Source of the DNA: Candidatus Shapirobacteria bacterium | Lineage (GTDB): Bacteria > Patescibacteriota > Microgenomatia > UBA12405 | Direction of reading: 5' to 3' | Length of the DNA: 64,000 nucleotides | Assembly: GCA_041665485.1 (NCBI GenBank) | Contig: JBAYIT010000002.1 | Coordinates: 133,867 to 197,866, forward strand | Shown here: positions 1 to 64,000 of the stretch, piece after piece | Position numbering within the stretch: the stretch's first letter is position 1 | Layout: every line of letters begins with the position of its first letter | Translations under genes and position numbers: made by a program | The notes under the pieces: model-generated | Told to the model about the DNA's origin: nothing | Databases searched by the model: none | The model's input: only the letters and a program-made list of their open reading frames with translations

Positions 1-877
1 CATTGGCCTAGGTCTTTTCTTTGTTGGTCGGCAACTAAATCTTTACCAACTTCACCGCTACCGGCATCTACTTCTCATTATTAGCTGTGTTCTTATTTTA
101 CTTCCCATACTTTTAAATCAAATTACCCGCGGGTCACGTCGCTGGATTGACATCGGCCCCATTTCTTTCCAACCATCAGAAATCTCCAAACCTCTCTTAA
201 TGGCCAATATTTCTTATCAACAAATGCCTCTCCTTCATCTTATCCCGGTTTTGCTTATCTCTCTTCAGCCAGACCTGGGCAGTGCCATTTCCGTCTTCGC
301 CCTACTTATTCCGCTTGTCATTGTTAATAAAAAATACCTAATTACTGGAATAATAAGCATTTCGATTTTTCTTCTTCTGTCACCCGTGGCTTATCACTAC
401 CTTCTTCATCCTTATCAACAAAATAGGCTTACTCAATTTCTAAACCCCGCCTCCGATCCAAAAGGTCAAGGTTACAACGTTATTCAGTCAAAAATTGCCA
501 TTGGCTCCGGCGGTCTATTTGGTCGGGGTTACCGTAAAGGCAGTCAAGGACAATTACTTTTTTTGCCGGAGAAACACACCGATTTCATTTTTGCTGCCAC
601 CGCCGAAGAGAGGGGATTTATCGGCATTGTTGCTATTATTTTCTGTTACTATCTCCTGATTAAATCCCTAATTGTCAAAGCCCTGGTTAACTCAAAACCC
701 ATTTATACCGTCTTTACTCTTGGTATCGCCATTCAGATTTGGTTTCAAGTAACTATTAATATTGGCATGAATCTCGGACTTCTCCCGGTTACCGGTATTC
801 CTTTGCCATTTTTATCTGTTGGTGGATCTTCCATTATGGCCTTACTCTTCTCGCTTGGAATCATCCACTCCACCTGA
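1..877 (+). CDS. SEDS family cell-cycle protein RodA/FtsW, 5'-truncated by the window edge
   Basis: The frame is open from nt 2. Translation contains GSRRWIDIGPISFQPSEISK and later GSGGLFGRGYRKGSQGQ...LPEKHTDFIFA, typical of FtsW/RodA. It has multiple TM segments. Confidence 0.8.
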   Translation, partial: IGLGLFFVGRQLNLYQLHRYRHLLLIISCVLILLPILLNQITRGSRRWIDIGPISFQPSEISKPLLMANISYQQMPLLHLIPVLLISLQPDLGSAISVFALLIPLVIVNKKYLITGIISISIFLLLSPVAYHYLLHPYQQNRLTQFLNPASDPKGQGYNVIQSKIAIGSGGLFGRGYRKGSQGQLLFLPEKHTDFIFAATAEERGFIGIVAIIFCYYLLIKSLIVKALVNSKPIYTVFTLGIAIQIWFQVTINIGMNLGLLPVTGIPLPFLSVGGSSIMALLFSLGIIHST

Positions 878-892
878 TATAATTGCCAAAGT

Positions 893-1222
893 ATGAAATA
901 CGCCGTTATCTCGCTTTCCGGTAGCCAATACAAAGTTACTGAAGGCCAAACTGCCACTCTCGACAAAATTGAGGGTAAAGAAGGTGATAAAGTTACCACC
1001 GACCAAGTCCTGCTTATTTCCCAAGACGGAAAAGTTGAACTAGGCAAACCAACTATCAAAGATGCTTCTGTTGATTTCGAAATCGTCAAACATTACCAAG
1101 ACAAAAAAATTAAAGTCTTTAAATATAAATCAAAATCAAGGTATCATAAAACTCAAGGCTTCCGTGCCCAACTCACCGACATTAAAATTCTTGATATTAA
1201 AATTAAATCTAAAACTTTATAA
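893..1222 (+). CDS. rplU: 50S ribosomal protein L21
   Basis: 109 aa starting MKYAVISLSGSQYKVTEGQ, with the L21 signature, and the classic L21-L27 gene pair. Confidence 0.9.
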   Translation: MKYAVISLSGSQYKVTEGQTATLDKIEGKEGDKVTTDQVLLISQDGKVELGKPTIKDASVDFEIVKHYQDKKIKVFKYKSKSRYHKTQGFRAQLTDIKILDIKIKSKTL

Positions 1223-1245
1223 ACTTTATAACTTGTAACTAAAGA

Positions 1246-1497
1246 ATGGCCCACACTAAATCCCAAGGAAAAACCAATCAGAAATCTAATCGTCCCGGTC
1301 AGCGCCGGGGAGTAAAGGTTTTTGGTAGTCAAAAAATCAACACCGGTGAAATCATTGTTCGCCAGGTTGGTTCCAAGGTTCACTCCGGGCCGGGCACCAA
1401 AACCGGCAAAGACTTCACTATCTACGCTGTCCAATATGGTATTGTCAAGTTTTTCAAAAAACTCGGCAAGTCCTTTGTTTCGGTAGTCAAGGCCTGA
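1246..1497 (+). CDS. rpmA: 50S ribosomal protein L27
   Basis: 83 aa starting MAHTKSQGKTNQ...RRGVKVFGSQ, with the L27 N-terminal motif, immediately after rplU. Confidence 0.9.
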   Translation: MAHTKSQGKTNQKSNRPGQRRGVKVFGSQKINTGEIIVRQVGSKVHSGPGTKTGKDFTIYAVQYGIVKFFKKLGKSFVSVVKA

Positions 1498-1547
1498 TAC
1501 ACAACATCTCACTTTTTCACGGCACTTTTTCATGATAATCTTTTTTC

Positions 1548-2390
1548 ATGAAAAGCATCTCCGAACTTCCCACCAATCAGCTTGAACCAAACCCCCTTCA
1601 ACCACGGGGCATTATCAGCCAAGAATCAATCAGTGAGCTAGTCGAGTCAATTAGAGAGCATGGTATTATCGAGCCTTTGATTGTTGCCAAAACTCCCGCC
1701 GGTTACCAAATAATTGCCGGCGAACGTCGCTGGCGAGCCGCTCGTTTTCTCAAAATTGAGCATGTTCCCTGTGTTGTTAAAGAAACTACCCCCCAACAGA
1801 TGTTGGAAATGGCCATTGTTGAAAATCTCCAAAGAAAAGATCTCAACCCCATTGAAAGAGCCAAAGCCTTTCTTCAACTCAAAGAGGAGTTTGCACTTGA
1901 CAACCATGCTATCGCCAAAAAAGTTAGTAAGAGTGTTCCCTATGTCATTAATTGCCTCCGTCTTTTGACACTACCAGACGCCATTAAAGATGGTTTACTG
2001 TCGGGGTTAATTAGCGAAGGCCACGCCAGAGCTTTAGCAGGAATCGACGACACTCGCCTAATGATTGAGGCTTATAAAATAATTCTTAAAGAAAAAGCTT
2101 CAGTTCGCCGGGCCGAAGAAATCGCCCGCCGGATGCGTCAACAAATTGAAGACGGCACCATTCCCATTACTAAAGAAAATCTCCCCCAATTCCTTAAATC
2201 CAAGCTTGACCAAATTAGCACTGATATTGAATCAATTTTTGATGATAAAACTGCCAAAGTTAAAATTTCTCAAACTAAAATCATTACCCGGATCACCTTT
2301 ACTTTTCACGGTCAAATCGATAATCGTTTCGAACACGTCAAAACCCTCTATCAAAACCTTTGCCATCAAGAACTTAAAGAAATTGACTAG
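1548..2390 (+). CDS. parB: ParB/Spo0J chromosome partitioning protein
   Basis: ParB box IIAGERRWRAARF and an HTH region, 280 aa. Confidence 0.85.
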   Translation: MKSISELPTNQLEPNPLQPRGIISQESISELVESIREHGIIEPLIVAKTPAGYQIIAGERRWRAARFLKIEHVPCVVKETTPQQMLEMAIVENLQRKDLNPIERAKAFLQLKEEFALDNHAIAKKVSKSVPYVINCLRLLTLPDAIKDGLLSGLISEGHARALAGIDDTRLMIEAYKIILKEKASVRRAEEIARRMRQQIEDGTIPITKENLPQFLKSKLDQISTDIESIFDDKTAKVKISQTKIITRITFTFHGQIDNRFEHVKTLYQNLCHQELKEID

Positions 2391-2992
2391 ATTCTAATTT
2401 TTGGCACCAAACCAACCGACGTTACCGGCCAATACTTAAAAAAGGCCCGCCCCACAATCAAGCTCTTTTTAATCGGGCCAAACTCCCGTCCATCCCGGGA
2501 ATGTGACCTGTTATCACCCAAACATAAAAACTCTCCCTGAGGTATCGTCTTTTCTACCCCTTCTTGAAGATAACTTCCCGGCTCACTCACATATTCAGCC
2601 GGTAAAAATGTTTCGTTTATCAACTGGCCGTTAACATACAGCTTACCCCCTTTCACCATCGCCGTATCCCCGGCCTTGGCCCTAATTCTTTTAATATATT
2701 CACACTCTTCTGCTGAACACGGCTCTGATGGGGGAGCCTTAAACACCACCACATCACCCACTTGAGGCTCACCCAATTGATAACTAATTTTGTCAGTTAG
2801 CAGATACTCTCCATTCGTAAAATTGGGCAACATTGAATTTCCTTTAACCTCGTTTGGTTGGGCCACAAATAAATAGACCAAGACAAACACCGATAAAGCC
2901 AAAACTATCGATTGGAAAAACTCCAAAATAAACCCTCCCACCGAAAACCCAGCCTGATTCTCGAATTTATTATTCATTTTCATAAGGAACAT
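2387..2992 (-). CDS. lepB: Signal peptidase I
   Basis: N-terminal TM, the GNSMLPNF catalytic Ser box, and the GDNRSHSRDGREFGPI box. Confidence 0.85.
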   Translation of the reverse strand: MFLMKMNNKFENQAGFSVGGFILEFFQSIVLALSVFVLVYLFVAQPNEVKGNSMLPNFTNGEYLLTDKISYQLGEPQVGDVVVFKAPPSEPCSAEECEYIKRIRAKAGDTAMVKGGKLYVNGQLINETFLPAEYVSEPGSYLQEGVEKTIPQGEFLCLGDNRSHSRDGREFGPIKKSLIVGRAFFKYWPVTSVGLVPKIRI

Positions 2993-3043
2993 TTTATACC
3001 TCTAGCCCCTTTCTTGCTATAATCGAAATGCGGTCAACCACTA

Positions 3044-3096
3044 GGTCGTTTAGGAGCCCCCGCCACTGACGGGCTCAGTTGGTAGATTAAAAATTA
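3044..3096 (+). pseudogene. tRNA-Val 5' (acceptor/D-arm) fragment interrupted by a ~20-bp GC hairpin
   Basis: ggtcgtttag...ctcagttggtaga repeats the first ~25 nt of the downstream tRNA-Val, with gagcccccgccactgacggg inserted. Confidence 0.4.
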
Positions 3097-3169
3097 GGTC
3101 GTTTAGCTCAGTTGGTAGAGCACTGCATTCACATTGCAGTTGTCGGGGGTCCGAGTCCCTCAACGACCA
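3097..3169 (+). tRNA. tRNA-Val (anticodon CAC)
   Basis: Hand-folded cloverleaf. Acceptor ggtcgtt/aacgacc. D-arm gctc-agttggtaga-gagc. Anticodon stem ctgca/tgcag with loop ttCACat. T-arm ggggg-tccgagt-ccctc. Confidence 0.8.
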
Positions 3170-3236
3170 CATTCCTGCAAGCATTATTCAATTTTGATAT
3201 ACTTCGCTAACAAATATTCATTAAATAACAAAAACA

Positions 3237-3785
3237 ATGTCTAACAAACCAGAACTCCCCCCTAAAGCAGACTTATACAGGACAGAGGAACATAAACAAA
3301 TTACACAAATGGTAAGTGATTGTATGCGTCTAGGTCCTGGATTAAGAGTAATCTTTAACTTAAAGATTGGTACGACACCTACAAGTGTTCTAGAGGCTGA
3401 GCTAAGAACAGCACTGGAAGTCGCAGGTATTCTTGGTCAACAGGAAGAAACATGTCAATTGACTGTACAGAGCCCCTTTTATAAACACACATATATGGAT
3501 ACAGATTTTGGAGCACACCCCGAGTTATTAGATGAAAATCGGAATCCATTCCGACAAGATAGACAACCCGATAGACCGATTGGTTCTACCTACGATGAAG
3601 CAGGAGTATCACGTCCGATTCTTGTGGTTAATCCAACAGGTCGTCTAGCAAGTCTCAATGTACAAACATACAACCTAGTAGCTACTGCCATCGCTGGTAT
3701 ATCCTTCTCTACGGACCAAAATCTTCCATTGTCTCCCGCTTTAAGTGATAGTGGTAAAATAGTTCCCGTTCAAAGTTGGGAATAA
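3237..3785 (+). CDS. hypothetical protein (compositionally atypical)
   Basis: 182-aa ORF with no recognisable motif. Its codon usage is less AT-biased at wobble positions than that of neighbouring genes. It lies next to tRNA-Val. Confidence 0.45.
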   Translation: MSNKPELPPKADLYRTEEHKQITQMVSDCMRLGPGLRVIFNLKIGTTPTSVLEAELRTALEVAGILGQQEETCQLTVQSPFYKHTYMDTDFGAHPELLDENRNPFRQDRQPDRPIGSTYDEAGVSRPILVVNPTGRLASLNVQTYNLVATAIAGISFSTDQNLPLSPALSDSGKIVPVQSWE

Positions 3786-3856
3786 AACATCGTTTCTCCT
3801 CCTACCACACCTCTCCCAATAAGTAATAAGACAGACCAAGTGTATTTACCACCATC

Positions 3857-4282
3857 TTAAGCACTCAACTTATACCCACCTACTCCACTTTCCAAAAATT
3901 CCTCTTTTTCCTCCCACTCAACCTCTTCTGTTTTAACCAACATTCCTTGTACCAATTTCTGCCCCTTAGTTATACTCATCGATTTATCAGTAGGATTCAT
4001 AAACTCCATTAATACTTCATCCTTATCTCCGCAATAAAACGGATCAACCACTCCGGCTCCATGTGGCACGATTAACCCGGTCTTAAGAGGTGTGCTACTT
4101 CGGCTAAATAACAACATCACATAACCATGAGGAACCTGTATTGCCACGTTTAATGGTATTAACACGATTTTACCGGGATCAACAACCATGTCTTCTCTAC
4201 AGTAAAAATCAAAGCAAGCCGCACCCTTATCATATTCCGGCAACGGCAAACTTTTATCAATTCTCTTTATTCTTAATTTCAT
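3857..4282 (-). CDS. dut: dUTP diphosphatase (trimeric dUTPase family)
   Basis: Motifs AACFDFY, SRSS, GAGVVDPFYCGDKDEV and KLVQGML match dUTPase motifs 1-4. The start is taken at MKLRIKR, an ATG whose A overlaps the stop of the upstream gene (TAATG). Confidence 0.7.
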   Translation of the reverse strand: MKLRIKRIDKSLPLPEYDKGAACFDFYCREDMVVDPGKIVLIPLNVAIQVPHGYVMLLFSRSSTPLKTGLIVPHGAGVVDPFYCGDKDEVLMEFMNPTDKSMSITKGQKLVQGMLVKTEEVEWEEKEEFLESGVGGYKLSA

Positions 4283-6654
4283 TACCACACCTCTCCCAAT
4301 AGTTGATAAGCCATTGTTGCATTTGCCCAAATGGTGGCATTATCGCCCGTTACAGCCAATAATTTTTCTGCTTTTACACCACTAGTCGACCCAAACACAC
4401 TCGGATAAATTTTCCTTCCTCCCAAAAGCCTAGTGTTTATGTCTACTTTTAGTTTTAAATCAGTTGCCTTTTTCCTGGCCACGTCAGCCGTTGCCTTCGA
4501 CATTGAACTATTCTTCAAAACCAAAATAGTTGCCAGGTTATCAATTATTCGCGGACTAACGACCATTTCTTTAGTTATCTTCCTGAATTTAAACAAACTC
4601 TCCATTAACTTAGTTTCATTTCTAGCCGTTACCCAGCCGGAAAGTGCCAATAAATCAATATTGCCAGGATAGCTGGCCAGCAACAAATCATTATCACCTT
4701 TAATCAACCCATACAAATAATCTATTCCAACACTACCAGTCAATTGCATTTTTCCTGTATCTAGTATCATGTTTCTAGTCTCTCCCACCCCAATCTTTTC
4801 CTCAAAATACTGCCATAAATTATCATTATCACTTCTCCCTGTTACCAAGTGATAAGTTCCACCAGTTCCGGTTCCCGTCAAATTCACCTGGCACTGGCTA
4901 GGACCACTATTTATGACTACCCAGCCGTCAGTGTCTAACACTGGCGCTGTCATTCCGGCACACATTACTGCCATTGTCGCCGGCGAGCCCAAATAGAAAA
5001 CTAGTTTAGATGCCGAATAATCAACTGGAGTTACCACTGCCGTTACCCCTAAGCCTAACTCAGCCAGTACCTGATTAATCGACCCATCCACCATCGACCC
5101 ATGATTACTGGTAAGCGAGATTAATCCCGCCCCGGAAACTAAGGCGCTTTTCTTTAATACCGTTGCATCCCCCTCGCCAAAAGAACGGCTAATTGGCTTG
5201 CCATCCGGCCAGTAACCAAGCTTTCTTTCATAAGCGCTTGGTTCGCCCAAACTTAACCATTCCAGAGTTGGCTGGCCTATCGCCACCACTGTTTTCAATT
5301 TAGTCAAAATTGGCCCCAAAACGCTGTGGCTTAAAGCCCACTGATTCTGGGCCGATAAATTAGCCACCGGAATTACTCGAGAGCCGACTTTAGTGTAATT
5401 AAAGGTTGGCAACAGATCTTTAACCGATGGGGCAATTCGCCTAACTGTAGCTAATTCCGATTCGTCCTTCCCTCGGTTAAGGGTCAGTAAAACCTTAAGG
5501 GCAATTGAGCCAAAATCAAATTTGTCAGAAACCTGGGCTCCCATCCAAGCCTCATAAGCCTTAACCGCCCCGTAGTGCGGACTTCCCAAAGTAATCACTT
5601 TATTTAGTCGCGCATCGCTGGAATTAATTCTCGCCCAGTCGCTAGCCACCAATCCGCCCATGCTATGCCCCACCAAATCCACCTTTTCTCCCGCCAAAAC
5701 TTTACTATTAACAAAGGTATTAAAAGTCGTCACCGTCTCACTAATTGGCTTTCGCCAATCATAATTCCACACCCAAAAATCAGTGTTTTTAACTAATCCA
5801 TTATCTTCAAAGGCTTTAATCAAAGCATCGTAATTGCCAACAAACGGCGTCATGCTCCACTCATCCGCCCCCACCGTCTCTCCCGCCACCATCGCCCTTG
5901 GACTCCAACTCGCCCCCATGCCAGGAATGAGGATGATTTTGTTGTGATCAGGAGTTAACTCCCCCGAATATATAACCAAGTTATCGAATTCATTCCTTAC
6001 CTTTCTAGCAGAATAGTCACCCGCCCAATTTCGCAAACCAAAACCACCACTCATAATTTTCGGAAAAATCTGATCGTTATCAACGAATGTTAAAAACAAA
6101 ACTCCATCAAAAAAAGTTTCTATTTTATTACCAGTCAACTTTATTTTTATCTTATGTACGACACCCTGACTAAGGCTGACGGAAGGGGATACAGAAGGAG
6201 CCTTTACCTCAGCTAAATTGTAATAAACACCATTTCTATATTTAAATAGAGAAAAATTATTACAATCTTGAGGCCAGTATTGATCTAAATATCTGTAATC
6301 GATTAAATAATGAGTATTTTTATCAGGAGCAACCCTAAACATGTACTGCTGGTCTACCCCAGAAACACTTATCGCATCTAATTCAACGGTATAGTCAGAG
6401 CCAGTAAACCCCTTAGCGTAAACAAAGGAACTCTCACCTCGACCCACCTCACCAATCATTTTTCCACCATCGACTCTAAAAGAGCTAGAAACTGAGCCAT
6501 AACCGTCGTAATAATCCCACTTATTTAAATTACCAGACTCAAAGTTATCTTGAAAATAAACCACCCCAAATACGTCGTTTGAAGAAACAAAAAGGGCGAT
6601 AAAAAAGAAAATTAAACACGGAATCAACTTCAAGAGGTAAAATTCCTTCAGCAC
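4282..6654 (-). CDS. secreted alpha/beta-hydrolase (lipase/esterase-like, GHSMGG) with N-terminal lectin/LamG-like domain
   Basis: It has a signal/TM N-terminus. The nucleophile elbow is VDLVGHSMGGLV, followed by ITLGSPHYG. An N-terminal beta-rich region looks lectin-like. Confidence 0.55.
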   Translation of the reverse strand: MLKEFYLLKLIPCLIFFFIALFVSSNDVFGVVYFQDNFESGNLNKWDYYDGYGSVSSSFRVDGGKMIGEVGRGESSFVYAKGFTGSDYTVELDAISVSGVDQQYMFRVAPDKNTHYLIDYRYLDQYWPQDCNNFSLFKYRNGVYYNLAEVKAPSVSPSVSLSQGVVHKIKIKLTGNKIETFFDGVLFLTFVDNDQIFPKIMSGGFGLRNWAGDYSARKVRNEFDNLVIYSGELTPDHNKIILIPGMGASWSPRAMVAGETVGADEWSMTPFVGNYDALIKAFEDNGLVKNTDFWVWNYDWRKPISETVTTFNTFVNSKVLAGEKVDLVGHSMGGLVASDWARINSSDARLNKVITLGSPHYGAVKAYEAWMGAQVSDKFDFGSIALKVLLTLNRGKDESELATVRRIAPSVKDLLPTFNYTKVGSRVIPVANLSAQNQWALSHSVLGPILTKLKTVVAIGQPTLEWLSLGEPSAYERKLGYWPDGKPISRSFGEGDATVLKKSALVSGAGLISLTSNHGSMVDGSINQVLAELGLGVTAVVTPVDYSASKLVFYLGSPATMAVMCAGMTAPVLDTDGWVVINSGPSQCQVNLTGTGTGGTYHLVTGRSDNDNLWQYFEEKIGVGETRNMILDTGKMQLTGSVGIDYLYGLIKGDNDLLLASYPGNIDLLALSGWVTARNETKLMESLFKFRKITKEMVVSPRIIDNLATILVLKNSSMSKATADVARKKATDLKLKVDINTRLLGGRKIYPSVFGSTSGVKAEKLLAVTGDNATIWANATMAYQLLGEVW

Positions 6655-6682
6655 TTAATCATGCTAAACAGTTAAAACCTCC

Positions 6683-7567
6683 ATGTCAAGCAAAAATAAT
6701 CAGTATGTTTCCGTAGTAATCGTTAATTACAACTCAACCAAGCACCTAAACAAATTACTAAAATCGACGCAAAAAATAGAAACAAATATCGGCGAAATAA
6801 TAATCATTGATAACGATTCAAAGGTTTTTGAAGAAATATTAAACATACCAAGATGGTTAGTAGGTAAAGTAATAATTCTAAAAAACCAAACAAATTTTGG
6901 ATTTTCTAAAGCCGTAAATCGAGGAATTAAAATAGCAAAACACAAACTCATATTACTATTGAATCCAGATACTCAAATAATTGATAACTCAATATCAAGC
7001 ACTATCCAAATAATTAGTAACAATAAGGATATAGGATTAATCGGAGGAAAATTAATATCAGAAGAAACAGGAAACGAACAACCCACTGCAAACACAAAAC
7101 CAACTGCGCTAACCGCCATTTTTGAGTTTACAATACTGAAAAAAATATTTCCTAACAATAGGTTCACAAAAAAATTCTGGCCAGAAAAAGATAAACACAT
7201 CTCATCACCCATAGAAGTCGAGAGTCTCTGTGGAGCATTCATAATCTTCAGAAAAGAAATAAAAAAACAAAAAATAAGATTTGACGAAAACTATTTTTTA
7301 TATCTAGAAGATTTAGATTTTGGCACCGAAATAAAAAACAATGGCTTAAAAGTGATATTCGACCCAAATTCCAAAGTTGTTCACAAGGGTGGCGCAAGCA
7401 GTAATAGCCGATATAACATAGAGTTGAAACATTGGTATGATTCTAGAAACTACTACTTCACAAAACACCTAAATAATAGCGAAGCGGTTATAATAAAGAT
7501 GATATTCAAACTAGAATTTTATTTACTAAAAATTTTCCATAAATTAAGAAAAACCCCAGAATACTAA
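6683..7567 (+). CDS. family 2 glycosyltransferase
   Basis: VSVVIVNYNS...IIIDNDS and a DxD region, typical of the GT2 N-terminus. Confidence 0.75.
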   Translation: MSSKNNQYVSVVIVNYNSTKHLNKLLKSTQKIETNIGEIIIIDNDSKVFEEILNIPRWLVGKVIILKNQTNFGFSKAVNRGIKIAKHKLILLLNPDTQIIDNSISSTIQIISNNKDIGLIGGKLISEETGNEQPTANTKPTALTAIFEFTILKKIFPNNRFTKKFWPEKDKHISSPIEVESLCGAFIIFRKEIKKQKIRFDENYFLYLEDLDFGTEIKNNGLKVIFDPNSKVVHKGGASSNSRYNIELKHWYDSRNYYFTKHLNNSEAVIIKMIFKLEFYLLKIFHKLRKTPEY

Positions 7568-8337
7568 TGTCCCCAATCACCATCCTTCTCCTCACTAAAA
7601 ACGAATCGGAAAATATAAAGAAGTATTGGGGGTGGGTAGGGGAGTGCCCTAACATCAACCAAATAGTGGTTGTTGACGACTTTTCCACCGACGACACTCT
7701 TACTCAAATTAGTAAATTAAAAACTAAAAATTTAAAAGTTGACGTTTTTCAACGCCACCTCGATAACAACTTTTCTGCTCAACGCCAATTCGCTCTAACT
7801 AAAGCTAAAAATAACTGGATTCTTTGGCTTGACGCCGACGAGAAACCATCACCAGAACTAATTCGATTTATTAACAAAACTCAATTTTTAGAAAAAGTTA
7901 TTTATTCTTTCCCCCGCCAAGACCAATTCTTAGGCCAAATCTTAAAACACGGCGAAACCGCCAATCAGGTTTTTCTCCGCCTTTTCCTCAAAAACTCCGG
8001 CCATTTTGTTGGCGCCGTCCACGAAGTTTGGTCAACCAATCTAACTATTTCAAAAGTTAATTCTCCCATTTTTCATTTCCCCCATCAAAATCTCACTGGT
8101 TTTTTTCAAAAAATTAATTTTTACACTGATATCAAGGCCCAAGAACTTTATCAGCAAAAAATCAAAACCAATATTTTTCAAATTATTTTCTACCCCATCC
8201 TTAAATTTAAACAAAACTACATCTTTCGTCTCGGTTTCCTCGACTCCACTGCCGGCATGATTTTAGCCCTAGGTATGAGCTTTCATTCATTTTTAGTTCG
8301 GGCAAAACTATGGCACCTTTGGTCTCAACGATCTTGA
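7567..8337 (+). CDS. family 2 glycosyltransferase
   Basis: ITILLLTKNESENI...VVVDDFSTDDT, a GT2 signature. The ATG overlaps the upstream stop. Confidence 0.7.
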   Translation: MSPITILLLTKNESENIKKYWGWVGECPNINQIVVVDDFSTDDTLTQISKLKTKNLKVDVFQRHLDNNFSAQRQFALTKAKNNWILWLDADEKPSPELIRFINKTQFLEKVIYSFPRQDQFLGQILKHGETANQVFLRLFLKNSGHFVGAVHEVWSTNLTISKVNSPIFHFPHQNLTGFFQKINFYTDIKAQELYQQKIKTNIFQIIFYPILKFKQNYIFRLGFLDSTAGMILALGMSFHSFLVRAKLWHLWSQRS

Positions 8338-9392
8338 AAATAGCCGCCCTCACTTTTGTTTTCGGCCAATTAGCCCGACTAACTATTTTTGGTTTCAACT
8401 TCCCCTTGGTTGACATTATTATTATCTGTCTTGCCCTAACCTCTCTCCTTAGTCAAAGAAAACTTCTTAATTTCTCTCATCCATGGTGGAAGTTCATTGC
8501 CTATGCCTGGGTAATTCTATTAATAAATCTTATTATTCAAAAGTCTTTTACCTTAACCCCCGTTCTCTATCTTCTTCGCCTCACATCCTTATTGACCATA
8601 ATTATCACTTCTCCCAAAATAACCTCCAAAAATCTCCACTTTCTTGATCTCTGCCTAATCTCCCTTGTTATTTTCGGCCTAATCCAATATTTTGTCTGGC
8701 CAAACTTAACTTACCTGGATGCCACCGATTGGGATCCCCACCTCAACCGCCTAGTTGCCTCTTTTTTCGACCCCACTTTCACCGCTATTCTCTATCTCTT
8801 TTTCTTGCTAAGACTGGCCCTAAATCCATTTAAAACAAAATTAATTTACCTTAGTATTTTTTTTACATATCTTGCCACTGCCCTCACTTACAATCGCTCC
8901 GGATTTTTAAGCCTTTTTGTTGTTAGTTTTTTTATTGCCAAAAAATTATCACGTCCTACAATCTTTATTGCCACCACCATAACTATCTTATTAACTCTGA
9001 TTCTTCTCCCTCAAAAAGCCGGAGAAGGCAACCGTCTTGCCCGCACCTCAACTATCACCGCCAAAATCGAAAACTACCGCCAAGGTTTGAAATTATTCAA
9101 ACAGTCGCCAATTTTTGGCATCGGCTACAATACTATTGGCCTCCATCGCCCCGAAGTTAAACCCACCTCTCATGCCAAATGGGGCTTTGACGGCAGTCTC
9201 TTAAATGTTGCTATCACTACCGGCCTAATTGGTTTATCCCTTTTTCTCTCTGGACTATTTTTTGAATTTAAAGCCGGCAACCTGTTGTCTCAATCACTAC
9301 TTATTTGCCTCCTGGTTCACTCTCTCTTTAGCAATTCTCTACTTTTTCCCTGGACTCTTCTTTATTTTGGTTTGACTAAATATCGTAAGTAA
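8310..9392 (+). CDS. polytopic membrane protein, O-antigen ligase/polymerase-like
   Basis: About 10 predicted TM helices. It sits directly after two GT2 genes. Membership of the Wzy/O-antigen ligase family is inferred. Confidence 0.4.
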   Translation: MAPLVSTILKIAALTFVFGQLARLTIFGFNFPLVDIIIICLALTSLLSQRKLLNFSHPWWKFIAYAWVILLINLIIQKSFTLTPVLYLLRLTSLLTIIITSPKITSKNLHFLDLCLISLVIFGLIQYFVWPNLTYLDATDWDPHLNRLVASFFDPTFTAILYLFFLLRLALNPFKTKLIYLSIFFTYLATALTYNRSGFLSLFVVSFFIAKKLSRPTIFIATTITILLTLILLPQKAGEGNRLARTSTITAKIENYRQGLKLFKQSPIFGIGYNTIGLHRPEVKPTSHAKWGFDGSLLNVAITTGLIGLSLFLSGLFFEFKAGNLLSQSLLICLLVHSLFSNSLLFPWTLLYFGLTKYRK

Positions 9393-10095
9393 TTTCAATC
9401 TCTCTTTTGGCTTCATTTCCCGCCAAATCTCGAACTAAAATCAAAATCGGATTTTTCCCTGGACTCAATTGAAACTTAAGTTTGAAATTACCGCTGTCAT
9501 CAACCATAGCCAGCCGGCCATTAACTGTTACGTTTGCTCCCTTTTCTGCTTGGCCAACAATATCAAAGTCAGCATAATCCACCGTCAAAGTCGCCTCTGA
9601 GGGATTAGTCATTGTCAAAGTCGGTGGCATATCATCATAAATCACCGTGGTAGGTTTAGATGGTTCACTACTACCACTCTTTTCCGATGTCGCAATTGCC
9701 GTTAATAAGTTACTTCCTTTGTCAAGTGACACTTGCTCAAAAACAAACTCACCGGTCTCACTAGCATTAGTCTTGTCGTAAAGAACGTCGTCTTTCAATA
9801 GCTCTATCTCCAATCCAGGCTCAGAAACTCCACCTACATTGATCGTAGCACTATTGGTTGCTTCATAAGCGACAATCAACCGAGGTTGCGGTGGTGGAAT
9901 AACCTTCTCTTCCACTATTTTCTCTCTTCGACTTTTAACTTCACCCAACACGATCGAGAACTTAACCAAAAGTGGTAAGCCAAAGACCAAAACTGACACA
10001 AAAACCAGCAATGTCACCACTCCCAAGATAATTGTTTTCCTGGTAATTTGATCTTCTTCCTTCCTCTCTAATCTTGATCTTCTGAATTCCGCCAT
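9376..10095 (-). CDS. membrane-anchored protein with Ig-like (Big) beta domains
   Basis: N-terminal TM, then a T/S-rich beta-strand region, with no catalytic motif. Confidence 0.35.
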   Translation of the reverse strand: MAEFRRSRLERKEEDQITRKTIILGVVTLLVFVSVLVFGLPLLVKFSIVLGEVKSRREKIVEEKVIPPPQPRLIVAYEATNSATINVGGVSEPGLEIELLKDDVLYDKTNASETGEFVFEQVSLDKGSNLLTAIATSEKSGSSEPSKPTTVIYDDMPPTLTMTNPSEATLTVDYADFDIVGQAEKGANVTVNGRLAMVDDSGNFKLKFQLSPGKNPILILVRDLAGNEAKREIEITYDI

Positions 10096-10117
10096 ATTTA
10101 TATATATTTTAACAAAG

Positions 10118-10963
10118 CTAGAAAAGGTTTGTTGGCATTTTAATACGACTTATCTTTCCCACAAAAATCGACTTTCCCCTCTTCTTAGTAAGTACATAAC
10201 GTCTAAAGGATAGACCACTTTCCTTCGGAAAATATTTTTTTCCTGTTTCCACATCAAATTTAACGTAGTTAAATCCGCATCTTCCGAAAAGATCCTCATA
10301 ATATTTTACTGACCAACATTTTCTTTCCGTCCCTTGGATCAATTCTATACTCCCATCCTCCCTTGTTTTAAATGAAGTAAAAGAACCAGGTATCCCAACC
10401 GCCTTTAGTGGTACCAGTTCCTGGTCTTCACCATACTTAATCCCATCATATTTTTTATCGACAGCCACCGTAAAAAGAGAAAAAGACGATTCATTGTGTT
10501 TAAGAACACGGCCAATCTCCGTAAGTGTCCTTTCGTTGTCCTTATTTGTCTGATTAAAATTGACAGCACAATCGTTGATTACTACATCAATAGAATTACT
10601 CCCCAATGGGATCGCGTTCATATCCCCTTGTAAAATTTTTACGTTCGAATATCTACCATCTTCGCAATGGTCTTTGTGAGATTTTATAGAAACTGGCGAC
10701 ACATCTATTAAAACAATGGAATCTTTCGGATTCTTCCTCTTTTGTAACCATGTCTTTACCACATCGATATTTCTAGGAAAAGTCGATCCTTCAATTAAAA
10801 CTCTCACAGGTAAAGGCTGTTTCAATATTTCTTGAATATTAGACACCAAACTAGACTTAAGAACAGCATCAAAAAGGTGTGCCAAGGTAATTAATTTTTC
10901 TTTCGGATCCTCAAATAATGACCGATATTGTGAATCCGAATTAAGTAAAATGTTTCCGTTCAT
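10118..10963 (-). CDS. class I SAM-dependent methyltransferase-like protein
   Basis: Rossmann-like motifs VLIDVSP, GDMNAIPLGSNSIDVVI and LTEIGRVLK. Confidence 0.4.
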   Translation of the reverse strand: MNGNILLNSDSQYRSLFEDPKEKLITLAHLFDAVLKSSLVSNIQEILKQPLPVRVLIEGSTFPRNIDVVKTWLQKRKNPKDSIVLIDVSPVSIKSHKDHCEDGRYSNVKILQGDMNAIPLGSNSIDVVINDCAVNFNQTNKDNERTLTEIGRVLKHNESSFSLFTVAVDKKYDGIKYGEDQELVPLKAVGIPGSFTSFKTREDGSIELIQGTERKCWSVKYYEDLFGRCGFNYVKFDVETGKKYFPKESGLSFRRYVLTKKRGKSIFVGKISRIKMPTNLF

Positions 10964-10998
10964 ATACCAATCGTAATTTTATATACTTTTCACCCAAG

Positions 10999-11071
10999 AG
11001 CCGGTGGGGAGAGTCGGACTCCCGACCTTAGCTTTACGAAAGCTCTGCTCTACCAGCTGAGCTACACCGGC
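10999..11071 (-). tRNA. tRNA-Thr (anticodon CGT)
   Basis: The reverse-complement folds as gccggtg-ta-gctc..gagc, anticodon loop ttCGTaa, T-arm gggag-tccgact-ctccc, acceptor caccggc. Confidence 0.75.
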
Positions 11072-11107
11072 CAAACACCATTCCGTAGCCCTAAAGGGGC
11101 GTAGGAT

Positions 11108-11181
11108 GGGAGCGGCTAGAGGGAATCGGACCCTCGACTAATCCTTGGGAAGGACTCGTTTTACCACTAAACCATAGCCGC
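11108..11181 (-). tRNA. tRNA-Gly (anticodon CCC), CCA encoded
   Basis: The reverse-complement folds as gcggcta..., anticodon loop ttCCCaa, T-arm gaggg-tccgatt-ccctc, acceptor tagccgc-t-cca. Confidence 0.75.
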
Positions 11182-11188
11182 AACCAGT

Positions 11189-11716
11189 CTATTTTACCAT
11201 CCTCAACACCGTCCCCACCCTTATCATATTCGGGTTAGGAATTACCACTCGGTTCAAATTCCAAATCTCCGTCCACTTAAAGCCATCACCATACTGGGTT
11301 ACCGCTATTTTCCACAAACTATCACCATTTTTGACTTGATAATCTACCATCTCTTCAGCCGGTGCACTTATTTTTAACACCTGGCCTACCGCTAACAAAC
11401 TAGGGTTTTTTAGCCCATTAATTTGGGCAATTTCCGTCCACTTATAACCATCTCCCAGTTGAGCCACCGCAATTTTCCACAGACTATCACCCTTTTTAAC
11501 CATATATTCTCCGGCTGTTAACTTGACTTCTTTTTTCTCTTCTACCTTTTCCTCCAATGACCCTTCTCCCACCAAAGCCAACTCACTTGTCGTTCCCGGC
11601 ACCGACACACTTCCCCTTTGTTTTTGAAAATAATTAACCACTACCACGGCTACTGCTACCACCACTAACAATCCCAAAAACATACTTATGACATCTTCAT
11701 TATTTTTTATATTCAT
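11189..11716 (-). CDS. membrane-anchored protein with two LysM peptidoglycan-binding domains
   Basis: N-terminal TM plus two repeats, YMVKKGDSLWKIAVAQLGDGYKWTEIAQ and YQVKNGDSLWKIAVTQYGDGFKWTEI, both LysM. Confidence 0.8.
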   Translation of the reverse strand: MNIKNNEDVISMFLGLLVVVAVAVVVVNYFQKQRGSVSVPGTTSELALVGEGSLEEKVEEKKEVKLTAGEYMVKKGDSLWKIAVAQLGDGYKWTEIAQINGLKNPSLLAVGQVLKISAPAEEMVDYQVKNGDSLWKIAVTQYGDGFKWTEIWNLNRVVIPNPNMIRVGTVLRMVK

Positions 11717-11759
11717 ACCACCACCTTACAGTATTGAGGGCCTATAGTCAAAGACAATA

Positions 11760-12077
11760 TTACATTTTTCTCCGTAGAATTATCTCATCACTCAAATACG
11801 GCGCCGTCTCTGATCCAAACCTATTTATCTCTTTTATAAAACTATTCCAAACTTCAGCATTTATCTTATATATTCTATTTTTCCTTTTTATTTCCACTAT
11901 CACTAAATCAGCCTTCTTCATTTTTGCCAAATGGGCTGACACGGTTGCCTGGCCAATTACCATCTTCTCAACTATTTCTCCCACCTCCCTTGGCCTCTCT
12001 TTTAATAAGGTCAAAATCAGCCGTCGGCTTCTATCAGCCAATATTTTAAATATTTTATCCATATCGTTAACTATCAA
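11760..12077 (-). CDS. ArsR/SmtB family transcriptional regulator
   Basis: ILADRSRRLILTLL...EVGEIVEKMVIGQATVSAHLAKM, a winged helix typical of ArsR. Confidence 0.7.
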   Translation of the reverse strand: MIVNDMDKIFKILADRSRRLILTLLKERPREVGEIVEKMVIGQATVSAHLAKMKKADLVIVEIKRKNRIYKINAEVWNSFIKEINRFGSETAPYLSDEIILRRKM

Positions 12078-12097
12078 TATGTTATCATAAATCCAAT

Positions 12098-12709
12098 ATG
12101 AATAACTACGACAACAAACAAGAGAAAACTCTAGTCATTATCAAGCCCGACGGCGTCCAGCGAGGTTTAATCGGTGAAGTTATTAAACGCTACGAACAAT
12201 GTGGCCTCAAGCTTGTCGCCCTCAAGATGATTATCCCCAGTCGCGACTTAGCCCTCAAGCACTATTCTGTTGATCCAGATTGGGCCTTTAAAACCGGTAC
12301 CAAATCAATTGAAGCCTGGAAGGCTAAAGGTCTAACACCTCCCACAAACGATCCTGTTGAACTGGCTGAGGCCGTTAGAAAAACTCTTCTTGATTTTATG
12401 AGTAGCGGGCCGGTTGTCCCGATGGTCTGGCAAGGGATGAATGCTGTTGGTATTGTTCGCAAAATCACCGGCTCCACTGAACCCCTATCTTCAGTTCCTG
12501 GAACTATCCGCGGCGACTACACCATTGATTCCTACAGTGCTGCCGACGGCGACAAAAGATCAGTCCGCAATATTATTCACGCTTCCGGCACTGTCGATGA
12601 AGCCAACAACGAAATTCCTCTCTGGTTTAAGCCAGAAGAAATTCTCAATTATCGACTAATTGCCGAGGAAATTATCTACGACGCCAATCTCGACGGCATC
12701 CTCGAATAA
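12098..12709 (+). CDS. ndk: nucleoside diphosphate kinase (long form)
   Basis: TLVIIKPDGVQRGLIGEVI and NIIHASGTVDEA, the NDK active-site region with an internal insertion. Confidence 0.8.
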   Translation: MNNYDNKQEKTLVIIKPDGVQRGLIGEVIKRYEQCGLKLVALKMIIPSRDLALKHYSVDPDWAFKTGTKSIEAWKAKGLTPPTNDPVELAEAVRKTLLDFMSSGPVVPMVWQGMNAVGIVRKITGSTEPLSSVPGTIRGDYTIDSYSAADGDKRSVRNIIHASGTVDEANNEIPLWFKPEEILNYRLIAEEIIYDANLDGILE

Positions 12710-12760
12710 AATTAGAGTATTGACACTTCGCGTTTTCTTCGGGTATCATCTTGATACCCA

Positions 12761-13837
12761 ATGGACCTCTACCAAAAAATTTCCATTCTTGGCCCCGGCG
12801 CCCAATACGACACTTGTGGCCCCCGCGATTTTGGCCAAACCACCAATATTCCCGGTGTTTACCACGCTAAAGTTGGTTCGGCCACCTGCCGGCTCTTCAA
12901 AGTTCTTCAAAGTAACTTTTGCCAAAACAATTGCTTTTATTGCGCCTTCCGCCGTGACCGAAACTGCGCTAGGACAGAAGCTTCCGCAGACGAAATGGCC
13001 ACCGCTTTTTCCTCCGCCCACCAGCGCCGTCTCGTCGACGGTCTCTTTTTATCCTCCGGCATCATTGCCAATCCTGAAACCACCATGACCAAAATGCTTG
13101 ATACCCTCACCCTCCTTCGCCAAAAATATCGCTACCATGGTTATGTCCACCTCAAAATTATGCCGGGGAGCTCGGGTAATACTATTCGAGAAGCCGCTAA
13201 ACTTTCCAACCGCCTCTCCCTCAATATGGAATCTCCTACCGAAACCGGCCTGGCCAATCTTTCCCCGGAAAAAAATCTCAAAAATGGTTTTTTTCAAACC
13301 CTTTTTGAAATCAAGAAACAAATTCGCCAACTTCAATTTTATGGCCTCAAAACTCCCAGTATTACTACCCAATTTGTTGTTGGCGCCAATACCGATTCCG
13401 ACCTTGATCTGATTAAAACTACCAATCTTCTCTACTCTTCTTTTGGCCTTAAACGCGTCTTTTTCTCGGCTTTCCGCCCCATCCCCAACACCCCATTAGA
13501 AAATCTTCCCGCCTCTTCGCTCACCCGCCAGCACCGCCTTTATCAATCCGATTTCCTCATGCGTTTTTATCGCTTTTCTCCCCAAGATCTACAACTCGAC
13601 CAAAACGGTAACCTTTTCGAATCTGCCGATCCCAAAACCCTCTGGGCCAACCTCCACCCCGCCACCTTCCCCATAAATTTAAATTTTGCCGACTATTACC
13701 AACTTCTGAAAATCCCCGGCCTTGGCCCTGTCACCGCCACCAAAATCATCAAAAATCGCCGTTTCTCTCCCATTACTTCCTCCAACCTCTCGTCTCTCCA
13801 CCTCCCTAAGAAATCCCTTCCTTTTTGTCGTCTTTAG
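12761..13837 (+). CDS. putative DNA modification/repair radical SAM protein with C-terminal helix-hairpin-helix
   Basis: A Cys cluster CQNNCFYC and a C-terminal HhH LLKIPGLGPVTATKII. It resembles the TIGR03916-type family. Confidence 0.6.
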   Translation: MDLYQKISILGPGAQYDTCGPRDFGQTTNIPGVYHAKVGSATCRLFKVLQSNFCQNNCFYCAFRRDRNCARTEASADEMATAFSSAHQRRLVDGLFLSSGIIANPETTMTKMLDTLTLLRQKYRYHGYVHLKIMPGSSGNTIREAAKLSNRLSLNMESPTETGLANLSPEKNLKNGFFQTLFEIKKQIRQLQFYGLKTPSITTQFVVGANTDSDLDLIKTTNLLYSSFGLKRVFFSAFRPIPNTPLENLPASSLTRQHRLYQSDFLMRFYRFSPQDLQLDQNGNLFESADPKTLWANLHPATFPINLNFADYYQLLKIPGLGPVTATKIIKNRRFSPITSSNLSSLHLPKKSLPFCRL

Positions 13838-13937
13838 TCTTGGCCACAAACGGTTTCCCGTTCTTTAAGAACAAATAAATTACAAATCCTGCCAAAAATA
13901 TCGCTCCAAATATTAATATCATAATTTATTATAACTC

Positions 13938-14546
13938 TTAATTTTCCGTCACGATTTTAATTCTTCCCGAGTTATACACCGTCGTATCGCTCGTCAAACT
14001 TTTTGCCTGAACTCGACACAAATGATTCCCCATTCTTAGGGTCATTTTTCCCGATGTTACCACCGCAAAATTTTGGCTCTTTGTCGTCACCTCACTGCCC
14101 CACACCTCCACCCCTGCCGTTACGTCAAACAATCTCACAAACGCCTCTCCGTTACCATTAAACAATTTCATGTTTACTTCTAAATATGCCTCTTTTAAGC
14201 CCGGGTAGTCTACCGGATCTAAATTAAATTCGGTTCCCGTCAAATCCGTCCACTTAGTTTCGCCAGTACTCCCACTTCCCGGAATCGGCACAATTGTCGT
14301 ACTCTTATTTTTCTTGGACACGACCACCACTTTCGTCGGTTCAATCGTAGGGGAGGGGACTAAAGCCGTTGGTTGAGGCGTTGGATAAACATACTTAGTT
14401 TCCACCACCGTTTTCGTCTCCACCACATTAGGTTTTACCCAAAGTTTGGCAATTAACACATCCACAGTAATCACATTAATCACCACTAAACCCAAAATTA
14501 CCATCGTCCAATTTCTCATCTCTAATTCTATTATGTCACAAATCAA
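13938..14546 (-). CDS. hypothetical membrane-anchored protein
   Basis: N-terminal TM, P/T-rich linker, beta-rich C-terminus. Confidence 0.35.
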   Translation of the reverse strand: MICDIIELEMRNWTMVILGLVVINVITVDVLIAKLWVKPNVVETKTVVETKYVYPTPQPTALVPSPTIEPTKVVVVSKKNKSTTIVPIPGSGSTGETKWTDLTGTEFNLDPVDYPGLKEAYLEVNMKLFNGNGEAFVRLFDVTAGVEVWGSEVTTKSQNFAVVTSGKMTLRMGNHLCRVQAKSLTSDTTVYNSGRIKIVTEN

Positions 14547-14605
14547 CTAGTATTAAAGTTCAAATTATTTGACATAAACTAGTACTCTAATGTATACTCG
14601 ACCCC

Positions 14606-15475
14606 ATGGAAAACCAAATTGGCAAAATAATCAAAGAACTACGAACTAAGGCAAATATAACTCAAAAGGAGCTAGCGAAAAGCTTAGGTTGTACTGAAAT
14701 AATGATTAGCCGTTACGAACTCGGTGTCAGCCAAACCTCAATCCAACAACTAGAAAAAATCGCCAAATTCGTCGGTGTTCCTGTTTCAGCCTTTTTTAAT
14801 GGTAGTACTAAAAGTACTAATAACACTCGATCTTTTAAAAACGCCTTTGTTTTTGATCTTGACGACACCTTAGTTGACGGCCGTCAATTCTGTGGAGAAA
14901 CCATCGCCAGGGTAATCACCAATATTAATCCATCGATTAATTTCGACACCGTTGTTCAAATCCATGAATCAATTAGAGGAATGACTATTGAAGACTTATA
15001 TCTTTACGTAATAAAAAAACTAAATTTAAAAGCCAATGTTACCGAATTATTGAAACACGACCACTCTATTCAAAAAGAAAATATAGATAAAATGAAACTT
15101 TTTGACGGAGTAGTTGACATCCTAGAATTTCTTAAAAGTAATCATAAGAGGCTTTATGTTTGTACCAATAGGTCAAAAGATTTGATGACTGAAGTCTTCA
15201 ATGCCAATCAAATTCTGCCATATTTTGACGAAGTTATTTCTTGTGTCGATACAGGTTACAAAAAACCCAACCCCTATTGTCTAATTGATCTGATTAAAAG
15301 ATCTGGTATTCCTGCCAACGAATTTATATATTTTGGTGATTCGGAAGTTGATTCTCAGTTTGCCCAAAACGCCAATATTGATCACATTATTTTTGATCAA
15401 TATCTCAACAACAAAAATCTTTTTAAAAAGTTGGTAAATATGTTTTTGGAAAGCCAAATCAACGGAGAGAAATAA
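14606..15475 (+). CDS. XRE-family HTH domain fused to HAD-superfamily phosphatase
   Basis: N-terminal HTH ITQKELAKSLGCTEIMISRYELG. HAD motif I FVFDLDDTLVD, motif III GYKKPNP, motif IV GDSEVD. Confidence 0.65.
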   Translation: MENQIGKIIKELRTKANITQKELAKSLGCTEIMISRYELGVSQTSIQQLEKIAKFVGVPVSAFFNGSTKSTNNTRSFKNAFVFDLDDTLVDGRQFCGETIARVITNINPSINFDTVVQIHESIRGMTIEDLYLYVIKKLNLKANVTELLKHDHSIQKENIDKMKLFDGVVDILEFLKSNHKRLYVCTNRSKDLMTEVFNANQILPYFDEVISCVDTGYKKPNPYCLIDLIKRSGIPANEFIYFGDSEVDSQFAQNANIDHIIFDQYLNNKNLFKKLVNMFLESQINGEK

Positions 15476-15487
15476 AAACCTACCAAT

Positions 15488-15564
15488 TGGCGGGTCCAAT
15501 GGGATTCGAACCCACGATCTTCCGCGTGACAGGCGGATGTGCTAGACCGCTGCACCATGGACCC
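15488..15564 (-). tRNA. tRNA-Asp (anticodon GTC), CCA encoded
   Basis: The reverse-complement folds as gggtcca..., anticodon stem tccgc/gcgga with loop ctGTCac, T-arm gtggg-ttcgaat-cccat, acceptor tggaccc-g-cca. Confidence 0.8.
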
Positions 15565-15601
15565 AAGCGTCTGCCCCAGTAATATAGCATATAATTATTC
15601 T

Positions 15602-16621
15602 GTGAGCCACGATCAATACTCTAATCAACAAGTCGCCACTTATCTTCAAAACATCGCCACTGTTTACACTATTTTGCAAAAAGGCCACTTTCGCATCGTG
15701 GCCTACGAAAATGCCACCGACACCATTCTAAATTATCCCGAGAACCTCTATACCCTCTGGCTTAAGGATCCAAAACAACTCGATGCCGTTCCCAATATCG
15801 GCCCCTCTATTCTCAAAAAAATCGACTATTTTTTCAAATACGGCAAACTTTACCCATCTCTAAAGCCACTTTTCAAAAAAATCCACCCCGCCGTTTTTGC
15901 TTTTACCCCCATCAATGGTGTCGGCCCACTCATTGCTCAAAAGTTGGCACAACACCTTCGTTTTAGTCACACGCCTAGCTTAGCCCTCGATCAACTCATT
16001 AAATACGCTCAAACCGGCAAAATAAGAAAAATTCCCGGCCTTAGTGAAAAATCAGAAAAACTAATTCTTGACAACACCCTCTCTTTTTTGGGCCGGCAAA
16101 ATCGCATGCCCTACAAAACTGCCCTAAAATTAGCCAACCAAATTATTGCTTATCTTCACCAAAAATTTCCCAAAATTGAATTTATGCCACTTGGCAGCCT
16201 CCGCCGTCAATCAGACACTGTTGGCGACATTGATCTAGCCACCGCCACCGATAACCCCAAACCCATCATTGATTATTTCCTTGCTTATCCCAAATCAGTC
16301 GAAACCATCACCTCCGGCAAAAATAAAGCCAGCCTCCGCCTTCTTCACGATGTCCATGTTGATTTAATGATCAAACCGCCATCCTCATTTGGATCCCTCC
16401 TCCAGCACTTTACCGGTAACAAACTTCATAATATTTTATTACGCAAACACGCCCTAAAACTAGGATTTAGCCTCTCCGAATACGGTATAAAAAACTTAAA
16501 AACAGGCAAAATTAAACGGTTTTCTACCGAAGTTAATTTTTACAATTTTCTCGGCCTCAAATTTATACCTCCCCAATATCGCCTCGGTAAATCGGAAATT
16601 GAAGACTATAAACTGCTATAA
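15602..16621 (+). CDS. DNA polymerase family X (pol beta-like nucleotidyltransferase), no PHP domain
   Basis: GSLRRQSDTVGDIDL nucleotidyltransferase motif and HhH motifs. The annotated ATG at 15539 overlaps tRNA-Asp, so an in-frame GTG at 15602 is proposed instead. The start is uncertain. Confidence 0.6.
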   Translation: MSHDQYSNQQVATYLQNIATVYTILQKGHFRIVAYENATDTILNYPENLYTLWLKDPKQLDAVPNIGPSILKKIDYFFKYGKLYPSLKPLFKKIHPAVFAFTPINGVGPLIAQKLAQHLRFSHTPSLALDQLIKYAQTGKIRKIPGLSEKSEKLILDNTLSFLGRQNRMPYKTALKLANQIIAYLHQKFPKIEFMPLGSLRRQSDTVGDIDLATATDNPKPIIDYFLAYPKSVETITSGKNKASLRLLHDVHVDLMIKPPSSFGSLLQHFTGNKLHNILLRKHALKLGFSLSEYGIKNLKTGKIKRFSTEVNFYNFLGLKFIPPQYRLGKSEIEDYKLL

Positions 16622-16628
16622 TTAACCC

Positions 16629-17207
16629 ATGATGATCATACCAGCCATAATCCTAGTTGTTGTTATTTATCTTGTCGGTTTTTACAACAGCCTCAAAACT
16701 TCTCAAGTCCGAATTGAGGCCGCAATCCAAGAAATCGGCAACCAGCTTAAACGCCAAGCTGGCCTCATCCCCAACCTTCTCGAATCAGTTAAAGGTTATC
16801 TTAAGCACGAAAAAAGTATTTTTGAAGAACTAACCAGCGCTCGCAAACTAATTGACCAAGCCGTCAAAACCAACGACCCCAAAAGCCTCGATAAAGCTCA
16901 AGACTCCGTTTCCCAAATCCTTAAGTCTCTCAATGTCATTGTTGAATCCAACCCCGAAATCAAAGCCTCCGGCTTAGTTGAAAATCTCATGAATGAACTC
17001 CGCGATACCGCCGATAAACTCATGTACTCCCGCCGGACCCTTATTGATCTCTCTGCCGATTTCAACATCAAAATCTCCACTGTTCCCGGAATTTGGTTGG
17101 CTCCATCTTTTGGCTTCAAAGCCCAAGGTGGCCTTAAAACTCCCAACACTGCCGAGATTACCACTGTCACCGAAGCTGAAACCAAAAGTCCCGAGGTTAA
17201 ATTTTAA
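16629..17207 (+). CDS. LemA family protein
   Basis: N-terminal TM and the LemA motif YNSLKTSQVRIEAAIQEIGNQLKRQAGLIPNL. Confidence 0.85.
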   Translation: MMIIPAIILVVVIYLVGFYNSLKTSQVRIEAAIQEIGNQLKRQAGLIPNLLESVKGYLKHEKSIFEELTSARKLIDQAVKTNDPKSLDKAQDSVSQILKSLNVIVESNPEIKASGLVENLMNELRDTADKLMYSRRTLIDLSADFNIKISTVPGIWLAPSFGFKAQGGLKTPNTAEITTVTEAETKSPEVKF

Positions 17208-17216
17208 TTATTCTCT

Positions 17217-18101
17217 ATGGTTAATGTCTACGAACAAATTGCCAGTAACAAACGTCGCTCAATAATAATTCTCACTGGCTTTGTCGGCTTTATTGCCATC
17301 TGTGGCTACATTATAGGTAACTACACTTCCTCGCCAGATATTCTCCCCCTGGCCCTGATCCTGTCCCTTTTTACTTCACTTGGTGGTTATTTTGCTGGCG
17401 ACAAAATAGTTCTAAGCCTAAACGGCGCTAAACCGGCCTTACGCCAAGACCACTTTGACTTCTACACCGTTACCGAAAATCTAAGTATCGCCACTCAAAT
17501 TCCAACTCCAAAAATCTACGTCATTAAATCTAATGCTCCCAATGCTTTCGCCACTGGCCGTGATCCTGTTCACGCTTACATCTGTGCCACTACCGGCCTT
17601 CTTGACAAACTAAATCGAACCGAACTTGAAGGTGTTATTGCCCATGAACTCTCCCATATCAAAAACTACGATATTCGTCTCATGACTCTAGTTTCTGTTC
17701 TTATTGGTTCTCTATCGATACTTATCAATATGAGCTACAACCGCTCTTTTTTTGGAAAGAGTGATAATAACGATAACCATCAATCTAACTCTGTTCTCGC
17801 TATCATCGGATTCCTCCTAATTATTTTTGCTCCTATTATTGCTCAATTAATTCAACTAGCCATCTCCCGCCAGCGCGAATTCTTAGCCGATGCCGGAGCC
17901 GTCATGGTTACCCGCCAACCGAGTGGTCTCATTGAGGCACTAAAAAAAATCAGCGCCGATTCGTCTCGTCTTACCCAAGCTTCAACCGCCACCGCTACAC
18001 TCTATATCAACAATCCTTTTAAAGGCAACAAGCTTGGTTCGCTTTTTTCTACTCATCCTCCCATCGCCGAACGTATCGCCGCCCTAGAAAAGATGATGTA
18101 A
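17217..18101 (+). CDS. htpX: M48 family zinc metalloprotease HtpX-like
   Basis: HELSHIKN (HExxH), TM segments, and the common LemA-HtpX gene pair. Confidence 0.8.
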   Translation: MVNVYEQIASNKRRSIIILTGFVGFIAICGYIIGNYTSSPDILPLALILSLFTSLGGYFAGDKIVLSLNGAKPALRQDHFDFYTVTENLSIATQIPTPKIYVIKSNAPNAFATGRDPVHAYICATTGLLDKLNRTELEGVIAHELSHIKNYDIRLMTLVSVLIGSLSILINMSYNRSFFGKSDNNDNHQSNSVLAIIGFLLIIFAPIIAQLIQLAISRQREFLADAGAVMVTRQPSGLIEALKKISADSSRLTQASTATATLYINNPFKGNKLGSLFSTHPPIAERIAALEKMM

Positions 18102-18184
18102 TTACCGCATTTTGTTAGTACTTTTCTGATTTGATTTAGTTTGCCGATATTGATAACTCGTAACTAATAACTGATAATTGTCCA

Positions 18185-21100
18185 ATGCCTTTTACTCACC
18201 TCCATCTCCATACTGAATATTCTCTTCTTGATGGCTTAACCAAGATCAAAAAATTGGCCCAACTTCTCAAAGATACTGGTATGAATTCCTGCGCTATTAC
18301 CGACCATGGCAACATGTATGGCGCCATCGAGTTTTATAAAACCCTAACTAAGGCCGAAATTAAGCCAATCATTGGCTCAGAAATTTATGTCTGTCAGGGT
18401 AGTCGTTTTGAAAAAACCAGTCAAAACCGCAAAAACAATCATTTAATTCTTTTAGCCAAAAATCAAAACGGTTACAAAAATCTGATTAAAATAGTCTCCC
18501 TTGGTCACCTCGAAGGTTTTTACTATAAGCCGAGAATTGATTGGGAAATTTTAGAAAAATATCATCAAGATCTTATTTGTTTAAGCGGTTGCGCCGAAGG
18601 TGAAATCGCCCAACTTATCATCAACGACAAATATACCCAAGCCAAAGCCAAAGCCGAAAACTATCAACAACTTTTTGGGGAAGATTATTACCTAGAAATT
18701 CAGCGCCACCCAGGGCTTGATCAGCAGGAAACCGCCAACGCCGGTCTAATCAAAATCAGCCGTGAAATCGGCATTCCCCTGGTTGCTACCAACGACTCTC
18801 ATTACCTCAAACCTTCAGACGCCTTTGCTCAAGACGTTCTCATTATGATCAACACCCAAACCACTATCAACGACAAAAAAAGGCTTTCCATGGCTGACAT
18901 TCCTGATTTTTATGTCAAAAGTCCTGAAGAAATGATTTCCCAATTCGCCGATTTACCAGACGCCATCAACAACACCCAAAAAATTACCGATAAGTGCAAC
19001 CTAGAAATCGAAATTGGTAAGTGGTATTTCCCCAAGTTTAAACTCCCAGAGGGGGTTACTCCCGAAGATAAACTTAGAGAGATAACCTATCAAAAGGCTA
19101 AAGAACACTATGGTACGATCAGCTCCGAGGTTCAGGAACGCCTAGATTTTGAGTTAAGTATCATTTGTCCTAAAGGCTACGCCGGCTATTTTTTAATCAT
19201 GGTTGATTTTATCCAATGGTGTGAGGAAAACGACACTGCTACCAACACTAGAGGATCGGCTGGTGGCTCTCTTGTATCTTTTGTTTTGGGTATCGTTTCT
19301 GTCGACCCTTTAATTTACCAGCTCCCGTTCGAGCGGTTTCTTAACCAAGATCGCCCCACCCCTCCCGATATTGATCTTGATATTGCCGACGACAAACGCC
19401 AAGCCATGCTCTATCACATTATTGATCAGTACGGCAAAGATGCCATGGCCCAAATCTGTACTTTTGGAAGGATGATGGCCAGAGGCGCCGTCCGTGACAC
19501 CGCCCGCGCCCTAGGCTATGAATACGCCATTGGTGACAGAATTTCTAAGGCCATTCCCATGGGCAAGCAGGGTTTTCCCATGTCAATCGACAAGGCCCTC
19601 GAAATTACCCCCGACCTAAAACAACTTTACGACACCGACCCAGATGCCAAAAAAATTCTTGAGTCTGCCAAACAAATTGAAGGTTGCGCTCGCCATATTT
19701 CCGTTCACGCTTGCGCCATTGTCATCTCTCCAACAACTGTTAATGATTTCTCTCCCACCCAGATTGAAAGTGGTGGCGACAAAATCATTACCCAATACGA
19801 AATGCACGCTGCCGAAGACGTTGGTTTAATTAAGTACGATATTCTTGGTATTCGAAACCTATCGTTTTTAGGTCAGTCAATTATCAATGTTCGTAAAACT
19901 AAAAACATTGATATTAACTTACGCAAAATTCCTCTTGACGACAAAAAAACTTTCGACATGCTCTCAAGAGGCGACACTATGGGCGTTTTCCAGCTTGGCA
20001 GTGAAGGCATGACTAAATGGCTTAAAGAACTTAAACCCAATCGAGTCGAAGACTTAATGGTCATGGTTGCCCTCTATCGCCCTGGCCCCATGGACAATAT
20101 TTCTGCCTATATTGACTGTAAATTCGGCCGAAAAAAGCCGGAATATCTCCACCCAAATATGGAGAAATTCCTTGGTAAAACTTACGGAGTTTTAGTTTAT
20201 CAGGACGATATTCTCTTCACTGCCATTGAAATTGCCGGCTACAACTGGGTGACCGTCGACAAATTAAGAAAAGCTATTGGTAAAAAGATACCTGAAGAAA
20301 TGGCCCTACAGCATGAAATATTTGTCAATGGTTGTGTTGAACACTCTGGTATGACTAAAGATGGCTCCGAAAAAATATGGGAATTATTTGTTCCCTTCCA
20401 AGGATATGGTTTCAATAAAGCCCACGCTGCCTCCTATGGTATGTTGTCCTATCGAACCGGCTACATGAAGGCCAACTATCCCGTTGAATATATGTGCGCT
20501 TTATTAACCGCCGAATCCGGCGACACTGAAAAAATAACCGATGGTATTGAGGAATGCCGTCATCTTGGCATCGTTGTTTCTTCGCCAGACATCAACCTCT
20601 CACAGAAGGGTTTTGAAATGAAGGAAAATGATCAATCGCTTGACAAAATGGGTATCTGCATCGGCTTGTCAGCCATCAAAAATGTCGGTGATATCGCCAT
20701 CGACATTATTATTAAGGAACGGCAAGATAATGGACTATATAAAAGCTTTACTGATTTTTGTCTTCGTGTTGACGGCCAAAAAGTTAATCGAAAAGTTATT
20801 GAAAGTCTAATTCGAGTAGGTGCCTTTGATGCATTCGGCGAACGCAATGCTATGCTTGCTGGTCTCGATCAAATTAAAAACACTGTTGCCCGTATCAATG
20901 CCAAAAAGAGTACTGGCCAAAGTGGCCTTTTTGATGACCCAAGCCAACCCGCTATTACCCAGGCTCCAGCCGATGTTTTCCCCACTGTCTCTCCTATGCC
21001 CCAAAAAGAAAAATTGGCCTTGGAAAAACAACTCTTAGGTATTTATGTCACTGAAAATCCAATTGCCAAAATTCTGGAACCTTTTTCTACCTTATCTCTC

Positions 21101-21610
21101 ACTAAAATTTCTTCACTTCCTTCTTCTCCAGATGCCAATATCAAAATTTGTGGCATCATCACTAAAGCCAAAACAATCCTAACCAAAAAGAACAGTTCAA
21201 AAATGGCCTTTATTACTCTCGAAGACGAAACTGGCAAAATTGAAGTGGTCGTATTTCCCAAAATATACGAGACCTCAGTCAATAGCCTAATTGAACAAAA
21301 ACCGATTTATCTTGAAGGTAAAACCAATGTTCGCGATGGCAACCTATCAATTATTGCCGATTTTATCAGTGAAAATCCGCCCGACACCGCTCCCAAATAC
21401 GACTTTGTTATTAAAATCCCCAAAGGTACTAAGCAATCTCAGCTAATTTCCCTCAACAATCTCCTTAAAACCAACCCTAATGGCCACCGCGGTTTAATCA
21501 TCATGGAAACCGGCAAAAATCTACCTCTCCCTTACGGAGTTAAATATACCCCCGAACTTGAAAAAGAGATTGGAACGATCCTAGGAATCGTCCCAACTCA
21601 GAACGCCTAG
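18185..21610 (+). CDS. dnaE: DNA polymerase III alpha subunit
   Basis: 1141 aa. PHP domain FTHLHLHTEYSLLDG, the polymerase core and an OB fold. Confidence 0.95.
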   Translation: MPFTHLHLHTEYSLLDGLTKIKKLAQLLKDTGMNSCAITDHGNMYGAIEFYKTLTKAEIKPIIGSEIYVCQGSRFEKTSQNRKNNHLILLAKNQNGYKNLIKIVSLGHLEGFYYKPRIDWEILEKYHQDLICLSGCAEGEIAQLIINDKYTQAKAKAENYQQLFGEDYYLEIQRHPGLDQQETANAGLIKISREIGIPLVATNDSHYLKPSDAFAQDVLIMINTQTTINDKKRLSMADIPDFYVKSPEEMISQFADLPDAINNTQKITDKCNLEIEIGKWYFPKFKLPEGVTPEDKLREITYQKAKEHYGTISSEVQERLDFELSIICPKGYAGYFLIMVDFIQWCEENDTATNTRGSAGGSLVSFVLGIVSVDPLIYQLPFERFLNQDRPTPPDIDLDIADDKRQAMLYHIIDQYGKDAMAQICTFGRMMARGAVRDTARALGYEYAIGDRISKAIPMGKQGFPMSIDKALEITPDLKQLYDTDPDAKKILESAKQIEGCARHISVHACAIVISPTTVNDFSPTQIESGGDKIITQYEMHAAEDVGLIKYDILGIRNLSFLGQSIINVRKTKNIDINLRKIPLDDKKTFDMLSRGDTMGVFQLGSEGMTKWLKELKPNRVEDLMVMVALYRPGPMDNISAYIDCKFGRKKPEYLHPNMEKFLGKTYGVLVYQDDILFTAIEIAGYNWVTVDKLRKAIGKKIPEEMALQHEIFVNGCVEHSGMTKDGSEKIWELFVPFQGYGFNKAHAASYGMLSYRTGYMKANYPVEYMCALLTAESGDTEKITDGIEECRHLGIVVSSPDINLSQKGFEMKENDQSLDKMGICIGLSAIKNVGDIAIDIIIKERQDNGLYKSFTDFCLRVDGQKVNRKVIESLIRVGAFDAFGERNAMLAGLDQIKNTVARINAKKSTGQSGLFDDPSQPAITQAPADVFPTVSPMPQKEKLALEKQLLGIYVTENPIAKILEPFSTLSLTKISSLPSSPDANIKICGIITKAKTILTKKNSSKMAFITLEDETGKIEVVVFPKIYETSVNSLIEQKPIYLEGKTNVRDGNLSIIADFISENPPDTAPKYDFVIKIPKGTKQSQLISLNNLLKTNPNGHRGLIIMETGKNLPLPYGVKYTPELEKEIGTILGIVPTQNA

Positions 21611-21850
21611 AATTGAGTTCTACCAACAGGACTACTTTTCATATCCCTAGACACATTCGGCCCTTTACCGTCATTATTACTATCACCTGTGTTATTTTCT
21701 CTATTTCTCGGCGAAATTGGTTCAACAATCTCTCTAATTATTCCCAATGCTATTAGTTGAACCATCAGTCTCCAGTCTTCTGTATCTGTTTCTTGCATCC
21801 GTCCCAATTCTTCTCACCTCCTTATATAAATGCTTTCTAAATTTTTTGAC

Positions 21851-21890
21851 AAAAAAAATCCGCCAAAACGGCGGATGAATAAAAAAAAAG
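21851..21890. terminator. bidirectional intrinsic terminator
   Basis: aaaaaaaa-TCCGCC-aaaa-GGCGGA-tgaataaaaaaaaa is a GC hairpin flanked by A-runs on the plus strand and T-runs on the minus strand, downstream of dnaE. Confidence 0.5.
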
Positions 21891-22058
21891 CCACCTCCCG
21901 GCGACTTCTTACTAGGTAACTTCCAATGTTTGAACTTAATCATGATTGAGTTACCCCATATACTACTACCTCCCTCAGCCAAAATCAATACCCATAAGCC
22001 ATTGATTACTCATTCAACTTAATATAAAATACCCAAGAAGTTAAGTTAAACCAAAAAA

Positions 22059-22370
22059 ATGGCCATAAAATTCACCTTAGCCGAAACCGATTACTTTATC
22101 GGTGACACTATTCGGGTTAGCTACAAAATTAAAGAAAAGGACAAAGAAAGGCTTCAAGCTTTCGATGGAATAATTCTCGCCATAAAAGGCAGGGGAGAGA
22201 ATCAAACCTTTACTGTTCAGAAAAACGCCTCCGACAGTATCCGGGTTGAAAGGATTTTTCCAGTAAATTCTCCTTGGATTAGTTCACTTAAGAGAATCCG
22301 CCAACCAAAAATCAAAATTCGCCGAGCCAAACTCTACTACCTTCGCAATCCGAAAGTTAAAACGATATAA
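22059..22370 (+). CDS. rplS: 50S ribosomal protein L19
   Basis: RVERIFPVNSP...IRRAKLYYLR, the L19 signature. Confidence 0.85.
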   Translation: MAIKFTLAETDYFIGDTIRVSYKIKEKDKERLQAFDGIILAIKGRGENQTFTVQKNASDSIRVERIFPVNSPWISSLKRIRQPKIKIRRAKLYYLRNPKVKTI

Positions 22371-22391
22371 TTTTCACCAAAAGGTGGTTAA

Positions 22392-22464
22392 GAGCCCTTA
22401 GCTCAGTCGGTAGAGCAGTTGCCTTTTAAGCAATTGGTCGCGAGTTCAAGTCTCGCAGGGCTCA
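22392..22464 (+). tRNA. tRNA-Lys (anticodon TTT)
   Basis: Acceptor gagccct/agggctc. D-arm gctc-agtcggtaga-gagc. Anticodon loop ctTTTaa. T-arm gcgag-ttcaagt-ctcgc. Confidence 0.85.
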
Positions 22465-22468
22465 CATA

Positions 22469-23116
22469 ATGCACATCTATGGCCTGATTATCGGCATCTC
22501 TATAGCACTGGGTCTGTCCTACTTCCAAAAACACAACCACTTAATTCCCAAAAAATCCGAAAAATTTTTCATTATTGGCCTAATTATCACCAATATTCTC
22601 GGCGCCCGTATTTACCACGTTCTGGACCATTGGATCTTTTATTCTCAAAACATACTCGAAATTTTCCAAACCTGGCACGGCGGTCTCGGAATTTTTGGCG
22701 CCATTATCTTTGCTCTAATTTATATCTTTATCTTCTCCCGTTTAATTCATATCTCTTATCTACCAATTCTTAATTCCATAACACCCATACTCCCCCTCAC
22801 TCAAGCCATTGGTCGACTCGGTAATTGGGTCAACCAAGAAAATCCTTTCTGGTGGCAAGAATCACTTCTCGATCTCTTATTGTTTCTTATCATCCACCGT
22901 TTTCCCAAAAATCCCACCGCCAAGTATCTTTTTGGCTATGGTGCAATCCGCCTAGCCACTGATACCTTCCGTCAAGACATTTGGATCATCAACCAGTTCA
23001 AAATTAGTCAATTATTCGGTATTATATTTATACTCCTTGGCCTCTGTATCTATTTCTATGAAACCAGAATTCAAATCTCCAAAACAAATTTTTCAAAACG
23101 CTCTTTGGGCCCTTAA
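22469..23116 (+). CDS. lgt: prolipoprotein diacylglyceryl transferase
   Basis: GARIYHVL and GRLGNWVNQE, Lgt signature motifs, in a polytopic membrane protein. Confidence 0.75.
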   Translation: MHIYGLIIGISIALGLSYFQKHNHLIPKKSEKFFIIGLIITNILGARIYHVLDHWIFYSQNILEIFQTWHGGLGIFGAIIFALIYIFIFSRLIHISYLPILNSITPILPLTQAIGRLGNWVNQENPFWWQESLLDLLLFLIIHRFPKNPTAKYLFGYGAIRLATDTFRQDIWIINQFKISQLFGIIFILLGLCIYFYETRIQISKTNFSKRSLGP

Positions 23117-24848
23117 ACTAGCCTTTAATTGTAGTCCTGTCATTTTTCTTAGTATTTATCTCTTTCAAGTCCTCGCCTCCACTCTTCCTTTTGCCCGAAG
23201 TCGCTTTTTCTCACAACTTATCGATAGTGCTGTCTACCCATCAAGCCACCAATCGGCTCCCTGGGAAAAATCGTTTATTTTATTTTTGCTTGCAGTTACC
23301 ATCACTTCACTTTTCCTATTCCTTCAAAATCACCTCTCCCGAATCCAAGACACTAAATTCCAGGCGTTCTTAAGAACGATGTTTATTGGTAAGGTCTCGG
23401 GCTTAGATTACCAACATCTCGAGGGCAAAGACACTGGCAACCTCATTTCTAAAGTCGACGAAGAATTCGGCTGGCGCACCCGACGAACCATCGAAGATCT
23501 CAATGGCATTTTCGCCAACCTCATCAGCCTCACCACCGTCACCATCATTCTCCTTCCCAGATATCCTGTCATCTGGGTCGTCCTCTTTGTCAGCCAAATT
23601 CCCCAATATTTTATCCAAAGGTACTGGGTCCAAAAAGATTGGCAAATTCACGAAGAAAACAGCGAAAAAAATAAACAAATGTGGGACCTCAACTACAAAC
23701 TCCGTGAAAAAAATTACATCTCCGAACTCCGCATCAATAATGCCACCAGCTTCTTGTATCAAAAATTTTGCGATATTTTCGATTATTTTGTCAAAACAAG
23801 AACTGGCCTCCGCATCAGCCAAACCCCCTCCGAGGTCGCTCTAATTATCTTTTCTGCCCTCATCAATGGCTTCTGCCTTTTCACCCTCATCAAAGGTCTC
23901 GAGCTAAACCTCCTCACCATCGGCCTTTTCACTTTTTATTTTGAAACCATCCGCCAGACTGGTGATTTTTTCCGCGGCCTCGTCTTCAATTCCGTTAGTA
24001 TCACCGAAAACAGCTATCACATCGGCAATTTCCGCCAGGTCATCAATCTCAAAAACAAAATTATCAGCGGTCGTCAAAGAGTTACTGCCGTGAGTCCCGC
24101 CAAAATCGAATTTGTTGACGTCAGCTTTCATTACCCCAACTCCGCCCGCTACGTTTATCGCCATCTCAATCTCGTCATTAGTCCCGCCGAAGAAATCGCC
24201 ATCGTCGGTCCCAATGGCGCCGGCAAAAGCACCCTCATCAAACTTCTCTGTCGTTTTTACGATCCCACCGCCGGTGCCATTCTCATCAACGGCATCAACC
24301 TCAAAAACATCAACCTCGATTCCTGGTATCGCTCGCTCTCCTTTTTGCCCCAAGAATTCAATACTTATGGCGATCTAAGTCTCAAAGAAAATGTCACCAT
24401 CGCCCGCCCCAAGTCCGTCAACCACAACAATGTCATCAAAGCCCTCAATCTTGCCGATGCCCGATTTTACAAAAAATACCCCCAAGGCCTCGACACCAAA
24501 CTAAGTCAGCGCTACGGTGGCGAAGAGCCCTCTTGGGGCCAGTGGCAAAAAATTGCCATCGCCAGGGTCTTTTATCGCAACGCCCCCGTCATCATCCTTG
24601 ACGAGCCGACTGCCAGTATCGACGCCGTCTCCGAAGCCAAGATCTTCAATCGCCTCTATTCCAAAACCAAGGGCAAAACCCTCATTATCGTCTCCCACCG
24701 TTTCTCCACTGTTAGAAATGCCCAGCGTATCCTCGTTATCGACAAAGGCAAAATTGTCGAGCAGGGGAGTCACCAGGATTTATTAGCCCAAAAAGGGGTT
24801 TACGCCCACTCCTACCGCCTCCAAGCCAAAGGTTATCAAGAGGAATAA
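23037..24848 (+). CDS. ABC exporter, fused permease/ATP-binding protein
   Basis: Six-TM N-terminal domain. Walker A GPNGAGKST, Walker B ILDEPT, and an unusual extended signature LSQRYGGEEPSWGQWQK. Confidence 0.8.
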   Translation: MASVSISMKPEFKSPKQIFQNALWALKLAFNCSPVIFLSIYLFQVLASTLPFARSRFFSQLIDSAVYPSSHQSAPWEKSFILFLLAVTITSLFLFLQNHLSRIQDTKFQAFLRTMFIGKVSGLDYQHLEGKDTGNLISKVDEEFGWRTRRTIEDLNGIFANLISLTTVTIILLPRYPVIWVVLFVSQIPQYFIQRYWVQKDWQIHEENSEKNKQMWDLNYKLREKNYISELRINNATSFLYQKFCDIFDYFVKTRTGLRISQTPSEVALIIFSALINGFCLFTLIKGLELNLLTIGLFTFYFETIRQTGDFFRGLVFNSVSITENSYHIGNFRQVINLKNKIISGRQRVTAVSPAKIEFVDVSFHYPNSARYVYRHLNLVISPAEEIAIVGPNGAGKSTLIKLLCRFYDPTAGAILINGINLKNINLDSWYRSLSFLPQEFNTYGDLSLKENVTIARPKSVNHNNVIKALNLADARFYKKYPQGLDTKLSQRYGGEEPSWGQWQKIAIARVFYRNAPVIILDEPTASIDAVSEAKIFNRLYSKTKGKTLIIVSHRFSTVRNAQRILVIDKGKIVEQGSHQDLLAQKGVYAHSYRLQAKGYQEE

Positions 24849-24849
24849 A

Positions 24850-25533
24850 TTACCACTCCACCATCCCCTTATCATTCAAAATCAAATAAGCATTGGTTTG
24901 GGAAAATGGTTTTGAGCCAAAAAAGCCATTGTAAGCCGATAGGGGAGACGGGTGAGCCGACCGAATCACCAAGTGCTTCTTCTCGTCAATCAATTTATCC
25001 TGAGCTTGTCGAAGGACTTTCTTTTGGGCGTAATTGCCCCACAAAATAAACACCAAATTTTCTTTTTGCTGAGATAATACTCTCACCACCGCATCCGTAA
25101 ACTTCTCCCAGCCTTTATTTTGGTGCGACCCGGCCACCCCCGCCCGCACCGTCAGTGTGGCATTCAAAAGCAGCACCCCCTGTCTCGCCCAAGCCTCCAA
25201 ATCGCCATTTTTATTTTTTGTTGGTTCTCCCAAATCCGCTTTAATTTCTTTATTAATATTTATTAAAGATGGCGGTAGAGCCACCCCCTCCCGCACCGCA
25301 AAAGCCAATCCATTGGCCTGATTTGGCCCATGATACGGGTCTTGCCCCAAAATCACCACCTTCACTTTATCAAATGGTGTCAGTTCAAACGCCCGAAAAA
25401 TAAACCGAGCCAGTGGATACACCGTCGCCTGTTTGTACTCCGCCTTCACAAATTCCGCCAGTTTTTCAAAATACTCCTCATCAAATTCTTTTCCCAGCGC
25501 CTTCTTCCAACTCTCCTCAATTTTTACTTCCAT
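24850..25533 (-). CDS. ung: uracil-DNA glycosylase (family 1)
   Basis: GQDPYHGPNQANGLAFAV and HPSPLSA motifs. Confidence 0.85.
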   Translation of the reverse strand: MEVKIEESWKKALGKEFDEEYFEKLAEFVKAEYKQATVYPLARFIFRAFELTPFDKVKVVILGQDPYHGPNQANGLAFAVREGVALPPSLININKEIKADLGEPTKNKNGDLEAWARQGVLLLNATLTVRAGVAGSHQNKGWEKFTDAVVRVLSQQKENLVFILWGNYAQKKVLRQAQDKLIDEKKHLVIRSAHPSPLSAYNGFFGSKPFSQTNAYLILNDKGMVEW

Positions 25534-27373
25534 CCATGGCCTCCTTTTTTATTTCCACCATTTGGCAATTATTCAAACTTGACTCAAGTTCTTCAATATT
25601 TTCATGAGAAACAATCAACAACGCTACCGGCGATTTTCCCTCCTCAATTCGCTTCAAGGCCCTAAGTTGTAGTTCTCGATTTTTGCTATCCAAATGGGCC
25701 AATGGTTCATCCAAAATCACCGCTGTCCGCGGTCGGCTCAAAACTGCCACTTCGGCCACCGCCACCAACATCCTCCGTTTTTCTCCCGCCGAAAGTGTTG
25801 AAAATACTCGTTCCGGTTTTATACCTTCACTGGCAATATTTCCACCTTGTTTACTCAGGCAACCAGAAACCCATAGATTCCTCTGGTCGCGGATTTCTCT
25901 TAAAACACTCTCCATTGTTTTTGGAAAAACTCCCTTTTCCGATTTCTCCAATTTTTCTATTTCTTTTTCCAATAAATTATCAGCCATTTTCCATGCCAAT
26001 TCAGTCAATAGTGGATCGTTTTTTCGTCTATGCGCCTCATACATACCCTCGTTTGATTCAAGAAAATATTCTTTAAACAAATCAGCCACTCTATCATTTT
26101 CATTAACTCCCTCATCTGTCACCAAAAGAATTTCTTGAGCCACTTCTTCTGGGCCCTTCAAAGAATGAACATTTACTTTTTTCCCTTTCTTAATAATAAA
26201 TATCGACCCTGCATGTTCCAGTAAGTGCATTATCCCCATCAATGTCACTGATTTACCCGCCCCTGACTCTGCCCTAATAATTACTGCCGAATTTAAAGCC
26301 GCCTCAACTGATATTGGCGCCAACCCCGTTTTTTCTCCGGTTGGCAGTTGGGCAGTAAAGTTTCTTATCACCAAACCATTTCTCAAACCAACACCTGGCA
26401 AATCATTATCTCGGGCTTCTTTTACATGCTCCCGCCAACGTTGTGGAGTGGCAATAAACGGCCGGTTACTTATCGCCTCCACTAAATGCATTGCTATTTC
26501 CGTCGTTCTTTTGGTCGACTCACGTATTCTTTGAGAGTTCAAAACCCCCGTCAAACCTTGCAATCCTTGCTGAAAGCCATATAAAGCCGGCAGGGCATTT
26601 CCGCTTTTTGTTAGATATTTCAAAGCAAAAAGCAACTCCGGGGTATAAGATAAAAAATTTACTTTGTCCGTCATGGCAATATGTTCCCGTTGGACTTTTT
26701 TAATATACTCCCCGATTTTTGCCGATCTTCCCGCTCTCGATTCTGCCGCCCGAACAACATTCGATTCCCGATAAAATTTTTCCCCCAACGGAAAAGAAGA
26801 CAATCCAAGAATTGTCACCACCAAAGCCGATAGATAATCTCCATACATGCTCATCGCCACCCCGCTACTTACTGGAATTAAAGAATCACGCCACTTTTGC
26901 AGATTAACTCCTGCCAATTCGGCGTTATACACATTATTTGATAAATTAAAAAGCCCTTCAACCTCTTCCGTCGCAATCCCGGCATTTATCAAAGTCGCTT
27001 CAACTGCCCTTCTATGTGGCCCAAGTCCGGAAACCTTATTCAACAACAACAAACTCCAGCGCGATCCGCTGTTGTTTTTTTCATGAATTCGATACATCCC
27101 ACTGGCAACAATTAAACCAGCGCTCAATCCAAATATTGCTGGTGGCGCCTTTGAAGAAAGGCCAAAAGTTGCCAAACCACGTCCAAAAATTTCTATTCCG
27201 GTCGCTATTGCTAATTTTATTCTATCCCAAGCTAAAACCACCGCCTCTTCCTTGTCGCCACCTAATTTCTCAAAAGACAAAGCTGGGATTTGGTTTTCTC
27301 CACAAATCCTTCGATCCAAGCCAAAGATAGTTGATTTCCAAAGATTGTCTATATGATCGAAATTATATACCAA
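25517..27373 (-). CDS. ABC-type fused membrane/ATPase protein (divergent)
   Basis: C-terminal Walker A ESGAGKS, signature LSAGEKRR, Walker B VILDEP. A hydrophobic N-terminal half. Confidence 0.5.
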   Translation of the reverse strand: MVYNFDHIDNLWKSTIFGLDRRICGENQIPALSFEKLGGDKEEAVVLAWDRIKLAIATGIEIFGRGLATFGLSSKAPPAIFGLSAGLIVASGMYRIHEKNNSGSRWSLLLLNKVSGLGPHRRAVEATLINAGIATEEVEGLFNLSNNVYNAELAGVNLQKWRDSLIPVSSGVAMSMYGDYLSALVVTILGLSSFPLGEKFYRESNVVRAAESRAGRSAKIGEYIKKVQREHIAMTDKVNFLSYTPELLFALKYLTKSGNALPALYGFQQGLQGLTGVLNSQRIRESTKRTTEIAMHLVEAISNRPFIATPQRWREHVKEARDNDLPGVGLRNGLVIRNFTAQLPTGEKTGLAPISVEAALNSAVIIRAESGAGKSVTLMGIMHLLEHAGSIFIIKKGKKVNVHSLKGPEEVAQEILLVTDEGVNENDRVADLFKEYFLESNEGMYEAHRRKNDPLLTELAWKMADNLLEKEIEKLEKSEKGVFPKTMESVLREIRDQRNLWVSGCLSKQGGNIASEGIKPERVFSTLSAGEKRRMLVAVAEVAVLSRPRTAVILDEPLAHLDSKNRELQLRALKRIEEGKSPVALLIVSHENIEELESSLNNCQMVEIKKEAMDGSKN

Positions 27374-27415
27374 AACTCACTATTTTAATCAAAATCCATC
27401 TATAATTCTCTCCAT

Positions 27416-27877
27416 ATGGAAAATCACCAAATCAATGTTCGTTTAAGAATGGTTATTATCAAAAATGGTAAATTATTGACGCAATACACCGAAAAACACG
27501 ATTATTATTTCTATATCGGTGGTCACTTGGAATATGGCGAAACCGTCCTAGACGGCTGTCAGCGAGAAATAATTGAAGAATGTGGCGACGGCACTAAATT
27601 TACTTTCCAAAAAATACTCTACATCCGCGACTTTATAATGCCCGAAGACAACGAGCATAGTGTCGAGCTTTTTATCCTCGGTGATATCAACAAATTTGAA
27701 GAACTCGAACACCAATTAGACCCCCAACATCCCGACGGTTCTGTCTGGAGCACCTGGCTCAACATCAATAATCTTCCCGCCAATTTATTGCCAAAACTTT
27801 TAACCCCCAAGCTCATCACCGATTATAAAAATAATTTCCCCACCACCGGCGAATACGTCGGCAGAATGAATAAGTAA
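27416..27877 (+). CDS. NUDIX hydrolase
   Basis: Nudix box GGHLEYGETVLDGCQREIIEECG. Confidence 0.7.
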   Translation: MENHQINVRLRMVIIKNGKLLTQYTEKHDYYFYIGGHLEYGETVLDGCQREIIEECGDGTKFTFQKILYIRDFIMPEDNEHSVELFILGDINKFEELEHQLDPQHPDGSVWSTWLNINNLPANLLPKLLTPKLITDYKNNFPTTGEYVGRMNK

Positions 27878-27973
27878 TCACCACTCTGTCCTCTCTGGCC
27901 TCCTTTATCCCATCTCATATAATTTCTCTCCAATTTTACCCCTTTTTGAGCTGAAGTGAGGTAGAATATAGCT

Positions 27974-29434
27974 ATGTTTGAACAATCATTTAAAAACATC
28001 GACAATATTCTCCACACTGATTCTGGTTGCGCCACTGAACTTGATTATGTTGAGCAAACCTCATGGATTCTTTTCCTAAAATATCTTGATGATTTAGAAG
28101 AAGATAAAAAGAAATCAGCCAGTTTGTCCGGAAAAAATTATGATTATATTTTGTCTCCGGAGTTTCGCTGGAATTCTTGGGCCTGCCCCAAAAATAGTAG
28201 CAACAAGCTAGACCTCAACAAAGCCCTCGACGGCGACGACTTAAGAGATTTTGTCAACAATAATCTCTTTCCCTATCTCAAAAAATTTAAAGCCGATAAA
28301 AACGAAGACCGAAACACCATTGAATACAAAATCGGCGAAATTTTCTTTGAATTAAAAAATAAAATTTCCAGTGGTTACAAACTTCGGGAAATTTTAAATA
28401 TCGTCGATGACATGCACTTTCGTCTTTACCAAGAAAAACATGAATTGTCTTACCTCTACGAAGCCAAAATCAAAAACATGGGTAACGCTGGCCGCAATGG
28501 CGGCGAATACTACACCCCCCGCCCCCTCATCAAAACTATTATCAAAGTCGTCGCCCCCAAACTTGGCGAAACAATTTACGACGGCGCTTGCGGCAGTGCC
28601 GGGTTCTTAGTCGAGTCATACAACTATCTAACCCAAGACCAAGCCCACCTGTCCTCAAGCCAAATGGAAGCCCTCCAAACCACCACCTTTTTTGGCAAAG
28701 AAATAAAATCTCTCGCCTACATCATCGGCATTATGAATATGATTTTGCACGGCATTGAAGCCCCAAATATTCGCCACATGAATACTTTATCCGACAATAT
28801 CAACGATATCCAAGAAAAAGACCGCTTTGATATTGTTCTGGCCAATCCGCCCTTCGGCGCCGGCATTGGCCGAGAAATTCAACAAAACTTTCCCATTAAA
28901 ACCGGTGAAACCGCTTTTCTTTTTCTCCAACATTTCATCAAAATTCTCAAAGCTGGTGGCCGGGCCGGCATTGTCATTAAAAATACTTTTCTTTCTAACA
29001 CCGACAATGCCTCAGTAAGTTTACGCAAACTGCTTTTGGAAAATTGCAATCTCCATACTGTCCTTGATTTACCCGGCGGCGCGTTTCAAGGTGCTGGCGT
29101 TAAAACTGTTGTTTTGTTTTTTGAAAAAGGTGCGGCCACTAAAAAAGTTTGGTTTTATCAACTTAATCTTGATCGCAATTTGGGCAAAGGTAATCCTTTA
29201 AATGAAGCCGATTTAGCCGAATTTGTCGAACTCCAAAAAATTCAAGCCACTAGCCCCAACTCTTGGAATGTCGACGTTTCCACCATCGACCAATCCACCT
29301 TCGACCTCTCCCCCAAAAATCCCAACACCGACCCCGGGCCAATTAACAGAGAACCGAAAGAAATTCTAGATGAGATGAAGAAATTGAGTCGGGAATCTGA
29401 ATTAATATTAGCAAAGATAAAAGATTTAATCTAA
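27974..29434 (+). CDS. hsdM: type I restriction-modification system methyltransferase subunit HsdM
   Basis: HsdM N-terminal domain, motif I DGACGSAGFL, motif IV ANPPFG. Confidence 0.9.
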   Translation: MFEQSFKNIDNILHTDSGCATELDYVEQTSWILFLKYLDDLEEDKKKSASLSGKNYDYILSPEFRWNSWACPKNSSNKLDLNKALDGDDLRDFVNNNLFPYLKKFKADKNEDRNTIEYKIGEIFFELKNKISSGYKLREILNIVDDMHFRLYQEKHELSYLYEAKIKNMGNAGRNGGEYYTPRPLIKTIIKVVAPKLGETIYDGACGSAGFLVESYNYLTQDQAHLSSSQMEALQTTTFFGKEIKSLAYIIGIMNMILHGIEAPNIRHMNTLSDNINDIQEKDRFDIVLANPPFGAGIGREIQQNFPIKTGETAFLFLQHFIKILKAGGRAGIVIKNTFLSNTDNASVSLRKLLLENCNLHTVLDLPGGAFQGAGVKTVVLFFEKGAATKKVWFYQLNLDRNLGKGNPLNEADLAEFVELQKIQATSPNSWNVDVSTIDQSTFDLSPKNPNTDPGPINREPKEILDEMKKLSRESELILAKIKDLI

Positions 29435-29437
29435 AAA

Positions 29438-30214
29438 ATGGACGTATCGCCTAATTATTTAATGAAGTTAGTTGGACAAATTGATGCAAAAATTTGGCAA
29501 GTTTTTGAAACTTATAAAAATGTAAATTTCTACATTAAAAAATGGCAAACCTATGACAGCTTTGGTAATGCAAATTTCAATATATCGTATATCGACAACA
29601 AAATTGATTTAAAAGACACCCTCCACTCAATTGACAACGAAAATTTAATTAAAATTGCAGTCGATCTGGGTATTGAAACTCCAGATTTTATTCCATCAGT
29701 CCCAGTAATTAAAAATGTTTTAAAAAATAATTTTCCAACCGCTTTTGATACTTTTAAAAAAGCCATTGATCAAATTGAAGAAAATCCAGATTTAGCTATT
29801 GGTTCAGCAAATTCCACTTTAGAAAGTATTATCAAACACATTTCTGATAATAGTAATATTTCAAAAAAAGTCAACAAAAAAGACACCCTTTATAAACTAA
29901 CCCAGGATATTTTGAAAGAGTTTTCTCTTTTTCCAACCAAATCAATCCCGGTAGAGATAAAAACTATCGGGAGCAGTTTGTTAAATCTATCCCAAAACAT
30001 AGAAAGTTTGAGAAGTAATAAAACAACCTTTCATGGCAAGTCAGCTAATGATTATATTGTCGATGATCCCCTGTATGCCTATTTTATTGTAAACATTGTT
30101 TCTTCAATCGGATTATTTTTGATTAGTTTTTATGAAAAGAAATACAATAAACTTGACCTAAAAAGTTCCGGTGAATATGTCAACGAAACAACCATCGATG
30201 AGATGCCTTTTTAA
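29438..30214 (+). CDS. hypothetical protein embedded between hsdM and hsdS (possible HEPN/Abi-like)
   Basis: 258 aa, starting 3 bp after the hsdM stop. It contains RSNKTTFH (Rx6H), compatible with a HEPN motif. It has a C-terminal hydrophobic segment and no other recognisable motif. Confidence 0.45.
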   Translation: MDVSPNYLMKLVGQIDAKIWQVFETYKNVNFYIKKWQTYDSFGNANFNISYIDNKIDLKDTLHSIDNENLIKIAVDLGIETPDFIPSVPVIKNVLKNNFPTAFDTFKKAIDQIEENPDLAIGSANSTLESIIKHISDNSNISKKVNKKDTLYKLTQDILKEFSLFPTKSIPVEIKTIGSSLLNLSQNIESLRSNKTTFHGKSANDYIVDDPLYAYFIVNIVSSIGLFLISFYEKKYNKLDLKSSGEYVNETTIDEMPF

Positions 30215-30231
30215 ACTAAAAACCATCAAAC

Positions 30232-31446
30232 ATGAAACCTAATTGGCCAACCAAAAGACTTGTGGATCTATATGAAATTACCTCGAGCAAAAGGGTTTTT
30301 AAATCGGAATGGAAAAGCAATGGGATACCTTTTTACAGAGCCAGAGAAATTGTTAAATTAGCACAAAACGGATTTGTTAACAATGAATTGTTCATCTCAA
30401 AAGAGATGTTTGACAAATATTCCGTAAAATACGGCATACCAAAGGAAGGAGACATAATGGTTACAGGAGTAGGCACCCTAGGAATTTGTTATGTAGTTAA
30501 AAATAACGATAAATTTTATTTTAAAGATGGGAACATCATCTGGTTAAAAAAGAAAAGTGATGTCATCACCAAATTTGTTGAATATGCCTTTAAATCAGAC
30601 TTTTTGAGAAAGCAAATAGATAATAGTGCAGGAGCTACGGTGGGAACTTACACCATAATAAAAGCAAAAAATACGATCATTCCTCTTCCACCTCTCCCCG
30701 AACAGATCCACATTGTAGAAATTTTGGATGATGTATTTGAGGATATAAAAAAAGTTAAAGAAAACACTGAAAAGAATCTCCAAAATTTCAAAGACCTTTT
30801 TGAATCATATTTAGACAGTATTTTTAATAATCCAAACGGCAACTTTGAAAATAAAAAAATCAAAGACATTGCTGAAATAAAAGGCGGAAAAAGAGTTCCA
30901 AGAGGATATAAGTTAAAAAATGAAAAAACTAAATATCCGTATATTCGAGTAGCTGATTTTAACAACCATGGCAACATTGACCTCGAAAACATCAAATATG
31001 TTGATAAAAACATTTATGAGCAAATTAAAAATTACACCATTTCAACAAAAGATTTATATATAAGTATTGCCGGTACGATAGGTAAAACAGGCATAATTCC
31101 CCAAGAATTAGAAGGAGCTAATTTAACAGAAAATTCCTGTAAACTGGTTTTTAAAGACAATATCTATAACCGATATATTTACTTTTTTACTAAAAGCACC
31201 GAATTTATTAAACAAGCGGGACTAAATACAAGAAAAGTCGCAATGCCTAAACTTGCCTTAACCAGATTGGGAAACATATTAATTCCAATACCAAAATCAA
31301 TTTCCGAACAAAAGGCAATTGTGGCCAAGTTAGACACATTGGCAGGGGAGACGAAAAATCTGGAGGTGATTTATAAGCAAAAATTGGCCGATTTAGAAGA
31401 ACTGAAAAAATCCATATTAAGCAAGGCCTTTAGTGGAGAATTATAG
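30232..31446 (+). CDS. hsdS: type I restriction-modification system specificity subunit HsdS
   Basis: Two target-recognition domains separated by the conserved LPPLPEQIHIVEILD, with a C-terminal conserved helix. Confidence 0.85.
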   Translation: MKPNWPTKRLVDLYEITSSKRVFKSEWKSNGIPFYRAREIVKLAQNGFVNNELFISKEMFDKYSVKYGIPKEGDIMVTGVGTLGICYVVKNNDKFYFKDGNIIWLKKKSDVITKFVEYAFKSDFLRKQIDNSAGATVGTYTIIKAKNTIIPLPPLPEQIHIVEILDDVFEDIKKVKENTEKNLQNFKDLFESYLDSIFNNPNGNFENKKIKDIAEIKGGKRVPRGYKLKNEKTKYPYIRVADFNNHGNIDLENIKYVDKNIYEQIKNYTISTKDLYISIAGTIGKTGIIPQELEGANLTENSCKLVFKDNIYNRYIYFFTKSTEFIKQAGLNTRKVAMPKLALTRLGNILIPIPKSISEQKAIVAKLDTLAGETKNLEVIYKQKLADLEELKKSILSKAFSGEL

Positions 31447-31640
31447 CCGTGGTAAACTTAAAGCATGAGTAAGCTTATACCCAAAAAAAGAGGTGACACA
31501 CTGGTTAAAACTATCGAGAAGAAATACGGTGTTGACTTGAAATATCGATCAGATGCCCAGCTTCACACCGTACTGGAAAAAGAAGGCTTACCCTCTCTTT
31601 CCAAACTCCTAAAAATGACTCGAAAATAGTCCAAACGATT

Positions 31641-32174
31641 ATGAGTGGTTTTGAATTTATAAAAAGCAAGGAACTCCGCCAGACGCTCGAAAACTCCATC
31701 GAATACATCTACACTCTCTACGAACGGGCAAAAAACGGAGAAGAAAAGCAATTATATAAAGAAGAAACATATCGAGTCATTATTTTGTATGTAATTTCTG
31801 TCATCGAAGCTGTACTTTTTTATTTTTACAAAGAACGTGGAGAAAAAATCGAATCTTTTGAATATAAATATATTAATCAACTTCCGCAAAGTTATACTCA
31901 CACTCTAAAAAAAGATATGCCTATAGTTGTTGCCGTCCAAGAAAAAATCGAAAAAAGTCAGGTTGGTCTGTACGAACTTATAAAATTTTTTAGAGGAAAA
32001 AAACTCATAAAAGAAAGCACCGCCTCCGATATTTTAGAATTAAATGATATTAGAAATACTTTTCACCTTAATAAAGCCCGTACAAAAAGATGCGATATCA
32101 AACAAGTTGAATCAGCTCTAAAATTACTTGTACACACAATTGAAAACGCCCCAAAGGCCTTGAAAATCAATTAA
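31641..32174 (+). CDS. hypothetical all-alpha protein embedded between hsdS and hsdR
   Basis: 177 aa, unknown function. It contains DIRNTFH. It belongs to the class of small genes embedded in restriction-modification operons. Confidence 0.4.
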   Translation: MSGFEFIKSKELRQTLENSIEYIYTLYERAKNGEEKQLYKEETYRVIILYVISVIEAVLFYFYKERGEKIESFEYKYINQLPQSYTHTLKKDMPIVVAVQEKIEKSQVGLYELIKFFRGKKLIKESTASDILELNDIRNTFHLNKARTKRCDIKQVESALKLLVHTIENAPKALKIN

Positions 32175-32210
32175 ACCCCATTTTGTTCGGCGCTGGCTTA
32201 TAATACAATC

Positions 32211-34565
32211 ATGAACGAAGCCGAAACCCGAGCCGAATACATTGATCCCAAGCTTAAAGCCAGTGGTTGGGGAGAAGTCGAAGATTCAAAGGTGTCGCGC
32301 GAATTTCATATCACCGACGGCCGAATCCAAACCGGTGGTGTTCGCGGTAAACCGGAAATCGCTGATTATATTTTGGTATATAAAAACCGCAGAATCGGCG
32401 TTATTGAAGCCAAAGCCGAAAATCTTTCAGTCACCGAAGGTGTCACCCAAGCCAAAGCCTACGCCACCAAATTGCAAATCGATTATGCCTACTCCACCAA
32501 TGGCCACGAAATTTACGAAATCTGTTTAAAAACCGGCCAAGAGGGGATTGTTCCCAATTTTCCCACTCCAAACGAACTGTGGCAAAAAACTTTTTCCCAT
32601 CAAAACCAATGGCAAGAACAATTTGACAATATCCCCTTTGAAGACGGTGGCACCGGCAAAAAACCTAGGTACTATCAAGAAATTGCCGTCAACAATATCG
32701 TTAAAGCCGTCGCCGAAGAAAAAAATCGAATTCTTCTAACCCTCGCCACTGGCACCGGAAAAACTTTTGTTGCTTTCCAAGTTGCTTGGAAACTATTTCA
32801 AACTCGCTGGAATTTAAAACGTGACGGTAACCGCCGGCCAAGAATTTTATTTTTAGCCGACCGGAATATTTTAGCCGACCAAGCCTTCAATGCTTTTTCC
32901 GCCTTTGACAAAGATGCTCTGGTTCGCATCAATCCTCTAGATATTCGCAAAAAAGGCGGTGTACCAATAAGCGGTAGTGTCTTTTTTACTATCTTTCAGA
33001 CCTTTATGAGTGGTAAAGACGGCAGCCCCTATTTTGGCGACTATCCCGCCGACTTTTTCGACCTAATTATCATCGACGAATGTCATCGTGGTGGCGCCAA
33101 CGATGAAAGCAATTGGCGAGGAATTCTCGACTATTTTTCTCCCGCCGTTCAACTTGGTCTAACCGCCACCCCCAAACGAAAAGATAATATCGATACTTAT
33201 AAATATTTCGGTGATCCAGTCTATATTTACTCACTTAAAGACGGTGTTAACGATGGTTTTTTAACTCCTTTTAAAATCAAACGCATTAAAACCACTCTCG
33301 ATGATTATGTCTACACCTCCGACGATCAAATTATCGAGGGCGAAGTGGAAGAAGGCAAGATATACAAAGAACCAGATTTTAATCGAATCATTGTCATTAA
33401 AGAACGCGAAGCCAATAGAGTTCGAATTGTCCTAGACGAAATCAATCAAAGCGAAAAAACAATTATTTTTTGCGCCACCCAAGATCATGCCCTTGCTGTC
33501 CGCGACTTAGTCAATCAGATGAAAGATAGCAAAGACCCCAATTATTGTGTCCGCGTAACCGCCAACGACGGCGATCGGGGCGAACAATTCTTGCGCGAAT
33601 TTCAAGACAACGAAAAAACCATTCCCACCATTCTTACCACTTCCCAAAAACTCTCAACCGGAGTCGACGCCCGCAATATTCGCAATATTGTTTTAATGAG
33701 GCCGATCAATTCCATGATTGAATTCAAACAAATTATTGGTCGTGGCACTAGGCTTTTTGATGGTAAAGAATACTTTACTATTTACGACTTCGTCGATGCT
33801 TATAAGCATTTTTCCGATCCAGAGTGGGACGGGGAACCAATTGATGAGACTACCGACGGACCGAGTGGCCCAGGAGAAGATGGTCCAGGAGGGGATCCAC
33901 CGCCAAAGATTTGTCCTATTTGTGGCAAAGAACCCTGTGAATGTGAAAAAAACCCACCAAAGAAAAAATTAAAAATAAAATTACGTGATGGTAAAGAGAG
34001 GGAAATAAAACATATGATCGCCACCTCATTTTGGAGCGCCGACGGTAAACCAATCACCATTCAAGAATTTATTAATAACATGTATGGCGCTATGCCCGAA
34101 TTTTTCAAATCAGAAGAAGAATTAAGAACCATTTGGTCAAACCCCACCACCCGCAAAGTATTCTTGGAGAAGATCGCCGAAATTGGTTATGGCAAGGATG
34201 AATTAGAAACTTTACAAAAAATAATTGAGGCGGAAAATTCCGACCTTTTCGACGTCCTTACTTATGTTTCTTTTTGCACCCCGCCAATTTCTCGAATCGA
34301 TAGAGTCGAATCGGCAAAACAAAAAATATTTGAGGGTTTGGAAAGTAAACAGAAAGAATTTTTGGATTTTGTTTTATCAAAATATCAGGAAAAAGGAGTC
34401 GAAGAGCTCGATGAGGATAAACTACCAATTTTACTCAATTTGAAATATCACGCCATTGCCAACGCCGAACAATCACTCGGAAATGTCGAAGACATTAGGG
34501 CAATCTTCTTTGGTTTCCAAAAAAATCTTTACGCCAAACCAATCCAGCTATATGCAGACCAATAA
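32211..34565 (+). CDS. hsdR: type I restriction enzyme R subunit HsdR
   Basis: N-terminus MNEAETRAEYIDPKL..GW (the HsdR_N domain). Helicase motifs TGTGKT, DECHRG, QIIGRGTR. A C-terminal Cys4 ribbon CPICGKEPCEC. Confidence 0.9.
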   Translation: MNEAETRAEYIDPKLKASGWGEVEDSKVSREFHITDGRIQTGGVRGKPEIADYILVYKNRRIGVIEAKAENLSVTEGVTQAKAYATKLQIDYAYSTNGHEIYEICLKTGQEGIVPNFPTPNELWQKTFSHQNQWQEQFDNIPFEDGGTGKKPRYYQEIAVNNIVKAVAEEKNRILLTLATGTGKTFVAFQVAWKLFQTRWNLKRDGNRRPRILFLADRNILADQAFNAFSAFDKDALVRINPLDIRKKGGVPISGSVFFTIFQTFMSGKDGSPYFGDYPADFFDLIIIDECHRGGANDESNWRGILDYFSPAVQLGLTATPKRKDNIDTYKYFGDPVYIYSLKDGVNDGFLTPFKIKRIKTTLDDYVYTSDDQIIEGEVEEGKIYKEPDFNRIIVIKEREANRVRIVLDEINQSEKTIIFCATQDHALAVRDLVNQMKDSKDPNYCVRVTANDGDRGEQFLREFQDNEKTIPTILTTSQKLSTGVDARNIRNIVLMRPINSMIEFKQIIGRGTRLFDGKEYFTIYDFVDAYKHFSDPEWDGEPIDETTDGPSGPGEDGPGGDPPPKICPICGKEPCECEKNPPKKKLKIKLRDGKEREIKHMIATSFWSADGKPITIQEFINNMYGAMPEFFKSEEELRTIWSNPTTRKVFLEKIAEIGYGKDELETLQKIIEAENSDLFDVLTYVSFCTPPISRIDRVESAKQKIFEGLESKQKEFLDFVLSKYQEKGVEELDEDKLPILLNLKYHAIANAEQSLGNVEDIRAIFFGFQKNLYAKPIQLYADQ

Positions 34566-34839
34566 TAAAAAAAAAACACCCCAAAGTCACAGAACAAGGT
34601 AATTATTTCAGGATAGACAAACAAAAATCAAACGGAAAAATAATCAAAAAAATAGGGGAGATATTTGGTGAAGGCTGTTAGTTTCAGGGCAAACAACCTT
34701 CGAAATGCCGACGGCTCAACAATCTGCTAAGCCTAAACTCATAATACCATACATCTCGCGATTAGACAATAATATATCCGTACAATACCGCACAAAACAT
34801 CTATTGACAAGTAACTTTCCCTCCTTTCCCTATAATTCC

Positions 34840-34872
34840 GGTATGGCAGTAACATATAATTACTGCCATACC
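34840..34872. promoter_or_regulatory. perfect 13-bp inverted repeat (GGTATGGCAGTAA-N7-TTACTGCCATACC) next to a TTGACA...TATAAT-like promoter
   Basis: It lies 15 bp upstream of the 34887 ORF and is followed by atttcttttc. It could be an operator or an intrinsic terminator. Confidence 0.4.
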
Positions 34873-34886
34873 ATTTCTTTTCAAAT

Positions 34887-35348
34887 ATGAAATTAATAAT
34901 TAAATATTCCCTCACTGGAGAACTTAAAGAAGCGGTTAATGTACTCAAAAACCTAAGTGAGTACGAAAATCTCCGTTCCTTCATCAAACCTTCATTCAAA
35001 TCTATTCTCACCTTTGCTGTAAACAAAAATACAGCAATTAAACATACCCAAAAAGTCTGGCTAGATGCAAAACCGGCAGTAGAAAAAGCATTCAAGGATC
35101 TTGGCATCAAAGATCCGGGAGAAATGCCTTGTTTTCTTCATGGAATGTCCTGCGAAGGTTGGTTTAATACAAACAACAATTCCATCCATGTCCGCTTCCC
35201 AGAAAATGGTGGAGATAAAGAACTCCTTAACACCATCGTTCACGAAATCATCCATCTTGCCACCTACAACAAAAAGTATGATTACGGCAAGCGAGAAGAT
35301 ATTGTCGATAAATACCTCAATAAGCCTCAGTTAAAAAAGATTTTCTAA
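34887..35348 (+). CDS. hypothetical HExxH zinc-metallopeptidase-like protein
   Basis: TIVHEIIHLATYN contains HExxH. 153 aa. Confidence 0.35.
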   Translation: MKLIIKYSLTGELKEAVNVLKNLSEYENLRSFIKPSFKSILTFAVNKNTAIKHTQKVWLDAKPAVEKAFKDLGIKDPGEMPCFLHGMSCEGWFNTNNNSIHVRFPENGGDKELLNTIVHEIIHLATYNKKYDYGKREDIVDKYLNKPQLKKIF

Positions 35349-35414
35349 GTGTAAGCCAATAACCGCTATTATAGAACTCAAATTTAATTTAGCGTAAGAA
35401 TAGGCAAAAAAACT

Positions 35415-35484
35415 TGGTGACCCCAGTTGAGTCGCCGTGTCCGCTGCGCCTGTCCACTGACAGGGCTCAGACGGAAACCCACGA
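35415..35484 (-). pseudogene. tRNA-Glu 3' (T-arm/acceptor) fragment interrupted by a 41-bp GC-rich hairpin insert
   Basis: tggtgaccccagt-t-gagtcg[41-bp insert]aacccacga reproduces the 3' ~30 nt of the adjacent tRNA-Glu. It sits inside a 36-bp direct repeat at 35392-35427 and 35504-35539. Confidence 0.45.
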
Positions 35485-35526
35485 CTCCATTATTAGAAAT
35501 TTAACGTAAGAGTAGGCAAAAAAACT

Positions 35527-35603
35527 TGGTGACCCCAGTGGGAGTCGAACCCACGATTACCTGGATGAAGGCCAGGTGTCCTAGGCCACTAGACGATGGG
35601 GCC
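35527..35603 (-). tRNA. tRNA-Glu (anticodon TTC), CCA encoded
   Basis: The reverse-complement is colinear with E. coli tRNA-Glu. Anticodon stem cctgg/ccagg with loop ccTTCat. T-arm gtggg-ttcgact-cccac. Confidence 0.8.
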
Positions 35604-35735
35604 AAAACTAATTTTAAAAAGGTGCACGGCCACTAAGAGTTTATCCGCCTGTGGCGGAATGGGGCCAAAATTCCTCCTATTATCTCACGCCCCATTTGTT
35701 ATTAAAACTATTAAATAAACTAAAGTCTCCCTTGT

Positions 35736-35921
35736 CAAAGGGAGATTTAGAGGGATTGAAAACTTGCGAAGCGTAGCGAAGTCCGGCTCAGACGGATCAA
35801 AGGGAGATTTAGAGGGATTGAAAACTTGCGAAGCGTAGCGAAGTCCGGCTCAGACGGATCAAAGGGAGATTTAGAGGGATTGGAAACTTGCAAGCGTTGC
35901 GAAGTCCGGCTCAGACAGGTC
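35736..35921. repeat. 62-bp tandem repeat, 3 copies (the third diverged)
   Basis: The unit caaagggagatttagagggattgaaaacttgcgaagcgtagcgaagtccggctcagacggat is repeated at 35736, 35798 and 35860. It lies upstream of the giant surface protein gene. Confidence 0.85.
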
Positions 35922-36076
35922 AAAGGAGGGGATAGGGGTAGATTTTAATTTTAAGCCCCAAAAAAACACACATCAAATACATACTTGCGTTAAATTTGCC
36001 AAACTATAGGCCTAAACGCGACACTTTCCTCATTTTTCTGTATACTCTTTCTAATAATAAACCGATTCTGATTCAA

Positions 36077-39000
36077 ATGAACTTCCGCCAGTTAGCTACT
36101 ATCATTATTCTTTTCTTTCTCTTCCCCTCGTTTATCGCCAAAAAGGCTTATGCCGCCAACCGCACTTGGGATGGCGGTGGCGGGGCTAACACCAATTGGT
36201 CAACTGCCGCCAACTGGTTAGACAACACTGTCCCCTTATCTGGCGACGCCGTTATTTTTGACGGCACTTCCTCCAACAACTCAACCATCGACGCCTCGTT
36301 TGCCGGCACCATTACCAGCCTTTCCATCAACGCCGGTTACGGTGGCACTATCACTCAAGAGCGGTCTCTAACCACCAGTGGTGGTTTTACCCAATCCGCC
36401 GGAACCTATACCGCCGCCGCCCAATCGCTTACCGTCAATGCATCACTAACTCTAAACGGTGGCTCCCTGACTGCCTCCTCAGTAACAACTACTATTGGCG
36501 GTAGCTTAGCCTTAAATGGGGGAATATTCAGCCACAACTCCGGTAACATCGTTTTTTCCACTACTAATTCCACCACCATCACTTGTACTGCCGGCCCTCT
36601 AAACACCATCTCCATTAGTAAAGCCAACAGCAGTATTCAAGTTACCATCTCAGCCAATTGTATTGTTAATTTTCCCAGCGCCGATCCCAGTTCAACCGGC
36701 GCCATTATTAACAACGGAACGGTAAATATAACCGGTAACTGGTCACTTACCGGCGATTACACCGCCAACGTCGGATCATCACTAGCCGTCACCGGCACTA
36801 CTCTATCCGCCCGCCATCTTGTCCTAACCGGAGGCGTTTTTCCCCAAGGAATAACCGATATTACCCTCGGTGGCAATCTAACCAATACCGCCAATCTTCT
36901 TCCCAACGGCACCAATCTTATCCTTAATGGCTCCGTCAATAGCACCCTAAATTGTGGCACTGCCACTTTTTCTTCCCTTACCATCAGCAAGGCTGGCTAC
37001 TACGATGTCAATATTTCCAACAATTGTGCTTTTTCTATTGCTGGCACCAATCCCACCTCAACCGGAAAAATAGTCAATAGTGGCAATCTCACTGTTACTG
37101 GTAATTGGACCGTCAACGGCAGTTATCAAAGCGAAACCGGAGGCCAACTTTCCCTGTCGGGCACCGATCTCACCCTCCAAAGAGACCTTGTCATCAATGG
37201 CGGTTCTTTTCCCGCTTCAAAAAACATCATTTTCAGCGGAAATAGTAGCACTGTTCTTACTTGTGCCAACGCCACCTTTAATTCTGTCTCTCTTTCTCAC
37301 GGTTGGAATTACACTATCAGTATTTCCGCCGGTTGCACCGTTCCTCTATCCGGCACTAATCCGACTATTTCCGGCGGAGTCACCAACAATGGTTCGATTG
37401 GCGCCACTGGCAATTTAACTATAGATGGTGGCTACATTCAAAACTCTGGCGCTTCTCTTCAAATTTCTGGCACTTCTCTTTCTATCGGTCATGGAAATTT
37501 AACTCTTTCCGGTGGTTCTTTTCCCCAAAACATCACCACTATTAGTGTTGAAAATGGCGTTGTTGACAACTCCCAAAGTCTCATCCCCAATGGAGTTGAT
37601 CTTACTCTAACTGGGTCAAGTACTAATAATATTTCTTGTGGTAATGCCAACTTCAATAGTATTACTTTAAACAGAACTGTCGGGGGAATCACTCCTGTTA
37701 GTAATTGCAATATCGGCAATCTAACTATCACCACCGGCGTTATCAATAACTCCGCCACCGCTTATTCATACAATATTACTGGAAACTATTCTCAAGCCTC
37801 TCCCGGATCTGTTGGTGGTTCTAATCTTACCCTGGCTTTTACCGGAAGTTTGGCCCAAACTATCTCAAAAGTCGGTGGCACCCTTGCTTCCCCCCTCCAA
37901 ATTAATAAAACTGGCTCAAATGCTCTGTCACTTTCAACTCCGCTTACCACCACTTCAACTTGTACTGTCACTGAAGGTATCTTCAATCTCAATGGCCAGT
38001 TATTTACCTGTGGCTCAACTTTCACCATCGAAGACGGTGGCACTCTTACCTTATTTGGCTCTGAAATACCTACCACTCCTACTCTTGATTCGGGATCAAA
38101 TGTTATCTACAAAGGAAACGGTGGAGAAAATCAAAATGTTTACAAAGTTAAAGCCTGGAATTATTCCAATCTAACTATTAACCCCACCAATAGCCAAGAT
38201 ATCATCACCTCTACCGTCACTGATTATCTCCCCGGTGCTACTTATCGCTATTGGAAATTCGACGACGGAGTCGGAACAAGTACTGTCGACAGTTCCGGAA
38301 ATAGTGTCAATGGAGTTTTACAAAACATGGAGGCCGACGATTGGAATTCATCCATAAAAGCCACCCTGCCCTTCACCAACGGTTATTCGCTCGCCTTCGA
38401 TGGTTCAACCAGCGAACAGGTTGTTGTCAGCGATGCTATCGATCCAACCGCCTATACTATTTGTGCTTGGGTTCGCCCCTCAGACGTTACCAGTACTAGT
38501 ATTATTATAAGATCCGGAGCCGTTCCCACCACCACTTATCAAGACCAAATATTGATTGACTCCAATAGTAAATTCGAATATTACTCCTATGACGGCGCCT
38601 CCGTCAGGGTTGTCGGCACCTCCACCGTCGTCGCCAATCAATGGCACCATGTTTGCGTTTCCGCCCAAAATAACGGTCAAGCCAAACTATACGTCAATGG
38701 TGTCAGCGAAGGCACCCCCGACACCGTCGGCACTCTAGCCACCACCGCCGACCGCTGGGCTATCGGTTCAAATAGTGGTGGGTCTATGGGTTGGTATGCC
38801 GGCTATATCGACGATGTCCGAGTTTACAACACTGTTTTGTCCGACAACCAAATTTATGCCCTTTCTGACATCGGTCCATCAGTTATCAGCGCCATTACTG
38901 TTGGCGGAAACTTCACTATTACCAGTGGAACTTTTATTTCTCCCACCACTTTTAACATCGCCGGCAATTGGTCAAACACCGGCCTCTTTACTCACAATAA

Positions 39001-41239
39001 CGGTTCTGTTGTTTTTACCGGCGGTAACCAAGAAATATCTGGCTCCAACACCTTCTATAACTTCACTAAAAATGTTACTTCTGCTTATACTCTTACTCTC
39101 CCAGGTGATCTAACCAAAACTCAAACTTTTGCCGGTACTCTTGATCTAAGAGGTATTGCCGATCATCTCTTAACTCTCAATTCCTCTCTCCATCAAACTC
39201 AAGCCAAAATCGACCCTCAATCCACCAGATCAGTCCAATACTTGGCCGTCCACGATATTAATAATATTAATTCTACTTCTATTCCCGTTCTTGGCCTTAA
39301 TGTCACTGATTTGGGCAATAACACCGGCTGGGGCTTCAATCAAGCCCCTCAAGGCCCCACCTCTCTTGGCCCGGCCGGCTTTATTAATGGCAATTATTCA
39401 GGCGACACCACCCCTACCCTGGAATTTACTCTTTCCGATCCCGATTCCGCCGATACCGTTAAATATTTAATCGAAATCGACGACTCAAGCAACTACTCTT
39501 CGCCACTTATCAGCTACACTTCAGATCTTGCCCCCCAAGGCTCAACTTCTTTCACCGTTAGCCAAGATCAAGCACTCCCCGAGGGCCAATATTATTGGCG
39601 GGTTAAAGCCGTCGACAACAACGACAATCAAAGTTCATTTACTACCGCCAGTATCGGAGACTCGCCCGCTTTTATCATCGACAACACTGCCCCCACCAAT
39701 CCCGGCAATCCCTCCACCACCTCTCCCACCAACCAAACCACCCAAACCTGGTCGTGGTCTTCAGCCACCGACGCCTTATCGGGTATTGCTTTTTATCTTT
39801 GGCGAATAACCGACAATCTCGGCAATGCTCTCACTAACGGCACCACTGCCCTATCTTCTTTAACTTCAAATCTAACTCAAGGTATTTTTAGTCTCTTTGT
39901 TAAAAGTCAGGATAATGTTGGCCACCAAAGTAGCGAGTCACCAGGCTCTCTTGTCGTCGACACCACCGCCCCCGTCACCACCAGTTCCGGCACCGACACT
40001 TCTTGGCACGACACTCCTGTCACTGTTACTCTGGAATGTTCCGACACTGGTGGTTCAACTTGTGCCAATACCTATTACACCACCAATGGCGCCAATCCCA
40101 CCACCAGCTCCTCAATTGGCACCACCATTGTTTTGTCAGCCGACGGTGTTTATACCATAAAATATTTTTCCAAAGACACCGCCGGCAACAGTGAATCAAT
40201 CAAAACTGCCGCCAATACCGTAAAAATAGACACTACCCCTCCCACTCCTACTCCCACCCAAACTCCGACTCCAACCCCAACTCAAACCCCAACACCAACG
40301 CCAACTCAAACCCCAACTCCCACTTCTGTCCCAACTTCAACCCCAACCCAAATTCCAACACCAACTCAAACTCCCACTGAAACTCCAACTCCAACCCCAA
40401 CATCTAGCATCCAAGATGTTGGATCCAACACTTCCGGCTCTGTTGCCGGTGTTTCAATCAATCAGGCTCCAACTTGCAACAACCAAACCCCCGGCTCCAA
40501 AGCTCCTCACCTATATGGCGCCAGCGCCAATAACCAAAACTCCATTACTCTTTATTTTTCCGGCGCCGACCTACCTTTTGATCACTACGATCTCTCCTTT
40601 GGTCTAAAATCAGGGGAATATTCTTTTGGCGCCACCAATCTCCCCAAAGACATCAGTCAATATCAAGCCAATAATCTTTCTTCCAATACCACCTATTACT
40701 TCAAAATCAGGCCCGGCAATGGTTGTGCCACCGGCAATTGGTCAAATGAAATTTCCGCCACCACTATGTCCAATATTTCTTTAAATCAAATTGAAACAAC
40801 CGCTCTGTCTCTCGAAACTATCCCCCCAAAACCAAACCCTTCGCCAACTCCCAGTTCTAATCCTTCTCCTTCTCCTCCCCAACCCGCCGACTATCAACTC
40901 CAAATCAAAGTTGTCGACAACCTTAAAAAGCCAATTGTTGGCGCTCAAGTTACTATTCATTCCAAAACTCAAAAAGCCTACACCGATGGGCAGGGGATTG
41001 CTCGTTTTACCAATGTCGAGCCGGGAAACCATAGGGTTCTTATTGCCTACAACGACTATCAAGGCGAGCAAAGCCTCTTTCTCACCGGCAACATTCCGCA
41101 AGTTGACATCAATATTTCCATCAAACTCAATCCTGTCTCCATCTCCCGCTTTACTATTATTATTACCACCTCCCTCTCTCTCATAATTGTCCTCCTCGTC
41201 GTCTATATCCTCAAACAAAAAAATAAATTTAAAAATTAG
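36077..41239 (+). CDS. giant cell-surface protein (1721 aa) with signal peptide, beta-helical repeats, LamG-like domain, PT-rich linker and C-terminal TM anchor
   Basis: Start at MNFRQLATIIILFFLF (signal peptide). Repetitive T/S/N/G-rich beta-helix-like repeats. A LamG-like stretch QWHHVCVSAQNNGQAKLYVNGV. A (TPTPTQ)n linker. A C-terminal CarbopepD-like beta domain and a TM segment IIITTSLSLIIVLLVVYIL. Confidence 0.75.
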   Translation: MNFRQLATIIILFFLFPSFIAKKAYAANRTWDGGGGANTNWSTAANWLDNTVPLSGDAVIFDGTSSNNSTIDASFAGTITSLSINAGYGGTITQERSLTTSGGFTQSAGTYTAAAQSLTVNASLTLNGGSLTASSVTTTIGGSLALNGGIFSHNSGNIVFSTTNSTTITCTAGPLNTISISKANSSIQVTISANCIVNFPSADPSSTGAIINNGTVNITGNWSLTGDYTANVGSSLAVTGTTLSARHLVLTGGVFPQGITDITLGGNLTNTANLLPNGTNLILNGSVNSTLNCGTATFSSLTISKAGYYDVNISNNCAFSIAGTNPTSTGKIVNSGNLTVTGNWTVNGSYQSETGGQLSLSGTDLTLQRDLVINGGSFPASKNIIFSGNSSTVLTCANATFNSVSLSHGWNYTISISAGCTVPLSGTNPTISGGVTNNGSIGATGNLTIDGGYIQNSGASLQISGTSLSIGHGNLTLSGGSFPQNITTISVENGVVDNSQSLIPNGVDLTLTGSSTNNISCGNANFNSITLNRTVGGITPVSNCNIGNLTITTGVINNSATAYSYNITGNYSQASPGSVGGSNLTLAFTGSLAQTISKVGGTLASPLQINKTGSNALSLSTPLTTTSTCTVTEGIFNLNGQLFTCGSTFTIEDGGTLTLFGSEIPTTPTLDSGSNVIYKGNGGENQNVYKVKAWNYSNLTINPTNSQDIITSTVTDYLPGATYRYWKFDDGVGTSTVDSSGNSVNGVLQNMEADDWNSSIKATLPFTNGYSLAFDGSTSEQVVVSDAIDPTAYTICAWVRPSDVTSTSIIIRSGAVPTTTYQDQILIDSNSKFEYYSYDGASVRVVGTSTVVANQWHHVCVSAQNNGQAKLYVNGVSEGTPDTVGTLATTADRWAIGSNSGGSMGWYAGYIDDVRVYNTVLSDNQIYALSDIGPSVISAITVGGNFTITSGTFISPTTFNIAGNWSNTGLFTHNNGSVVFTGGNQEISGSNTFYNFTKNVTSAYTLTLPGDLTKTQTFAGTLDLRGIADHLLTLNSSLHQTQAKIDPQSTRSVQYLAVHDINNINSTSIPVLGLNVTDLGNNTGWGFNQAPQGPTSLGPAGFINGNYSGDTTPTLEFTLSDPDSADTVKYLIEIDDSSNYSSPLISYTSDLAPQGSTSFTVSQDQALPEGQYYWRVKAVDNNDNQSSFTTASIGDSPAFIIDNTAPTNPGNPSTTSPTNQTTQTWSWSSATDALSGIAFYLWRITDNLGNALTNGTTALSSLTSNLTQGIFSLFVKSQDNVGHQSSESPGSLVVDTTAPVTTSSGTDTSWHDTPVTVTLECSDTGGSTCANTYYTTNGANPTTSSSIGTTIVLSADGVYTIKYFSKDTAGNSESIKTAANTVKIDTTPPTPTPTQTPTPTPTQTPTPTPTQTPTPTSVPTSTPTQIPTPTQTPTETPTPTPTSSIQDVGSNTSGSVAGVSINQAPTCNNQTPGSKAPHLYGASANNQNSITLYFSGADLPFDHYDLSFGLKSGEYSFGATNLPKDISQYQANNLSSNTTYYFKIRPGNGCATGNWSNEISATTMSNISLNQIETTALSLETIPPKPNPSPTPSSNPSPSPPQPADYQLQIKVVDNLKKPIVGAQVTIHSKTQKAYTDGQGIARFTNVEPGNHRVLIAYNDYQGEQSLFLTGNIPQVDINISIKLNPVSISRFTIIITTSLSLIIVLLVVYILKQKNKFKN

Positions 41240-41295
41240 ATATTAAAAATTGTTTAAAAATTTCAAATTAAAAATTTAAAATTGATATCATAACT
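41221..41295. promoter_or_regulatory. phased A-tract AT-rich element (promoter/curved DNA), one copy of a recurring family
   Basis: aaaaattgtttaaaaatttcaaattaaaaatttaaaattgat has an AAAATT periodicity of about 10-11 bp and sits upstream of the 41297 gene. Confidence 0.4.
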
Positions 41296-41296
41296 C

Positions 41297-41890
41297 ATGA
41301 TCTTCATCTTCCACGGTTCCAATTTTACTAAAAGTCGGGGATTGCTCACCAGCCAAATTGCCAAAAGCCCTTCGCCCCCCATTTCCCTTGAGGCCAAGAG
41401 CCTTGATCAAAACCAACTCAATAATCTACTTAGTGGCTCCTCTCTTTTTGCCCTCGAAGAGCCCCTGGTTATTAACAACTTTTTTAGCCTCCCACCACCC
41501 ACTATTCAAAAATTTGCCCCACTCTTTAACCAATCTACCCGTAATATTTATCTTTGGCAAGACAAGGGCTTAACTCTCACTCAACTAAAATTATTCCCTA
41601 AAGCCCAGATCTTTAAAGCCGACACTAGCCGCCAAGTTTGGCAACTCTTAAACGCCATCCGCCCCAAAAATTATGTCGGTTTCGCCCGATTATTTGAGGC
41701 GGTTATCAAAGAAGAACCGCCCGAACTTCTCTTTTATCTCCTCCGCCAGCATCTTCGCAAAAATCTAACTCCAACCTCTCTACCTACCTATCTCTCCCTC
41801 ATTAACGCCGATTACCTCACTAAATCCGGCCAGTCTCAAGTCGAGCCGGTAAACCAAGTCCGCGCCATTTTTGCTGGCCTTCTGCTATGA
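41297..41890 (+). CDS. hypothetical protein, DNA polymerase III delta (HolA)-like, short
   Basis: A weak resemblance to the N-terminal region of HolA. 197 aa. Confidence 0.3.
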   Translation: MIFIFHGSNFTKSRGLLTSQIAKSPSPPISLEAKSLDQNQLNNLLSGSSLFALEEPLVINNFFSLPPPTIQKFAPLFNQSTRNIYLWQDKGLTLTQLKLFPKAQIFKADTSRQVWQLLNAIRPKNYVGFARLFEAVIKEEPPELLFYLLRQHLRKNLTPTSLPTYLSLINADYLTKSGQSQVEPVNQVRAIFAGLLL

Positions 41891-44153
41891 TTATTTAATG
41901 CCTGATTCGATTCTCTGGTTTAACCAAATTCATCGCACCGATACTCCCTTAGTTGGTGGTAAAGGCGCCAATCTTGGCGAAATGTATAACCTCGGCGTCC
42001 CCGTCCCCAACGGCTTTGTCGTCACCGTTTCCGCTTACCGCCAATTCATTGACCATCACCATCTCGATCAGCAAATTAGCCAGATCATTGCCACTGTTAA
42101 TTTAACCGACCCCGCCGAGCTCCAAGAAGTCTCCCTTCGCATCAAAAAATTAATTAAATCAAAAGCTATTCCCGAAGACTTAGCCATTGCCATCATGAAG
42201 GCCTACAAAAAACTCTGTTCCTACGGTGGACTCCAAAATGTCCCCGTCGCCGTCCGCTCTTCTGCCACCGCCGAAGATTCAGCCGATGCCTCCTTTGCCG
42301 GCCAGCAAGAAACTTTCCTCAATGTTTTGGGCGAAGCCAATGTCATTCATCGTGTCCGCGATTGTTGGGCCAGTCTGTTTACCCCCCGCTCAATTTTTTA
42401 TCGCCATCAGAAGAAAATTAGCCATCTGACTGTTGCCGTCGCCGTTCCTGTCCAAAAAATGGTTGAGTCAGACATTTCCGGCATTTGTTTTACTCAAAAT
42501 CCTGTCAGTGGCGACAAAACCCAAATTATTATTGAAACTGTTTGGGGTCTAGGTGAATATATTGTTCAGGGCATTGTCACCCCCGATCAAACCATTGTTT
42601 CTAAAGACACCTGGAAGATAGTTTCTCACCAAACCGTCAAGCAAACGGTTGAATTCCGTCGTTTCAAAGACAGCAATAAATCATTTTCTACTCCCGCCTC
42701 TCGCCAGCTCAAACGCAAAATATCCGAAAGCCTGGCCATCAAAATTGCCAAAGTAGCCCAAAAACTTCACAATCATTATGGCTGTGGCCAAGACATCGAG
42801 TTTGCCATTAAGGGCAATGAGCTTTTTATTGTTCAAACCCGTCCCATCACCACTATTGCTAATCCCACTTCTACCCCAACTACTCTTCCTCCACCAGATT
42901 TAACCGGTCAAGGTGCCAGTCCCGGTTTTGTTTCCGGCGTCGCTATTCTAGTGGCCCAGCCCAAAAACATTAACTTAGTCAAAAAAGGTCAAATTCTGGT
43001 TACCTCCATGACCAGCCCTGATTTTGTTCCCGCCATGAAAATTGCCGGCGGTATCATCACCGATAAAGGCGGTCAAACCTCCCACGCCGCCATCGTCTCC
43101 CGTGAGCTTGGTGTTCCCTGTGTGGTTGGCACTGAGTCGGCCACCAAATCAATCAAAACCGGCGATATTGTCACCCTCAATGGCTCCACCGGCCAAGTCT
43201 GGTTTAAAGACCTAAAATCTAACATTCAGAATCCAGGATCTAAAATCCAGGATCTAGGATCTAAATTAAAGACAGCCACCAAAGTCTACGTCAATCTCGG
43301 TGAACCCGATCTAGCTTCCGAAATTGCCAAACGCAATGTCGATGGCATTGGCCTTCTTCGGGCCGAATTCATCATGGCCAATATTGGCATTCACCCTAAA
43401 AAAATTATCGCCGATGGTAAACAAAAAGCCTACATCAAAGAACTCTCCGATAATATCGCCAAATTTTGCAAGTCATTTAATCCTCGGCCTGTTATCTACC
43501 GAGCCACCGATTTTAAAACCAACGAATACCGTTATCTTAAATGGGGCAAATTATACGAGCCAGTCGAGCCCAATCCCATGCTTGGCTTCCGTGGCGCCTC
43601 CCGCTATTTGGCCACCCCCGATGTTTTTCAAATGGAGCTTGAAGCTCTTAAAACTGTCAGAAACAAACTAAACCTAAAAAATCTTTGGCTGATGATTCCC
43701 TTTGTCCGCACCGTCCATCAACTCATCGAGGTTAAAAAAATTATTACCACTGCCGGCCTCATCCGCTCGCCCTCTTTTAAAATCTTTTTAATGGTCGAAA
43801 TCCCCAGCAACGTCATCCTTCTCAAAGACTTTGCCAGTGCCGGCATTGATGGCATCTCAATTGGTAGTAACGACTTAACCATGTTAACCCTCGGCCTCGA
43901 CCGCGATAATTCCGAAGTTGCCGCCGATTTTAATGAGCTTGATCCCGCCGTCCTCTGGATGTTGCGCCGCGCTGTTAAAACCGCCAAAAAGCTGGGGATA
44001 ACTAGTAGTATTTGCGGCCAAGCCCCCAGCAATCATCCTGATTTAGTTGAAAAACTCGTCAAGTGGGGGATTACCAGTATCTCCGTTTCCCCCGATGCCA
44101 TCGACCGCACCCGCACCATTGTCTCCTGGGCTGAAAAAAGAAGAATTAAATAG
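41871..44153 (+). CDS. ppsA: phosphoenolpyruvate synthase / PEP-utilising dikinase
   Basis: ATP-grasp GGKGANLGEM, phospho-His domain GGQTSHAAIVSRELGVPCVVG, and a C-terminal PEP-utilising TIM barrel. 760 aa. Confidence 0.8.
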   Translation: MLAFCYDYLMPDSILWFNQIHRTDTPLVGGKGANLGEMYNLGVPVPNGFVVTVSAYRQFIDHHHLDQQISQIIATVNLTDPAELQEVSLRIKKLIKSKAIPEDLAIAIMKAYKKLCSYGGLQNVPVAVRSSATAEDSADASFAGQQETFLNVLGEANVIHRVRDCWASLFTPRSIFYRHQKKISHLTVAVAVPVQKMVESDISGICFTQNPVSGDKTQIIIETVWGLGEYIVQGIVTPDQTIVSKDTWKIVSHQTVKQTVEFRRFKDSNKSFSTPASRQLKRKISESLAIKIAKVAQKLHNHYGCGQDIEFAIKGNELFIVQTRPITTIANPTSTPTTLPPPDLTGQGASPGFVSGVAILVAQPKNINLVKKGQILVTSMTSPDFVPAMKIAGGIITDKGGQTSHAAIVSRELGVPCVVGTESATKSIKTGDIVTLNGSTGQVWFKDLKSNIQNPGSKIQDLGSKLKTATKVYVNLGEPDLASEIAKRNVDGIGLLRAEFIMANIGIHPKKIIADGKQKAYIKELSDNIAKFCKSFNPRPVIYRATDFKTNEYRYLKWGKLYEPVEPNPMLGFRGASRYLATPDVFQMELEALKTVRNKLNLKNLWLMIPFVRTVHQLIEVKKIITTAGLIRSPSFKIFLMVEIPSNVILLKDFASAGIDGISIGSNDLTMLTLGLDRDNSEVAADFNELDPAVLWMLRRAVKTAKKLGITSSICGQAPSNHPDLVEKLVKWGITSISVSPDAIDRTRTIVSWAEKRRIK

Positions 44154-44417
44154 CTTACGCCGCAATCCTAAACCCCTCACTACTTTGTGGTCCGGGACAT
44201 ATCACCCTTTGACCAACCTCCAATCGAGGCACAACACCCTCTCTAACAAGCCTACTCAATCTCCCCCCCGCACACCTTACAGCCTCAAGATCAGTCCTAT
44301 AACACCTAGAGCAACCAACCCCATCATCCCGCTCAACCCAAAAGAGACCTTTCCTACTTGCTGATATTACAGTCATTGGTATTTCTCCTACCATACATGG
44401 CATACAACGCTGTTATA

Positions 44418-45065
44418 TCAAAACCTCTCACAAAACACAACGACAGCCTCGCCTCGGGTGTCCCCTCCGACCCCATTACTCACTTTCTCAAACATCTTTG
44501 TCATCTCGCTCACCACCCGAATCTCCGTATTTTCTCCGTAAACAGCCTTTATTTCCACCACCAACTTTTCCACCCGCAAGGGCGATTCGTACACCACCTT
44601 CGCCCCATCTATCTCTTTATATTTTTCCAAAATCTTTTTTCTCTCCCCGTCTTTTTTCGGCAAAAAGCCAAGGTAACTAAATCGGCCCATTGGCAATCCG
44701 GCCAATACTAGGCCGTTTATTACGGCGCTTGCTCCCGGCAGTGCCGTATATTCTAAGTTCTCTTTTTGGCATCGCCGGACCAGTAGCCAGCCCGGATCCG
44801 ACAGCAGGGGAGTGCCGGCATCACTTACCAACCCCACCTCAAGCCCTTCTTTTAAAAAACTTATCACTTGAGGAATTTTTTGCTCCTCCACTTCATCATA
44901 AAAAGAAACTAGTTTTGGTTTATTTTTAATCCCTAAATTTTTCAGCAACAATCCCGTCTTACGGCTATCTTCGCATAGCAATATATCCAGCTTTTCCATC
45001 ACATCGACCGCCCTCAATGTAATATCTTTCATATTCCCAATCGGTGTAGCGATTATGTACAGCAT
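44418..45065 (-). CDS. rsmI: 16S rRNA (cytidine1402-2'-O)-methyltransferase
   Basis: LYIIATPIGNMKDITLRAVDVMEKLDILLCEDSRKT, the RsmI N-terminal signature. Confidence 0.85.
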   Translation of the reverse strand: MLYIIATPIGNMKDITLRAVDVMEKLDILLCEDSRKTGLLLKNLGIKNKPKLVSFYDEVEEQKIPQVISFLKEGLEVGLVSDAGTPLLSDPGWLLVRRCQKENLEYTALPGASAVINGLVLAGLPMGRFSYLGFLPKKDGERKKILEKYKEIDGAKVVYESPLRVEKLVVEIKAVYGENTEIRVVSEMTKMFEKVSNGVGGDTRGEAVVVFCERF

Positions 45066-45551
45066 TTAAAATTCCTCCACTACTTTTACTTCACTTTCTA
45101 ACACCTCTCCACCTTCTTTTTCAAACACGTAGTGTCCTCTTATTTTTTCGCCGGCAAAAAGTCGGGGTAAAAATTCTCTATCCGACTTCCACATTTCCCC
45201 ATACGGCACTTCCTCAACCTTAAACCACCTCGGCGCCATTTCTTCTGTCTCAGTCGGTTCTCCCTCCCATTCACTTACCAAAAAGGCGTGCATAATCGCC
45301 TCCATTTCTTCTTGCTTTAAGACAAAATGAAATTCTCCTCGTTTTTCCATTTTAGTAACTTCTACCCCAAATTCCTCACCAACTTCTCTTTTGGCCGCAC
45401 CATCCAAAGTCTCGCCAACATCCGGCTTTCCTCCCGCCCCATTCCATAAACCATTACCAAAGCCTCTTTTCTTCATCCCCAAACAAACTTCACTTATCCT
45501 CTCTCCATCTCTCCTAACCAAAAAACAATTAGTAAATATTTTTTCCGTCAT
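45066..45551 (-). CDS. NUDIX hydrolase (MutT/MTH1-like)
   Basis: Nudix box GGKPDVGETLDGAAKREVGEEFGV. Confidence 0.75.
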   Translation of the reverse strand: MTEKIFTNCFLVRRDGERISEVCLGMKKRGFGNGLWNGAGGKPDVGETLDGAAKREVGEEFGVEVTKMEKRGEFHFVLKQEEMEAIMHAFLVSEWEGEPTETEEMAPRWFKVEEVPYGEMWKSDREFLPRLFAGEKIRGHYVFEKEGGEVLESEVKVVEEF

Positions 45552-45562
45552 TTATTTTTATT

Positions 45563-45910
45563 TTAAATTTTCGAACTCGAAGCAATTTTGCTAAATATCA
45601 ACGTCAACTCTTTTCCCTCTTGCCACAAAACTCTTATCTTATTTTTAATACCCTCATCAACCACACCTGCTAATAATCTCAACCAATAAATTGTCTCTTT
45701 TGCTTCTTTTTTGCAAATATGAATCTTTGATTTAAAATCCGTTTTACTTGTTGCTCCATTAGCTTCGTTATAATTTGCCCCAACGCTTGTACCCGATCTC
45801 AACAGCTGTTTAACGATATTTTCGTTGGTTAATGTTATTTTAACTATTCCACATAGCTTGATTAGATCTTCCGAAAATTTTATCGTCCTCTCTTCCAAGT
45901 CGTATTCCAT
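45563..45910 (-). CDS. four-helix-bundle protein (23S rRNA intervening-sequence protein family)
   Basis: SVGANYNEANGATSKTDFKSKIHICKKEAKETIYWLRLL, the characteristic motif. Confidence 0.7.
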   Translation of the reverse strand: MEYDLEERTIKFSEDLIKLCGIVKITLTNENIVKQLLRSGTSVGANYNEANGATSKTDFKSKIHICKKEAKETIYWLRLLAGVVDEGIKNKIRVLWQEGKELTLIFSKIASSSKI

Positions 45911-45962
45911 TTAAAATTTGATATTAAAAATTGATTAAAAATTAAAAATTTCAAATTAAAAA
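45901..45962. promoter_or_regulatory. phased A-tract AT-rich element (copy of the recurring family)
   Basis: aaaaattgattaaaaattaaaaatttcaaattaaaaatta is nearly identical to the copy at 51297-51336. Confidence 0.4.
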
Positions 45963-46574
45963 TTAGTTGAATTGCCGTATCACGGCAACAACTTTTCCCC
46001 TAATTTCCACATTTGTCACATACATCGGGCTCATGGTGGTATTGGCCGGTTGCAATCTTATCCTGTCTTTTTCCTGGTAAAACCGCTTTAAAGTAGCAAA
46101 ACCATTTTTCAATATTGCCACCACAATATCGCCATCATTGGCCTCGCCTTGTTCTTTAACCACCACGTAGTCGCCACTCAAAATCCCGTCGTCAACCATC
46201 GAATCGCCCTTAGCTTGAAGGACATACGACTTCCCTCCCGCCGTCATTAAGCTCGAATTAACCGCCAAAGTTGCATTTGGGTCATTGTACGGTTCAATTG
46301 GCGCTCCACAGGCAATGTAGCCCATCACCGGCAATTCAATCAATCTCTCCCCACCTCTATCTCCCACAATCTCAATCCCTCGCACCGCCCCTCGATAGCG
46401 CCTAATCAAGCCCTTCTTTTCCAAAGTCGACAAATGCTCATGAACTGTTGCCAAAGACGACAGCCCAAATTTTTCCGCAATCTCCGTCAGCGTCGGCGCA
46501 TAACCGTATTTGTCGATACTATTACTAACGTAGTCCAGAATCTGTTTTTGCCTTTTATACAATATTGTTGCCAT
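45963..46574 (-). CDS. lexA: LexA repressor
   Basis: N-terminal wHTH and a C-terminal S24 peptidase with GDSMVDDGILSGDYVVV and an Ala-Gly cleavage region. Confidence 0.85.
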   Translation of the reverse strand: MATILYKRQKQILDYVSNSIDKYGYAPTLTEIAEKFGLSSLATVHEHLSTLEKKGLIRRYRGAVRGIEIVGDRGGERLIELPVMGYIACGAPIEPYNDPNATLAVNSSLMTAGGKSYVLQAKGDSMVDDGILSGDYVVVKEQGEANDGDIVVAILKNGFATLKRFYQEKDRIRLQPANTTMSPMYVTNVEIRGKVVAVIRQFN

Positions 46575-46620
46575 AAAGTAATCTTACACGAACAATACCC
46601 GAATGCAACACCCTGTTTTA

Positions 46621-46690
46621 CCTAATTTAAAAATTTAAGAATTTAAAAATTGATTAAAAATTTAAAATTTAAAATTAAAAATTAAACCAG
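46621..46690. promoter_or_regulatory. phased A-tract AT-rich element in the divergent lexA / 46696 promoter region
   Basis: aaaaatttaagaatttaaaaattgattaaaaatttaaaatttaaaattaaaaattaaa. Confidence 0.4.
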
Positions 46691-46695
46691 CTTGT

Positions 46696-48462
46696 TTGCT
46701 ATTCTTAACTATGATCGTCTTGGTTCTTCTTTTTCTACTTCTTACTAGTCCGACGCTTGCCACTGGCGAATTTTCTCTTTCCAAAAGCACCTCCTACCAC
46801 TTCGATCAAGCCGGCCTGGCCACCGTCGAAGAAACCATCGACCTTCAAAATAATTATTCCCAAATTTACCCCACCCAGTATTCTCTCTCCTTAACCAGCA
46901 CCACCTTAAAAAATATTATCGCCAACGATTCATCCGGAAATATTCTCCAAAACACCACTACCGACTCCCAAACCAACACCACTGTTATCAACCTTAAATT
47001 CAATCATCCCGGAGTCGGCAAAGACAAAAACACCACCTTTCAGCTCCGTTACCAACTAGATAATTTAGCCAAGCTTAAGGGCAATACCTGGGAAATTAGT
47101 CTCCCCCAAATCGAGCCCGAAGTTACTCAAAAAAGCCTCAAAATCTCTATCCCTCGCTCTTTTGGCCCGGTCGCTTTTGCCTCAGTTCCCTTTACTTCCC
47201 AGGAAAAAGTCGATTCCCAGGAAATCAGCCTTACTCCCCAGCCAAAAAACAAAATTTTAATCACTTTTGGTGATTACCAATTATTTAATTTTAACCTCAC
47301 CTACGAGCTTCAAAACCAACAATCGTCCCCAAGTTATCTCAAAATTCCCCTCCCTCCCGACACTAGCCATCAACGGGTCATTTTTAGTCATCTCACTCCC
47401 CGGCCGGAAAATATTTCCTCCGATCCCGACGGCAACTGGCTAGCCACCTATCTTCTTGAGCCTCAATCAAATCTTACTGTCACCACCTCCGGCCAGGTAC
47501 AAACTTTTAGTCTTGTTTTAGAGCCAACTTCACCCCTTCCTCAACACACCCAATCCCAATCGCTCTGGCCCATCGATAATCCTCAAATTCAAACCACCAT
47601 TGCCAATTTCAAAACCCCCAAAAACATCTATGATTTTGTTGTTTCTCATCTTGATTATAACTACGACCTCATCAATAACCCCTCCCGCAAAGGCGCCCTT
47701 TCTGCTCTCGCTGATCCCAAGAACTCTCTTTGCACCGAGTTTACCGACCTCTTTGTCACTCTTGCCCGGGCCAAAGGTATTCCCGCCCGGGAAATTGAAG
47801 GCTACGCCCTCACCAACGATTCCAAAATCAAGCCGGTCAACCCCGTCTCCGACATCCTCCACGCTTGGCCTCAATACTTCGATTTCGCCAGAAAATCCTG
47901 GATTGATATCGACCCGACTTGGGCCAAAACCACTGCTGGCGTCGATTATTTTTCCGATATTGATTTAAACCACGTCACCCTGGTTATTCACGGTCTCGAT
48001 AGCTTTAACCCCCCGCCTCCCGGCTCCTATCGCCTAACTCAAAACAAAACGGTTGACTTTTCTCTTGCCAAAACCAAAATCCCCGCCACCAACCTTCCTC
48101 CCATCATCAACTTTACCAATTCTCCTCAAAAAAAGTTATTTCTTACTCTTTCCAACCCCAATCTCCATTCCCTAAAATCCGTCAAAATCACTAGTCAAGG
48201 TTGGTCGTGGGAAAGCCCCTCTCTCCCTCCGCTCTCTATCACCAACATCTCTCCCCCTCAAACCTCCTGGCTGGCTTCACTTCTGCCTCAAAATCGCCAG
48301 CTCAATCTTACCCTCGAGTACGGCGTCAACACCACCAATCTCAAACTCAATTATCCTCGTCATTTTTCCAATCTTTTTCTACTTATTGGTATTGCTATTG
48401 TTGGCCTAAGTATTGGAGGTATAATATTAACTACATCTCACCATGATCAAAAGACTGGCTAA
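46696..48462 (+). CDS. transglutaminase-like cysteine protease domain protein, secreted/membrane-anchored
   Basis: Signal peptide. Core CTEFTDLFVTLARAKGIPAREIEGY...HAW (Cys-His) and a C-terminal TM. Confidence 0.55.
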   Translation: MLFLTMIVLVLLFLLLTSPTLATGEFSLSKSTSYHFDQAGLATVEETIDLQNNYSQIYPTQYSLSLTSTTLKNIIANDSSGNILQNTTTDSQTNTTVINLKFNHPGVGKDKNTTFQLRYQLDNLAKLKGNTWEISLPQIEPEVTQKSLKISIPRSFGPVAFASVPFTSQEKVDSQEISLTPQPKNKILITFGDYQLFNFNLTYELQNQQSSPSYLKIPLPPDTSHQRVIFSHLTPRPENISSDPDGNWLATYLLEPQSNLTVTTSGQVQTFSLVLEPTSPLPQHTQSQSLWPIDNPQIQTTIANFKTPKNIYDFVVSHLDYNYDLINNPSRKGALSALADPKNSLCTEFTDLFVTLARAKGIPAREIEGYALTNDSKIKPVNPVSDILHAWPQYFDFARKSWIDIDPTWAKTTAGVDYFSDIDLNHVTLVIHGLDSFNPPPPGSYRLTQNKTVDFSLAKTKIPATNLPPIINFTNSPQKKLFLTLSNPNLHSLKSVKITSQGWSWESPSLPPLSITNISPPQTSWLASLLPQNRQLNLTLEYGVNTTNLKLNYPRHFSNLFLLIGIAIVGLSIGGIILTTSHHDQKTG

Positions 48463-48850
48463 ATACACTCTCCTCTCTGTCTTTGCCCTAATTACTGTCA
48501 ATCAAATTTGGGGCAACTTTTCTTTCCTCCCTGTCCTTGTCCTCCTTAAATCCGCCCTGGTTCTCTCTCTTTTTGAAGTTATCCTCAAGCCGATTGTCAA
48601 ATTGCTTCTCTTGCCAATCAATATCCTAACTTTGGGTCTTTTCCGCATTATTATTAATACTCTCGGTCTTTACCTGGCCATTTATTTTGTTCCCGAATTC
48701 AAGGTTGGCAACATTGCCACTTCCGGCTTTTCCTGGCAGGGTTTTGTCATCCCCGCCTTTAGTTTTCAGGCTTTTTTTGCTATCCTCGTTTCTTCCTTTA
48801 CTTTTAGTATTATATTTTATCTATTCAAGCTAATTTGCACTAAAAAATGA
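48443..48850 (+). CDS. phage holin family protein (4-TMS superfamily IV) / small membrane protein
   Basis: 135 aa with 4 TM helices and the motif LPINILTLGLFRIIINTLGLYL. Confidence 0.5.
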   Translation: MIKRLAKYTLLSVFALITVNQIWGNFSFLPVLVLLKSALVLSLFEVILKPIVKLLLLPINILTLGLFRIIINTLGLYLAIYFVPEFKVGNIATSGFSWQGFVIPAFSFQAFFAILVSSFTFSIIFYLFKLICTKK

Positions 48851-49059
48851 AAACCGCACTTGTTATTTTCCAAATAATTCTCTCGGTTGCCCTGATTGTT
48901 CTTATTTTTCTCCAGTCCAGTGGCGATAATGAATCTCGTGGTAATCTTTTCTCCACCACCAGTCCTCAACGGCGCGGTTGGGAAAAAGTTATTTTCACTT
49001 TCACTCTAATTGTCTTTAGTCTGTTTATCATCTCTTCCATCGTCCAAACCATTCTCTAA
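48847..49059 (+). CDS. secG: preprotein translocase subunit SecG
   Basis: 70 aa with two TM helices and LIFLQSSGDNESRGNLFS, a SecG-like loop. Confidence 0.55.
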   Translation: MKTALVIFQIILSVALIVLIFLQSSGDNESRGNLFSTTSPQRRGWEKVIFTFTLIVFSLFIISSIVQTIL

Positions 49060-49061
49060 CC

Positions 49062-50396
49062 TTGATCAATAAAATTCGCTTTAAACTAGAATTGCTTTTT
49101 TACTATTTTAAGCGTTATTTTCTTCTCATCTTAGCCGGTGCCGCCGTCAGCTCTCTCCTCCTCGCCTTTTCCTCACCCATCATTGCTTTTCTCACCAAAG
49201 CCATCCCCGCCAATCCTAAAGTTATCGGTATCGAAGGCCTCTACTCTGCCAACCAGCTTCCGCCTCTTATTGCCAACCAAATTAGTTACGGCTTAACTCA
49301 AGTCAGCGACAACAATCGGGCGGAAAAATCGCCCCTAATTGATCAAATCGAAGTAAAAAACGATCAAAAACAATATATTTTTCACCTCAATTCACTCCTC
49401 TGGCATGACGGCACCACTTTTACCGCCGACGATGTTGTCCGTCTCTACAAGATCAGCAACGCCACTCTTTCTGCCCCGGATTCCAAAACCCTCGTCGTCA
49501 ACCTCGACAAGGAATTTGCCCCTCTTCTCTCCCTGCTCTCCAAACCGCTAGTCGGTCCCAAATACAGTGGTCTCGGCCCAAATCAACTTATCGCCATTAA
49601 TTATCGTGACGGCTATATCAAAAATCTAACTCTAAAAAACATCGCCACCGGTAAATTAACTATTTATCGTTTTTACTCCAGCCAAAACGATCTCATCACT
49701 GCCTTCAAACTCGGCGAAATTGAACAGTTCACCACCAACACTTTTCCTGAATCTATTGCCACTTGGCATAAAGTCAATATCACCACCAATATCGACACCA
49801 ACAGTTTTTATACCGCTCTTTTTATTAACACTGAAAAATTTAGCAAAAAACAATTTCGTCAAAGTCTGGCTTATGCCACTTCCAAGCCTGCCGATAAAAA
49901 CGAACGTTGCCTTGGCCCAATTTCTCCTAATTCTTGGGCCTACAATCCTCAAATTAAGGAATACAACTACAACCCTATCCGGGCCAAAGAATTGATTGCC
50001 GAAGATGATCCCAAAAACATTAAATTGATTGTCACCTCCCGCGATCTTCTCCCTCTTTCCGAAAAAATTAAAACTGAATGGCAAGAAATTTTGGGCATTA
50101 CCGTCACCACCGCCGTCGGCAACATTCCCAAAGGGGATTACGACATGATTCTCTCCTACGGCAACCTCCCTCAAGACCCCGATCAATATCTTTTTTGGCA
50201 TTCAACCCAAACCACCACCAACATTACTCACTTTAACAATTCGCGCATCGATAAACTTCTCGAAGAGGGGAGAGTCACCCCTGACCCCCAGGAAAGAAAA
50301 AGGATTTATTTTGATTTTCAAAGATTTCTTCTCGAAGAGTCTCCCGCCATCTTTATAAGTTTCCCTACCACCCACACCGTTTCTCGGGTAAAATAA
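49062..50396 (+). CDS. extracellular solute-binding protein, family 5 (Opp/Dpp-like), orphan
   Basis: N-terminal TM anchor and the W-x-DG-x-x-TA-x-D motif (WHDGTTFTADDVV). There are no adjacent permease genes. Confidence 0.45.
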   Translation: MINKIRFKLELLFYYFKRYFLLILAGAAVSSLLLAFSSPIIAFLTKAIPANPKVIGIEGLYSANQLPPLIANQISYGLTQVSDNNRAEKSPLIDQIEVKNDQKQYIFHLNSLLWHDGTTFTADDVVRLYKISNATLSAPDSKTLVVNLDKEFAPLLSLLSKPLVGPKYSGLGPNQLIAINYRDGYIKNLTLKNIATGKLTIYRFYSSQNDLITAFKLGEIEQFTTNTFPESIATWHKVNITTNIDTNSFYTALFINTEKFSKKQFRQSLAYATSKPADKNERCLGPISPNSWAYNPQIKEYNYNPIRAKELIAEDDPKNIKLIVTSRDLLPLSEKIKTEWQEILGITVTTAVGNIPKGDYDMILSYGNLPQDPDQYLFWHSTQTTTNITHFNNSRIDKLLEEGRVTPDPQERKRIYFDFQRFLLEESPAIFISFPTTHTVSRVK

Positions 50397-50627
50397 ATTA
50401 TGGAAGACAAACCAATTGATTTTATCGGTGGCATTCTTCTTCTCACTCTTTTTCTCCTTCTCGCCTACGCCGGCTTCTTGTCTTATCAAAGTATCGATTG
50501 GAATGTTTTGAAACGTCTGGAATCCACCCCTCTAGCTCTCCCTGCTCCCGCCACCTCCTCCGCCACCCCGGCCTCTCCTTCCGCCTCTCCTAATCCATAA
50601 ACTATTTTTAAAATTTAAAATTTAAAA

Positions 50628-51236
50628 TTGTTTTTCTTTACCCTCCCTCCTCTTCCCAAACCCCCCGTTGAAACCTATCAAATCGTCGATGTCATTGACG
50701 GCGACACTATCGTCACCGACAAATCCCAAAAAGTCAGATTATTAAGTGTTGATGCACCCGAGTTAGATCTTTGTGGTGGTCTTGAGGCCAAAACCAAACT
50801 CGAATCTTTAGTTAAAGGAAAAAAGGTCAAACTCCATGAGGTTATCGCCGATAGTTATAGCCGTGTCGTCGCTCTAGTCTATCAAGGCCGGACTTCGGTT
50901 AATGCCGAAATGGTTAAATCCGGCTGGGGTAAATACAATAGTATTAACACCAGCCAAAGCAACACTCTTTTATATTATTCCCGCCAAGCCCAAGACAAGG
51001 GTAGGGGAGTCTTTAGCCCCCTTTGCCGTCAAGCCACTAACCCCGAAAATCCCAAATGTTTAATCAAGGGCAATGCCGCCCGCGATAATCGCAATATTTA
51101 TTTCTTCCCCGGTTGTAGTGATTACGACCGGGTTATTGTCGAAAAAAATCTCGGCGACCGCTGGTTTTGCACCGAAGCCGAAGCCGTCAAATCCGGCTTC
51201 CAAAAATCCCAAAACTGCTATGATAAAAAGTTTTAA
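50628..51236 (+). CDS. thermonuclease (SNase-like) with C-terminal Cys-containing accessory domain
   Basis: QIVDVIDGDTIVTDKSQKVRLLSVDAPE, the SNase fold. The C-terminus is IYFFPGCSDY...RWFCTEAEAVKSGF. Confidence 0.65.
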   Translation: MFFFTLPPLPKPPVETYQIVDVIDGDTIVTDKSQKVRLLSVDAPELDLCGGLEAKTKLESLVKGKKVKLHEVIADSYSRVVALVYQGRTSVNAEMVKSGWGKYNSINTSQSNTLLYYSRQAQDKGRGVFSPLCRQATNPENPKCLIKGNAARDNRNIYFFPGCSDYDRVIVEKNLGDRWFCTEAEAVKSGFQKSQNCYDKKF

Positions 51237-51240
51237 TTTT

Positions 51241-51345
51241 ATTCTTAATTTAAAAATTTCGAAGTGAAACGAAGTCCGTCTCAGACGGAAAGAATTTAAA
51301 AATTGATTAAAAATTAAAAATTTCAAATTAAAAATTAATAATAAT
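51241..51345. promoter_or_regulatory. GC hairpin (tccgtc-tca-gacgga) followed by a phased A-tract element
   Basis: cgaagtgaaacgaagtccgtctcagacggaaag followed by aaaaattgattaaaaattaaaaatttcaaattaaaaatta. A likely terminator for the SNase gene plus a promoter element for the 51346 gene. Confidence 0.4.
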
Positions 51346-51741
51346 ATGCCCGATCAACAACAAGTTCTCGTCAGTCAATACATCTCTCTTATTACTCAAA
51401 AATCCACCCTCGATTCTAAGCTCTCGAAACTCGAGCAGGAAATCGCCGCCTTTTGTCGCCAAAATCGTCGCAAAACTCTCAAAACCCCCACTCATCTTCT
51501 CTATGTTATTCAAAAACTTCGCACCGTTTTTCCCAGCAAACGTAGCCCCGAACGCCAAACCCTCGAAGCCATCCTCAAAAACTATCCCAAACTTTCCGAT
51601 TTTATGGTTTTGGAAACCATCAGCCTTGGCCAGGCCTACGACAAAAAAGCCCTCCCCCAAGACCTGCTTGCCAAGCTCGCCCCGCTGGCCACCCAAAAGC
51701 CCTATCTCAAAATCTCCCTCCTTAAGGCCAAAAAGAAATAA
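51346..51741 (+). CDS. hypothetical protein
   Basis: 131-aa ORF with no motif. Confidence 0.3.
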   Translation: MPDQQQVLVSQYISLITQKSTLDSKLSKLEQEIAAFCRQNRRKTLKTPTHLLYVIQKLRTVFPSKRSPERQTLEAILKNYPKLSDFMVLETISLGQAYDKKALPQDLLAKLAPLATQKPYLKISLLKAKKK

Positions 51742-51756
51742 AATACGTTCTAATAT

Positions 51757-52223
51757 ATGCTTATTTTCATTGACGAATCTGGTGATGCTGGTTTTAGAAT
51801 CCAAAAAGGTTCGTCTGCCCACTTTGTCATATCTCTAGTTATTTTCGACGATGAACTAGATGCCGAAGAAACAGCTCTAAAAATAAAGAGATTAAAAAAG
51901 AGTTATTTTACGCCTTTTCCCTACGAATGGTTCTCCAACATAATCGTCGCACTATTGGTAATGCCAAAATAAGACTTGATGGTACCGGAGAAAGAGAATT
52001 CAAAAAGCAATTAACACTATACCTACGCCAAAATTTAAATACAAATACCCAAAAAGTAATAAAGAACTTTAAATTCAGAAATTCAAAAAGTGATGTCCTA
52101 ATTCAACTCGCAGATATGATAGCTGGCAGTCTTCGTCGATATTTTGATCATTCAACTACGGATTGGAATATTTACCGAAAAATAATCAAACACAGAGAAG
52201 AAGACACCTGGGAGTTTCAGTAA
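51757..52223 (+). pseudogene. DUF3800-family gene disrupted by a frameshift
   Basis: ORF 51757-51972 begins MLIFIDESGDAG, the DUF3800 N-terminal hallmark. ORF 51927-52223, in another frame, ends with DVLIQLADMIAG, the C-terminal hallmark. The frames switch within or near aaaataaagagattaaaaaag. Confidence 0.6.
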
Positions 52224-52366
52224 ATAAATCGACCCAACGCCTATTTTGACGATTGTCAAAAACGCACACCATACGGTGACAGTTCGGCTATTGGGTCTTT
52301 GTAAAAGAAGTTTAACAACAAAACCACTAAAAAACAAACACCACCCAAGTTTGGTAAAATAACCTA

Positions 52367-55219
52367 ATGTTGGCTCGGTTAAAAAACATCCCCGCCTTTT
52401 TCTTCTGGCTCCTTAATCTAAGTTTAGCTACTACTGTTCTTGGTTGGCTTGGCACTTTTGTTTGGCAGATACTAAGCCAAGCTAGTTACAACGATATTAA
52501 AAGCTTTTTTTCTTCTATTCCACTGGACATCGCCATTACTATCGTCGTGGTTCTGGCCATGCCTTTTCTTCTCATCGCCCTTGTTTTTATCACCAAAAAC
52601 CAACACAACTCCACCAAACTTTCTCAACTCCTGCTTGGTGTTGAACTGCCCACCATTGCCTTTACCATAGCCAGACTCATCTTCCTAAAAACCCTCATCC
52701 CCACCAATATCTTATTTCTCTCCACCGCCGTTATTAGCATTTTCGCCTACATCATCTATATTTTCAAAAAATCATATAACAATCGGCTTTTAAAAATTCT
52801 TCACACTCTCGCTCTCCAGTCCGCTGTCGTCGTTGGCGTTTATGCCTCTCTCTTAATGTTCTTTTTTCTGCCTATTTTTATCGCTTTTATTTTCCAAATC
52901 ATCAATTCTCTTTTTCATCTTGGTTTTAGTTTTGGCAACGAACCCAATTTATGGATCCTAGCCACTGGCTTAATTAGCTTTTTCGCCTTCTCACTCCTCG
53001 CTCTGTCTTTAATTTGTAGTCCTTTTATCGGCCTGGTTGCCTATTTCAAAGCTTCTGCCCGGCTCGACCAACATTTCAAGTCGGCCCGCCTCGGCTTTAG
53101 TTCTGCTTATGTTTTTTTGACTCTGATTCTGGCCTATCAATCGAGCCTTATATTTTTTAACAGTCAAATTGATGTCTATAAAAATACCACCGAATTCAAA
53201 CAACGTTCTAAAATCGCTTCCCAAATTTTAAAGAATCAGAACTTTATAAAAAACCGCCTGGTCGACACCTACCTGGCTCATTATCAATATCTCACCGACA
53301 GCCAAATGTCTGTTTTAAAACAAGCTTATCTTGATCAAACCAACATTAAAGAACCGCTGGCCAATAACCTCCAAAACTGGTTTCTCGCCCTGGCCTACCC
53401 CTTCGTTTATCAAGGTCATTTTGAAGAAGATGTTAAAAATGCCGACCAAAATTATCAACTAATTTTTGACGAACCCATTCAACTTGCTCAAAGCCAAAAA
53501 GTAAAATCTATTCTATCTACTTCCTTTAATATTTCTTCCGACCAACTCAAATCATCAATTTTAGATAGGGAGGACCAAGATGTACTTCTTGTAAACCGCC
53601 AAATTAGCGTCACCCCCGATTCCCGCCATCAATTTGCCACCGTTACCATCGAAGAAGAATATGAGAATCTCACCCCCGCCGATCAGGAAGTTTTTTACCT
53701 CTTCTCTCTTCCCCAAGATTCGGTTATTACTGATCTCAAACTTGGCCCCGATCTAAATCTAACCAGCGATCATCTTGAAACTATCTCTCCCATTATTCCC
53801 ACTCCGGCTCCCCAAGTTAGCCTTAAGCCAACTCTGGCAATCCCCAAACCCATCGAACAAAAAGATTCAGGGCAGGTCGCCCCCAAAGGTGCTGCCGATT
53901 CTACCTTTGAAAACCAATACCGATTCCGTATCGATCCGGCCATTCTCGAGCAAGTTAGTCCAGTCTCCTATCAGCTTCGAGTTTATCCTATTCCCGTAAC
54001 TGAAAAAAACCTCTCTTCTTGGCAAAGAGACAATCTTACTGCTCCAGTCAGAAATCAGAAAGTTCGCTATAGTTATGTCACTGTCATCGATCAAAACGGC
54101 CAAGTTGCTCTCCCCAAAATTCAGGAACAAAGAAATTTAGTCAAAAGCGACAAAACCATTTTTGCCGCCTCCCAACCAATTCCCAATTTTTCTCCTAATT
54201 CTCCTAATCTCCGCTTCGTTAATGGCCTCACCCAAACCCTCTATCTTCACCAACCCAACACTTCTCTAGTCTCAATTGACAACAAAAAAATCGCCATCCT
54301 GGCCGACTCTTCTTACACTATGGGGGTCAAAGATTGGCAATCATTTCTAAGTCAACAACTGCCTCTATCCACCCTTGTTCAAACCAATATCGTCGATCTC
54401 TACTATTTTAATGACCTGGTTTCGCCGGCTGTTAATCTCAATCAACAAATCAATAACCCCAAAGCCTTTACCCAAGTTGCTTTCGGCCAAACCAACCGTC
54501 TTCAGGCTCTCAAATATGTCCAAGGTAAATATGATTTAGTTTTAATGTTTACCGACCCCTCTCCGGCCGACAGCTCCTCTCAAACCAGCCCTTCTCTCCA
54601 AAACAACCAAGCTATTTACTTAATTTTTAAGGACAATCAATTTCCTAAGTTCCCCGACCCATTAACTTTTTATCTTCAAGCCAACAGGGCTATTATTACC
54701 TCCAGCGGTCAATTAGCTCTGGAAAACTATGCTCATCTCCTCACTCTAAAAAATCAATTTGCCAATTCTTCTGTTTTGGTTACCGACTCCGGCTCCTGGG
54801 TAACCATGCCCACAAGCATTAGTTCGCCTATAAATTTCCAGACGCTATCACCGTCCGATCCTGCCGCCAAATTAGCTCTCCACCGCCAAATCGAAACTCA
54901 AATGGGGGATTCCTCCCGTTTTGATTCCCTAAACTCTCTGGCCGCCTCAGCTGGCATCGTCACTCCCTTATCCTCTCTTATTGTCCTCACCACCCCCGAG
55001 CAAAAAGAACAGCTTCGCCTTGCCTCGCTTGGTCAAAACCGCTTTACTTCCAACTTCAATCTGGGCGAAGAGCAACTTATCGAGCCCCAGTCCGGCGGTT
55101 TTCTCTCCGGCAGTGCTGTTCCCGAACCGCACGAGTGGCTATTAATCATCACCTCTCTCTTGCTTTTTGGATTTCTTGGTCGACATCAAATCAAGGCTCT
55201 AGTTTCTTCCCATGCTTAG
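52367..55219 (+). CDS. PEP-CTERM (VPEP) sorting-signal protein: N-terminal polytopic membrane domain + extracellular VIT/vWA-like region
   Basis: The C-terminus SAVPEPHEWLLIITSLLLFGFLGRHQIK has PEP, a TM segment and a basic tail. About 8 N-terminal TM helices. A possible MIDAS-like KKIAILADSSYTM. 950 aa. Confidence 0.6.
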   Translation: MLARLKNIPAFFFWLLNLSLATTVLGWLGTFVWQILSQASYNDIKSFFSSIPLDIAITIVVVLAMPFLLIALVFITKNQHNSTKLSQLLLGVELPTIAFTIARLIFLKTLIPTNILFLSTAVISIFAYIIYIFKKSYNNRLLKILHTLALQSAVVVGVYASLLMFFFLPIFIAFIFQIINSLFHLGFSFGNEPNLWILATGLISFFAFSLLALSLICSPFIGLVAYFKASARLDQHFKSARLGFSSAYVFLTLILAYQSSLIFFNSQIDVYKNTTEFKQRSKIASQILKNQNFIKNRLVDTYLAHYQYLTDSQMSVLKQAYLDQTNIKEPLANNLQNWFLALAYPFVYQGHFEEDVKNADQNYQLIFDEPIQLAQSQKVKSILSTSFNISSDQLKSSILDREDQDVLLVNRQISVTPDSRHQFATVTIEEEYENLTPADQEVFYLFSLPQDSVITDLKLGPDLNLTSDHLETISPIIPTPAPQVSLKPTLAIPKPIEQKDSGQVAPKGAADSTFENQYRFRIDPAILEQVSPVSYQLRVYPIPVTEKNLSSWQRDNLTAPVRNQKVRYSYVTVIDQNGQVALPKIQEQRNLVKSDKTIFAASQPIPNFSPNSPNLRFVNGLTQTLYLHQPNTSLVSIDNKKIAILADSSYTMGVKDWQSFLSQQLPLSTLVQTNIVDLYYFNDLVSPAVNLNQQINNPKAFTQVAFGQTNRLQALKYVQGKYDLVLMFTDPSPADSSSQTSPSLQNNQAIYLIFKDNQFPKFPDPLTFYLQANRAIITSSGQLALENYAHLLTLKNQFANSSVLVTDSGSWVTMPTSISSPINFQTLSPSDPAAKLALHRQIETQMGDSSRFDSLNSLAASAGIVTPLSSLIVLTTPEQKEQLRLASLGQNRFTSNFNLGEEQLIEPQSGGFLSGSAVPEPHEWLLIITSLLLFGFLGRHQIKALVSSHA

Positions 55220-56606
55220 CCTTATTGCTCTTCTGCTTATTTTTATCTTTTGGCCGGGGTTTACTGAAATTTTTCGAATTTACACTAGCCCTTGGTTTTT
55301 CGACAACGCCCTAACTGCCTCTGCCATCCTCATACTTTTTTTCTTTCTCGCTCGCAAACAAATCAACGTTAAAACTTGTCCCAAGATTCTCCCACCCGCC
55401 TTCCTTATCCTTTCCCTGGCTTTAATCCTAAATAATTGTCTTGGCAATTTCCAAATTATTAGTCCGATTTTAGCCTATTTGGCCATCTATTTATTTTTAG
55501 GCCTGATTCTCAACTACGGCTTTTGGCAAAGAAGCTTTCCTATCTTTGTTCTTTTAATCCTTACTCTCCCCATTCTTGAACGTCTCCAAAAATTTATCGG
55601 CTTTCCCCTTCGCCTTCTTACTGCCGATCTTGTCAGCATTCTTTTGCAATTAATCGGAGTTGCCAACCTCTCTCAATCCACTGTCATCATCACTGAGAAT
55701 CACGCCACCACCATCGATCTCCCTTGTGGTGGTGTCAAAAGCATTTATTTTGGCGCTATCTTTTTACTGGCTAGCTTTTTTCTTAATCGGGTTAAATTAT
55801 CCCTCAAGTCTCTCTCTATTGGCCTTATCTTTTTTGTCCTTCTTTTCTTTTTTAATTTCTGGCGGGTATTTTCCCTCACCTACATTTACGGTGTTCTCAA
55901 GCTCTCCGGAGTAGGGGATAGTATTCATCTCACTCTTGGCCTTATCGGCTTTATTCTCTCCTGTCTATTTCTCTGGTTTCAAAGTCAAAAGCTCTCCTCT
56001 CCACCTCCCGCCACCAAATCTCCATCAACAATTTCCGCTTCGCCAAAATTTATTATTCTAATTTTACTATCAACCATTATTTTAAATTATCTATTCAAGT
56101 CGCCTCAACCGCCAGCCGTCCTCCCGCAAAACGTTTCCTTTACTCTCCCAGAACTTACTCTCGCCTCTATTCCTCTAACTGCTAAAGAACAAAGTCTCTT
56201 CTTTACTCCCGATGTCAGCCTGGCCGCCAAATATCAATTTGTTTGGCACAACAAAAACGTCAGTCTTCTTTTAGTAAAAAGTAAATCAGCCCGTAGCCAC
56301 CATGATCCTCAAATCTGTCTCCAAAGTCTTGGCTATAAATTAGCCAATGAAGAAAATATTATGGTTGCATCGCACTTTATCAAGCAAATTGAAATCGATC
56401 CGGGTTTTGCCTATTACTGGTATCAAAGTTCAAACGACATTATTTCTGATTATTCCCAGCGTGTTTGGCAACAGTTTAATCGCCCCAATCAGGATTGGGT
56501 TTTAGTCGAGCTTCTTATCCCCAAGTCCCAACAACCAACTTCCGCCGAGTTATCCCAACTTTTTCTTCTCATCAGCCTCTCCGTCAACTCCCAACTCCTC
56601 AATTAA
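55212..56606 (+). CDS. exosortase (EpsH family) fused to EpsI-like domain
   Basis: PLRLLTADLVSILLQLIGV...TIDLPCGGVKSIYFG...FNFWRVFSL...SIHLTLG matches exosortase conserved Cys, Arg and His blocks. The C-terminal SHHDPQICLQSLGY matches the EpsI HsPxxCL motif. Confidence 0.7.
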   Translation: MLSLIALLLIFIFWPGFTEIFRIYTSPWFFDNALTASAILILFFFLARKQINVKTCPKILPPAFLILSLALILNNCLGNFQIISPILAYLAIYLFLGLILNYGFWQRSFPIFVLLILTLPILERLQKFIGFPLRLLTADLVSILLQLIGVANLSQSTVIITENHATTIDLPCGGVKSIYFGAIFLLASFFLNRVKLSLKSLSIGLIFFVLLFFFNFWRVFSLTYIYGVLKLSGVGDSIHLTLGLIGFILSCLFLWFQSQKLSSPPPATKSPSTISASPKFIILILLSTIILNYLFKSPQPPAVLPQNVSFTLPELTLASIPLTAKEQSLFFTPDVSLAAKYQFVWHNKNVSLLLVKSKSARSHHDPQICLQSLGYKLANEENIMVASHFIKQIEIDPGFAYYWYQSSNDIISDYSQRVWQQFNRPNQDWVLVELLIPKSQQPTSAELSQLFLLISLSVNSQLLN

Positions 56607-57159
56607 CCACCTCCATTTCACTCGACACCATCTTGTTCTCCCGCAGTTTTTTGTCCTCCCAATTAACCCCAAAACTGGTTTCGATGGTGTACATCATGGC
56701 ATTTTTGGCTCTCATATCCACTACCTCTTTTGATAAATACATAAAATCTTCTACTATTTTTGTGTCATCAGAAACGTAAAACGGGTAAGCCACCACAAAG
56801 CCTTTTTCTCTTGGCACCACCAAGACTTGGTAAAGCCGTGGATTTTTCATAAATTTCATAAAGGCTCGGGAGGCTTCCACCTCGCCAATTTTACCCTCTC
56901 CCTTTTCCCAATAATCCCTAATTAATGGCACTTTATTTTTTAATTTCAGGCCGTACAACACTGTTCCCAAAATTTCGTAACCAATTTTTTTAATTGCTTT
57001 TTCTTGGGCCGTCACATAATTAATTGCTTCTTGGGTCGAGCCAAACAGTGGCTTCATCGGCGTCAACAATTTCTTCTCTTCTTTATTTACCACCAGCACC
57101 AATGCCAAAAACCCCTCATCGGGAAACTCCGGCTCCAAATAGCAATATTTTTTTGTTTT
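56599..57159 (-). CDS. hypothetical protein
   Basis: ORF with no motif. The longest start at 57225 would overlap the divergent Nudix gene, so the internal Met MKTKKY is preferred. Confidence 0.3.
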   Translation of the reverse strand, partial: KTKKYCYLEPEFPDEGFLALVLVVNKEEKKLLTPMKPLFGSTQEAINYVTAQEKAIKKIGYEILGTVLYGLKLKNKVPLIRDYWEKGEGKIGEVEASRAFMKFMKNPRLYQVLVVPREKGFVVAYPFYVSDDTKIVEDFMYLSKEVVDMRAKNAMMYTIETSFGVNWEDKKLRENKMVSSEMEVVN

Positions 57160-57194
57160 CATTATTAGATTAAGTATATAATATATTCCACAAC

Positions 57195-57590
57195 ATGAGA
57201 CCAAATCAATTATTTTATGTTTCACTAAAGGCTTTTATTGAAAAAGACAACAAACTCCTAATATTAATTAATAATGATCACGGTCTTGATTTTCCCGGAG
57301 GTCAAATACAAGCAATGGAGAACAATTTAGAAAAAATTCTCCAAAGAGAAGTTAAGGAAGAAACTAATCTTGAAATTAAGGTTAATAAACCTTTTGTTAA
57401 TTGGATAATTGAAGTTAAGAACCCCGCTAAAAGCGTATTTTTTGTTGCCTATAAATGTTCGTATCTTTCAGGCCAAATAAAGTTAAGCCAAGAGCATATG
57501 GATTTTCATTGGATCGATAAAAATAATTACCCAAACTATTCTCAAAACAATGTCTGGTTTAAATTAATCAAAAAATATTTTGTTGAATAA
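57195..57590 (+). CDS. NUDIX hydrolase
   Basis: Nudix box GGQIQAMENNLEKILQREVKEETNLEI. Confidence 0.7.
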   Translation: MRPNQLFYVSLKAFIEKDNKLLILINNDHGLDFPGGQIQAMENNLEKILQREVKEETNLEIKVNKPFVNWIIEVKNPAKSVFFVAYKCSYLSGQIKLSQEHMDFHWIDKNNYPNYSQNNVWFKLIKKYFVE

Positions 57591-57751
57591 TTTTTATAGA
57601 AACAGCATCGTTAAATTAATCCAAACTTCAAACCCATCAAATTCGATGGGTTAAGAAAAAAAGTGGATCACCACAGTAAACGCAATTGGCATAAAACAAA
57701 TGCACAACCAAAATTTTAATGTTATGGAATTTAATAACATTAGAAGTGAAG

Positions 57752-58963
57752 TCATGAACCAACTGGTTTTGAATTTACTATTTTTTTCACCCAATATCTG
57801 CCCTTATTAGTTTTCAACTCCCGCTCTCTTTTTTGAGCCGTGTATTTATCCTCAAAATCTTCTTTGTAAACCAACTCAAACGGCTTGTTTAATTTGGTAA
57901 ACCTCCCTCCCCGTCCGCTATTGTGCGCCTTTAATCTCTTGTCAAAGTCGCCGGTATAGCCGGTATAAAACTTGCCATTTACCAGACTCCTCAGCACATA
58001 GACGTTCCACATTTCACCCGCCTTTATTCTCTTGTATGCCCGAAGTATTTTAAGATTTTGAATGGTCAAAACACCAACCCAATACATTTTTGATTTTTCC
58101 CAGTCAGACTCATACTGATACCAATTCCAGTTCGGAAACCACACCCCATTATCGGTAATTGTCTCCATTAAAAAATCAAGATTTTTTTCAATTCCACCAT
58201 TCACAACATCATACAAAAAATAGCTAGGATTATCAGCAAAGCTTACTGGTTGCGGATTATACGTTTTCCATAAATCTGAATCCGTTACCACTAGTTTTCT
58301 TGTTGCATTTATTAAGTTCGATTCTAGTCTTTTAGCCAACTCCACTGGCAATAATTTATGTAGTCTAATATAACAGTAAACCTCGTGTTCAGATTTAAAA
58401 TCATCAAGTTTCTCCCAGTAACAAATTGTATTTTCTAACAATTCATTTATATCTAGCGATCTTAAAAACTGACGATATTTATACAAATAGCCAACCACTT
58501 CCGCAGTCGGATTTCCCCAGTGTTCATCAATCGAAGTTTGTTTTTTATTGTTATCCCAATTCCACCAAATAGCATGCGGATAATTATTCACATCTTCGGT
58601 CATCGCCAACCAACCTTTTCTTTCTGCAACATAACTATTTTCCAGATATTCAACAAGATTACCAACCATTACAGAATCGACAATATTACCTTCGCTTATT
58701 ATCTGTAAGGCAATTGTTGAAGCTAAAACAGATGACTGTGGATGTGTCGAATCAGGCTCCAATCCGTTTCCAAAACCACCGTCACTGTTTTGAAAACCCT
58801 TCAGTTCTTCCAATACTTTTTCTAAATCACCATTATTAAACAGATATTCAAATCTGACAACCTCTAACTTTCGGCAATTATTTTTCAAATATTTTCGAGA
58901 TTCTTCAAGAATATCAGTAGAAACTATCTTCATGACTTGATTATACTCTACCAAAATACGCAC
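57752..58963 (-). CDS. fusion protein: prenyltransferase-like alpha/alpha-toroid repeat domain + C-terminal GIY-YIG nuclease domain
   Basis: N-terminal QNSDGGFGNGLEPDSTHPQSSVLASTIAL is a prenyltransferase/terpene-cyclase beta-subunit-type repeat. C-terminal WNVYVLRSLVNGKFYTGYTGDFDKRLKAHNSG...RERELK is GIY-YIG. Confidence 0.55.
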   Translation of the reverse strand: MRILVEYNQVMKIVSTDILEESRKYLKNNCRKLEVVRFEYLFNNGDLEKVLEELKGFQNSDGGFGNGLEPDSTHPQSSVLASTIALQIISEGNIVDSVMVGNLVEYLENSYVAERKGWLAMTEDVNNYPHAIWWNWDNNKKQTSIDEHWGNPTAEVVGYLYKYRQFLRSLDINELLENTICYWEKLDDFKSEHEVYCYIRLHKLLPVELAKRLESNLINATRKLVVTDSDLWKTYNPQPVSFADNPSYFLYDVVNGGIEKNLDFLMETITDNGVWFPNWNWYQYESDWEKSKMYWVGVLTIQNLKILRAYKRIKAGEMWNVYVLRSLVNGKFYTGYTGDFDKRLKAHNSGRGGRFTKLNKPFELVYKEDFEDKYTAQKRERELKTNKGRYWVKKIVNSKPVGS

Positions 58964-58999
58964 CTCATACCACGTATCTTTAGTTAATATTTTATTTTG

Positions 59000-59071
59000 T
59001 TGCGGGACTAGGATTCGGACCTAGAATATTCTCCTCCAAAGGGAGATGTCCTGCCATTAGACGATCCCGCA
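59000..59071 (-). tRNA. tRNA-Gln (anticodon TTG)
   Basis: The reverse-complement folds as tgcggga-tc-gtc..., anticodon stem tctcc/ggaga with loop ctTTGga, T-arm ctagg-tccgaat-cctag, acceptor tcccgca-a. Confidence 0.75.
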
Positions 59072-59099
59072 ATAATTTTTAAGTCCTATTTACCCGCCG

Positions 59100-59380
59100 T
59101 AGCTTTGGTGAAGGCGGGACGTTAGCTTGTCCGTCCACTGACGGACTTGCCCGGCCAAGACGGGACGATCGGGCATTCTACCATCAACTGCCAACGGTAA
59201 ACTGTTAACGGTGAACGGTAATAGTGCCCCGGAGGAGCTTGTATTTGAACACTTTCTCCCCTGGATTCAGAAAATCATGCTTGCCTATGAGATCAGAAGC
59301 ACAGATGAAACTGATCCATTTCCACCCAAAGGCACCATGTTTTCTAAGGGTTATTATACAAAAAATGTTAATTGATTTAA
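59100..59380. ncRNA. candidate structured noncoding RNA (unclassified)
   Basis: 280 bp with no ORF, locally GC-rich, with several stable hairpins (cccgccgtagctttggtgaaggcggg; gtccgtccactgacggac). It is adjacent to tRNA-Gln. I could not match it to RNase P, SRP or tmRNA consensus by eye. Confidence 0.25.
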
Positions 59381-59384
59381 ATAG

Positions 59385-59849
59385 ATGAATACCTCTATGG
59401 CTTTATTTCATAGAAACTCTTTTAATTCCAAGTTATACGATCAGAACAGTTTTTATGACAGTTTCATTAAGGATCTAAAAAACTGTCATAAAGAAGTGGT
59501 CATAGAAAGCCCTTATATTACATTTTCACGCATGGTGTATTTTTATCCAATTTTTAAGAAGTTACTTGCTAACAAAATCAGATTACATATCGTTACCAGA
59601 GACCCCAGCAATCACGATGATGCGTTCATGAAACACCAAGCAACCAATGAGATATTACAGTGCGTAGAGCTCGGAATTGATGTGGCACTGCTTAAAGGCT
59701 ATCATCACCGGAAACTGGCAATTATTGACAACAATATTCTTTGGGAAGGGAGCTTGAATATCTTATCTTTTAGTAACAGCAGAGAGATAATGAGACGAAT
59801 TGAAGGCGAGAAATATGTTCGGGAAATGCAAAAGTTTTTAAAGCTTTAA
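59385..59849 (+). CDS. phospholipase D-like (HKD) nuclease, Nuc/PLD-family single-HKD protein
   Basis: HHRKLAIIDNNILWEGSLNI fits H-x-K-x4-D-x6-G-S-x-N. 154 aa. Confidence 0.65.
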   Translation: MNTSMALFHRNSFNSKLYDQNSFYDSFIKDLKNCHKEVVIESPYITFSRMVYFYPIFKKLLANKIRLHIVTRDPSNHDDAFMKHQATNEILQCVELGIDVALLKGYHHRKLAIIDNNILWEGSLNILSFSNSREIMRRIEGEKYVREMQKFLKL

Positions 59850-59856
59850 AAATTAG

Positions 59857-60069
59857 TTACTTACTTCTCAAGGGTAATTTTACTTCTATTTTTAAAGCTT
59901 TCGCTATGTTTTCAACAATATCAATACGAGGGGTTACTTCGCCTCTTTCAACTCTGGCGTAGTAATTAAAATGAATACCCGCCTTTTCAGCTACTTCAGC
60001 CTGAGTTAATCCGGCTTTTTCGCGAGCAGTTTTAAGAATTTTGGCTAATTGTTGGTCTTCTTTTCCCAT
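59857..60069 (-). CDS. XRE-family HTH transcriptional regulator
   Basis: LTQAEVAEKAGIHFNYYARVERGE HTH. 70 aa. Confidence 0.75.
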   Translation of the reverse strand: MGKEDQQLAKILKTAREKAGLTQAEVAEKAGIHFNYYARVERGEVTPRIDIVENIAKALKIEVKLPLRSK

Positions 60070-60286
60070 ATTTGTATCCTACTCCGTAATTATACAACTT
60101 TTCGAGATAGTTTGTCTCCCGATTCAAAATTTAGCCTTAAAATTCATTTAGCCCCATTTTTTGCCTGATTTTTTCTTTTTTGAAACAAGTTTGAAAATTT
60201 TTAGTAATAAAGGCGAGAGCAAGACCTAACCCATTCGTATGTATTTATTTTGACAGATTGTATACAATGAAGTAGAGAGTAATTAT

Positions 60287-61312
60287 ATGGCCAATTCAAA
60301 TGAAAAAATAATTAGGGATAGAATAAGAATGTCATCTGGTAAGCAATTCCAGCAGTTAGTTTGGGACATTTTGGCTTGTCATTATCCAAATATTACTTTG
60401 CCCAAGATGCTACATGATTTAGGTAGTGATGGTCACGATTTTAGTAGTAAGACATTTTTTGCTGTTTATGCACCAGATTCTTTGAATTATGAAAACAAAG
60501 CCACTTTAAAGAAAATTTCGAATCCTAATCCTAGAAAATCTGAGGAGTTAGGAGATTACGAAAAGTTTTTTAATAATTGGCTGACTAAATTTAAGTTTAC
60601 AAAGTGGGTGTTTGTTACCTCAGATAATTTGATGGGTTTACCTAATCAAAAAATTGCAGAGTTGAATAGTAATGGTGATAATGTCATTAAAGAGTTGTGG
60701 GGTCTGGACAAGTTGGTAAAACTAACATTAGATTTAAAACAACAAGATCTTAATAGAATTTTTGACCTAGGTAGTCTCTCAAGCCAAAACATACAAAATC
60801 AATTTATTAGCAACGCTACAAAAGGAAATGTTTATCAGGCGGTTGAAATGCAGATAGTCACACCTTTAACTTCAAATACAAATCCAAACGAGGTAGAGAC
60901 GATTATGGATTTAATATATTATATATCAGATAATAACGAGCTCACAAAGGAGGGGTTTAAGAATTCAATACCTGATCCAGATAAAAAGCTAGAAAGATTC
61001 TCTGATTATTGTGTTCAGCTAAAACGGGAAATTGTGGATAGTTGGATGTATTCAACAGCACAAAAAGAGGCCGAAAGTGTAATTGGTCTAGACAAAATTA
61101 TGATTGGGAAAATCGTAGGGTTTTTAAAACAAATTAGTTTAAGATTTTTGAGTGAGAATGGTAGTGACCCTATGGTGGCGTTAAATAAACTAACAGATTA
61201 TTTTGAAGATGCTTTAAAAAAAGTAAATAAACATTATGACCATAACGCGATAAGGTATTATTTAATAGCAGAGATACCTAAGTGTAATGTATTCCCAAAT
61301 GATTATGAATAA
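60287..61312 (+). CDS. hypothetical protein, possible LmuA/DdmA-like (Cap4-type nuclease N-domain) effector
   Basis: 341 aa. N-terminal SGKQFQQLVWDILACHYP...DLGSDGHDF...FFAVYAP suggests a PD-(D/E)xK-like core. It is the first gene of a 3-gene cassette with an SMC-like ATPase. The assignment is inferred. Confidence 0.35.
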   Translation: MANSNEKIIRDRIRMSSGKQFQQLVWDILACHYPNITLPKMLHDLGSDGHDFSSKTFFAVYAPDSLNYENKATLKKISNPNPRKSEELGDYEKFFNNWLTKFKFTKWVFVTSDNLMGLPNQKIAELNSNGDNVIKELWGLDKLVKLTLDLKQQDLNRIFDLGSLSSQNIQNQFISNATKGNVYQAVEMQIVTPLTSNTNPNEVETIMDLIYYISDNNELTKEGFKNSIPDPDKKLERFSDYCVQLKREIVDSWMYSTAQKEAESVIGLDKIMIGKIVGFLKQISLRFLSENGSDPMVALNKLTDYFEDALKKVNKHYDHNAIRYYLIAEIPKCNVFPNDYE

Positions 61313-61541
61313 CTTAATAACTAAGGACGAGACAATTAAAACTTCGCCAATATATATTGGGTATCTAATTTTGAAAGTTTTAAAAACAAAAAAGGACGAT
61401 AAAGCTACTATTTTTGATGTGACCGACCACCTTAAAAGAGAACTAAAGGTAATCCATTATCGTCAAATAGTACTATCATTGGTTTTTTTGCATACTGCTG
61501 GAGTCATTAATTTTACTGAGCCGTATATTTATCGTATATGA
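61287..61541 (+). CDS. small protein (84 aa), middle gene of the cassette
   Basis: It overlaps the upstream gene by 26 nt and the downstream gene by 4 nt (ATGA), which suggests translational coupling. Confidence 0.35.
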   Translation: MYSQMIMNNLITKDETIKTSPIYIGYLILKVLKTKKDDKATIFDVTDHLKRELKVIHYRQIVLSLVFLHTAGVINFTEPYIYRI

Positions 61542-63277
61542 GGATAAAACTTTTACGTCTTTATTCATCACCAGAAATATTTAAACCCATTGATTTTACT
61601 GATGGTATAAATTTAATAATGGGAGAAAAGGTTGAAGACGAGAGTGTTAAAAAGGGGAAAAAGACTAATGGTGTAGGCAAGTCGATGTGTATCGAGTTTA
61701 TTAATTTTTGTCTTCTCAAGAAAACATCAGACAGTAGGGTATCAAAAATTCCGCTTGATAAATTTATGGAGGACACGCAGATAATATTAGATTTGGAAAT
61801 TAATTCCAATTATATAAAAATCACAAGAACCAAACAAAAGCCAGACAATCCAACCATTGTGAAAGATGGTGTTGAAACTGAATTCTCAAGCATAGAAGAT
61901 GCAAATCAATATTTAAAAGAACTTTTATTTTCTAATGTAGAAAATGCAACATTGGGATTTAGGGAGTTTTTAGGGCCGTTCGTAAGAGATGAAGAATCTG
62001 AATACAAGGATATTCTGTCTTGCTATGATCTATCAAAAAGAATCCCGCCGTCTGTTAAACCTCATGCTTTTCTTTTCGGTTTTGATATTTCGATTATCAA
62101 CGGTATCGAAAAATTATTTAAAGAGATAGAAAAAGTAAATACTCACAAGCTACAATTACAAAAATCTTTAACTGAGAACAAAACAAGAAAAATAAGGGAC
62201 GTCAAGGCAGTTTTAAACTCTTTAAACGATGACTTGAGAAAAATAGACACAGCGCTAGAGAGCTTTAAAACAAATGAGGCATATGAAGTAATGCAGGAGG
62301 ATTTGGGTAAGATCCAACTAGAAATTGAGAATTTACGTGCTAGACAAACTGCTCTCAAATATGAATTGAGAAAAGTTAAATCTTTCCCTTCTCTTGAAGT
62401 AATTAAAAGGAAAGAGATAGAAATAATCTATGAACAATTCAAATCGGGTCTCGGAGAGATAGTTTCAAAATCAATCGATGAAGTCGTTGGGTTTAAAGAA
62501 AAAATAGACGAATTTCAAAAACGATTGTTAGTGGAGAAGGTAGCTTCACTAGAAGAAGAATTAGATATCGTTACTACAAAATTGCAGAATCTTGAAAATA
62601 GTAAGGTCGATAAATTAAAAGTAATTGATCAGAAAGGTGTATTAAAAGACATAAAAAATGGGTATGCGATTTATCATCAGAAAAGAGATTCGTACTCATA
62701 TCTTCAGAACACATATGAAGCATATGATAAAGCAGATAGCGATTGGAAAAAACTTAGGCTAGAGAAGGACCAAATGTTCTTAAAGTTGGATGCGCAGATT
62801 TTTGACGCTAGAACAATAATCGGAAATTTCAATGATACTATTGTTGAGATTCATTCTTACATCATGGATAGCAACGAAGCCTCTTTCGATATTAAGACTG
62901 TGAATGAAAGTAAAAGTAAACAGATACTTTCGTTTGATATGAGGATTGATGATGACGGAAGCCATAGTATAGATAGAACTAAGGTTTTTATATATGACTT
63001 AGCTTTGTTATTTAATGAATATACAAATAAAAGACATCCAAAATTTCTGATTCACGACAACATATTTGACGTTGATCAGGACACTCTAATTAAAAGTCTA
63101 AATTATCTCTCTAGAAAAGAAAGCCAAAAGTTCCAGTATATTTTGACATTAAATAGAGACAAAATAGAAAATGAAGAACAAAGCAAATTGCTTGAATTAG
63201 ATATTAAAGAACACAGAGTAGCAAACTTCACCAAAAAAGATAGATTTCTTTATGGCGATAAATATTCGGAAGTATAA
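61538..63277 (+). CDS. SMC/Rad50-like ABC ATPase with long internal coiled coil (LmuB/DdmC-like)
   Basis: N-terminal FTDGINLIMGEKVEDESVKKGKKTNGVGKS (P-loop NGxGKS). A ~250-aa heptad-rich coiled-coil insert. C-terminal VFIYDLALLF...KFLIHDNIFDVDQD (Walker B/D-loop). Confidence 0.6.
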   Translation: MRIKLLRLYSSPEIFKPIDFTDGINLIMGEKVEDESVKKGKKTNGVGKSMCIEFINFCLLKKTSDSRVSKIPLDKFMEDTQIILDLEINSNYIKITRTKQKPDNPTIVKDGVETEFSSIEDANQYLKELLFSNVENATLGFREFLGPFVRDEESEYKDILSCYDLSKRIPPSVKPHAFLFGFDISIINGIEKLFKEIEKVNTHKLQLQKSLTENKTRKIRDVKAVLNSLNDDLRKIDTALESFKTNEAYEVMQEDLGKIQLEIENLRARQTALKYELRKVKSFPSLEVIKRKEIEIIYEQFKSGLGEIVSKSIDEVVGFKEKIDEFQKRLLVEKVASLEEELDIVTTKLQNLENSKVDKLKVIDQKGVLKDIKNGYAIYHQKRDSYSYLQNTYEAYDKADSDWKKLRLEKDQMFLKLDAQIFDARTIIGNFNDTIVEIHSYIMDSNEASFDIKTVNESKSKQILSFDMRIDDDGSHSIDRTKVFIYDLALLFNEYTNKRHPKFLIHDNIFDVDQDTLIKSLNYLSRKESQKFQYILTLNRDKIENEEQSKLLELDIKEHRVANFTKKDRFLYGDKYSEV

Positions 63278-63350
63278 TCTTACTATTTGTCGCTGAAGTA
63301 AGTGGTAAGCAAAGAAAACTAGCGAATTGAAATCGCCCAATAAAACAAGA

Positions 63351-63992
63351 TTACCAATCTAGGTAAACCCTTTGTACTTTTTGTTTTAGAATAACACTAC
63401 CCTCTATAAGATAATAACTTTCCGTATTGTTATTAAAAGCACTTTTTAATGAAGCTACAAAGGGCTTTGAATCCATTTCATAAATCAAGCTCGCTACGTC
63501 TGGGAATTCAACCTGGCTTTTGCCTATCAAAAGATAATTTTTGTGAGTATACAAATCATTAACGCCAAGATAGGTTATATTGTTGACTATCGATACGGCG
63601 GTAATTAGATTTTTTGAGGTATAAACTTCTTTTTGTTTTTTTGTTTTTATATCGATACTAATCAATTTATTCTCTGAAAAATTAGGGTCTACTTTGGTAA
63701 CACACAATACTTCACTTGTGCTTTTAATAAATCCCAAATCACACAATACTCCTAAGCTATCCTGATTAAATTGTGTACTTTTACCGCTGTTATAGAGAGT
63801 ATTGTTACCATCATAATCTAAAAGCGATTGTTTGATTTCCTTTTCCTTGTTTTTGGTTGGCAGATTATAAATATAACTAATTTGTTGAGAAGGTTTTATG
63901 ACTAACAAATACGGATAGTGCATCAAGATTTTATCCGGATATTGGCTTAGTGAATAGGTATCATCAAATACATATAACTTTGCATTTTCCAA
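63351..63992 (-). CDS. hypothetical protein (may extend beyond the window edge)
   Basis: 213-aa ORF with no motif. Its start lies within 8 nt of the window end. Confidence 0.3.
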   Translation of the reverse strand: MENAKLYVFDDTYSLSQYPDKILMHYPYLLVIKPSQQISYIYNLPTKNKEKEIKQSLLDYDGNNTLYNSGKSTQFNQDSLGVLCDLGFIKSTSEVLCVTKVDPNFSENKLISIDIKTKKQKEVYTSKNLITAVSIVNNITYLGVNDLYTHKNYLLIGKSQVEFPDVASLIYEMDSKPFVASLKSAFNNNTESYYLIEGSVILKQKVQRVYLDW

Positions 63993-64000
63993 ATATACAG

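Follow-up and report, generated by a model that had tools for sequence, protein, structure and literature searches.

A type IB restriction-modification operon of Candidatus Shapirobacteria with an Abi_C-family gene and a strictly paired two-gene cassette in its internal gene junctions

The locus described here stems from a metagenome-assembled genome of Candidatus Shapirobacteria, which belong to the Patescibacteria and have tiny cells, and the window that we analyzed comprises 64 kb of one contig (Table 1). It contains hsdM, hsdS and hsdR, which are intact, without frameshifts and in one orientation; a first-pass annotation had called the three genes complete and co-oriented, and both the profile matches and the open reading frames bear this out. 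The annotation also placed one ORF between hsdM and hsdS at a 3-bp gap, and the 258-aa ORF-A indeed begins 3 nt past hsdM. Its count of two inserted ORFs holds for this gene and the 177-aa ORF-B, but overlooked a third gene of 54 aa, termed small54. The operon thus harbors three extra genes, ORF-A in the M-S gap and small54 and ORF-B in the S-R gap. The Nudix gene (96 nt 5′ of hsdM) and the tRNA-Glu(UUC) gene given as the borders of the island are both present, but a separate module of 542 bp lies between hsdR and the tRNA gene.

Table 1. Features of the restriction-modification locus and its right flank (positions in the 64-kb window)
Feature	Position	Strand	Basis
-10-like hexamer TAGAAT, 6 nt 5′ of hsdM ATG	27962..27967	+	sequence reading; predicted
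hsdM, type I DNA methyltransferase subunit, 486 aa	27974..29434	+	Pfam N6_Mtase 5.3e-62, HsdM_N; PADLOC MTase_I 5e-153 over full length
ORF-A, 258 aa, predicted abortive-infection family, C-terminal Abi_C (HEPN-type) domain, M-S slot	29438..30214	+	PF14355
hsdS, specificity subunit, 404 aa, two target-recognition domains	30232..31446	+	Pfam Methylase_S 6e-36 in two stretches; PADLOC Specificity_I
Predicted extended -10 box TGGTAAACT, begins 15 nt 5′ of small54 start codon	31450..31458	+	conserved position across loci
small54, 54 aa, basic, pI 10.1, upstream partner of ORF-B	31465..31629	+	coding signature, constant pairing
ORF-B, 177 aa, HEPN-like fold, E56 ... R138-N139-x-x-H142	31641..32174	+	AlphaFold2, Foldseek, alignment
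-10 hexamer TATAAT, 6 nt 5′ of hsdR ATG	32199..32204	+	sequence reading; predicted
hsdR, type IB restriction/translocase subunit, 784 aa	32211..34565	+	NF046051, Pfam ResIII, EcoEI_R_C, Helicase_C
Separate 542-bp module: 13-bp-stem hairpin (34840-34872) and 153-aa gene (34887-35348) with HEIIH	34808..35349	+	85% DNA identity to other loci
42-nt direct repeat: tRNA-Glu 3′ end (13 nt) and downstream flank (29 nt)	35386..35427	-	95% identical to 35498-35539
tRNA-Glu(UUC), 3′ end toward island	35527..35603	-	ARAGORN; Rfam tRNA 57.1 bits

HsdR matches NF046051, the model of the EcoAI/FtnUII family R subunit, over its full length (2.4e-249, 829.8 bits, cut-off 550; coverage given as 1-774 of 768 profile positions), and its EcoEI_R_C domain (PF08463) is found at 4.9e-25. 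The gene content is that of a type IB system, comprising an EcoAI/EcoEI-family R subunit, an N6-adenine HsdM and a two-domain HsdS, and we predict from it that the operon encodes an intact type IB (EcoAI/EcoEI family) restriction-modification system. EcoAI is the type IB prototype (PMC3874165). The present system resembles EcoAI and EcoEI in the HsdR model match well above cut-off, the EcoEI_R_C domain, HsdM and the two-domain HsdS, whereas it differs in the three extra genes inside the operon and in its Patescibacteria host.

ORF-A is predicted to be an abortive-infection protein of the Abi_C family, composed of an N-terminal portion of about 150 aa and, at the C terminus, a HEPN domain. The PF14355 match spans residues 153-229 (2.4e-10, 40.8 bits versus a gathering cut-off of 24) and the domain is carried by all 691 ORF-A homologues. 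E189, R192 and H199 are invariant across 37 sequences of the family, resulting in an R-x6-H motif with an upstream acidic residue, which lies within the R-x4-6-H spacing of HEPN proteins. With a domain score above cut-off and this invariant motif, the M-S ORF is what the first-pass annotation had supposed for both embedded genes, namely of the abortive-infection/HEPN type. The same two properties liken it to the AbiJ-type HEPN proteins, which we take to be the family that Pfam names Abi_C. AbiJ-family proteins occur in restriction-modification operons according to a survey that does not name the Pfam entry (PMC3710099). The relatives of ORF-A are likewise often found inside or beside such operons: the contexts of six homologues were an M-AbiC-S-x-R arrangement in a sister type IB operon, a position immediately 3′ of a type ISP enzyme, an M-S-AbiC-x-GmrSD-R arrangement, an island with a methyltransferase and AIPR (one each) and mobile elements (two).

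The second embedded protein, ORF-B, is less easily placed. It has no match in Pfam, NCBIfam or PADLOC, a profile search of the PDB returned nothing at E<=10, and the Abi_C family reached a probability of 0.15 when the two profiles were compared. Its AlphaFold2 model (pLDDT 89.3) consists of two long helices, a beta-hairpin insert and two further helices, and the best PDB matches found by Foldseek are all HEPN proteins (YutE, AF0298, SO_3166/HepT and Csm6; probability 0.9-1.0), although the same matches are weak by E-value (0.03-0.3) with TM-scores of 0.4-0.5. Among 66 divergent members of the family, E56 and N139 are invariant and R138 and H142 are at least 90% conserved. The motif formed by the last three closes helix 3 (125-141), the position at which the HEPN motif resides (PMC3710099), and its R is followed by N and hence by a polar residue, as is typical of HEPN motifs. 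Its spacing is R-x3-H (R138-N-T-F-H142) family-wide and thus falls one residue short of the canonical R-x4-6-H. Distant members gave sub-threshold matches to DUF4145 and HEPN families; DUF4145, a HEPN family known from restriction-modification operons (PMC3710099), is the sole Pfam family matched by several divergent relatives (4/66, best E-value 0.0094), but all of these matches are below threshold and ORF-B of the window itself has none. The model suggests that ORF-B resembles HEPN proteins in its fold. Its proposed HEPN nature is thus backed by a confident model with HEPN structures as the best matches, but not by membership of a HEPN family in sequence or by a motif of full length, and of the Abi, HEPN and DUF4145 families put forward for comparison only Abi_C received one of the two proteins. 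Since ORF-A matches Abi_C, ORF-B models as HEPN-like and both are kept as ORFs in many loci, neither appears to be an ordinary metabolic gene or a reading frame without conservation. A kinship to anticodon nucleases, which had also been considered, found no such backing, as nothing connects ORF-A or ORF-B with PrrC, with RloB or with families of anticodon nucleases.

The partner of ORF-B, small54, has no match in Pfam, NCBIfam, PADLOC, PHROG or PDB, and its structure model shows three short helices with a pLDDT of 66. Since 58% of the nucleotide differences among 30 orthologues affect the third base of a codon, and synonymous changes are more numerous than non-synonymous ones, we regard it as a real coding gene. 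In all 30 related genome loci, small54 lies directly 5′ of ORF-B, with a gap of mostly 2-12 nt (11 nt here). A hexamer at -12..-7 is common to hsdM, small54 and hsdR, and at hsdM its spacing would be that expected for a leaderless transcript. At small54, 23 of 31 loci have a TGnTAnAnT box that begins at -20..-12, and in 19 of these it begins precisely at -15; among 366 control ORFs, no more than 24 have the box. The cassette is therefore predicted to possess its own promoter and to yield a leaderless mRNA, with transcription starting at the small54 ATG.

Thirty cassette loci were found among 185,579 species genomes, and the family is very sparse: among 1.84 billion representatives, it accounts for 137 clusters (50% identity). 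Most copies reside in Patescibacteria; others are found in Bacteroidota, Gammaproteobacteria and Elusimicrobia assemblies, and none was present in the phage, plasmid or viral-contig collections searched. The neighbors vary and are never alike, ranging from aminoacyl-tRNA synthetases, GyrA, PolA, TGT and ribosomal protein S2 to MmeI and Schlafen-type helicases. About a quarter of the copies (7 of the 30 genome loci, in addition to the window) occupy the S-R slot of one restriction-modification lineage, whereas 22 of the 30 loci have no restriction-modification genes nearby and often lie amid housekeeping genes. The copies from within restriction-modification operons lie scattered over a neighbor-joining tree. 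The pair is hence a self-contained, strictly conserved and autonomous cassette, and since ORF-B is one half of it and mostly resides away from such systems, a role of ORF-B as a restriction-modification accessory gene is not supported.

The gene layout corresponds to that of type II toxin-antitoxin systems, with two small, adjacent and co-directional genes that are always paired, a predicted promoter and a patchy spread. Strict pairing, the cassette's own promoter-like box, patchiness across phyla and variable neighbors would all suit a selfish addiction module, i.e. a plain toxin-antitoxin pair that stabilizes its carrier DNA and has no role in phage defense. We nevertheless consider this reading unlikely. 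The sharing of one lineage's slot by several copies and the position of others beside MmeI or Schlafen-type helicase genes suggest an affinity of the cassette for defense contexts, and the cassette was not found in the plasmid collection although addiction modules are common on plasmids. Moreover, small54 is not typical of an antitoxin: it is basic like its partner (pI 10.1 and 9.1 for ORF-B) and better conserved than the putative toxin, with 76-94% identity (216 homologues) versus 45-70%.

The lack of phage, plasmid and viral copies and the frequent housekeeping surroundings would also fit a cellular role. The pair might then be a Patescibacteria nucleic-acid-binding or RNA-processing factor that by chance sometimes lies within a restriction-modification operon, in line with the basic nature of both proteins, the extreme conservation of small54 and the location of most loci between co-oriented housekeeping genes, among them several aminoacyl-tRNA synthetases and TGT. 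We assign this a low likelihood, since the sparse, cross-phylum and neighbor-variable occurrence rather fits an accessory, horizontally moving module.

An unbiased sampling of the restriction-modification lineage through hsdR alone gave 80 loci. In sister operons found via ORF-B, the M-S slot carries a Swt1-like HEPN gene, AAA_21 together with RloB, a Shedu SduA_C gene, KilA-N and Bro-N genes or a HATPase_c gene. Of the loci found by hsdR, 47 of 66 carry cargo in the S-R slot and 48 of 52 in the M-S slot, with 24 and 63 cargo clusters, respectively, and a Fic-domain protein as the commonest S-R cargo. Both internal gene junctions are thus variable cargo slots in this type IB lineage. Only one of the 66 loci has the cassette in its S-R slot and none has Abi_C, so that no specific functional coupling to the restriction-modification system is implied. 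These data also bear on the idea that the embedded proteins physically join the Hsd complex as accessory subunits or regulate it, being either held inactive as PrrC is by EcoprrI (PMC3874165, PMC3710099) or controlling hsdR expression. Since it begins 3 nt after hsdM, ORF-A is probably co-translated with it, its homologues repeatedly lie 3′ of methyltransferase genes, and the promoter-like box of the cassette could drive hsdR, too. However, hsdR has a predicted TATAAT box of its own, operons of the same lineage do with very different cargo or with no cargo at all, most cassette loci are remote from such genes and two of the six ORF-A homologues adjoin no restriction-modification gene, which makes a dedicated Hsd function very improbable.

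The right flank was inspected with regard to the earlier proposal of a tRNA-targeted mobile defense island. The tRNA-Glu gene points its 3′ end toward the island, and a copy of this end and its flank, the 42-nt repeat, lies 112 nt off (two matches versus 0.01 expected by chance; no further copy in the 64-kb window). Sister operons likewise have a tRNA-Asn about 370 nt past hsdR (L009) or a tRNA-Gly 29 nt before hsdM (L010), and ORF-A, hsdS and ORF-B are low in GC (0.30 for ORF-A versus 0.41 for hsdM). However, the repeat encloses a 70-nt spacer rather than the island, no copy of the tRNA end was found at the island's left side, no integrase or recombinase was found in 27.4-35.6 kb, and hsdM and hsdR have the GC of the rest of the window (0.41-0.42 versus 0.41). 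A module unrelated to the restriction-modification operon separates hsdR from the tRNA gene; its 85% identical relatives (loci L041-L043) lie between radical-SAM/SPASM and peptidase C39 genes. As the window holds seven tRNA genes in 64 kb, a close-by tRNA is not surprising. Past the tRNA gene, where a tRNA-Glu fragment had been reported, only 12 nt of the tRNA 5′ end recur (35659-35670), but the significant repeat sits between island and tRNA. In the absence of an integrase, of island-bracketing repeats and of a tRNA-end copy at the far side, and with an unrelated gene before the tRNA, the proposal is not upheld, and we think it improbable that the block in its entirety moves as a defense island and inserts at tRNA genes.

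We then compared the locus to characterized systems. In Campylobacter, rlo genes are embedded in type I hsd loci. TgvAB of Vibrio cholerae and DarTG2 of EPEC are defense or toxin genes located between the hsd genes of active type I systems (PMC11411939, PMC12255303); the cargo families differ from those found here, where two separate slots are filled in a lineage with dozens of alternative cargos. HEPN genes within restriction-modification operons, and a second-line model of the PrrC type, have been described (PMC3710099). The latent anticodon nuclease PrrC in the type IC EcoprrI is similar as a HEPN-type gene within an hsd operon, and we adopt its two-barrier logic (PMC3710099, PMC3874165). 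Unlike PrrC, however, ORF-A and ORF-B lack an N-terminal ABC-ATPase domain, no similarity of either to PrrC or RloC was detected, and ORF-B is accompanied by a small protein and in most cases found apart from restriction-modification systems. HEPN-MNT modules (HepT/MntA, SO_3166/SO_3165) are among the best structural matches of ORF-B and likewise pair a small HEPN toxin with a second gene, but small54, the partner of ORF-B, is a helical and basic protein of 54 aa and not a nucleotidyltransferase, the ORF-B motif is R-x3-H versus R-x4-H, and ORF-B has a beta-hairpin between helices 2 and 3.

With moderate confidence, we favor the explanation that this is a type IB operon with two cargo slots for toxin-type genes that would provide a HEPN-type second barrier. 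The Hsd enzyme would form the first barrier by methylating host DNA and cleaving unmodified incoming DNA. ORF-A and ORF-B may be latent HEPN-type RNases that would halt translation in the infected cell once restriction is bypassed or host gene expression collapses. The N-terminal domain of ORF-A might serve as sensor or inhibitor, and small54 could either hold the HEPN-like ORF-B inactive or direct it, similar to a toxin-antitoxin pair. A more far-reaching reading, which we offer tentatively, is that small54 and ORF-B form an undescribed, Patescibacteria-centered two-component RNase system, in which an enzyme with a shortened RNxxH motif would be governed by a basic nucleic-acid-binding sensor or adaptor, and the host lineage, with its two slots, would serve such effectors as a general carrier. 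A role of small54 as sensor or adaptor instead of a classical labile antitoxin would explain why it is better conserved than the enzyme.

Since toxin-type genes in restriction-modification operons are a known theme, the island itself is just another example of it. What is new is an uncatalogued, compact and strictly paired set of two genes, mostly from Patescibacteria, whose defense repertoire is poorly known and whose study in culture is difficult. With about 700 bp including the promoter-like box, the cassette is small enough for direct testing in E. coli. If active, the R-x3-H protein ORF-B would widen the accepted definition of the HEPN motif, and the type IB lineage, with two slots mostly filled by dozens of unrelated families, is a source of candidate defense genes from uncultivated bacteria.

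The genes from hsdM to hsdR follow one another with gaps of 3, 17, 18, 11 and 36 nt. HsdM matches the Pfam families N6_Mtase (5e-62) and HsdM_N and covers the PADLOC type I methyltransferase model from end to end, HsdS carries Methylase_S in two stretches, and HsdR, which contains ResIII, Helicase_C and EcoEI_R_C domains, reaches 829.8 bits against NCBIfam NF046051, the model for R subunits of the EcoAI/FtnUII family (cut-off 550). EcoAI is the prototype of type IB (PMC3874165). As read from its genes, the restriction-modification (RM) system is complete and intact, and the first-pass annotation, which had described hsdM, hsdS and hsdR as complete and co-oriented, is borne out by these family matches and by the plus-strand open reading frames. 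GC content is 0.41–0.42 in hsdM, hsdR and the whole window and 0.30–0.32 in ORF-A (the gene between hsdM and hsdS), hsdS and ORF-B (the larger of two genes between hsdS and hsdR), with 0.27–0.31 at third codon positions; the middle of the operon (29438–32174) looks compositionally foreign relative to its conserved ends.

Features of the RM operon and its flanks
Feature	Coordinates	Strand	Length
Nudix gene	27416-27877	+	153 aa
hsdM	27974-29434	+	486 aa
ORF-A	29438-30214	+	258 aa
hsdS	30232-31446	+	404 aa
small54	31465-31629	+	54 aa
ORF-B	31641-32174	+	177 aa
hsdR	32211-34565	+	784 aa
153-aa ORF	34887-35348	+	153 aa
tRNA-Glu(UUC)	35527-35603	-	

Residues 153–229 of ORF-A match the Pfam family Abi_C (PF14355) with 40.8 bits (cut-off 24), and all 691 homologues are full length and carry PF14355, several of them under the name "abortive infection family protein". 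E189, R192 and H199 are invariant in 37 aligned sequences, and the resulting R-x6-H motif lies inside the range R-x4-6-H that defines the HEPN motif (PMC3710099). Hence, the earlier remark that genes embedded in such operons are often of abortive-infection or HEPN type fits ORF-A well. Six homologues were inspected in their own contigs. One belongs to a sister type IB operon ordered M-AbiC-S-x-R, whose HsdM and HsdR are 69–70% identical to those of the window, a second lies immediately 3′ of a type ISP enzyme and a third is part of an M-S-AbiC-x-GmrSD-R arrangement of a different type I family; the remaining contexts are an island with a methyltransferase and AIPR, a site adjoining TraG and RhuM genes, and two tandem copies in an integrase-bearing island. 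The family was previously known from RM operons (PMC3710099). Taken together, the Abi_C match, the motif and the contexts of its homologues argue that ORF-A, although new as an individual sequence, is an unremarkable representative of a family known to reside in RM operons.

ORF-B belongs to no family in Pfam, NCBIfam, PADLOC or PHROGs, and a PDB profile search with its alignment returned nothing meaningful. Its AlphaFold2 model (pLDDT 89.3, pTM 0.80) comprises helices at residues 10–32, 37–66, 110–119, 125–141 and 153–174 and a beta-hairpin at 71–104. The best Foldseek matches of this model in the PDB are nearly all HEPN proteins, including YutE (1ylm), AF0298 (2hsb), Csm6 (5yjc), HI0074 (1jog) and ST0689 (1wol) as well as the HEPN toxins of HEPN-MNT systems (5yep, 7bxo, 7ae8); the top probabilities are 0.9–1.0, yet the E-values are only 0.03–0.3 and the TM-scores 0.4–0.53. 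Comparison with viral structures gave weak HEPN-labelled matches only. Across 66 divergent relatives (18–45% identity), E56 and N139 are invariant, and conservation of R138 and H142 is 90% or higher. This RNxxH motif closes the third long helix of the model; HEPN proteins carry theirs at the same place in their third helix, and inserts between helices 2 and 3 have been described (PMC3710099). The spacing R-x3-H is one residue below the HEPN definition, and distant members gave sub-threshold matches to DUF4145 (4/66) and HEPN (1/66). Given the modelled fold and the motif position, but also the short spacing and the missing family match, we refer to ORF-B as HEPN-like and assign it to no HEPN family. 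Among the families proposed earlier for the embedded proteins, Abi is thus recovered in ORF-A and a HEPN-like fold is predicted for ORF-B, while DUF4145 is reached only below threshold and by distant ORF-B relatives. That both genes might be paralogues is ruled out by profile–profile comparison, in which ORF-B showed no relationship to the Abi_C family.

Where a single ORF had been noted between hsdS and hsdR, two genes are present. In 30 loci from species-representative genomes, retrieved with the ORF-B alignment, every ORF-B homologue (30/30) is immediately preceded by a homologue of small54, the shorter gene, mostly with a gap of 2–12 nt. It has 216 homologues (about 57 aa, 76–94% identity). 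Among 30 orthologues, codon position 3 accounts for 58% of nucleotide differences, and codon differences are synonymous in 9099 and non-synonymous in 5840 instances; judged by its sequence, small54 is a real gene. Two 524-aa proteins clustering with it are unrelated and represent a clustering artefact. No family was found for small54 in Pfam, NCBIfam, PADLOC or PHROGs, a PDB profile search with its alignment returned nothing meaningful, and no solved structure was matched. Its model of three short helices is of low confidence (pLDDT 66), rendering the fold-search matches meaningless, and the likeness of its C-terminal half to helix-turn-helix motifs of SAP/HeH type is an impression only. With a pI of 10.1 and a net charge of about +8, small54 is strongly basic; ORF-B is basic too (pI 9.1). 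Neither this basic character of small54 nor its conservation, which exceeds that of ORF-B, is usual in an antitoxin.

In 19 loci, an extended −10 box (TGnTAnAnT) begins 15 nt 5′ of the small54 ATG, and in 23 of 31 it begins within −20 to −12; among 366 control ORFs, no more than 24 have such a box. This spacing predicts that small54 and ORF-B, hereafter the cassette, would possess their own promoter and a leaderless transcript. Together with the hexamers TAGAAT and TATAAT, found at the same position relative to the ATGs of hsdM and hsdR, respectively, the box leads us to predict that hsdM-ORF-A-hsdS, small54-ORF-B and hsdR are transcribed as three separate units. Throughout the window, a −10-like hexamer (TAnnnT, often TATAAT) stands exactly 6 nt 5′ of the first start codon in 14 of 47 ORFs (e.g. 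at 16626, 27974, 32211 and 57755), against a chance expectation of ~8% as roughly estimated from base composition, which suggests that leaderless transcription may be widespread in this organism.

Apart from the window, the cassette lies between hsdS and hsdR in only 7 of the 30 loci, all of them closely related type IB operons (HsdM and HsdR 71–82% identical). Other copies adjoin ArgRS and IleRS, AspRS, a class I Trp/Tyr-type aminoacyl-tRNA synthetase, TGT, GyrA, PolA, DnaE, ribosomal protein S2, an MmeI-type enzyme or two Schlafen-type helicase/S24 peptidase genes. Neither a fixed third partner nor a recurrent neighbour emerged, as none of the 98 families among 84 flanking proteins occurred more than twice. 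Hosts are mostly Patescibacteria, besides Hanamia, gammaproteobacterial and Elusimicrobiaceae assemblies; the RM-embedded copies are scattered in a neighbour-joining tree (no bootstrap). At 50% identity, the ORF-B family accounts for 137 clusters in a set of 1.84 billion representatives, with no relatives in phage, plasmid and viral-contig collections. From its mostly non-RM, varied neighbourhoods and its small, patchy family, we conclude that the cassette is autonomous, patchily distributed and not an RM accessory. Stand-alone copies lie beside tRNA-related genes in L004 (ArgRS and IleRS), L019 (Trp/Tyr-type), L020 (AspRS) and L001 (TGT); this apparent excess may be a selection effect because large neighbours were annotated first. 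In L005 (8578–10871) and L009 (8553–10801), hsdR matches in several shifted pieces, as does hsdS in L005, suggestive of frameshifted, decaying copies or sequencing errors, and the cassette is intact.

The slot between hsdM and hsdS (M-S) holds different genes each time in the sister operons retrieved through ORF-B: a Swt1-like HEPN gene, AAA_21 with RloB, Shedu SduA_C, KilA-N with Bro-N, HATPase_c and genes of unknown family. In the Abi_C-carrying sister operon, the hsdS–hsdR (S-R) slot contains a different, 169-aa protein (L031:8881-9390), which by reading (…PDIIIHKRG…VIEAKK…) looks like it carries a PD-(D/E)xK nuclease motif. Since these loci had been selected through ORF-B, the lineage was also sampled without this bias via hsdR alone (80 metagenome loci, L044–L123, 74–82% identity). 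By counts that are approximate because some loci are near-duplicates, the S-R slot is filled in 47 of 66 loci (63 cargo proteins, 24 sequence clusters) and the M-S slot in 48 of 52 (87 proteins, 63 clusters); both are compact in only three loci. A Fic-domain (AMP-transferase) protein of ~380 aa (e.g. L052:5939-7090) is the S-R cargo seen most often (15 loci). The cassette occurs in 1 of 66 loci (L084) and Abi_C in none, so that a constant occupation of the S-R slot by the cassette was an artefact of ORF-B-based retrieval. The ORF-B profile weakly matches (E 1.3e-6) a 198-aa protein encoded in the M-S slot of L057 (2809-3405); no small54 gene was detected in that locus, and the protein may be a distant, unpaired relative. 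The varied cargo demonstrates that both hsd junctions are general insertion points for toxin-type or defence-type genes, and the window's combination of ORF-A and cassette is one rare outcome.

The island had been proposed to end at tRNA-Glu. The tRNA is indeed there, but an unrelated 542-bp module (34808–35349), 85% identical at the DNA level to three comparison loci (L041–L043), intervenes after hsdR. The match begins 79 nt 5′ of the 153-aa gene, includes a hairpin with a 13-bp stem and stops at the stop codon. In L041–L043 this gene sits between radical-SAM/SPASM and C39 peptidase genes, as in a peptide-maturation cluster; it contains HEIIH, stands in the window without these neighbours, and we place it outside the RM operon. 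A 61-aa ORF (34705–34890) is unlikely to be a gene: the protein collection lacks its exact sequence, and conservation is confined to the final 80 nt, which form the hairpin-containing leader of the 153-aa gene. The further proposal of a tRNA-targeted mobile defence island is weakened by the lack of an integrase at the island and of a tRNA-end repeat copy near 27.4 kb; the only significant partial tRNA-Glu copy, a 42-nt repeat (35386–35427), encloses with its twin a 70-nt spacer (35428–35497) and not the island. Two sister operons also abut tRNA genes, which is suggestive but not decisive for tRNA integration. No decayed tRNA was detected in the spacer by ARAGORN or Rfam. A 62-nt unit, present just past tRNA-Glu as three tandem copies (35735–35920; copies 1 and 2 identical), has the 12-mer GGCTCAGACGGA in common with the spacer. 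At 35659–35670, 56 nt beyond the tRNA, 12 nt (TTTTGGCCCCAT, read on the tRNA strand) repeat the 5′ end of tRNA-Glu together with 4 nt of the flank upstream of it; the match is not significant window-wide (E 0.4) but notable for its closeness. The tRNA is followed by what is probably a large surface protein (1747 aa, 35996–41239), which contains Laminin_G_3, Ig-like and CarboxypepD_reg domains.

Following the precedent of PrrC in EcoprrI and a general model put forward for RM-embedded HEPN genes (PMC3710099, PMC3874165), restriction would constitute a first barrier and ORF-A and ORF-B, as latent RNases, a second one. In the simplest reading, the cassette would be a toxin-antitoxin-like pair with its own promoter. 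Beyond gene identity, pairing, cassette autonomy, fold resemblance and slot variability, we infer this mechanism by analogy and consider it moderately probable. The arrangement itself is already known, since PrrC in EcoprrI likewise represents a HEPN gene inside an RM operon, and ORF-A comes from a known family. The Campylobacter rlo genes are a further example. TgvAB (PMC11411939) and DarTG2 (PMC12255303) are known precedents as well. The cassette, in turn, we regard as a family not yet catalogued, in which the partner is of a new type and the motif departs from the canonical one.

Follow-up and report, generated by a model that had tools for sequence, protein, structure and literature searches.

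The open reading frame between hsdM and hsdS of the window, by which we mean the whole analysed stretch of 64,000 nucleotides, probably encodes a soluble cytoplasmic HEPN effector of the Abi_C/AbiJ type, which is carried as low-GC cargo in a type I restriction-modification (R-M) operon and ends in an SSB-like tail. A HEPN or Abi gene within an R-M operon is in itself an ordinary finding. As the original prediction had rightly pointed out, such arrangements are known; they have been described since 2013, and an identical (100%) NCBI protein is already named 'abortive infection family protein' (Candidatus Shapirobacteria). The added value of the present analysis is the conserved tail, which resembles the C-terminal tip of SSB.

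The gene is embedded in a type I R-M operon

The genes and sites of the operon are as follows:

29438..30214 (including the stop codon), + strand: gene under study, Abi_C/AbiJ-family HEPN protein, ORF of 258 aa
27974..29434, + strand: hsdM, type I R-M methyltransferase subunit, 486 aa (Pfam N6_Mtase, E 5.3e-62; HsdM_N, E 3.9e-9)
30232..31446, + strand: hsdS, specificity subunit, 404 aa (Pfam Methylase_S in two stretches, E 6e-36)
31465-31629 and 31641-32174, + strand: orf54 and orf177, a two-gene module that forms a second embedded cargo of the same operon, separate from the Abi_C gene
32211..34565, + strand: hsdR, restriction subunit, 784 aa (Pfam ResIII, E 1.6e-36; EcoEI_R_C, E 4.9e-25)
34840..34872, + strand: terminator-like hairpin with a 13-bp stem and a T-run, at which the six-gene operon probably ends

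The tight coupling to hsdM that had been proposed at the outset was borne out, with a gap of exactly 3 nt between the hsdM stop codon (TAA, 29432-29434) and the start codon of the gene (ATG at 29438; TAAAAAATG). On the other side, hsdS starts 17 nt downstream. Terminator-like sites within the operon were weak, and the whole scanned region contained nine of them versus 7.8 expected by chance. Probably, hsdM, the Abi_C gene, hsdS, orf54, orf177, and hsdR are co-transcribed as one operon. Its conservation marks the ORF as genuine rather than a chance reading frame: 691 homologs were found at E<=1e-3, full-length relatives are 50-64% identical, and the identical protein exists in NCBI.

By its base composition, the gene is a low-GC cargo within the R-M operon: its GC content is 29.7% (GC3 27%) versus 41.0% for hsdM, 42.0% for hsdR, and 32.2% for hsdS. 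The operon acts as a docking site for low-GC cargo, of which it holds at least two independent modules, the other being orf54-orf177. For orf177, 184 homologs were found, none of which had a Pfam domain, and in every other context a 57-aa ORF with 81-89% identity to orf54 precedes orf177. At the closest Patescibacteria locus, a different gene occupies the slot between hsdS and hsdR. The orf177 product carries an NDVRNTFH motif. It was considered as a second HEPN protein related to the Abi_C protein and was discarded, as no relationship between the two was detected by hhalign (probability 1%).

The protein is an Abi_C HEPN protein with an invariant R..H motif

The 258-aa protein can be divided into the following parts:

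29438..29773, + strand: N-terminal domain, aa 1-~112, a conserved alpha+beta module (pLDDT 93-96 over aa 11-70)
29774..30145, + strand: HEPN (Abi_C) domain, aa ~113-236, four predicted helices (from AF2, PHROG, and tblastn)
29786..29845, + strand: helix alpha1 with the ANSxLES element (N125, E129, K133; from homolog conservation)
30011..30040, + strand: catalytic-type motif R192-S193-NKTTF-H199-G200-K201 (R-polar-X5-H; from homolog conservation)
30071..30133, + strand: hydrophobic segment aa 212-232 (LYAYFIVNIVSSIGLFLISFY), HEPN helix alpha4, a helix in both models
30146..30196, + strand: variable disordered linker, aa 237-253 (pLDDT 30-33), unconserved in length and sequence
30197..30211, + strand: C-terminal tip D-E-M-P-F-COOH, an SSB-Ct-like acidic/aromatic tail (from homolog conservation)

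With high confidence, we assign the protein to the Abi_C HEPN effectors. The Pfam family Abi_C (PF14355) matches aa 153-229 with an E-value of 2.4e-10 and 40.8 bits versus a cut-off of 24, the match spans profile positions 2-82 of 83, and PF14355 was present in all 120 homologs among the matches listed. PHROG 23253 matches aa 98-232 (E 1e-8), and in tblastn searches plasmid-encoded 'abortive infection family' proteins align from aa 79 or 106 to aa 240. No match was obtained with PADLOC and NCBIfam, and sequence-profile searches of the PDB returned only noise. The AbiJ family (Abi_C) has been placed in the HEPN superfamily by Anantharaman et al. 2013 (PMC3710099), and R-polar-X5-H is the commonest motif spacing among Abi_C proteins (PMC13590631).

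The idea that RSNKTTFH (aa 192-199, nt 30011-30034) is a HEPN-like motif held up well, as the protein belongs to Abi_C and the R..H motif is invariant in 30 homologs. In the alignment of these 30 diverse homologs, R192, S193, T196, H199, G200, and K201 do not vary, and neither do N125, L128, E129, and K133 of helix alpha1. Plasmid Abi_C proteins with only 23-24% identity still retain R192, H199, G200, and E129, and L128, E129, and K133 are likewise invariant in distant Abi_C proteins. Because the motif residues are invariant in the 30 homologs and the R, H, and G are kept in distant Abi_C proteins, the R..H pair is not a chance occurrence. By homology to SadR, an Abi_C-domain ssRNA RNase from Staphylococcus aureus that functions in defence (Kondo et al., Nat Commun 2026; PMC13590631), the protein would be an RNase, and a role in defence, as well as a latent state, may be assumed. 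A HEPN-MNT toxin-antitoxin pair was also considered. This pairing was rejected because an NTase neighbour is absent: the neighbours are hsdM and hsdS, and an NTase domain was found in no protein of the operon.

In the AF2 prediction, four helices follow one another as expected and the motif lies between helices 3 and 4; the R..H loop has a pLDDT below 50. The model of the HEPN domain alone reached a pLDDT of 77.4 and a pTM of 0.71, with helices at construct positions 10-29, 44-54, 65-87, and 104-129. Foldseek searches against the PDB (full-length and HEPN-only models) and against BFVD (full-length model) gave no significant match, the matches being generic helical bundles and the best E-values 0.07-1. 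Among the weak matches were the HEPN entries 1o3u (TM 0.47/0.51), 4nqf, HepS 9oij, Csm6, and Las1.

The N-terminal domain contains many invariant residues (S4, P5, Y26, W36, F47, T61, L62, K72, A74, D76, G78, T81, P82, and F84) and is absent from distant Abi_C proteins. No Pfam match was found for it at E<=0.1, and a comparison with the Pfam AbiJ_NTD models gave none at E<=1. The domain might be the AbiJ-NTD2, whose prototype is a Bacteroides fragilis protein (PMC3710099), and presumably it has a regulatory or sensory function.

The hydrophobic segment is a helix of the HEPN domain

The original prediction had also drawn attention to an unusual hydrophobic stretch near the C-terminus that could serve as a membrane anchor. 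The stretch is indeed present, and its Kyte-Doolittle mean over 19 residues (1.91) is the highest of the protein. The anchor was not borne out, as the stretch falls within the Abi_C match and corresponds in the alignment to an amphipathic helix of distant Abi_C proteins. In a membrane-anchored HEPN protein, the C-terminal helix would be a tail anchor holding the RNase to the inner membrane face; alternatively, the protein would disrupt the membrane. Such a function would fit the Kyte-Doolittle values of 1.8-1.9, which exceed the classical transmembrane cut-off of 1.6 in this segment and nowhere else in the protein, but it conflicts with several aspects of the alignments and models. The Abi_C profile match (aa 153-229) includes the segment, which is predicted to form helix alpha4 directly after the R..H loop. 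Distant Abi_C proteins align here, residue for residue, with a charged amphipathic sequence (RHAxLAVNxA..LFLxETY; Kyte-Doolittle 0.2-0.9), and the homologous helix of these proteins contains Arg, His, and Glu. N219 in the middle of the helix is invariant, as is G225. The Hessa sum is unfavourable for membrane insertion (+1.5 to +1.8), and for the family consensus it rises to +5.2 at a Kyte-Doolittle value of 1.28. The helix is followed by a Lys-rich flank (EKKYNK) and a conserved acidic extension of 26 residues, both of which are atypical for a tail anchor. In the domain-only AF2 model, which includes the segment, the fold is compact (pTM 0.71), and the segment is the most confident C-terminal part. 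Moreover, SadR was purified and assayed in PBS buffer (PMC13590631), which suggests a soluble protein.

On the basis of the alignments and the models, the hydrophobic segment is helix 4 of the HEPN domain, where it is predicted to contribute to the core or to a dimer interface. It is therefore quite likely that the protein is not membrane-anchored, and a membrane-anchored or membrane-disrupting HEPN protein is the least probable of the readings that we considered, although the Kyte-Doolittle value leaves some small probability for a peripheral or integral association with the membrane. Correcting the anchor reading prevents a false lead.

The C-terminal tail resembles the tip of SSB

The tail had been passed over in the original prediction. 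In its sequence, it matches the SSB C-terminal tip (SSB-Ct), with acidic residues and a hydrophobic-P-F-COOH end behind a disordered linker. The SSB-Ct is DDDIPF or DDDLPF (PMC5531588, PMC5143411); the protein of the window ends with ...IDEMPF and thus has a Met at position -3, where the canonical SSB-Ct has I or L. A [LIVF]PF-COOH end was found in 77 of the 80 complete homologs of genome loci, 45 of which end with DDLPF, and the tail is present in 147 of 189 full-length members of the family when 50%-identity cluster representatives are included. Stand-alone homologs have it equally conserved. As for the background, only two of about 1,800 non-family ORFs of the related loci (1,864 ORFs in total) have such an end, and it was missing from all 408 other stop-to-stop segments of the window. 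Distant Abi_C proteins have no such tail and stop 2-8 residues behind helix 4. An earlier description of an SSB-like tip in Abi_C/AbiJ proteins was not found in the accessible full-text literature, nor is it mentioned in the accessible parts of PMC3710099.

A tblastn search with E. coli SSB found no ssb gene in the window or in the 82 related loci, and a plasmid search with the same query returned Enterobacterales only. A beta-clamp-binding motif (consensus QL[SD]LF) was tried as an alternative description of the tail and rejected, as its hydrophobic positions are misaligned with D-D-L-P-F and the SSB-Ct match is exact. The same tail is borne by two other proteins of the related loci, namely a UvrD-like helicase adjoining DarT and, at another locus, a PD-(D/E)XK nuclease. 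These two cases hint that mimics of the SSB tip may be a recurrent module of defence islands.

We consider it rather likely that the tail is a functional protein-docking motif of some kind. That it specifically engages SSB-Ct-binding proteins as a sensor is a tentative reading of lower probability. It could also be a degradation tag, in which [LI]PF-COOH would keep the level of the toxin low by directing it to a protease such as ClpXP, and the RNase would be stabilised when this protease is overloaded or inhibited upon infection. The last three residues of Streptococcus mutans SsbA (LPF) suffice for the degradation of GFP by ClpXP (PMC5143411), and the tail of the family is terminal, lies behind a disordered linker, and is strongly conserved, as would be expected of a tag. 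However, ClpXP of E. coli and S. gordonii does not recognise the LPF tag, and recognition is strain-dependent (PMC5143411); the family spans many phyla. In addition, LPF alone sufficed for S. mutans ClpXP, whereas conserved acidic residues such as those of the tail serve the pockets of SSB-Ct partners. A degradation tag is therefore very improbable, and docking remains the preferred function of the tail.

Gene contexts of the relatives and possible control by the Hsd complex

The subfamily is widespread; most of its members come from Bacteroidota, and others occur in Patescibacteria, Ignavibacteriota, and some Proteobacteria. A phage origin was considered and dismissed, as only six relatives were found among 2.9 million viral contigs. 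As the gene shares an operon with hsdM, 3 nt upstream of it, and hsdS, 17 nt downstream, it could be part of a PrrC-like guard, in which the Hsd complex masks the HEPN RNase and the tail or the N-terminal domain of the RNase would bind an Hsd subunit. The trigger would be the loss of R-M function, when a phage anti-restriction protein disables Hsd and thereby releases the RNase. The PrrC/EcoprrI paradigm has been described for HEPN RNases that are encoded within type Ic hsd operons (PMC3710099), the hsdR of the window carries EcoEI_R_C, and Hsd-like genes are present within 5 kb in 39 of the 82 related loci, where they usually abut the homolog directly. However, a Hsd-like neighbour was not detected in the remaining loci, which is about half of the 82, and even among the 41 loci whose flanks extend over at least 4 kb in either direction, no R-M neighbour was detected in 26. 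One homolog, for example, is adjoined by RhuM and TraG-like genes with no R-M neighbour detected. Where R-M genes are present, the type of the partner and the gene order vary, with at least four arrangements (M-x-S-R, M-S-x-R, R-M-nuclease-x-S, and a position directly after a fused MTase of ~1000 aa), which argues against a co-evolved protein interface. Furthermore, an ABC-ATPase domain as in PrrC was not found (Pfam, E<=1), the tail is as conserved in stand-alone copies as in the others, and the GC contrast suggests that the cargo and hsdM/hsdR have differing histories. A guard that monitors the Hsd complex is therefore improbable, albeit less so than an anchor or a degradation tag.

Proposed function

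In the explanation that we prefer, the gene would have been acquired horizontally and would travel inside the type I R-M operon as a soluble effector. R192-S193-X5-H199 would form the RNase site together with N125 and E129 of helix 1. In the uninfected cell, the RNase would be held latent. Upon infection, it would be switched on and cleave RNA, so that translation stops and the infection is aborted, which would make it a second line of defence behind the companion R-M enzyme. The SSB-like tip would be the handle for localisation or activation, either by docking to a host protein of genome maintenance, in its SSB-Ct-binding pocket, or by acting as a decoy for a phage protein of replication or recombination, such as a RecT/Red-beta-type annealing protein.

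More specifically, the subfamily might use the SSB-tip mimic as an infection sensor, with binding to the decoy releasing or assembling the latent HEPN RNase; we regard this full mechanism as unlikely, and slightly less probable than the engagement of SSB-Ct-binding proteins as such. Candidate binders of the decoy would be phage annealing proteins of the RecT/Red-beta/Erf type, helicases, primases, or host SSB partners on phage ssDNA. RecT/Red-beta proteins bind the last seven residues of host SSB. As a phage cannot easily lose SSB-Ct binding, this would amount to guarding a universal hub motif by means of a decoy.

For Abi_C/AbiJ RNases that act as single genes, the way in which they are kept silent and detect an infection 'remains unclear' (PMC13590631). 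A terminal motif of five residues is a cheap and direct experimental handle, and the tail may connect RNase-based abortive infection with the replication and recombination machinery of phages.

Comparison with known systems

The closest studied counterpart is SadR, which loses both its RNase activity and its phage defence when R225, N226, or H232, the equivalents of the motif residues here, are mutated, and which migrates at about dimer size in native gels (PMC13590631). Both proteins have ~260 aa, are encoded by single genes, and consist of an N-terminal region followed by a C-terminal Abi_C HEPN domain with R-polar-X5-H (RNEYGDAH in SadR and RSNKTTFH here). Both also occur in contexts of defence or mobile elements, and neither is recognised by PADLOC. 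Of the two, it is SadR for which RNase activity has been demonstrated. SadR adjoins rlmH or SCCmec, whereas the gene described here sits inside an hsd operon. According to its published description, on which this comparison is based, SadR extends for only 34 residues beyond its catalytic His, versus 59 here, and it therefore probably lacks the linker and the SSB-like tip. An escaper of phage 80-alpha from SadR maps to a single-strand annealing protein, but as SadR probably has no such tail, this is only a loose parallel to the tail model.

With the AbiJ (Abi-859) family, the protein shares the Rx4-6H motif and an architecture in which the HEPN domain is C-terminal and has another domain in front of it (PMC3710099). 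As in PrrC/EcoprrI, a gene for a predicted HEPN RNase lies between type I hsd genes, and the logic of a second line of defence would be the same. PrrC, however, has an N-terminal ABC-ATPase and an obligate link to Hsd; our protein lacks both, and among its homologs stand-alone copies are frequent. Unlike SSB, it has no OB fold or ssDNA-binding domain, as judged by Pfam, and thus is not an SSB. What the family tail has in common with the SSB-Ct is an acidic run at the extreme C-terminus, an [IL]-P-F-COOH end, and a disordered, poorly conserved linker before it, and the DDLPF of the family majority is identical to the last five residues of Gram-positive SsbA.

Family assignment and operon

Residues 153-229 of the 258-aa protein match the Pfam family Abi_C (PF14355, 'Abortive infection C-terminus') with an E-value of 2.4e-10 and 40.8 bits (cut-off 24), and the Abi_C/AbiJ family was placed in the HEPN superfamily by Anantharaman et al. 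(PMC3710099). The sequence RSNKTTFH, originally proposed as a HEPN motif, comprises residues 192-199. Across 30 diverse, aligned homologs, R192, S193, T196, H199, G200, and K201 were invariant, as were N125 and E129 of the ANSxLES element in the first helix of the HEPN domain, and plasmid-encoded 'abortive infection family' proteins of only 23-24% identity still have R192, H199, G200, L128, E129, and K133. The profile match and the invariant R192 and H199 thus support the proposed motif, and because of this profile and motif conservation, the protein belongs, as judged from its sequence, to the Abi_C/AbiJ HEPN family. Its motif has the form R-polar-X5-H, which is the commonest spacing among Abi_C proteins (PMC13590631, 2026). 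SadR, a characterized Abi_C defense RNase of S. aureus, is specific for ssRNA, runs at roughly dimer size, and loses RNase activity as well as phage defense with each of the exchanges R225A, N226A, and H232A (PMC13590631). A PADLOC search with our protein gave no match, consistent with the report that no Abi_C protein is recognized by PADLOC (PMC13590631).

The ORF is a real gene, with 691 homologs at E<=1e-3, full-length relatives of ~255-265 aa and 50-64% identity, and a deposited, 100% identical protein named 'abortive infection family protein [Candidatus Shapirobacteria bacterium]'. The window sequence confirmed that it starts 3 nt past the hsdM stop codon (TAA at 29432-29434, then AAA, and ATG at 29438), and its neighbors are, by their Pfam matches, genuine type I restriction-modification (R-M) genes:

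27974-29434, + strand: hsdM (N6_Mtase, E 5e-62; HsdM_N)
29438-30214, + strand: Abi_C gene, 258 aa
30232-31446, + strand: hsdS (Methylase_S, E 6e-36)
31465-31629, + strand: orf54, small gene in the hsdS-hsdR interval
31641-32174, + strand: orf177, small gene in the hsdS-hsdR interval
32211-34565, + strand: hsdR (ResIII, EcoEI_R_C)
34840-34872: terminator-like hairpin downstream of hsdR, the only strong one found

The six same-strand genes form an operon with intergenic gaps of 3-36 nt. The GC content is 29.7% in the Abi_C gene (GC3 27%) and 32.2% in both hsdS and orf177, whereas it is 41.0% in hsdM, 42.0% in hsdR, and 41% in the whole window. This sharp contrast within one operon suggests for hsdS and the embedded genes a history of acquisition or exchange apart from that of hsdM and hsdR, which encode the enzyme subunits. 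Just downstream of the operon, at 35996-41239, lies a gene for a predicted surface protein of 1747 aa with Thr/Pro-rich repeats and a hydrophobic C-terminal anchor, which has no bearing on the question of the Abi_C gene.

Predicted structure and the hydrophobic segment

The full-length AlphaFold2 model (mean pLDDT 74.5) consists of three regions:

N-terminal alpha+beta domain: very confident, pLDDT 93-96 over residues 11-70
Helical C-terminal domain: pLDDT ~77-83
Disordered tail, residues 238-258: pLDDT ~30

A metagenomic protein of 219 aa (P0369) combines the N-terminal domain of the family (residues 2-115) with an unrelated C-terminal region of ~100 aa instead of HEPN, which hints at mobility of the N-terminal domain as a module, although this is a single sequence from a possibly chimeric assembly. 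When only residues 108-240 were modeled (pLDDT 77.4, pTM 0.71), four helices were obtained, a predicted topology that fits a HEPN domain. R192 ends helix 3 in this model, and H199 lies in the loop after it, which has a pLDDT below 50.

The original prediction also regarded the hydrophobic C-terminal part as a possible membrane anchor, which would have made this a membrane-anchored HEPN protein. The hydrophobicity of the segment LYAYFIVNIVSSIGLFLISFY (residues 212-232) is genuine, as its Kyte-Doolittle (KD) 19-residue mean of 1.91 is the maximum of the protein. However, the segment falls within the Abi_C profile match, and it forms the helix right after the R..H loop in both models. The homologous stretches of distant Abi_C proteins (RHASLAVNTAGAIATFLVETY, RHARLAIHSAHTIGLYILESW, and similar ones) are amphipathic and charged (KD 0.2-0.9, Hessa sums between +9 and +15) and share the landmarks Ala, Val-Asn, and LFL..Y. 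Mid-helix N219 and G225 are invariant in the 30 homologs. The Hessa biological scale sum of the segment, +1.5 to +1.8, is unfavorable to insertion (family consensus: KD 1.28, Hessa +5.2), and after the helix come a Lys-rich flank and 26 further residues, among them a conserved motif. These six observations argue that residues 212-232 are the predicted helix 4 of the HEPN domain and not a membrane anchor, which disfavors the original view; a weak membrane association of the protein is possible.

An SSB-like tip at the C-terminus

In the homologs, helix 4 is followed by a linker of varying length and sequence and then by a terminal motif. [LIVF]PF-COOH ends 77 of the 80 complete homologs from genome loci (DDLPF in 45 of those), our protein itself ends with DEMPF, and the tail is present in 147 of 189 full-length family sequences, which include 50%-identity cluster representatives with E-values down to ~1e-28. 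Distant Abi_C proteins stop 2-8 residues past helix 4 without such a tail. Among 1,864 ORFs of the loci, only two outside the family have such an end, and among 409 stop-to-stop segments of the window, the Abi_C protein alone has it. Chance composition does not account for the motif.

The C-terminal tip of SSB (SSB-Ct) is the docking site of many genome-maintenance proteins. E. coli and Klebsiella have the tip DDDIPF, and S. aureus, B. subtilis, and S. mutans have DDDLPF (PMC5531588, PMC5143411); LDDEIPF and FDDEIPF are among the proteobacterial variants (PMC13490951). By sequence comparison, the tail motif equals this tip, and it follows a disordered linker as in SSB. The protein has no OB fold and is therefore not itself an SSB, but its tip is of the SSB-Ct type. 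IPF ends occur in the few proteobacterial-type members (Gammaproteobacteria, L003; Sulfurimonas, L012) and LPF ends in Bacteroidota and Firmicutes members, a suggestive split by host group that is confounded by phylogeny.

We hypothesize that the tail serves as an SSB-Ct decoy or docking handle. RecT/Red-beta annealing proteins recognize the last 7 residues of the host SSB (10.1101/2020.04.14.041095), the only reported phage escaper of SadR was traced to a single-strand annealing protein, and the SadR study proposes that phage proteins or replication/recombination intermediates activate the enzyme (PMC13590631). Alternatively, the tail could be a ClpXP degron, but such a degron has been demonstrated in S. 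mutans alone and does not work in E. coli or S. gordonii (PMC5143411). Full-text literature searches did not turn up any defense protein described as bearing an SSB-tip mimic, which is weak evidence for novelty.

Two further proteins with such ends were seen in loci of relatives. In a Galbibacter sp. MAG (L018, 3897-5417), a UvrD-like SF1 helicase of 506 aa ends with YDDDLPF and is another defense-island protein with an SSB-tip tail; it is directly followed by genes for the ssDNA thymidine ADP-ribosyltransferase DarT (5421-6107) and an ADP-ribosylglycohydrolase (6107-7642), with the Abi_C homolog ~350 nt further downstream. In an uncultured Gammaproteobacteria MAG (L003, 11101-11784), a PD-(D/E)XK nuclease of 227 aa with a Cas4/RecB-like Cys cluster near the C-terminus ends with NKQEGIPF, downstream of an hsdR-hsdM-Abi_C-hsdS cluster.

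Genomic context of relatives

We sampled 80 genome loci and two metagenome loci (82 in all) and searched their ORFs with the Hsd proteins of the window and then with HMMs made from the first matches. Of the 82 loci, 39 have Hsd-like genes within 5 kb, as do 15 of the 41 with at least 4 kb of flank on each side; no R-M neighbor was detected by these searches in the remaining loci. The gene orders vary:

M-Abi-S-R: window, L004, L003, L035
M-S-Abi-R: L005, L007, L023, L026, L039, L071, L080
R-M-(YhcG/DUF1016 nuclease)-Abi-S with inverted hsdS copies and a tyrosine recombinase: Bacteroides, Prevotella (L020)
Directly after a fused methyltransferase of ~1000 aa: L006, L010, L012, L027, L028

The third arrangement is a phase-variable type I locus. 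In Bacteroides clarus (L020, 5146-12562), and similarly in L029, L074, and L079, hsdR, hsdM, the YhcG/DUF1016 PD-(D/E)XK nuclease gene, and the Abi_C gene are followed by hsdS, an inverted hsdS fragment, the recombinase gene, and a further hsdS copy. Elsewhere, the homolog stands beside RhuM and TraG-like genes (L002) or in an island with DarT (L018), and in viral contigs the family is rare (6 loci). In the closest Patescibacteria locus (L004), HsdM and HsdR are ~70% identical to those of the window and the Abi protein only 58%.

The embedding in the hsd operon would suit a guard of the PrrC kind, kept masked by the Hsd complex, but many copies stand alone, the gene orders vary, and an ATPase domain is lacking, all of which speaks against it. 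The picture is rather that of a mobile single-gene effector often lodged in R-M operons, not of a co-evolved R-M subunit.

A second cargo of the operon

The hsdS-hsdR slot appears to be a variable cargo site, because L004 has an unrelated 169-aa ORF without Pfam match there (9881-10390) in place of orf54 and orf177. These form a conserved two-gene module without matches in Pfam, NCBIfam, PADLOC, or PHROGs. The 184 homologs of orf177 come mostly from Patescibacteria and carry a hydrophobic helix along with the invariant motif N-D-x-R-N-T-F-(H). A 57-aa ORF 81-89% identical to orf54 lies 2-5 nt upstream in each of three unrelated contexts. The module looks like a toxin-antitoxin-like or defense pair, and hhalign gave no relation of orf177 to the HEPN domain of the Abi_C protein (probability 1%).

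Proposed mechanism and comparison with known systems

The steps from sequence to family are shown by the analysis itself, and RNase activity and a defense role are likely by analogy with SadR and the HEPN literature. In the best-supported account, the protein would be a cytoplasmic, probably dimeric HEPN RNase, co-expressed with the type I R-M system as its backup, which would be latent before infection and afterwards would cut RNA, so that the infection is aborted. The N-terminal domain may act as sensor or regulator, as in AbiJ-NTD modules.

As a gene it is unremarkable, and public annotation already covers it. An N-terminal domain without family, combined with Abi_C, a disordered linker, and a tip like that of SSB, is an architecture that we did not find described in the literature, and the tail makes the question of Abi_C activation directly testable. 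It resembles PrrC only in location, because it has neither the ABC-ATPase nor the obligate R-M linkage, and it would work in the manner of SadR and AbiJ.

Follow-up and report, generated by a model that had tools for sequence, protein, structure and literature searches.

A Predicted Exosortase O Cassette with a Single Membrane-Embedded VIT-vWA Target in Candidatus Shapirobacteria

Introduction

The question raised by this locus is whether two overlapping genes of a bacterium of the candidate phyla radiation (CPR) form a dedicated protein-sorting system and, if so, of which type. They lie in a 64-kb stretch of Candidatus Shapirobacteria DNA (hereafter, the window), and a first-pass annotation, made from the sequence alone, had read them as a one-enzyme/one-target exosortase system in a possible CPR host. 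The cassette is of an already catalogued type, consisting of exosortase O (XrtO) and its single membrane-embedded, adhesin-like target. Only the host stands out: such systems were first tied to an outer membrane, which this tiny CPR bacterium is believed not to have.

Results and Discussion

Gene Organization and Family Assignment

The junction between the target and XrtO genes reads ATGCTTAG, with the XrtO start within the target stop region, in agreement with the 8-nt overlap described at first (Table 1). The other sequence-level statements of the first-pass annotation were likewise confirmed. The XrtO match to TIGR04489 spans profile positions 65–450 of 451, and the best TIGR02921 alignment of the target covers the N-terminal half only (aa 12–465). 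Because both proteins exceed curated family cut-offs, these matches are not chance; because both scores are just above those cut-offs, the CPR cassette represents a divergent branch. This combination of genes is not new. Curated HMMs exist for both families, and a public protein of Candidatus Shapirobacteria bacterium, named 'exosortase O' by NCBI and JGI, is identical to the enzyme. The entry identical to the target is the NCBI 'hypothetical protein WCV93_03005' of Ca. Shapirobacteria bacterium. The integral-membrane PEP-CTERM family was noted already in 2006 (PMC1569441), and the searched literature contains no experimental study of any XrtO or TIGR02921 member.

The first-pass annotation had suggested a search with exosortase subtype models, XrtN among them. 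A subtype was indeed found, namely XrtO; XrtN was rejected, with 66.8 vs 200 bits for the enzyme and 49.9 vs 250 bits for the XrtN-target model.

Table 1. Positions of the two genes and their predicted features in the window.
Feature	Position	Strand	Evidence
Target gene, TIGR02921-family PEP-CTERM integral membrane protein, 950 aa	52367..55219	+	ORF; TIGR02921 252.4 bits (cut-off 200)
N-terminal polytopic membrane module, aa 1–264	52367..53158	+	Hydropathy; AlphaFold2 helices; charge bias; invariant residues
Helical juxtamembrane domain, aa 265–400	53159..53566	+	AlphaFold2 helices 262–400, pLDDT about 80–90
VIT-type beta-sandwich, aa ~401–590	53567..54136	+	Pfam VIT PF08487; AlphaFold2 strands 406–589; ITIH1 fold match
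vWA-like alpha/beta domain, aa ~640–890	54284..55036	+	AlphaFold2 alternating strands/helices, pLDDT 85–96; Foldseek
PEP-CTERM sorting signal: V918-PEP-HEW, TM helix 924–938, basic R939-HQIK943	55118..55195	+	Sequence; profile matches; relatives
Exosortase O (XrtO) gene, 464 aa; 8-nt overlap with the end of the target gene	55212..56606	+	TIGR04489 269.2 bits (cut-off 250)
Exosortase membrane core, aa 1–258	55212..55985	+	Pfam PF09721, 70.9 bits over aa 7–256
Candidate catalytic C172, R218, H239	55725–55727, 55863–55865, 55926–55928	+	Invariant in 16 relatives
Ninth TM helix (aa 272–298) and extracytoplasmic EpsI-like C-terminal domain	56025..56603	+	Hydropathy; invariant H364, P366, C369, Q371

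Architecture of the Target

About eight N-terminal TM helices had been proposed for the target, and the analyses agree: hydropathy gives 8–9 hydrophobic segments across aa 8–264, and AlphaFold2 models eight long helices (4–36, 53–75, 82–106, 112–133, 140–165, 168–187, 195–233, and 235–256). Conserved or invariant residues of this module include E93-x-P95, Y159, P169, and P219, and among solved structures it has no fold match (best E 1.1). Positive-inside loop analysis favors seven crossings, with the N-terminus in and the C-terminus out. Since AlphaFold2 gives eight helices, and the ectodomain would end up on the wrong side if the module crossed the membrane an even number of times, this most likely topology is inferred from charge bias alone. 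The juxtamembrane domain that follows has invariant Y308, Y321, Q336, F339, A343, and P345; relatives align over aa ~45–400, such that it is conserved along with the membrane module.

The VIT/vWA-like ectodomain that had been suggested is corroborated. Pfam VIT (PF08487) matches aa 413–458 with 30.9 bits (cut-off 26.5), and a disordered Pro-rich insert (aa 465–498) lies inside this domain. For the vWA region, a Pfam search returned no VWA match even at E<=10, and the assignment is based on the predicted fold and on a MIDAS-like motif (metal-ion-dependent adhesion site; D647-x-S649-x-T651 ... T709 ... D730), of which the pattern DxSxS/T...T...D is conserved among relatives. The top Foldseek match of the ectodomain is inter-alpha-inhibitor heavy chain 1 (6fpy, E 2.8e-12), and the vWA part matches vWA/I-domains (1shu and 2b2x, E~0.045) and Cav alpha2delta (7mix_D, E 9e-3). 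The predicted model thus resembles a VIT-vWA unit of the inter-alpha-inhibitor-heavy-chain type.

The target ends in ...S916-A-V918-P-E-P921-H-E-W924-LLIITSLLLFGFLG-R939-HQIK943-ALVSSHA, which the first-pass annotation had recognized as a PEP-CTERM tail (VPEP-[TM]-GRHQIK). The generic model TIGR02595 scores it at 13.9 bits, just below the cut-off of 16, and scores two orthologous tails above it (16.9 and 16.7). All profile matches of the tail are to the C-terminal ends of PEP-CTERM families. Among the 109 PEP-bearing relatives, PEPxxW is present in 99 and PEP[EH]EW in 78, and the tail VPEPHEW-TM-RHQIK, judged by its sequence, matches this family-specific signal.

The Exosortase O Enzyme

The exosortase blocks reported at first (PCGG, FWRV, and IHLT) are present as P171-C172-G-G, F-W-R218-V, and I-H239-L-T, within a core that scores above the Exosortase_EpsH (PF09721) cut-off of 25.7. 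The Cys/Arg/His positions are unvaried even in relatives down to 26% identity. A Cys/Arg/His triad has been proposed, together with a definition of dedicated one-to-one systems (bioRxiv 10.1101/2023.06.07.544157). The first-pass annotation had also described a fusion to an EpsI-like domain. This was upheld by the relatives: the block H363-H-D-P-Q-I-C369-L follows the invariant pattern HHDPxxCLQ, and 12 of 16 relatives match DUF3485 (PF11984; best E 5e-6), although the domain of the window's own enzyme has no match to this model at E<=0.01. TIGR02914 (EpsI_fam) gives 25.7 bits on one orthologue (L001; cut-off 42.8). The EpsI-like domain falls within the XrtO profile TIGR04489, and EpsH-EpsI fusions have been described previously (Haft et al., 2006; PMC1569441).

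Pairing of Enzyme and Target

Wherever upstream sequence is available, in seven loci (the window, L001, L003, L004, L005, L006, and L008), XrtO lies next to the target, and L003 and L008 share the 8-nt overlap. XrtO (330 bits) is likewise paired with a TIGR02921 protein (731 bits) in the canonical locus L007. As a natural control, neither gene calls nor tblastn detected an exosortase within 8 kb of two relatives without PEP (P0040 and P0042). The PEP-CTERM count suggested in the first-pass annotation covered the 64-kb window, which holds no such tail other than that of the target, and these patterns bear out the claim of a dedicated one-enzyme/one-target system. The target precedes XrtO in each of the seven CPR-type loci, whereas XrtO comes first in L007, the one canonical locus examined. 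The cassette is a divergent, gene-order-reversed CPR clade of a known dedicated system that is experimentally unstudied in the searched literature.

Genes so strictly paired 1:1, with the start of one overlapping the stop of the other, imply that both proteins are made in equal amounts; for an enzyme that processes its partner catalytically, this is unusual. It may instead reflect a stable 1:1 membrane complex, in which the PEP-CTERM helix docks in XrtO but is not turned over, and XrtO serves as a scaffold or regulator rather than an enzyme, for example by gating the VIT-vWA conformation. However, this explanation is highly improbable, because the invariance of Cys, Arg, and His across distant relatives argues for retained catalysis, and in other dedicated sorting systems the protease is also co-operonic with its target (bioRxiv 10.1101/2023.06.07.544157).

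Host and Genomic Setting

The suspected CPR host is Candidatus Shapirobacteria, of the Patescibacteria/Microgenomates group. A contaminant, or a recent transfer from a diderm bacterium, would make the monoderm context meaningless, and Hahella holds canonical family members, while the nearest reference-genome loci are labelled as Methylococcaceae and Pseudomonadales MAGs. Nevertheless, this explanation is largely refuted and almost certainly wrong. The cassette is located on a 335-kb Shapirobacteria contig and shares the GC content (0.41–0.43) and extreme strand-specific skew (-0.35) of the host backbone, unlike the obvious low-GC islands of the window. For L003, the named best matches of a DnaJ-like neighbour are all to Patescibacteria, Woesebacteria, and Pacebacteria (58–77% identity), such that its 'Pseudomonadales' label is a binning error. 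Moreover, the cassette clade is present under six CPR lineage labels, among them the Woese-, Roizman-, Uhr-, Magasanik-, and Parcubacteria labels of further orthologues.

Because CPR bacteria are regarded as monoderm (10.1101/2021.05.31.446380) and no EPS or polysaccharide genes flank the cassette, neither an outer membrane nor an EPS matrix, the assumed destinations of classical PEP-CTERM proteins, can apply here. The searched literature contains no description of PEP-CTERM sorting in a setting that is both monoderm and free of EPS. Taken together, it is likely that the pair is a dedicated XrtO/TIGR02921 protein-sorting cassette that belongs to the CPR bacterium itself.

Proposed Mechanism

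The 8-nt overlap may provide translational coupling and roughly 1:1 expression of target and XrtO. The target would insert with its seven-crossing module, placing VIT-vWA and the MIDAS-like metal site outside the cell, and its C-terminal helix would pass back into the membrane, leaving RHQIK on the cytoplasmic side, such that the precursor would be held at both ends. By analogy with homologous systems, XrtO would read the family-specific VPEP-H-E-W at the outer membrane face and then cut away the C-terminal helix, and the new C-terminus would probably be passed to an acceptor, either a lipid or a wall/surface glycan, as with archaeosortase A. The EpsI-like domain is a candidate for positioning the acceptor or substrate. 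The mature target, kept on the cell by its N-terminal module, would display a metal-dependent adhesion domain.

Alternatively, XrtO may be a maturation protease only, which clips the C-terminal helix without transfer, freeing the vWA end and leaving the N-terminal module as the sole anchor. A target with a permanent anchor would not need a second, covalent one, acceptor-synthesis and EPS genes were not found nearby, and one-step transpeptidation is unproven even for archaeosortase A (ArtA) according to Haft (bioRxiv 10.1101/2023.06.07.544157). On the other hand, the conserved extracytoplasmic EpsI-like domain with its invariant His/Pro/Cys/Gln suggests more than cleavage, and the best-studied homologue links cleavage with lipid attachment (PMC9263693). 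Protease activity without transfer is an alternative, albeit an unlikely one.

Comparison with Known Systems

The canonical XrtO/TIGR02921 pair, as in Hahella spp. and locus L007, exceeds the same HMM cut-offs as the pair in the window, with the same adjacent one-to-one pairing and the same build: a target with a polytopic N-terminus, VIT-vWA, and [VT]PEP[EH]EW-TM-basic tail, and an enzyme with an 8-TM exosortase core, extra TM helix, and EpsI-like domain. The CPR clade differs by its lower scores (targets 252–418 vs 731 bits; enzymes 254–290 vs 330 bits), by an identity of about 26–29% to canonical members, and by its host, not a diderm proteobacterium but a CPR bacterium with a small genome that is considered monoderm.

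Exosortase N (TIGR04476) is likewise dedicated to one large VIT-domain PEP-CTERM target (TIGR04477). The proteins in the window match the XrtN models weakly; the match of the target is limited to C-terminal aa 838–939, and its tail aligns to the last 24 positions of TIGR04477. Orthologues also weakly match, in the VIT region, two VIT-vWA families on which other dedicated sorting enzymes act, namely TIGR03788 (marine sortase target) and TIGR04286 (MSEP-CTERM). Although ITIH1 (PDB 6FPY) is the best fold match of the ectodomain, the identity is about 11% and the global TM-score 0.25–0.36, and ITIH proteins are soluble, eukaryotic, and without a membrane module, unlike the target. ITIH heavy chains undergo C-terminal cleavage and then covalent transfer to a glycan, and the likeness to the target is one of analogy.

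The classical PEP-CTERM/XrtA (EpsH) system of EPS-producing diderm bacteria shares the superfamily PF09721, the conserved Cys-x-Gly, and the tripartite PEP-TM-basic signal. However, a genome typically encodes many of its targets (median 8), which carry signal peptides; the system is located in EPS loci and has been reported from outer-membrane bacteria only (PMC1569441). In the window, by contrast, a CPR host has a single target, polytopic at its N-terminus, and EPS genes do not adjoin the cassette. Archaeosortase A/PGF-CTERM of Haloferax volcanii represents a homologous family of polytopic cysteine proteases, acting in an envelope with a single membrane. It strips a surface protein of its C-terminal TM helix, with lipid attachment after cleavage; the conserved catalytic Cys and Arg are essential, and activity depends critically on Cys173, Arg214, and Arg253 (PMC9263693). 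It differs in its PGF rather than PEP motif, many substrates, archaeal prenyl-lipid acceptor, and substrate without an N-terminal membrane module. For a host that is monoderm, archaeosortase A offers the best model of the mechanism.

Exosortase of the cassette

The first-pass annotation had described a dedicated system in which one exosortase serves one adjacent PEP-CTERM protein, and every sequence feature it listed was found in place. The features discussed here are compiled in the table. The downstream 464-aa protein is, as judged by profile matching, exosortase O (XrtO). It scores 269.2 bits against the NCBIfam model TIGR04489 (curated cut-off 250), covering profile positions 65–450 of 451, and the Pfam Exosortase_EpsH model (PF09721) also matches (70.9 bits). 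The short exo_archaeo signature model (TIGR04178) is marginally missed, at 22.8 against a cut-off of 23. Other exosortase subtypes score far lower, with XrtT next (64.1) after XrtN (66.8). The suggestion of an XrtN subtype is ruled out, as the enzyme's XrtN score compares with a cut-off of 200 (TIGR04476) and the target reaches 49.9 against 250 for proteins sorted by XrtN (TIGR04477). An identical enzyme sequence is already public on a 335-kb contig as "MAG: exosortase O [Candidatus Shapirobacteria bacterium]", a name given by both NCBI and JGI. The XrtO profile had no match at E<=1 among the sequences of solved structures.

Coordinates of the exosortase cassette and other features in the window
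Feature	Position	Strand	Remarks
Type I restriction-modification (R-M) genes	29438-34565		inside a low-GC, low-skew island
R-M specificity subunit	30232-31446		type I R-M
R-M restriction subunit	32211-34565		ResIII and EcoEI_R_C domains
Probable surface protein	35996-41239	+	1747 aa; Laminin_G_3 and chitobiase/hexosaminidase C-terminal domains
Transglutaminase-core and Phage_holin_4_2-family proteins	46696-48850	+	588 aa with C-terminal TM helix, and 135 aa; 20-nt overlap
Truncated DUF3800 ORF	51927-52223	+	matches PF12686 over no more than its final 60 positions
DUF3800-IX RNA motif (Rfam)	52227-52297	-	66 bits, gathering score 36.8
Target gene	52367..55219	+	ORF, 950 aa
XrtO gene	55212..56606	+	ORF, 464 aa
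GIY-YIG fusion protein	57752-58963	-	403 aa; C-terminal GIY-YIG nuclease (aa 318-389), N-terminal region of ~300 aa without Pfam match

Hydropathy analysis of the enzyme indicates about eight helices in the core and a ninth at aa 272–298, followed by a soluble domain; the position of the ninth helix ahead of this domain places the domain outside the membrane. The enzyme carries the motifs PCGG (C172), FWRV (R218), and IHLT (H239) in the core and HHDPQICL (aa 363–370) in the C-terminal domain. In an alignment of 16 sequences with identities down to 26%, the core residues C172, R218, and H239 are invariant, as are H364, P366, C369, and Q371 of the C-terminal domain. A non-catalytic 1:1 complex of XrtO and its target is unlikely, being disfavored by the invariant Cys/Arg/His triad, and a catalytic role for XrtO is preferred here.

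The exosortase-EpsI fusion proposed earlier holds for the exosortase core, whereas the EpsI part is recognizable through relatives. The C-terminal domain of the window enzyme matches XrtO profile positions 326–450 (91 bits), and it gave no match to PF11984 at E<=0.01 or to TIGR02914 at E<=10. Among the enzyme relatives, 12 of 16 match DUF3485/EpsI (PF11984), and the orthologue at reference locus L001 reaches 25.7 bits with TIGR02914, below the cut-off of 42.8. Since the window copy falls below the EpsI thresholds, its assignment to EpsI rests on homology within the family.

Pairing of exosortase and target

As claimed, a single target adjoins a single exosortase. The ORF list and the junction sequence (ATGCTTAG) confirm that the target gene comes first and that its stop overlaps the XrtO start by 8 nt. 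In a scan of reference genomes, a homologue of 945–1048 aa lies directly 5' of the XrtO gene at all five loci that include upstream sequence, and the C-termini of these homologues have the form VPEP[HE]EW-TM-basic. The metagenomic locus L008 has the same arrangement, including the 8-nt overlap. XrtO therefore adjoins a TIGR02921-family target in the window, in each of the six further loci that include upstream sequence, and also in the canonical locus L007 (XrtO, 330 bits; TIGR02921, 731 bits).

Within the 64-kb window there is one genuine PEP-CTERM tail. Two additional regular-expression matches are spurious, as they lie in alternative-frame ORFs within real genes. Relatives of about 1090 aa provide a natural control, in which a tail made up of Gly-rich stretch, TM helix, and Lys-rich end takes the place of PEP; one of these relatives, P0042, scores 158.5 with TIGR02921, below the cut-off. 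No exosortase was found within 8 kb of these PEP-less relatives by gene calls and tblastn. Sorting signal and enzyme co-occur in this family. The sister subclass with the alternative tail (P0037-P0043; loci L009:8001-11276 and L010:6448-9711) comprises proteins of about 1000–1300 aa that have an extra N-terminal extension of about 100 aa and TIGR02921 scores below the cut-off.

Target protein

The 950-aa target is, on the basis of its profile score, a member of the TIGR02921 family ("PEP-CTERM integral membrane protein"), with 252.4 bits against an NCBIfam cut-off of 200 in three stretches, the best of which spans aa 12–465. The corresponding scores are 292 for the L001 orthologue, 418 for that of L004 (another paired locus), and 731 for the canonical L007 protein. 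An identical protein is already public as "hypothetical protein WCV93_03005", its contig being equal in length to that of the enzyme record. The gain in annotation is thus small, as the enzyme was already named correctly and the target moves from "hypothetical" to the TIGR02921 family.

A full-length AlphaFold2 model of the target was built from 21 homologues (pLDDT 78.7, pTM 0.73). It contains eight long helices (aa 4–256), a helical domain (262–400), a beta-sandwich (406–589), and an alpha/beta domain (641–886), followed by a disordered linker and a C-terminal helix. The polytopic N-terminal membrane domain of about eight TM helices described in the first-pass annotation is borne out by hydropathy (8–9 hydrophobic segments) and by the eight helices of the model (pLDDT ~79). 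K/R-rich loops occur at the N-terminus and at positions 76–87, 134–143, and 228–244. This charge bias fits seven crossings with an N-in/C-out topology, which would place the VIT-vWA region outside, as the logic of PEP-CTERM sorting requires, but seven crossings are at odds with the naive count of eight helices.

Modeled by itself, the membrane module reaches a pLDDT of 79.3, and Foldseek found no fold match for it among solved structures (best E 1.1). The possibility that the module is a degenerate exosortase was ruled out when the alignments of both families were compared with hhalign (probability 0.5%). An exhaustive search of 1.84 billion proteins with aa 1–400 as the query returned 214 representative clusters, and nearly all of the proteins bearing the module are 850–1100 aa in length. 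Within predicted TM helix 3, Glu93-x-Pro95 is invariant in all 21 aligned relatives, and this conservation may point to a membrane-embedded functional site.

For the ectodomain, the VIT assignment and the overall fold are supported, whereas the vWA-like part is a tentative assignment from fold and motif in the face of no Pfam match. The VIT model (PF08487) scores 30.9 against a cut-off of 26.5 and covers only profile positions 4–49 of 111. In the AlphaFold2 model, a disordered Pro-rich insert (aa 465–498) splits the VIT beta-sandwich. The top Foldseek match of the target in the PDB is inter-alpha-inhibitor heavy chain 1 (ITIH1; 6FPY), with E 2.8e-12 over about 640 columns; weaker matches include isolated vWA/I-domains (1shu and 2b2x, E~0.045) and Cav alpha2delta. 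Pfam VWA had no match to the vWA-like domain even at E<=10. Residues D647-x-S649-x-T651, T709, and D730 fit the metal-ion-dependent adhesion site (MIDAS) pattern DxSxS...T...D and are kept in the PEP-bearing clade, although the metal site is putative. In host-dependent cells of the candidate phyla radiation (CPR), a surface protein of this VIT-vWA type, if metal-dependent, could plausibly serve in adhesion.

The C-terminus of the target reads SAV918-PEP-HEW-LLIITSLLLFGFLG-R939HQIK-ALVSSHA, with the tripartite arrangement of VPEP, TM helix, and RHQIK expected of the PEP-CTERM signal claimed earlier. The general models are less decisive. The generic model TIGR02595 is a near miss (13.9 against a cut-off of 16), which two orthologous tails clear (16.9 and 16.7), and PF07589 does not match the window tail. 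PF07589 recovers just 22% of PEP-CTERM instances (Haft et al. 2006, PMC1569441). PEP is present in the last 60 residues of 109 of 146 full-length relatives; among these 109, PEPxxW occurs in 99 and PEP[EH]EW in 78. By this comparison of tails, the VPEPHEW of the window is the family-specific flavor PEP[EH]EW.

Genomic setting

The cassette is preceded by genes for transglutaminase-like, holin-family, and solute-binding proteins, a nuclease, and a DUF3800 fragment, and is followed by an unknown gene, NUDIX, and a GIY-YIG fusion. Its neighbors include no polysaccharide genes. Promoter and terminator predictions between 51.8 and 57.3 kb occur at the level of shuffled sequence. The DUF3800-IX RNA motif lies directly after the truncated DUF3800 ORF, on the opposite strand, and its end is 70 nt upstream of the start of the target gene. 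Farther upstream, the 1747-aa probable surface protein has sub-threshold Ig-like and CarboxypepD_reg-like matches and is without a PEP-CTERM tail.

Across genes of both orientations, the backbone of the window (1-59000) shows a very strong, strand-specific GC skew; read along the plus strand it is about -0.3, with a range of -0.05 to -0.59. The skew thus reflects replichore or mutational asymmetry rather than coding bias. Two islands depart from this backbone (29400-34600 and 59400-64000), with GC 0.30–0.35 and skew of about -0.08 to +0.2; the restriction-subunit gene is an exception in GC (0.42). These low-GC islands look recently acquired. The cassette has backbone-like skew (-0.35) and GC (0.41–0.43) and differs from the islands, so it is resident rather than recently imported. 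That the cassette is foreign or contaminant DNA is essentially excluded.

Host and distribution

The suspicion of a CPR host was correct, as the lineage is Patescibacteria group > Microgenomates. PEP-CTERM proteins have been said to be confined to bacteria that possess an outer membrane as well as genes for exopolysaccharide (EPS) (Haft et al. 2006, PMC1569441), and CPR bacteria are described as part of a monoderm clade (10.1101/2021.05.31.446380). Orthologues are labeled Woesebacteria, Roizmanbacteria, Uhrbacteria, Magasanikbacteria, and Parcubacteria, which together with Shapirobacteria makes six CPR labels, and the rule of outer membrane plus EPS fails for this clade. Complete Hahella genomes carry annotated canonical members. 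Since most homologues came with an empty source name, the wider family was only sampled in its taxonomic range.

The closest reference loci (L001, L002, and L003) come from GTDB representative MAGs labeled Methylococcaceae or uncultured Pseudomonadales. For L003, the named best matches of a DnaJ-like neighboring gene all belong to the Patescibacteria group (58–77% identity). The gammaproteobacterial label of L003 is therefore a binning error, a check that covered L003 alone. L001 and L002 (GC 0.39–0.41) are probably also CPR contigs in gammaproteobacterial MAGs.

Proposed mechanism

XrtO would cut the target tail at or beside VPEP, at the membrane's outer face, and the mature target would be held in place by its N-terminal module. 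The new C-terminus may possibly be passed on to an acceptor, lipid or glycan, as the analogy to archaeosortase A suggests; this also accords with the Cys/Arg/His proposal of Haft (bioRxiv 10.1101/2023.06.07.544157). Archaeosortase A depends critically for its activity on the conserved residues Cys173, Arg214, and Arg253, and lipid attachment comes after the action of the enzyme (PMC9263693). Alternatively, XrtO may carry out proteolytic maturation without transfer, which is plausible if rather unlikely. As a one-enzyme/one-substrate pair, the cassette is the simplest setting for studying exosortase chemistry, including cleavage only versus cleavage with transfer and the nature of the acceptor.

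The most far-reaching reading is speculative, and we consider it quite improbable. It holds that the CPR-wide, reversed-order XrtO clade shows PEP-CTERM/exosortase sorting to work in bacteria that have neither outer membrane nor EPS locus; that XrtO covalently links an ITIH-like VIT-vWA adhesin, through its C-terminus, to a glycan or lipid of the surface or host cell; and that the membrane module, with its buried Glu-x-Pro and no match among solved folds, has a function of its own, e.g., as a channel or signal transducer. If true, covalent C-terminal transfer would be an attachment device for the episymbiotic life of ultra-small CPR bacteria. This transfer would echo that of the ITIH heavy chains, which undergo C-terminal transfer onto glycosaminoglycans.

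Comparison with known systems

The literature searched contained nothing on XrtO, TIGR02921, TIGR04489, or exosortases in connection with Patescibacteria/CPR, and no experimental study of any XrtO/TIGR02921 member. The remaining interest of the cassette lies in its monoderm, EPS-free context, its unexplained N-terminal module, and its clean one-to-one pairing. Classical XrtA systems serve many targets per genome, lie in loci for EPS biosynthesis, and belong to hosts that possess an outer membrane (Haft et al. 2006, PMC1569441). In contrast, the window has one tail in 64 kb, no EPS neighbors, a Patescibacteria host, and an XrtA score of 31.3 against a cut-off of 208. The XrtN system (TIGR04476/TIGR04477) differs as well, with both window proteins far below its cut-offs. 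Compared with the one canonical XrtO/TIGR02921 locus examined (L007:8001-12259), in which the exosortase precedes the target and the pair adjoins a Y_Y_Y/HATPase/AraC hybrid regulator, all seven CPR-type loci have the opposite order, with the target preceding XrtO. The system is thus of a known, curated kind, and the window copy falls within a CPR clade that is divergent and has its gene order reversed.
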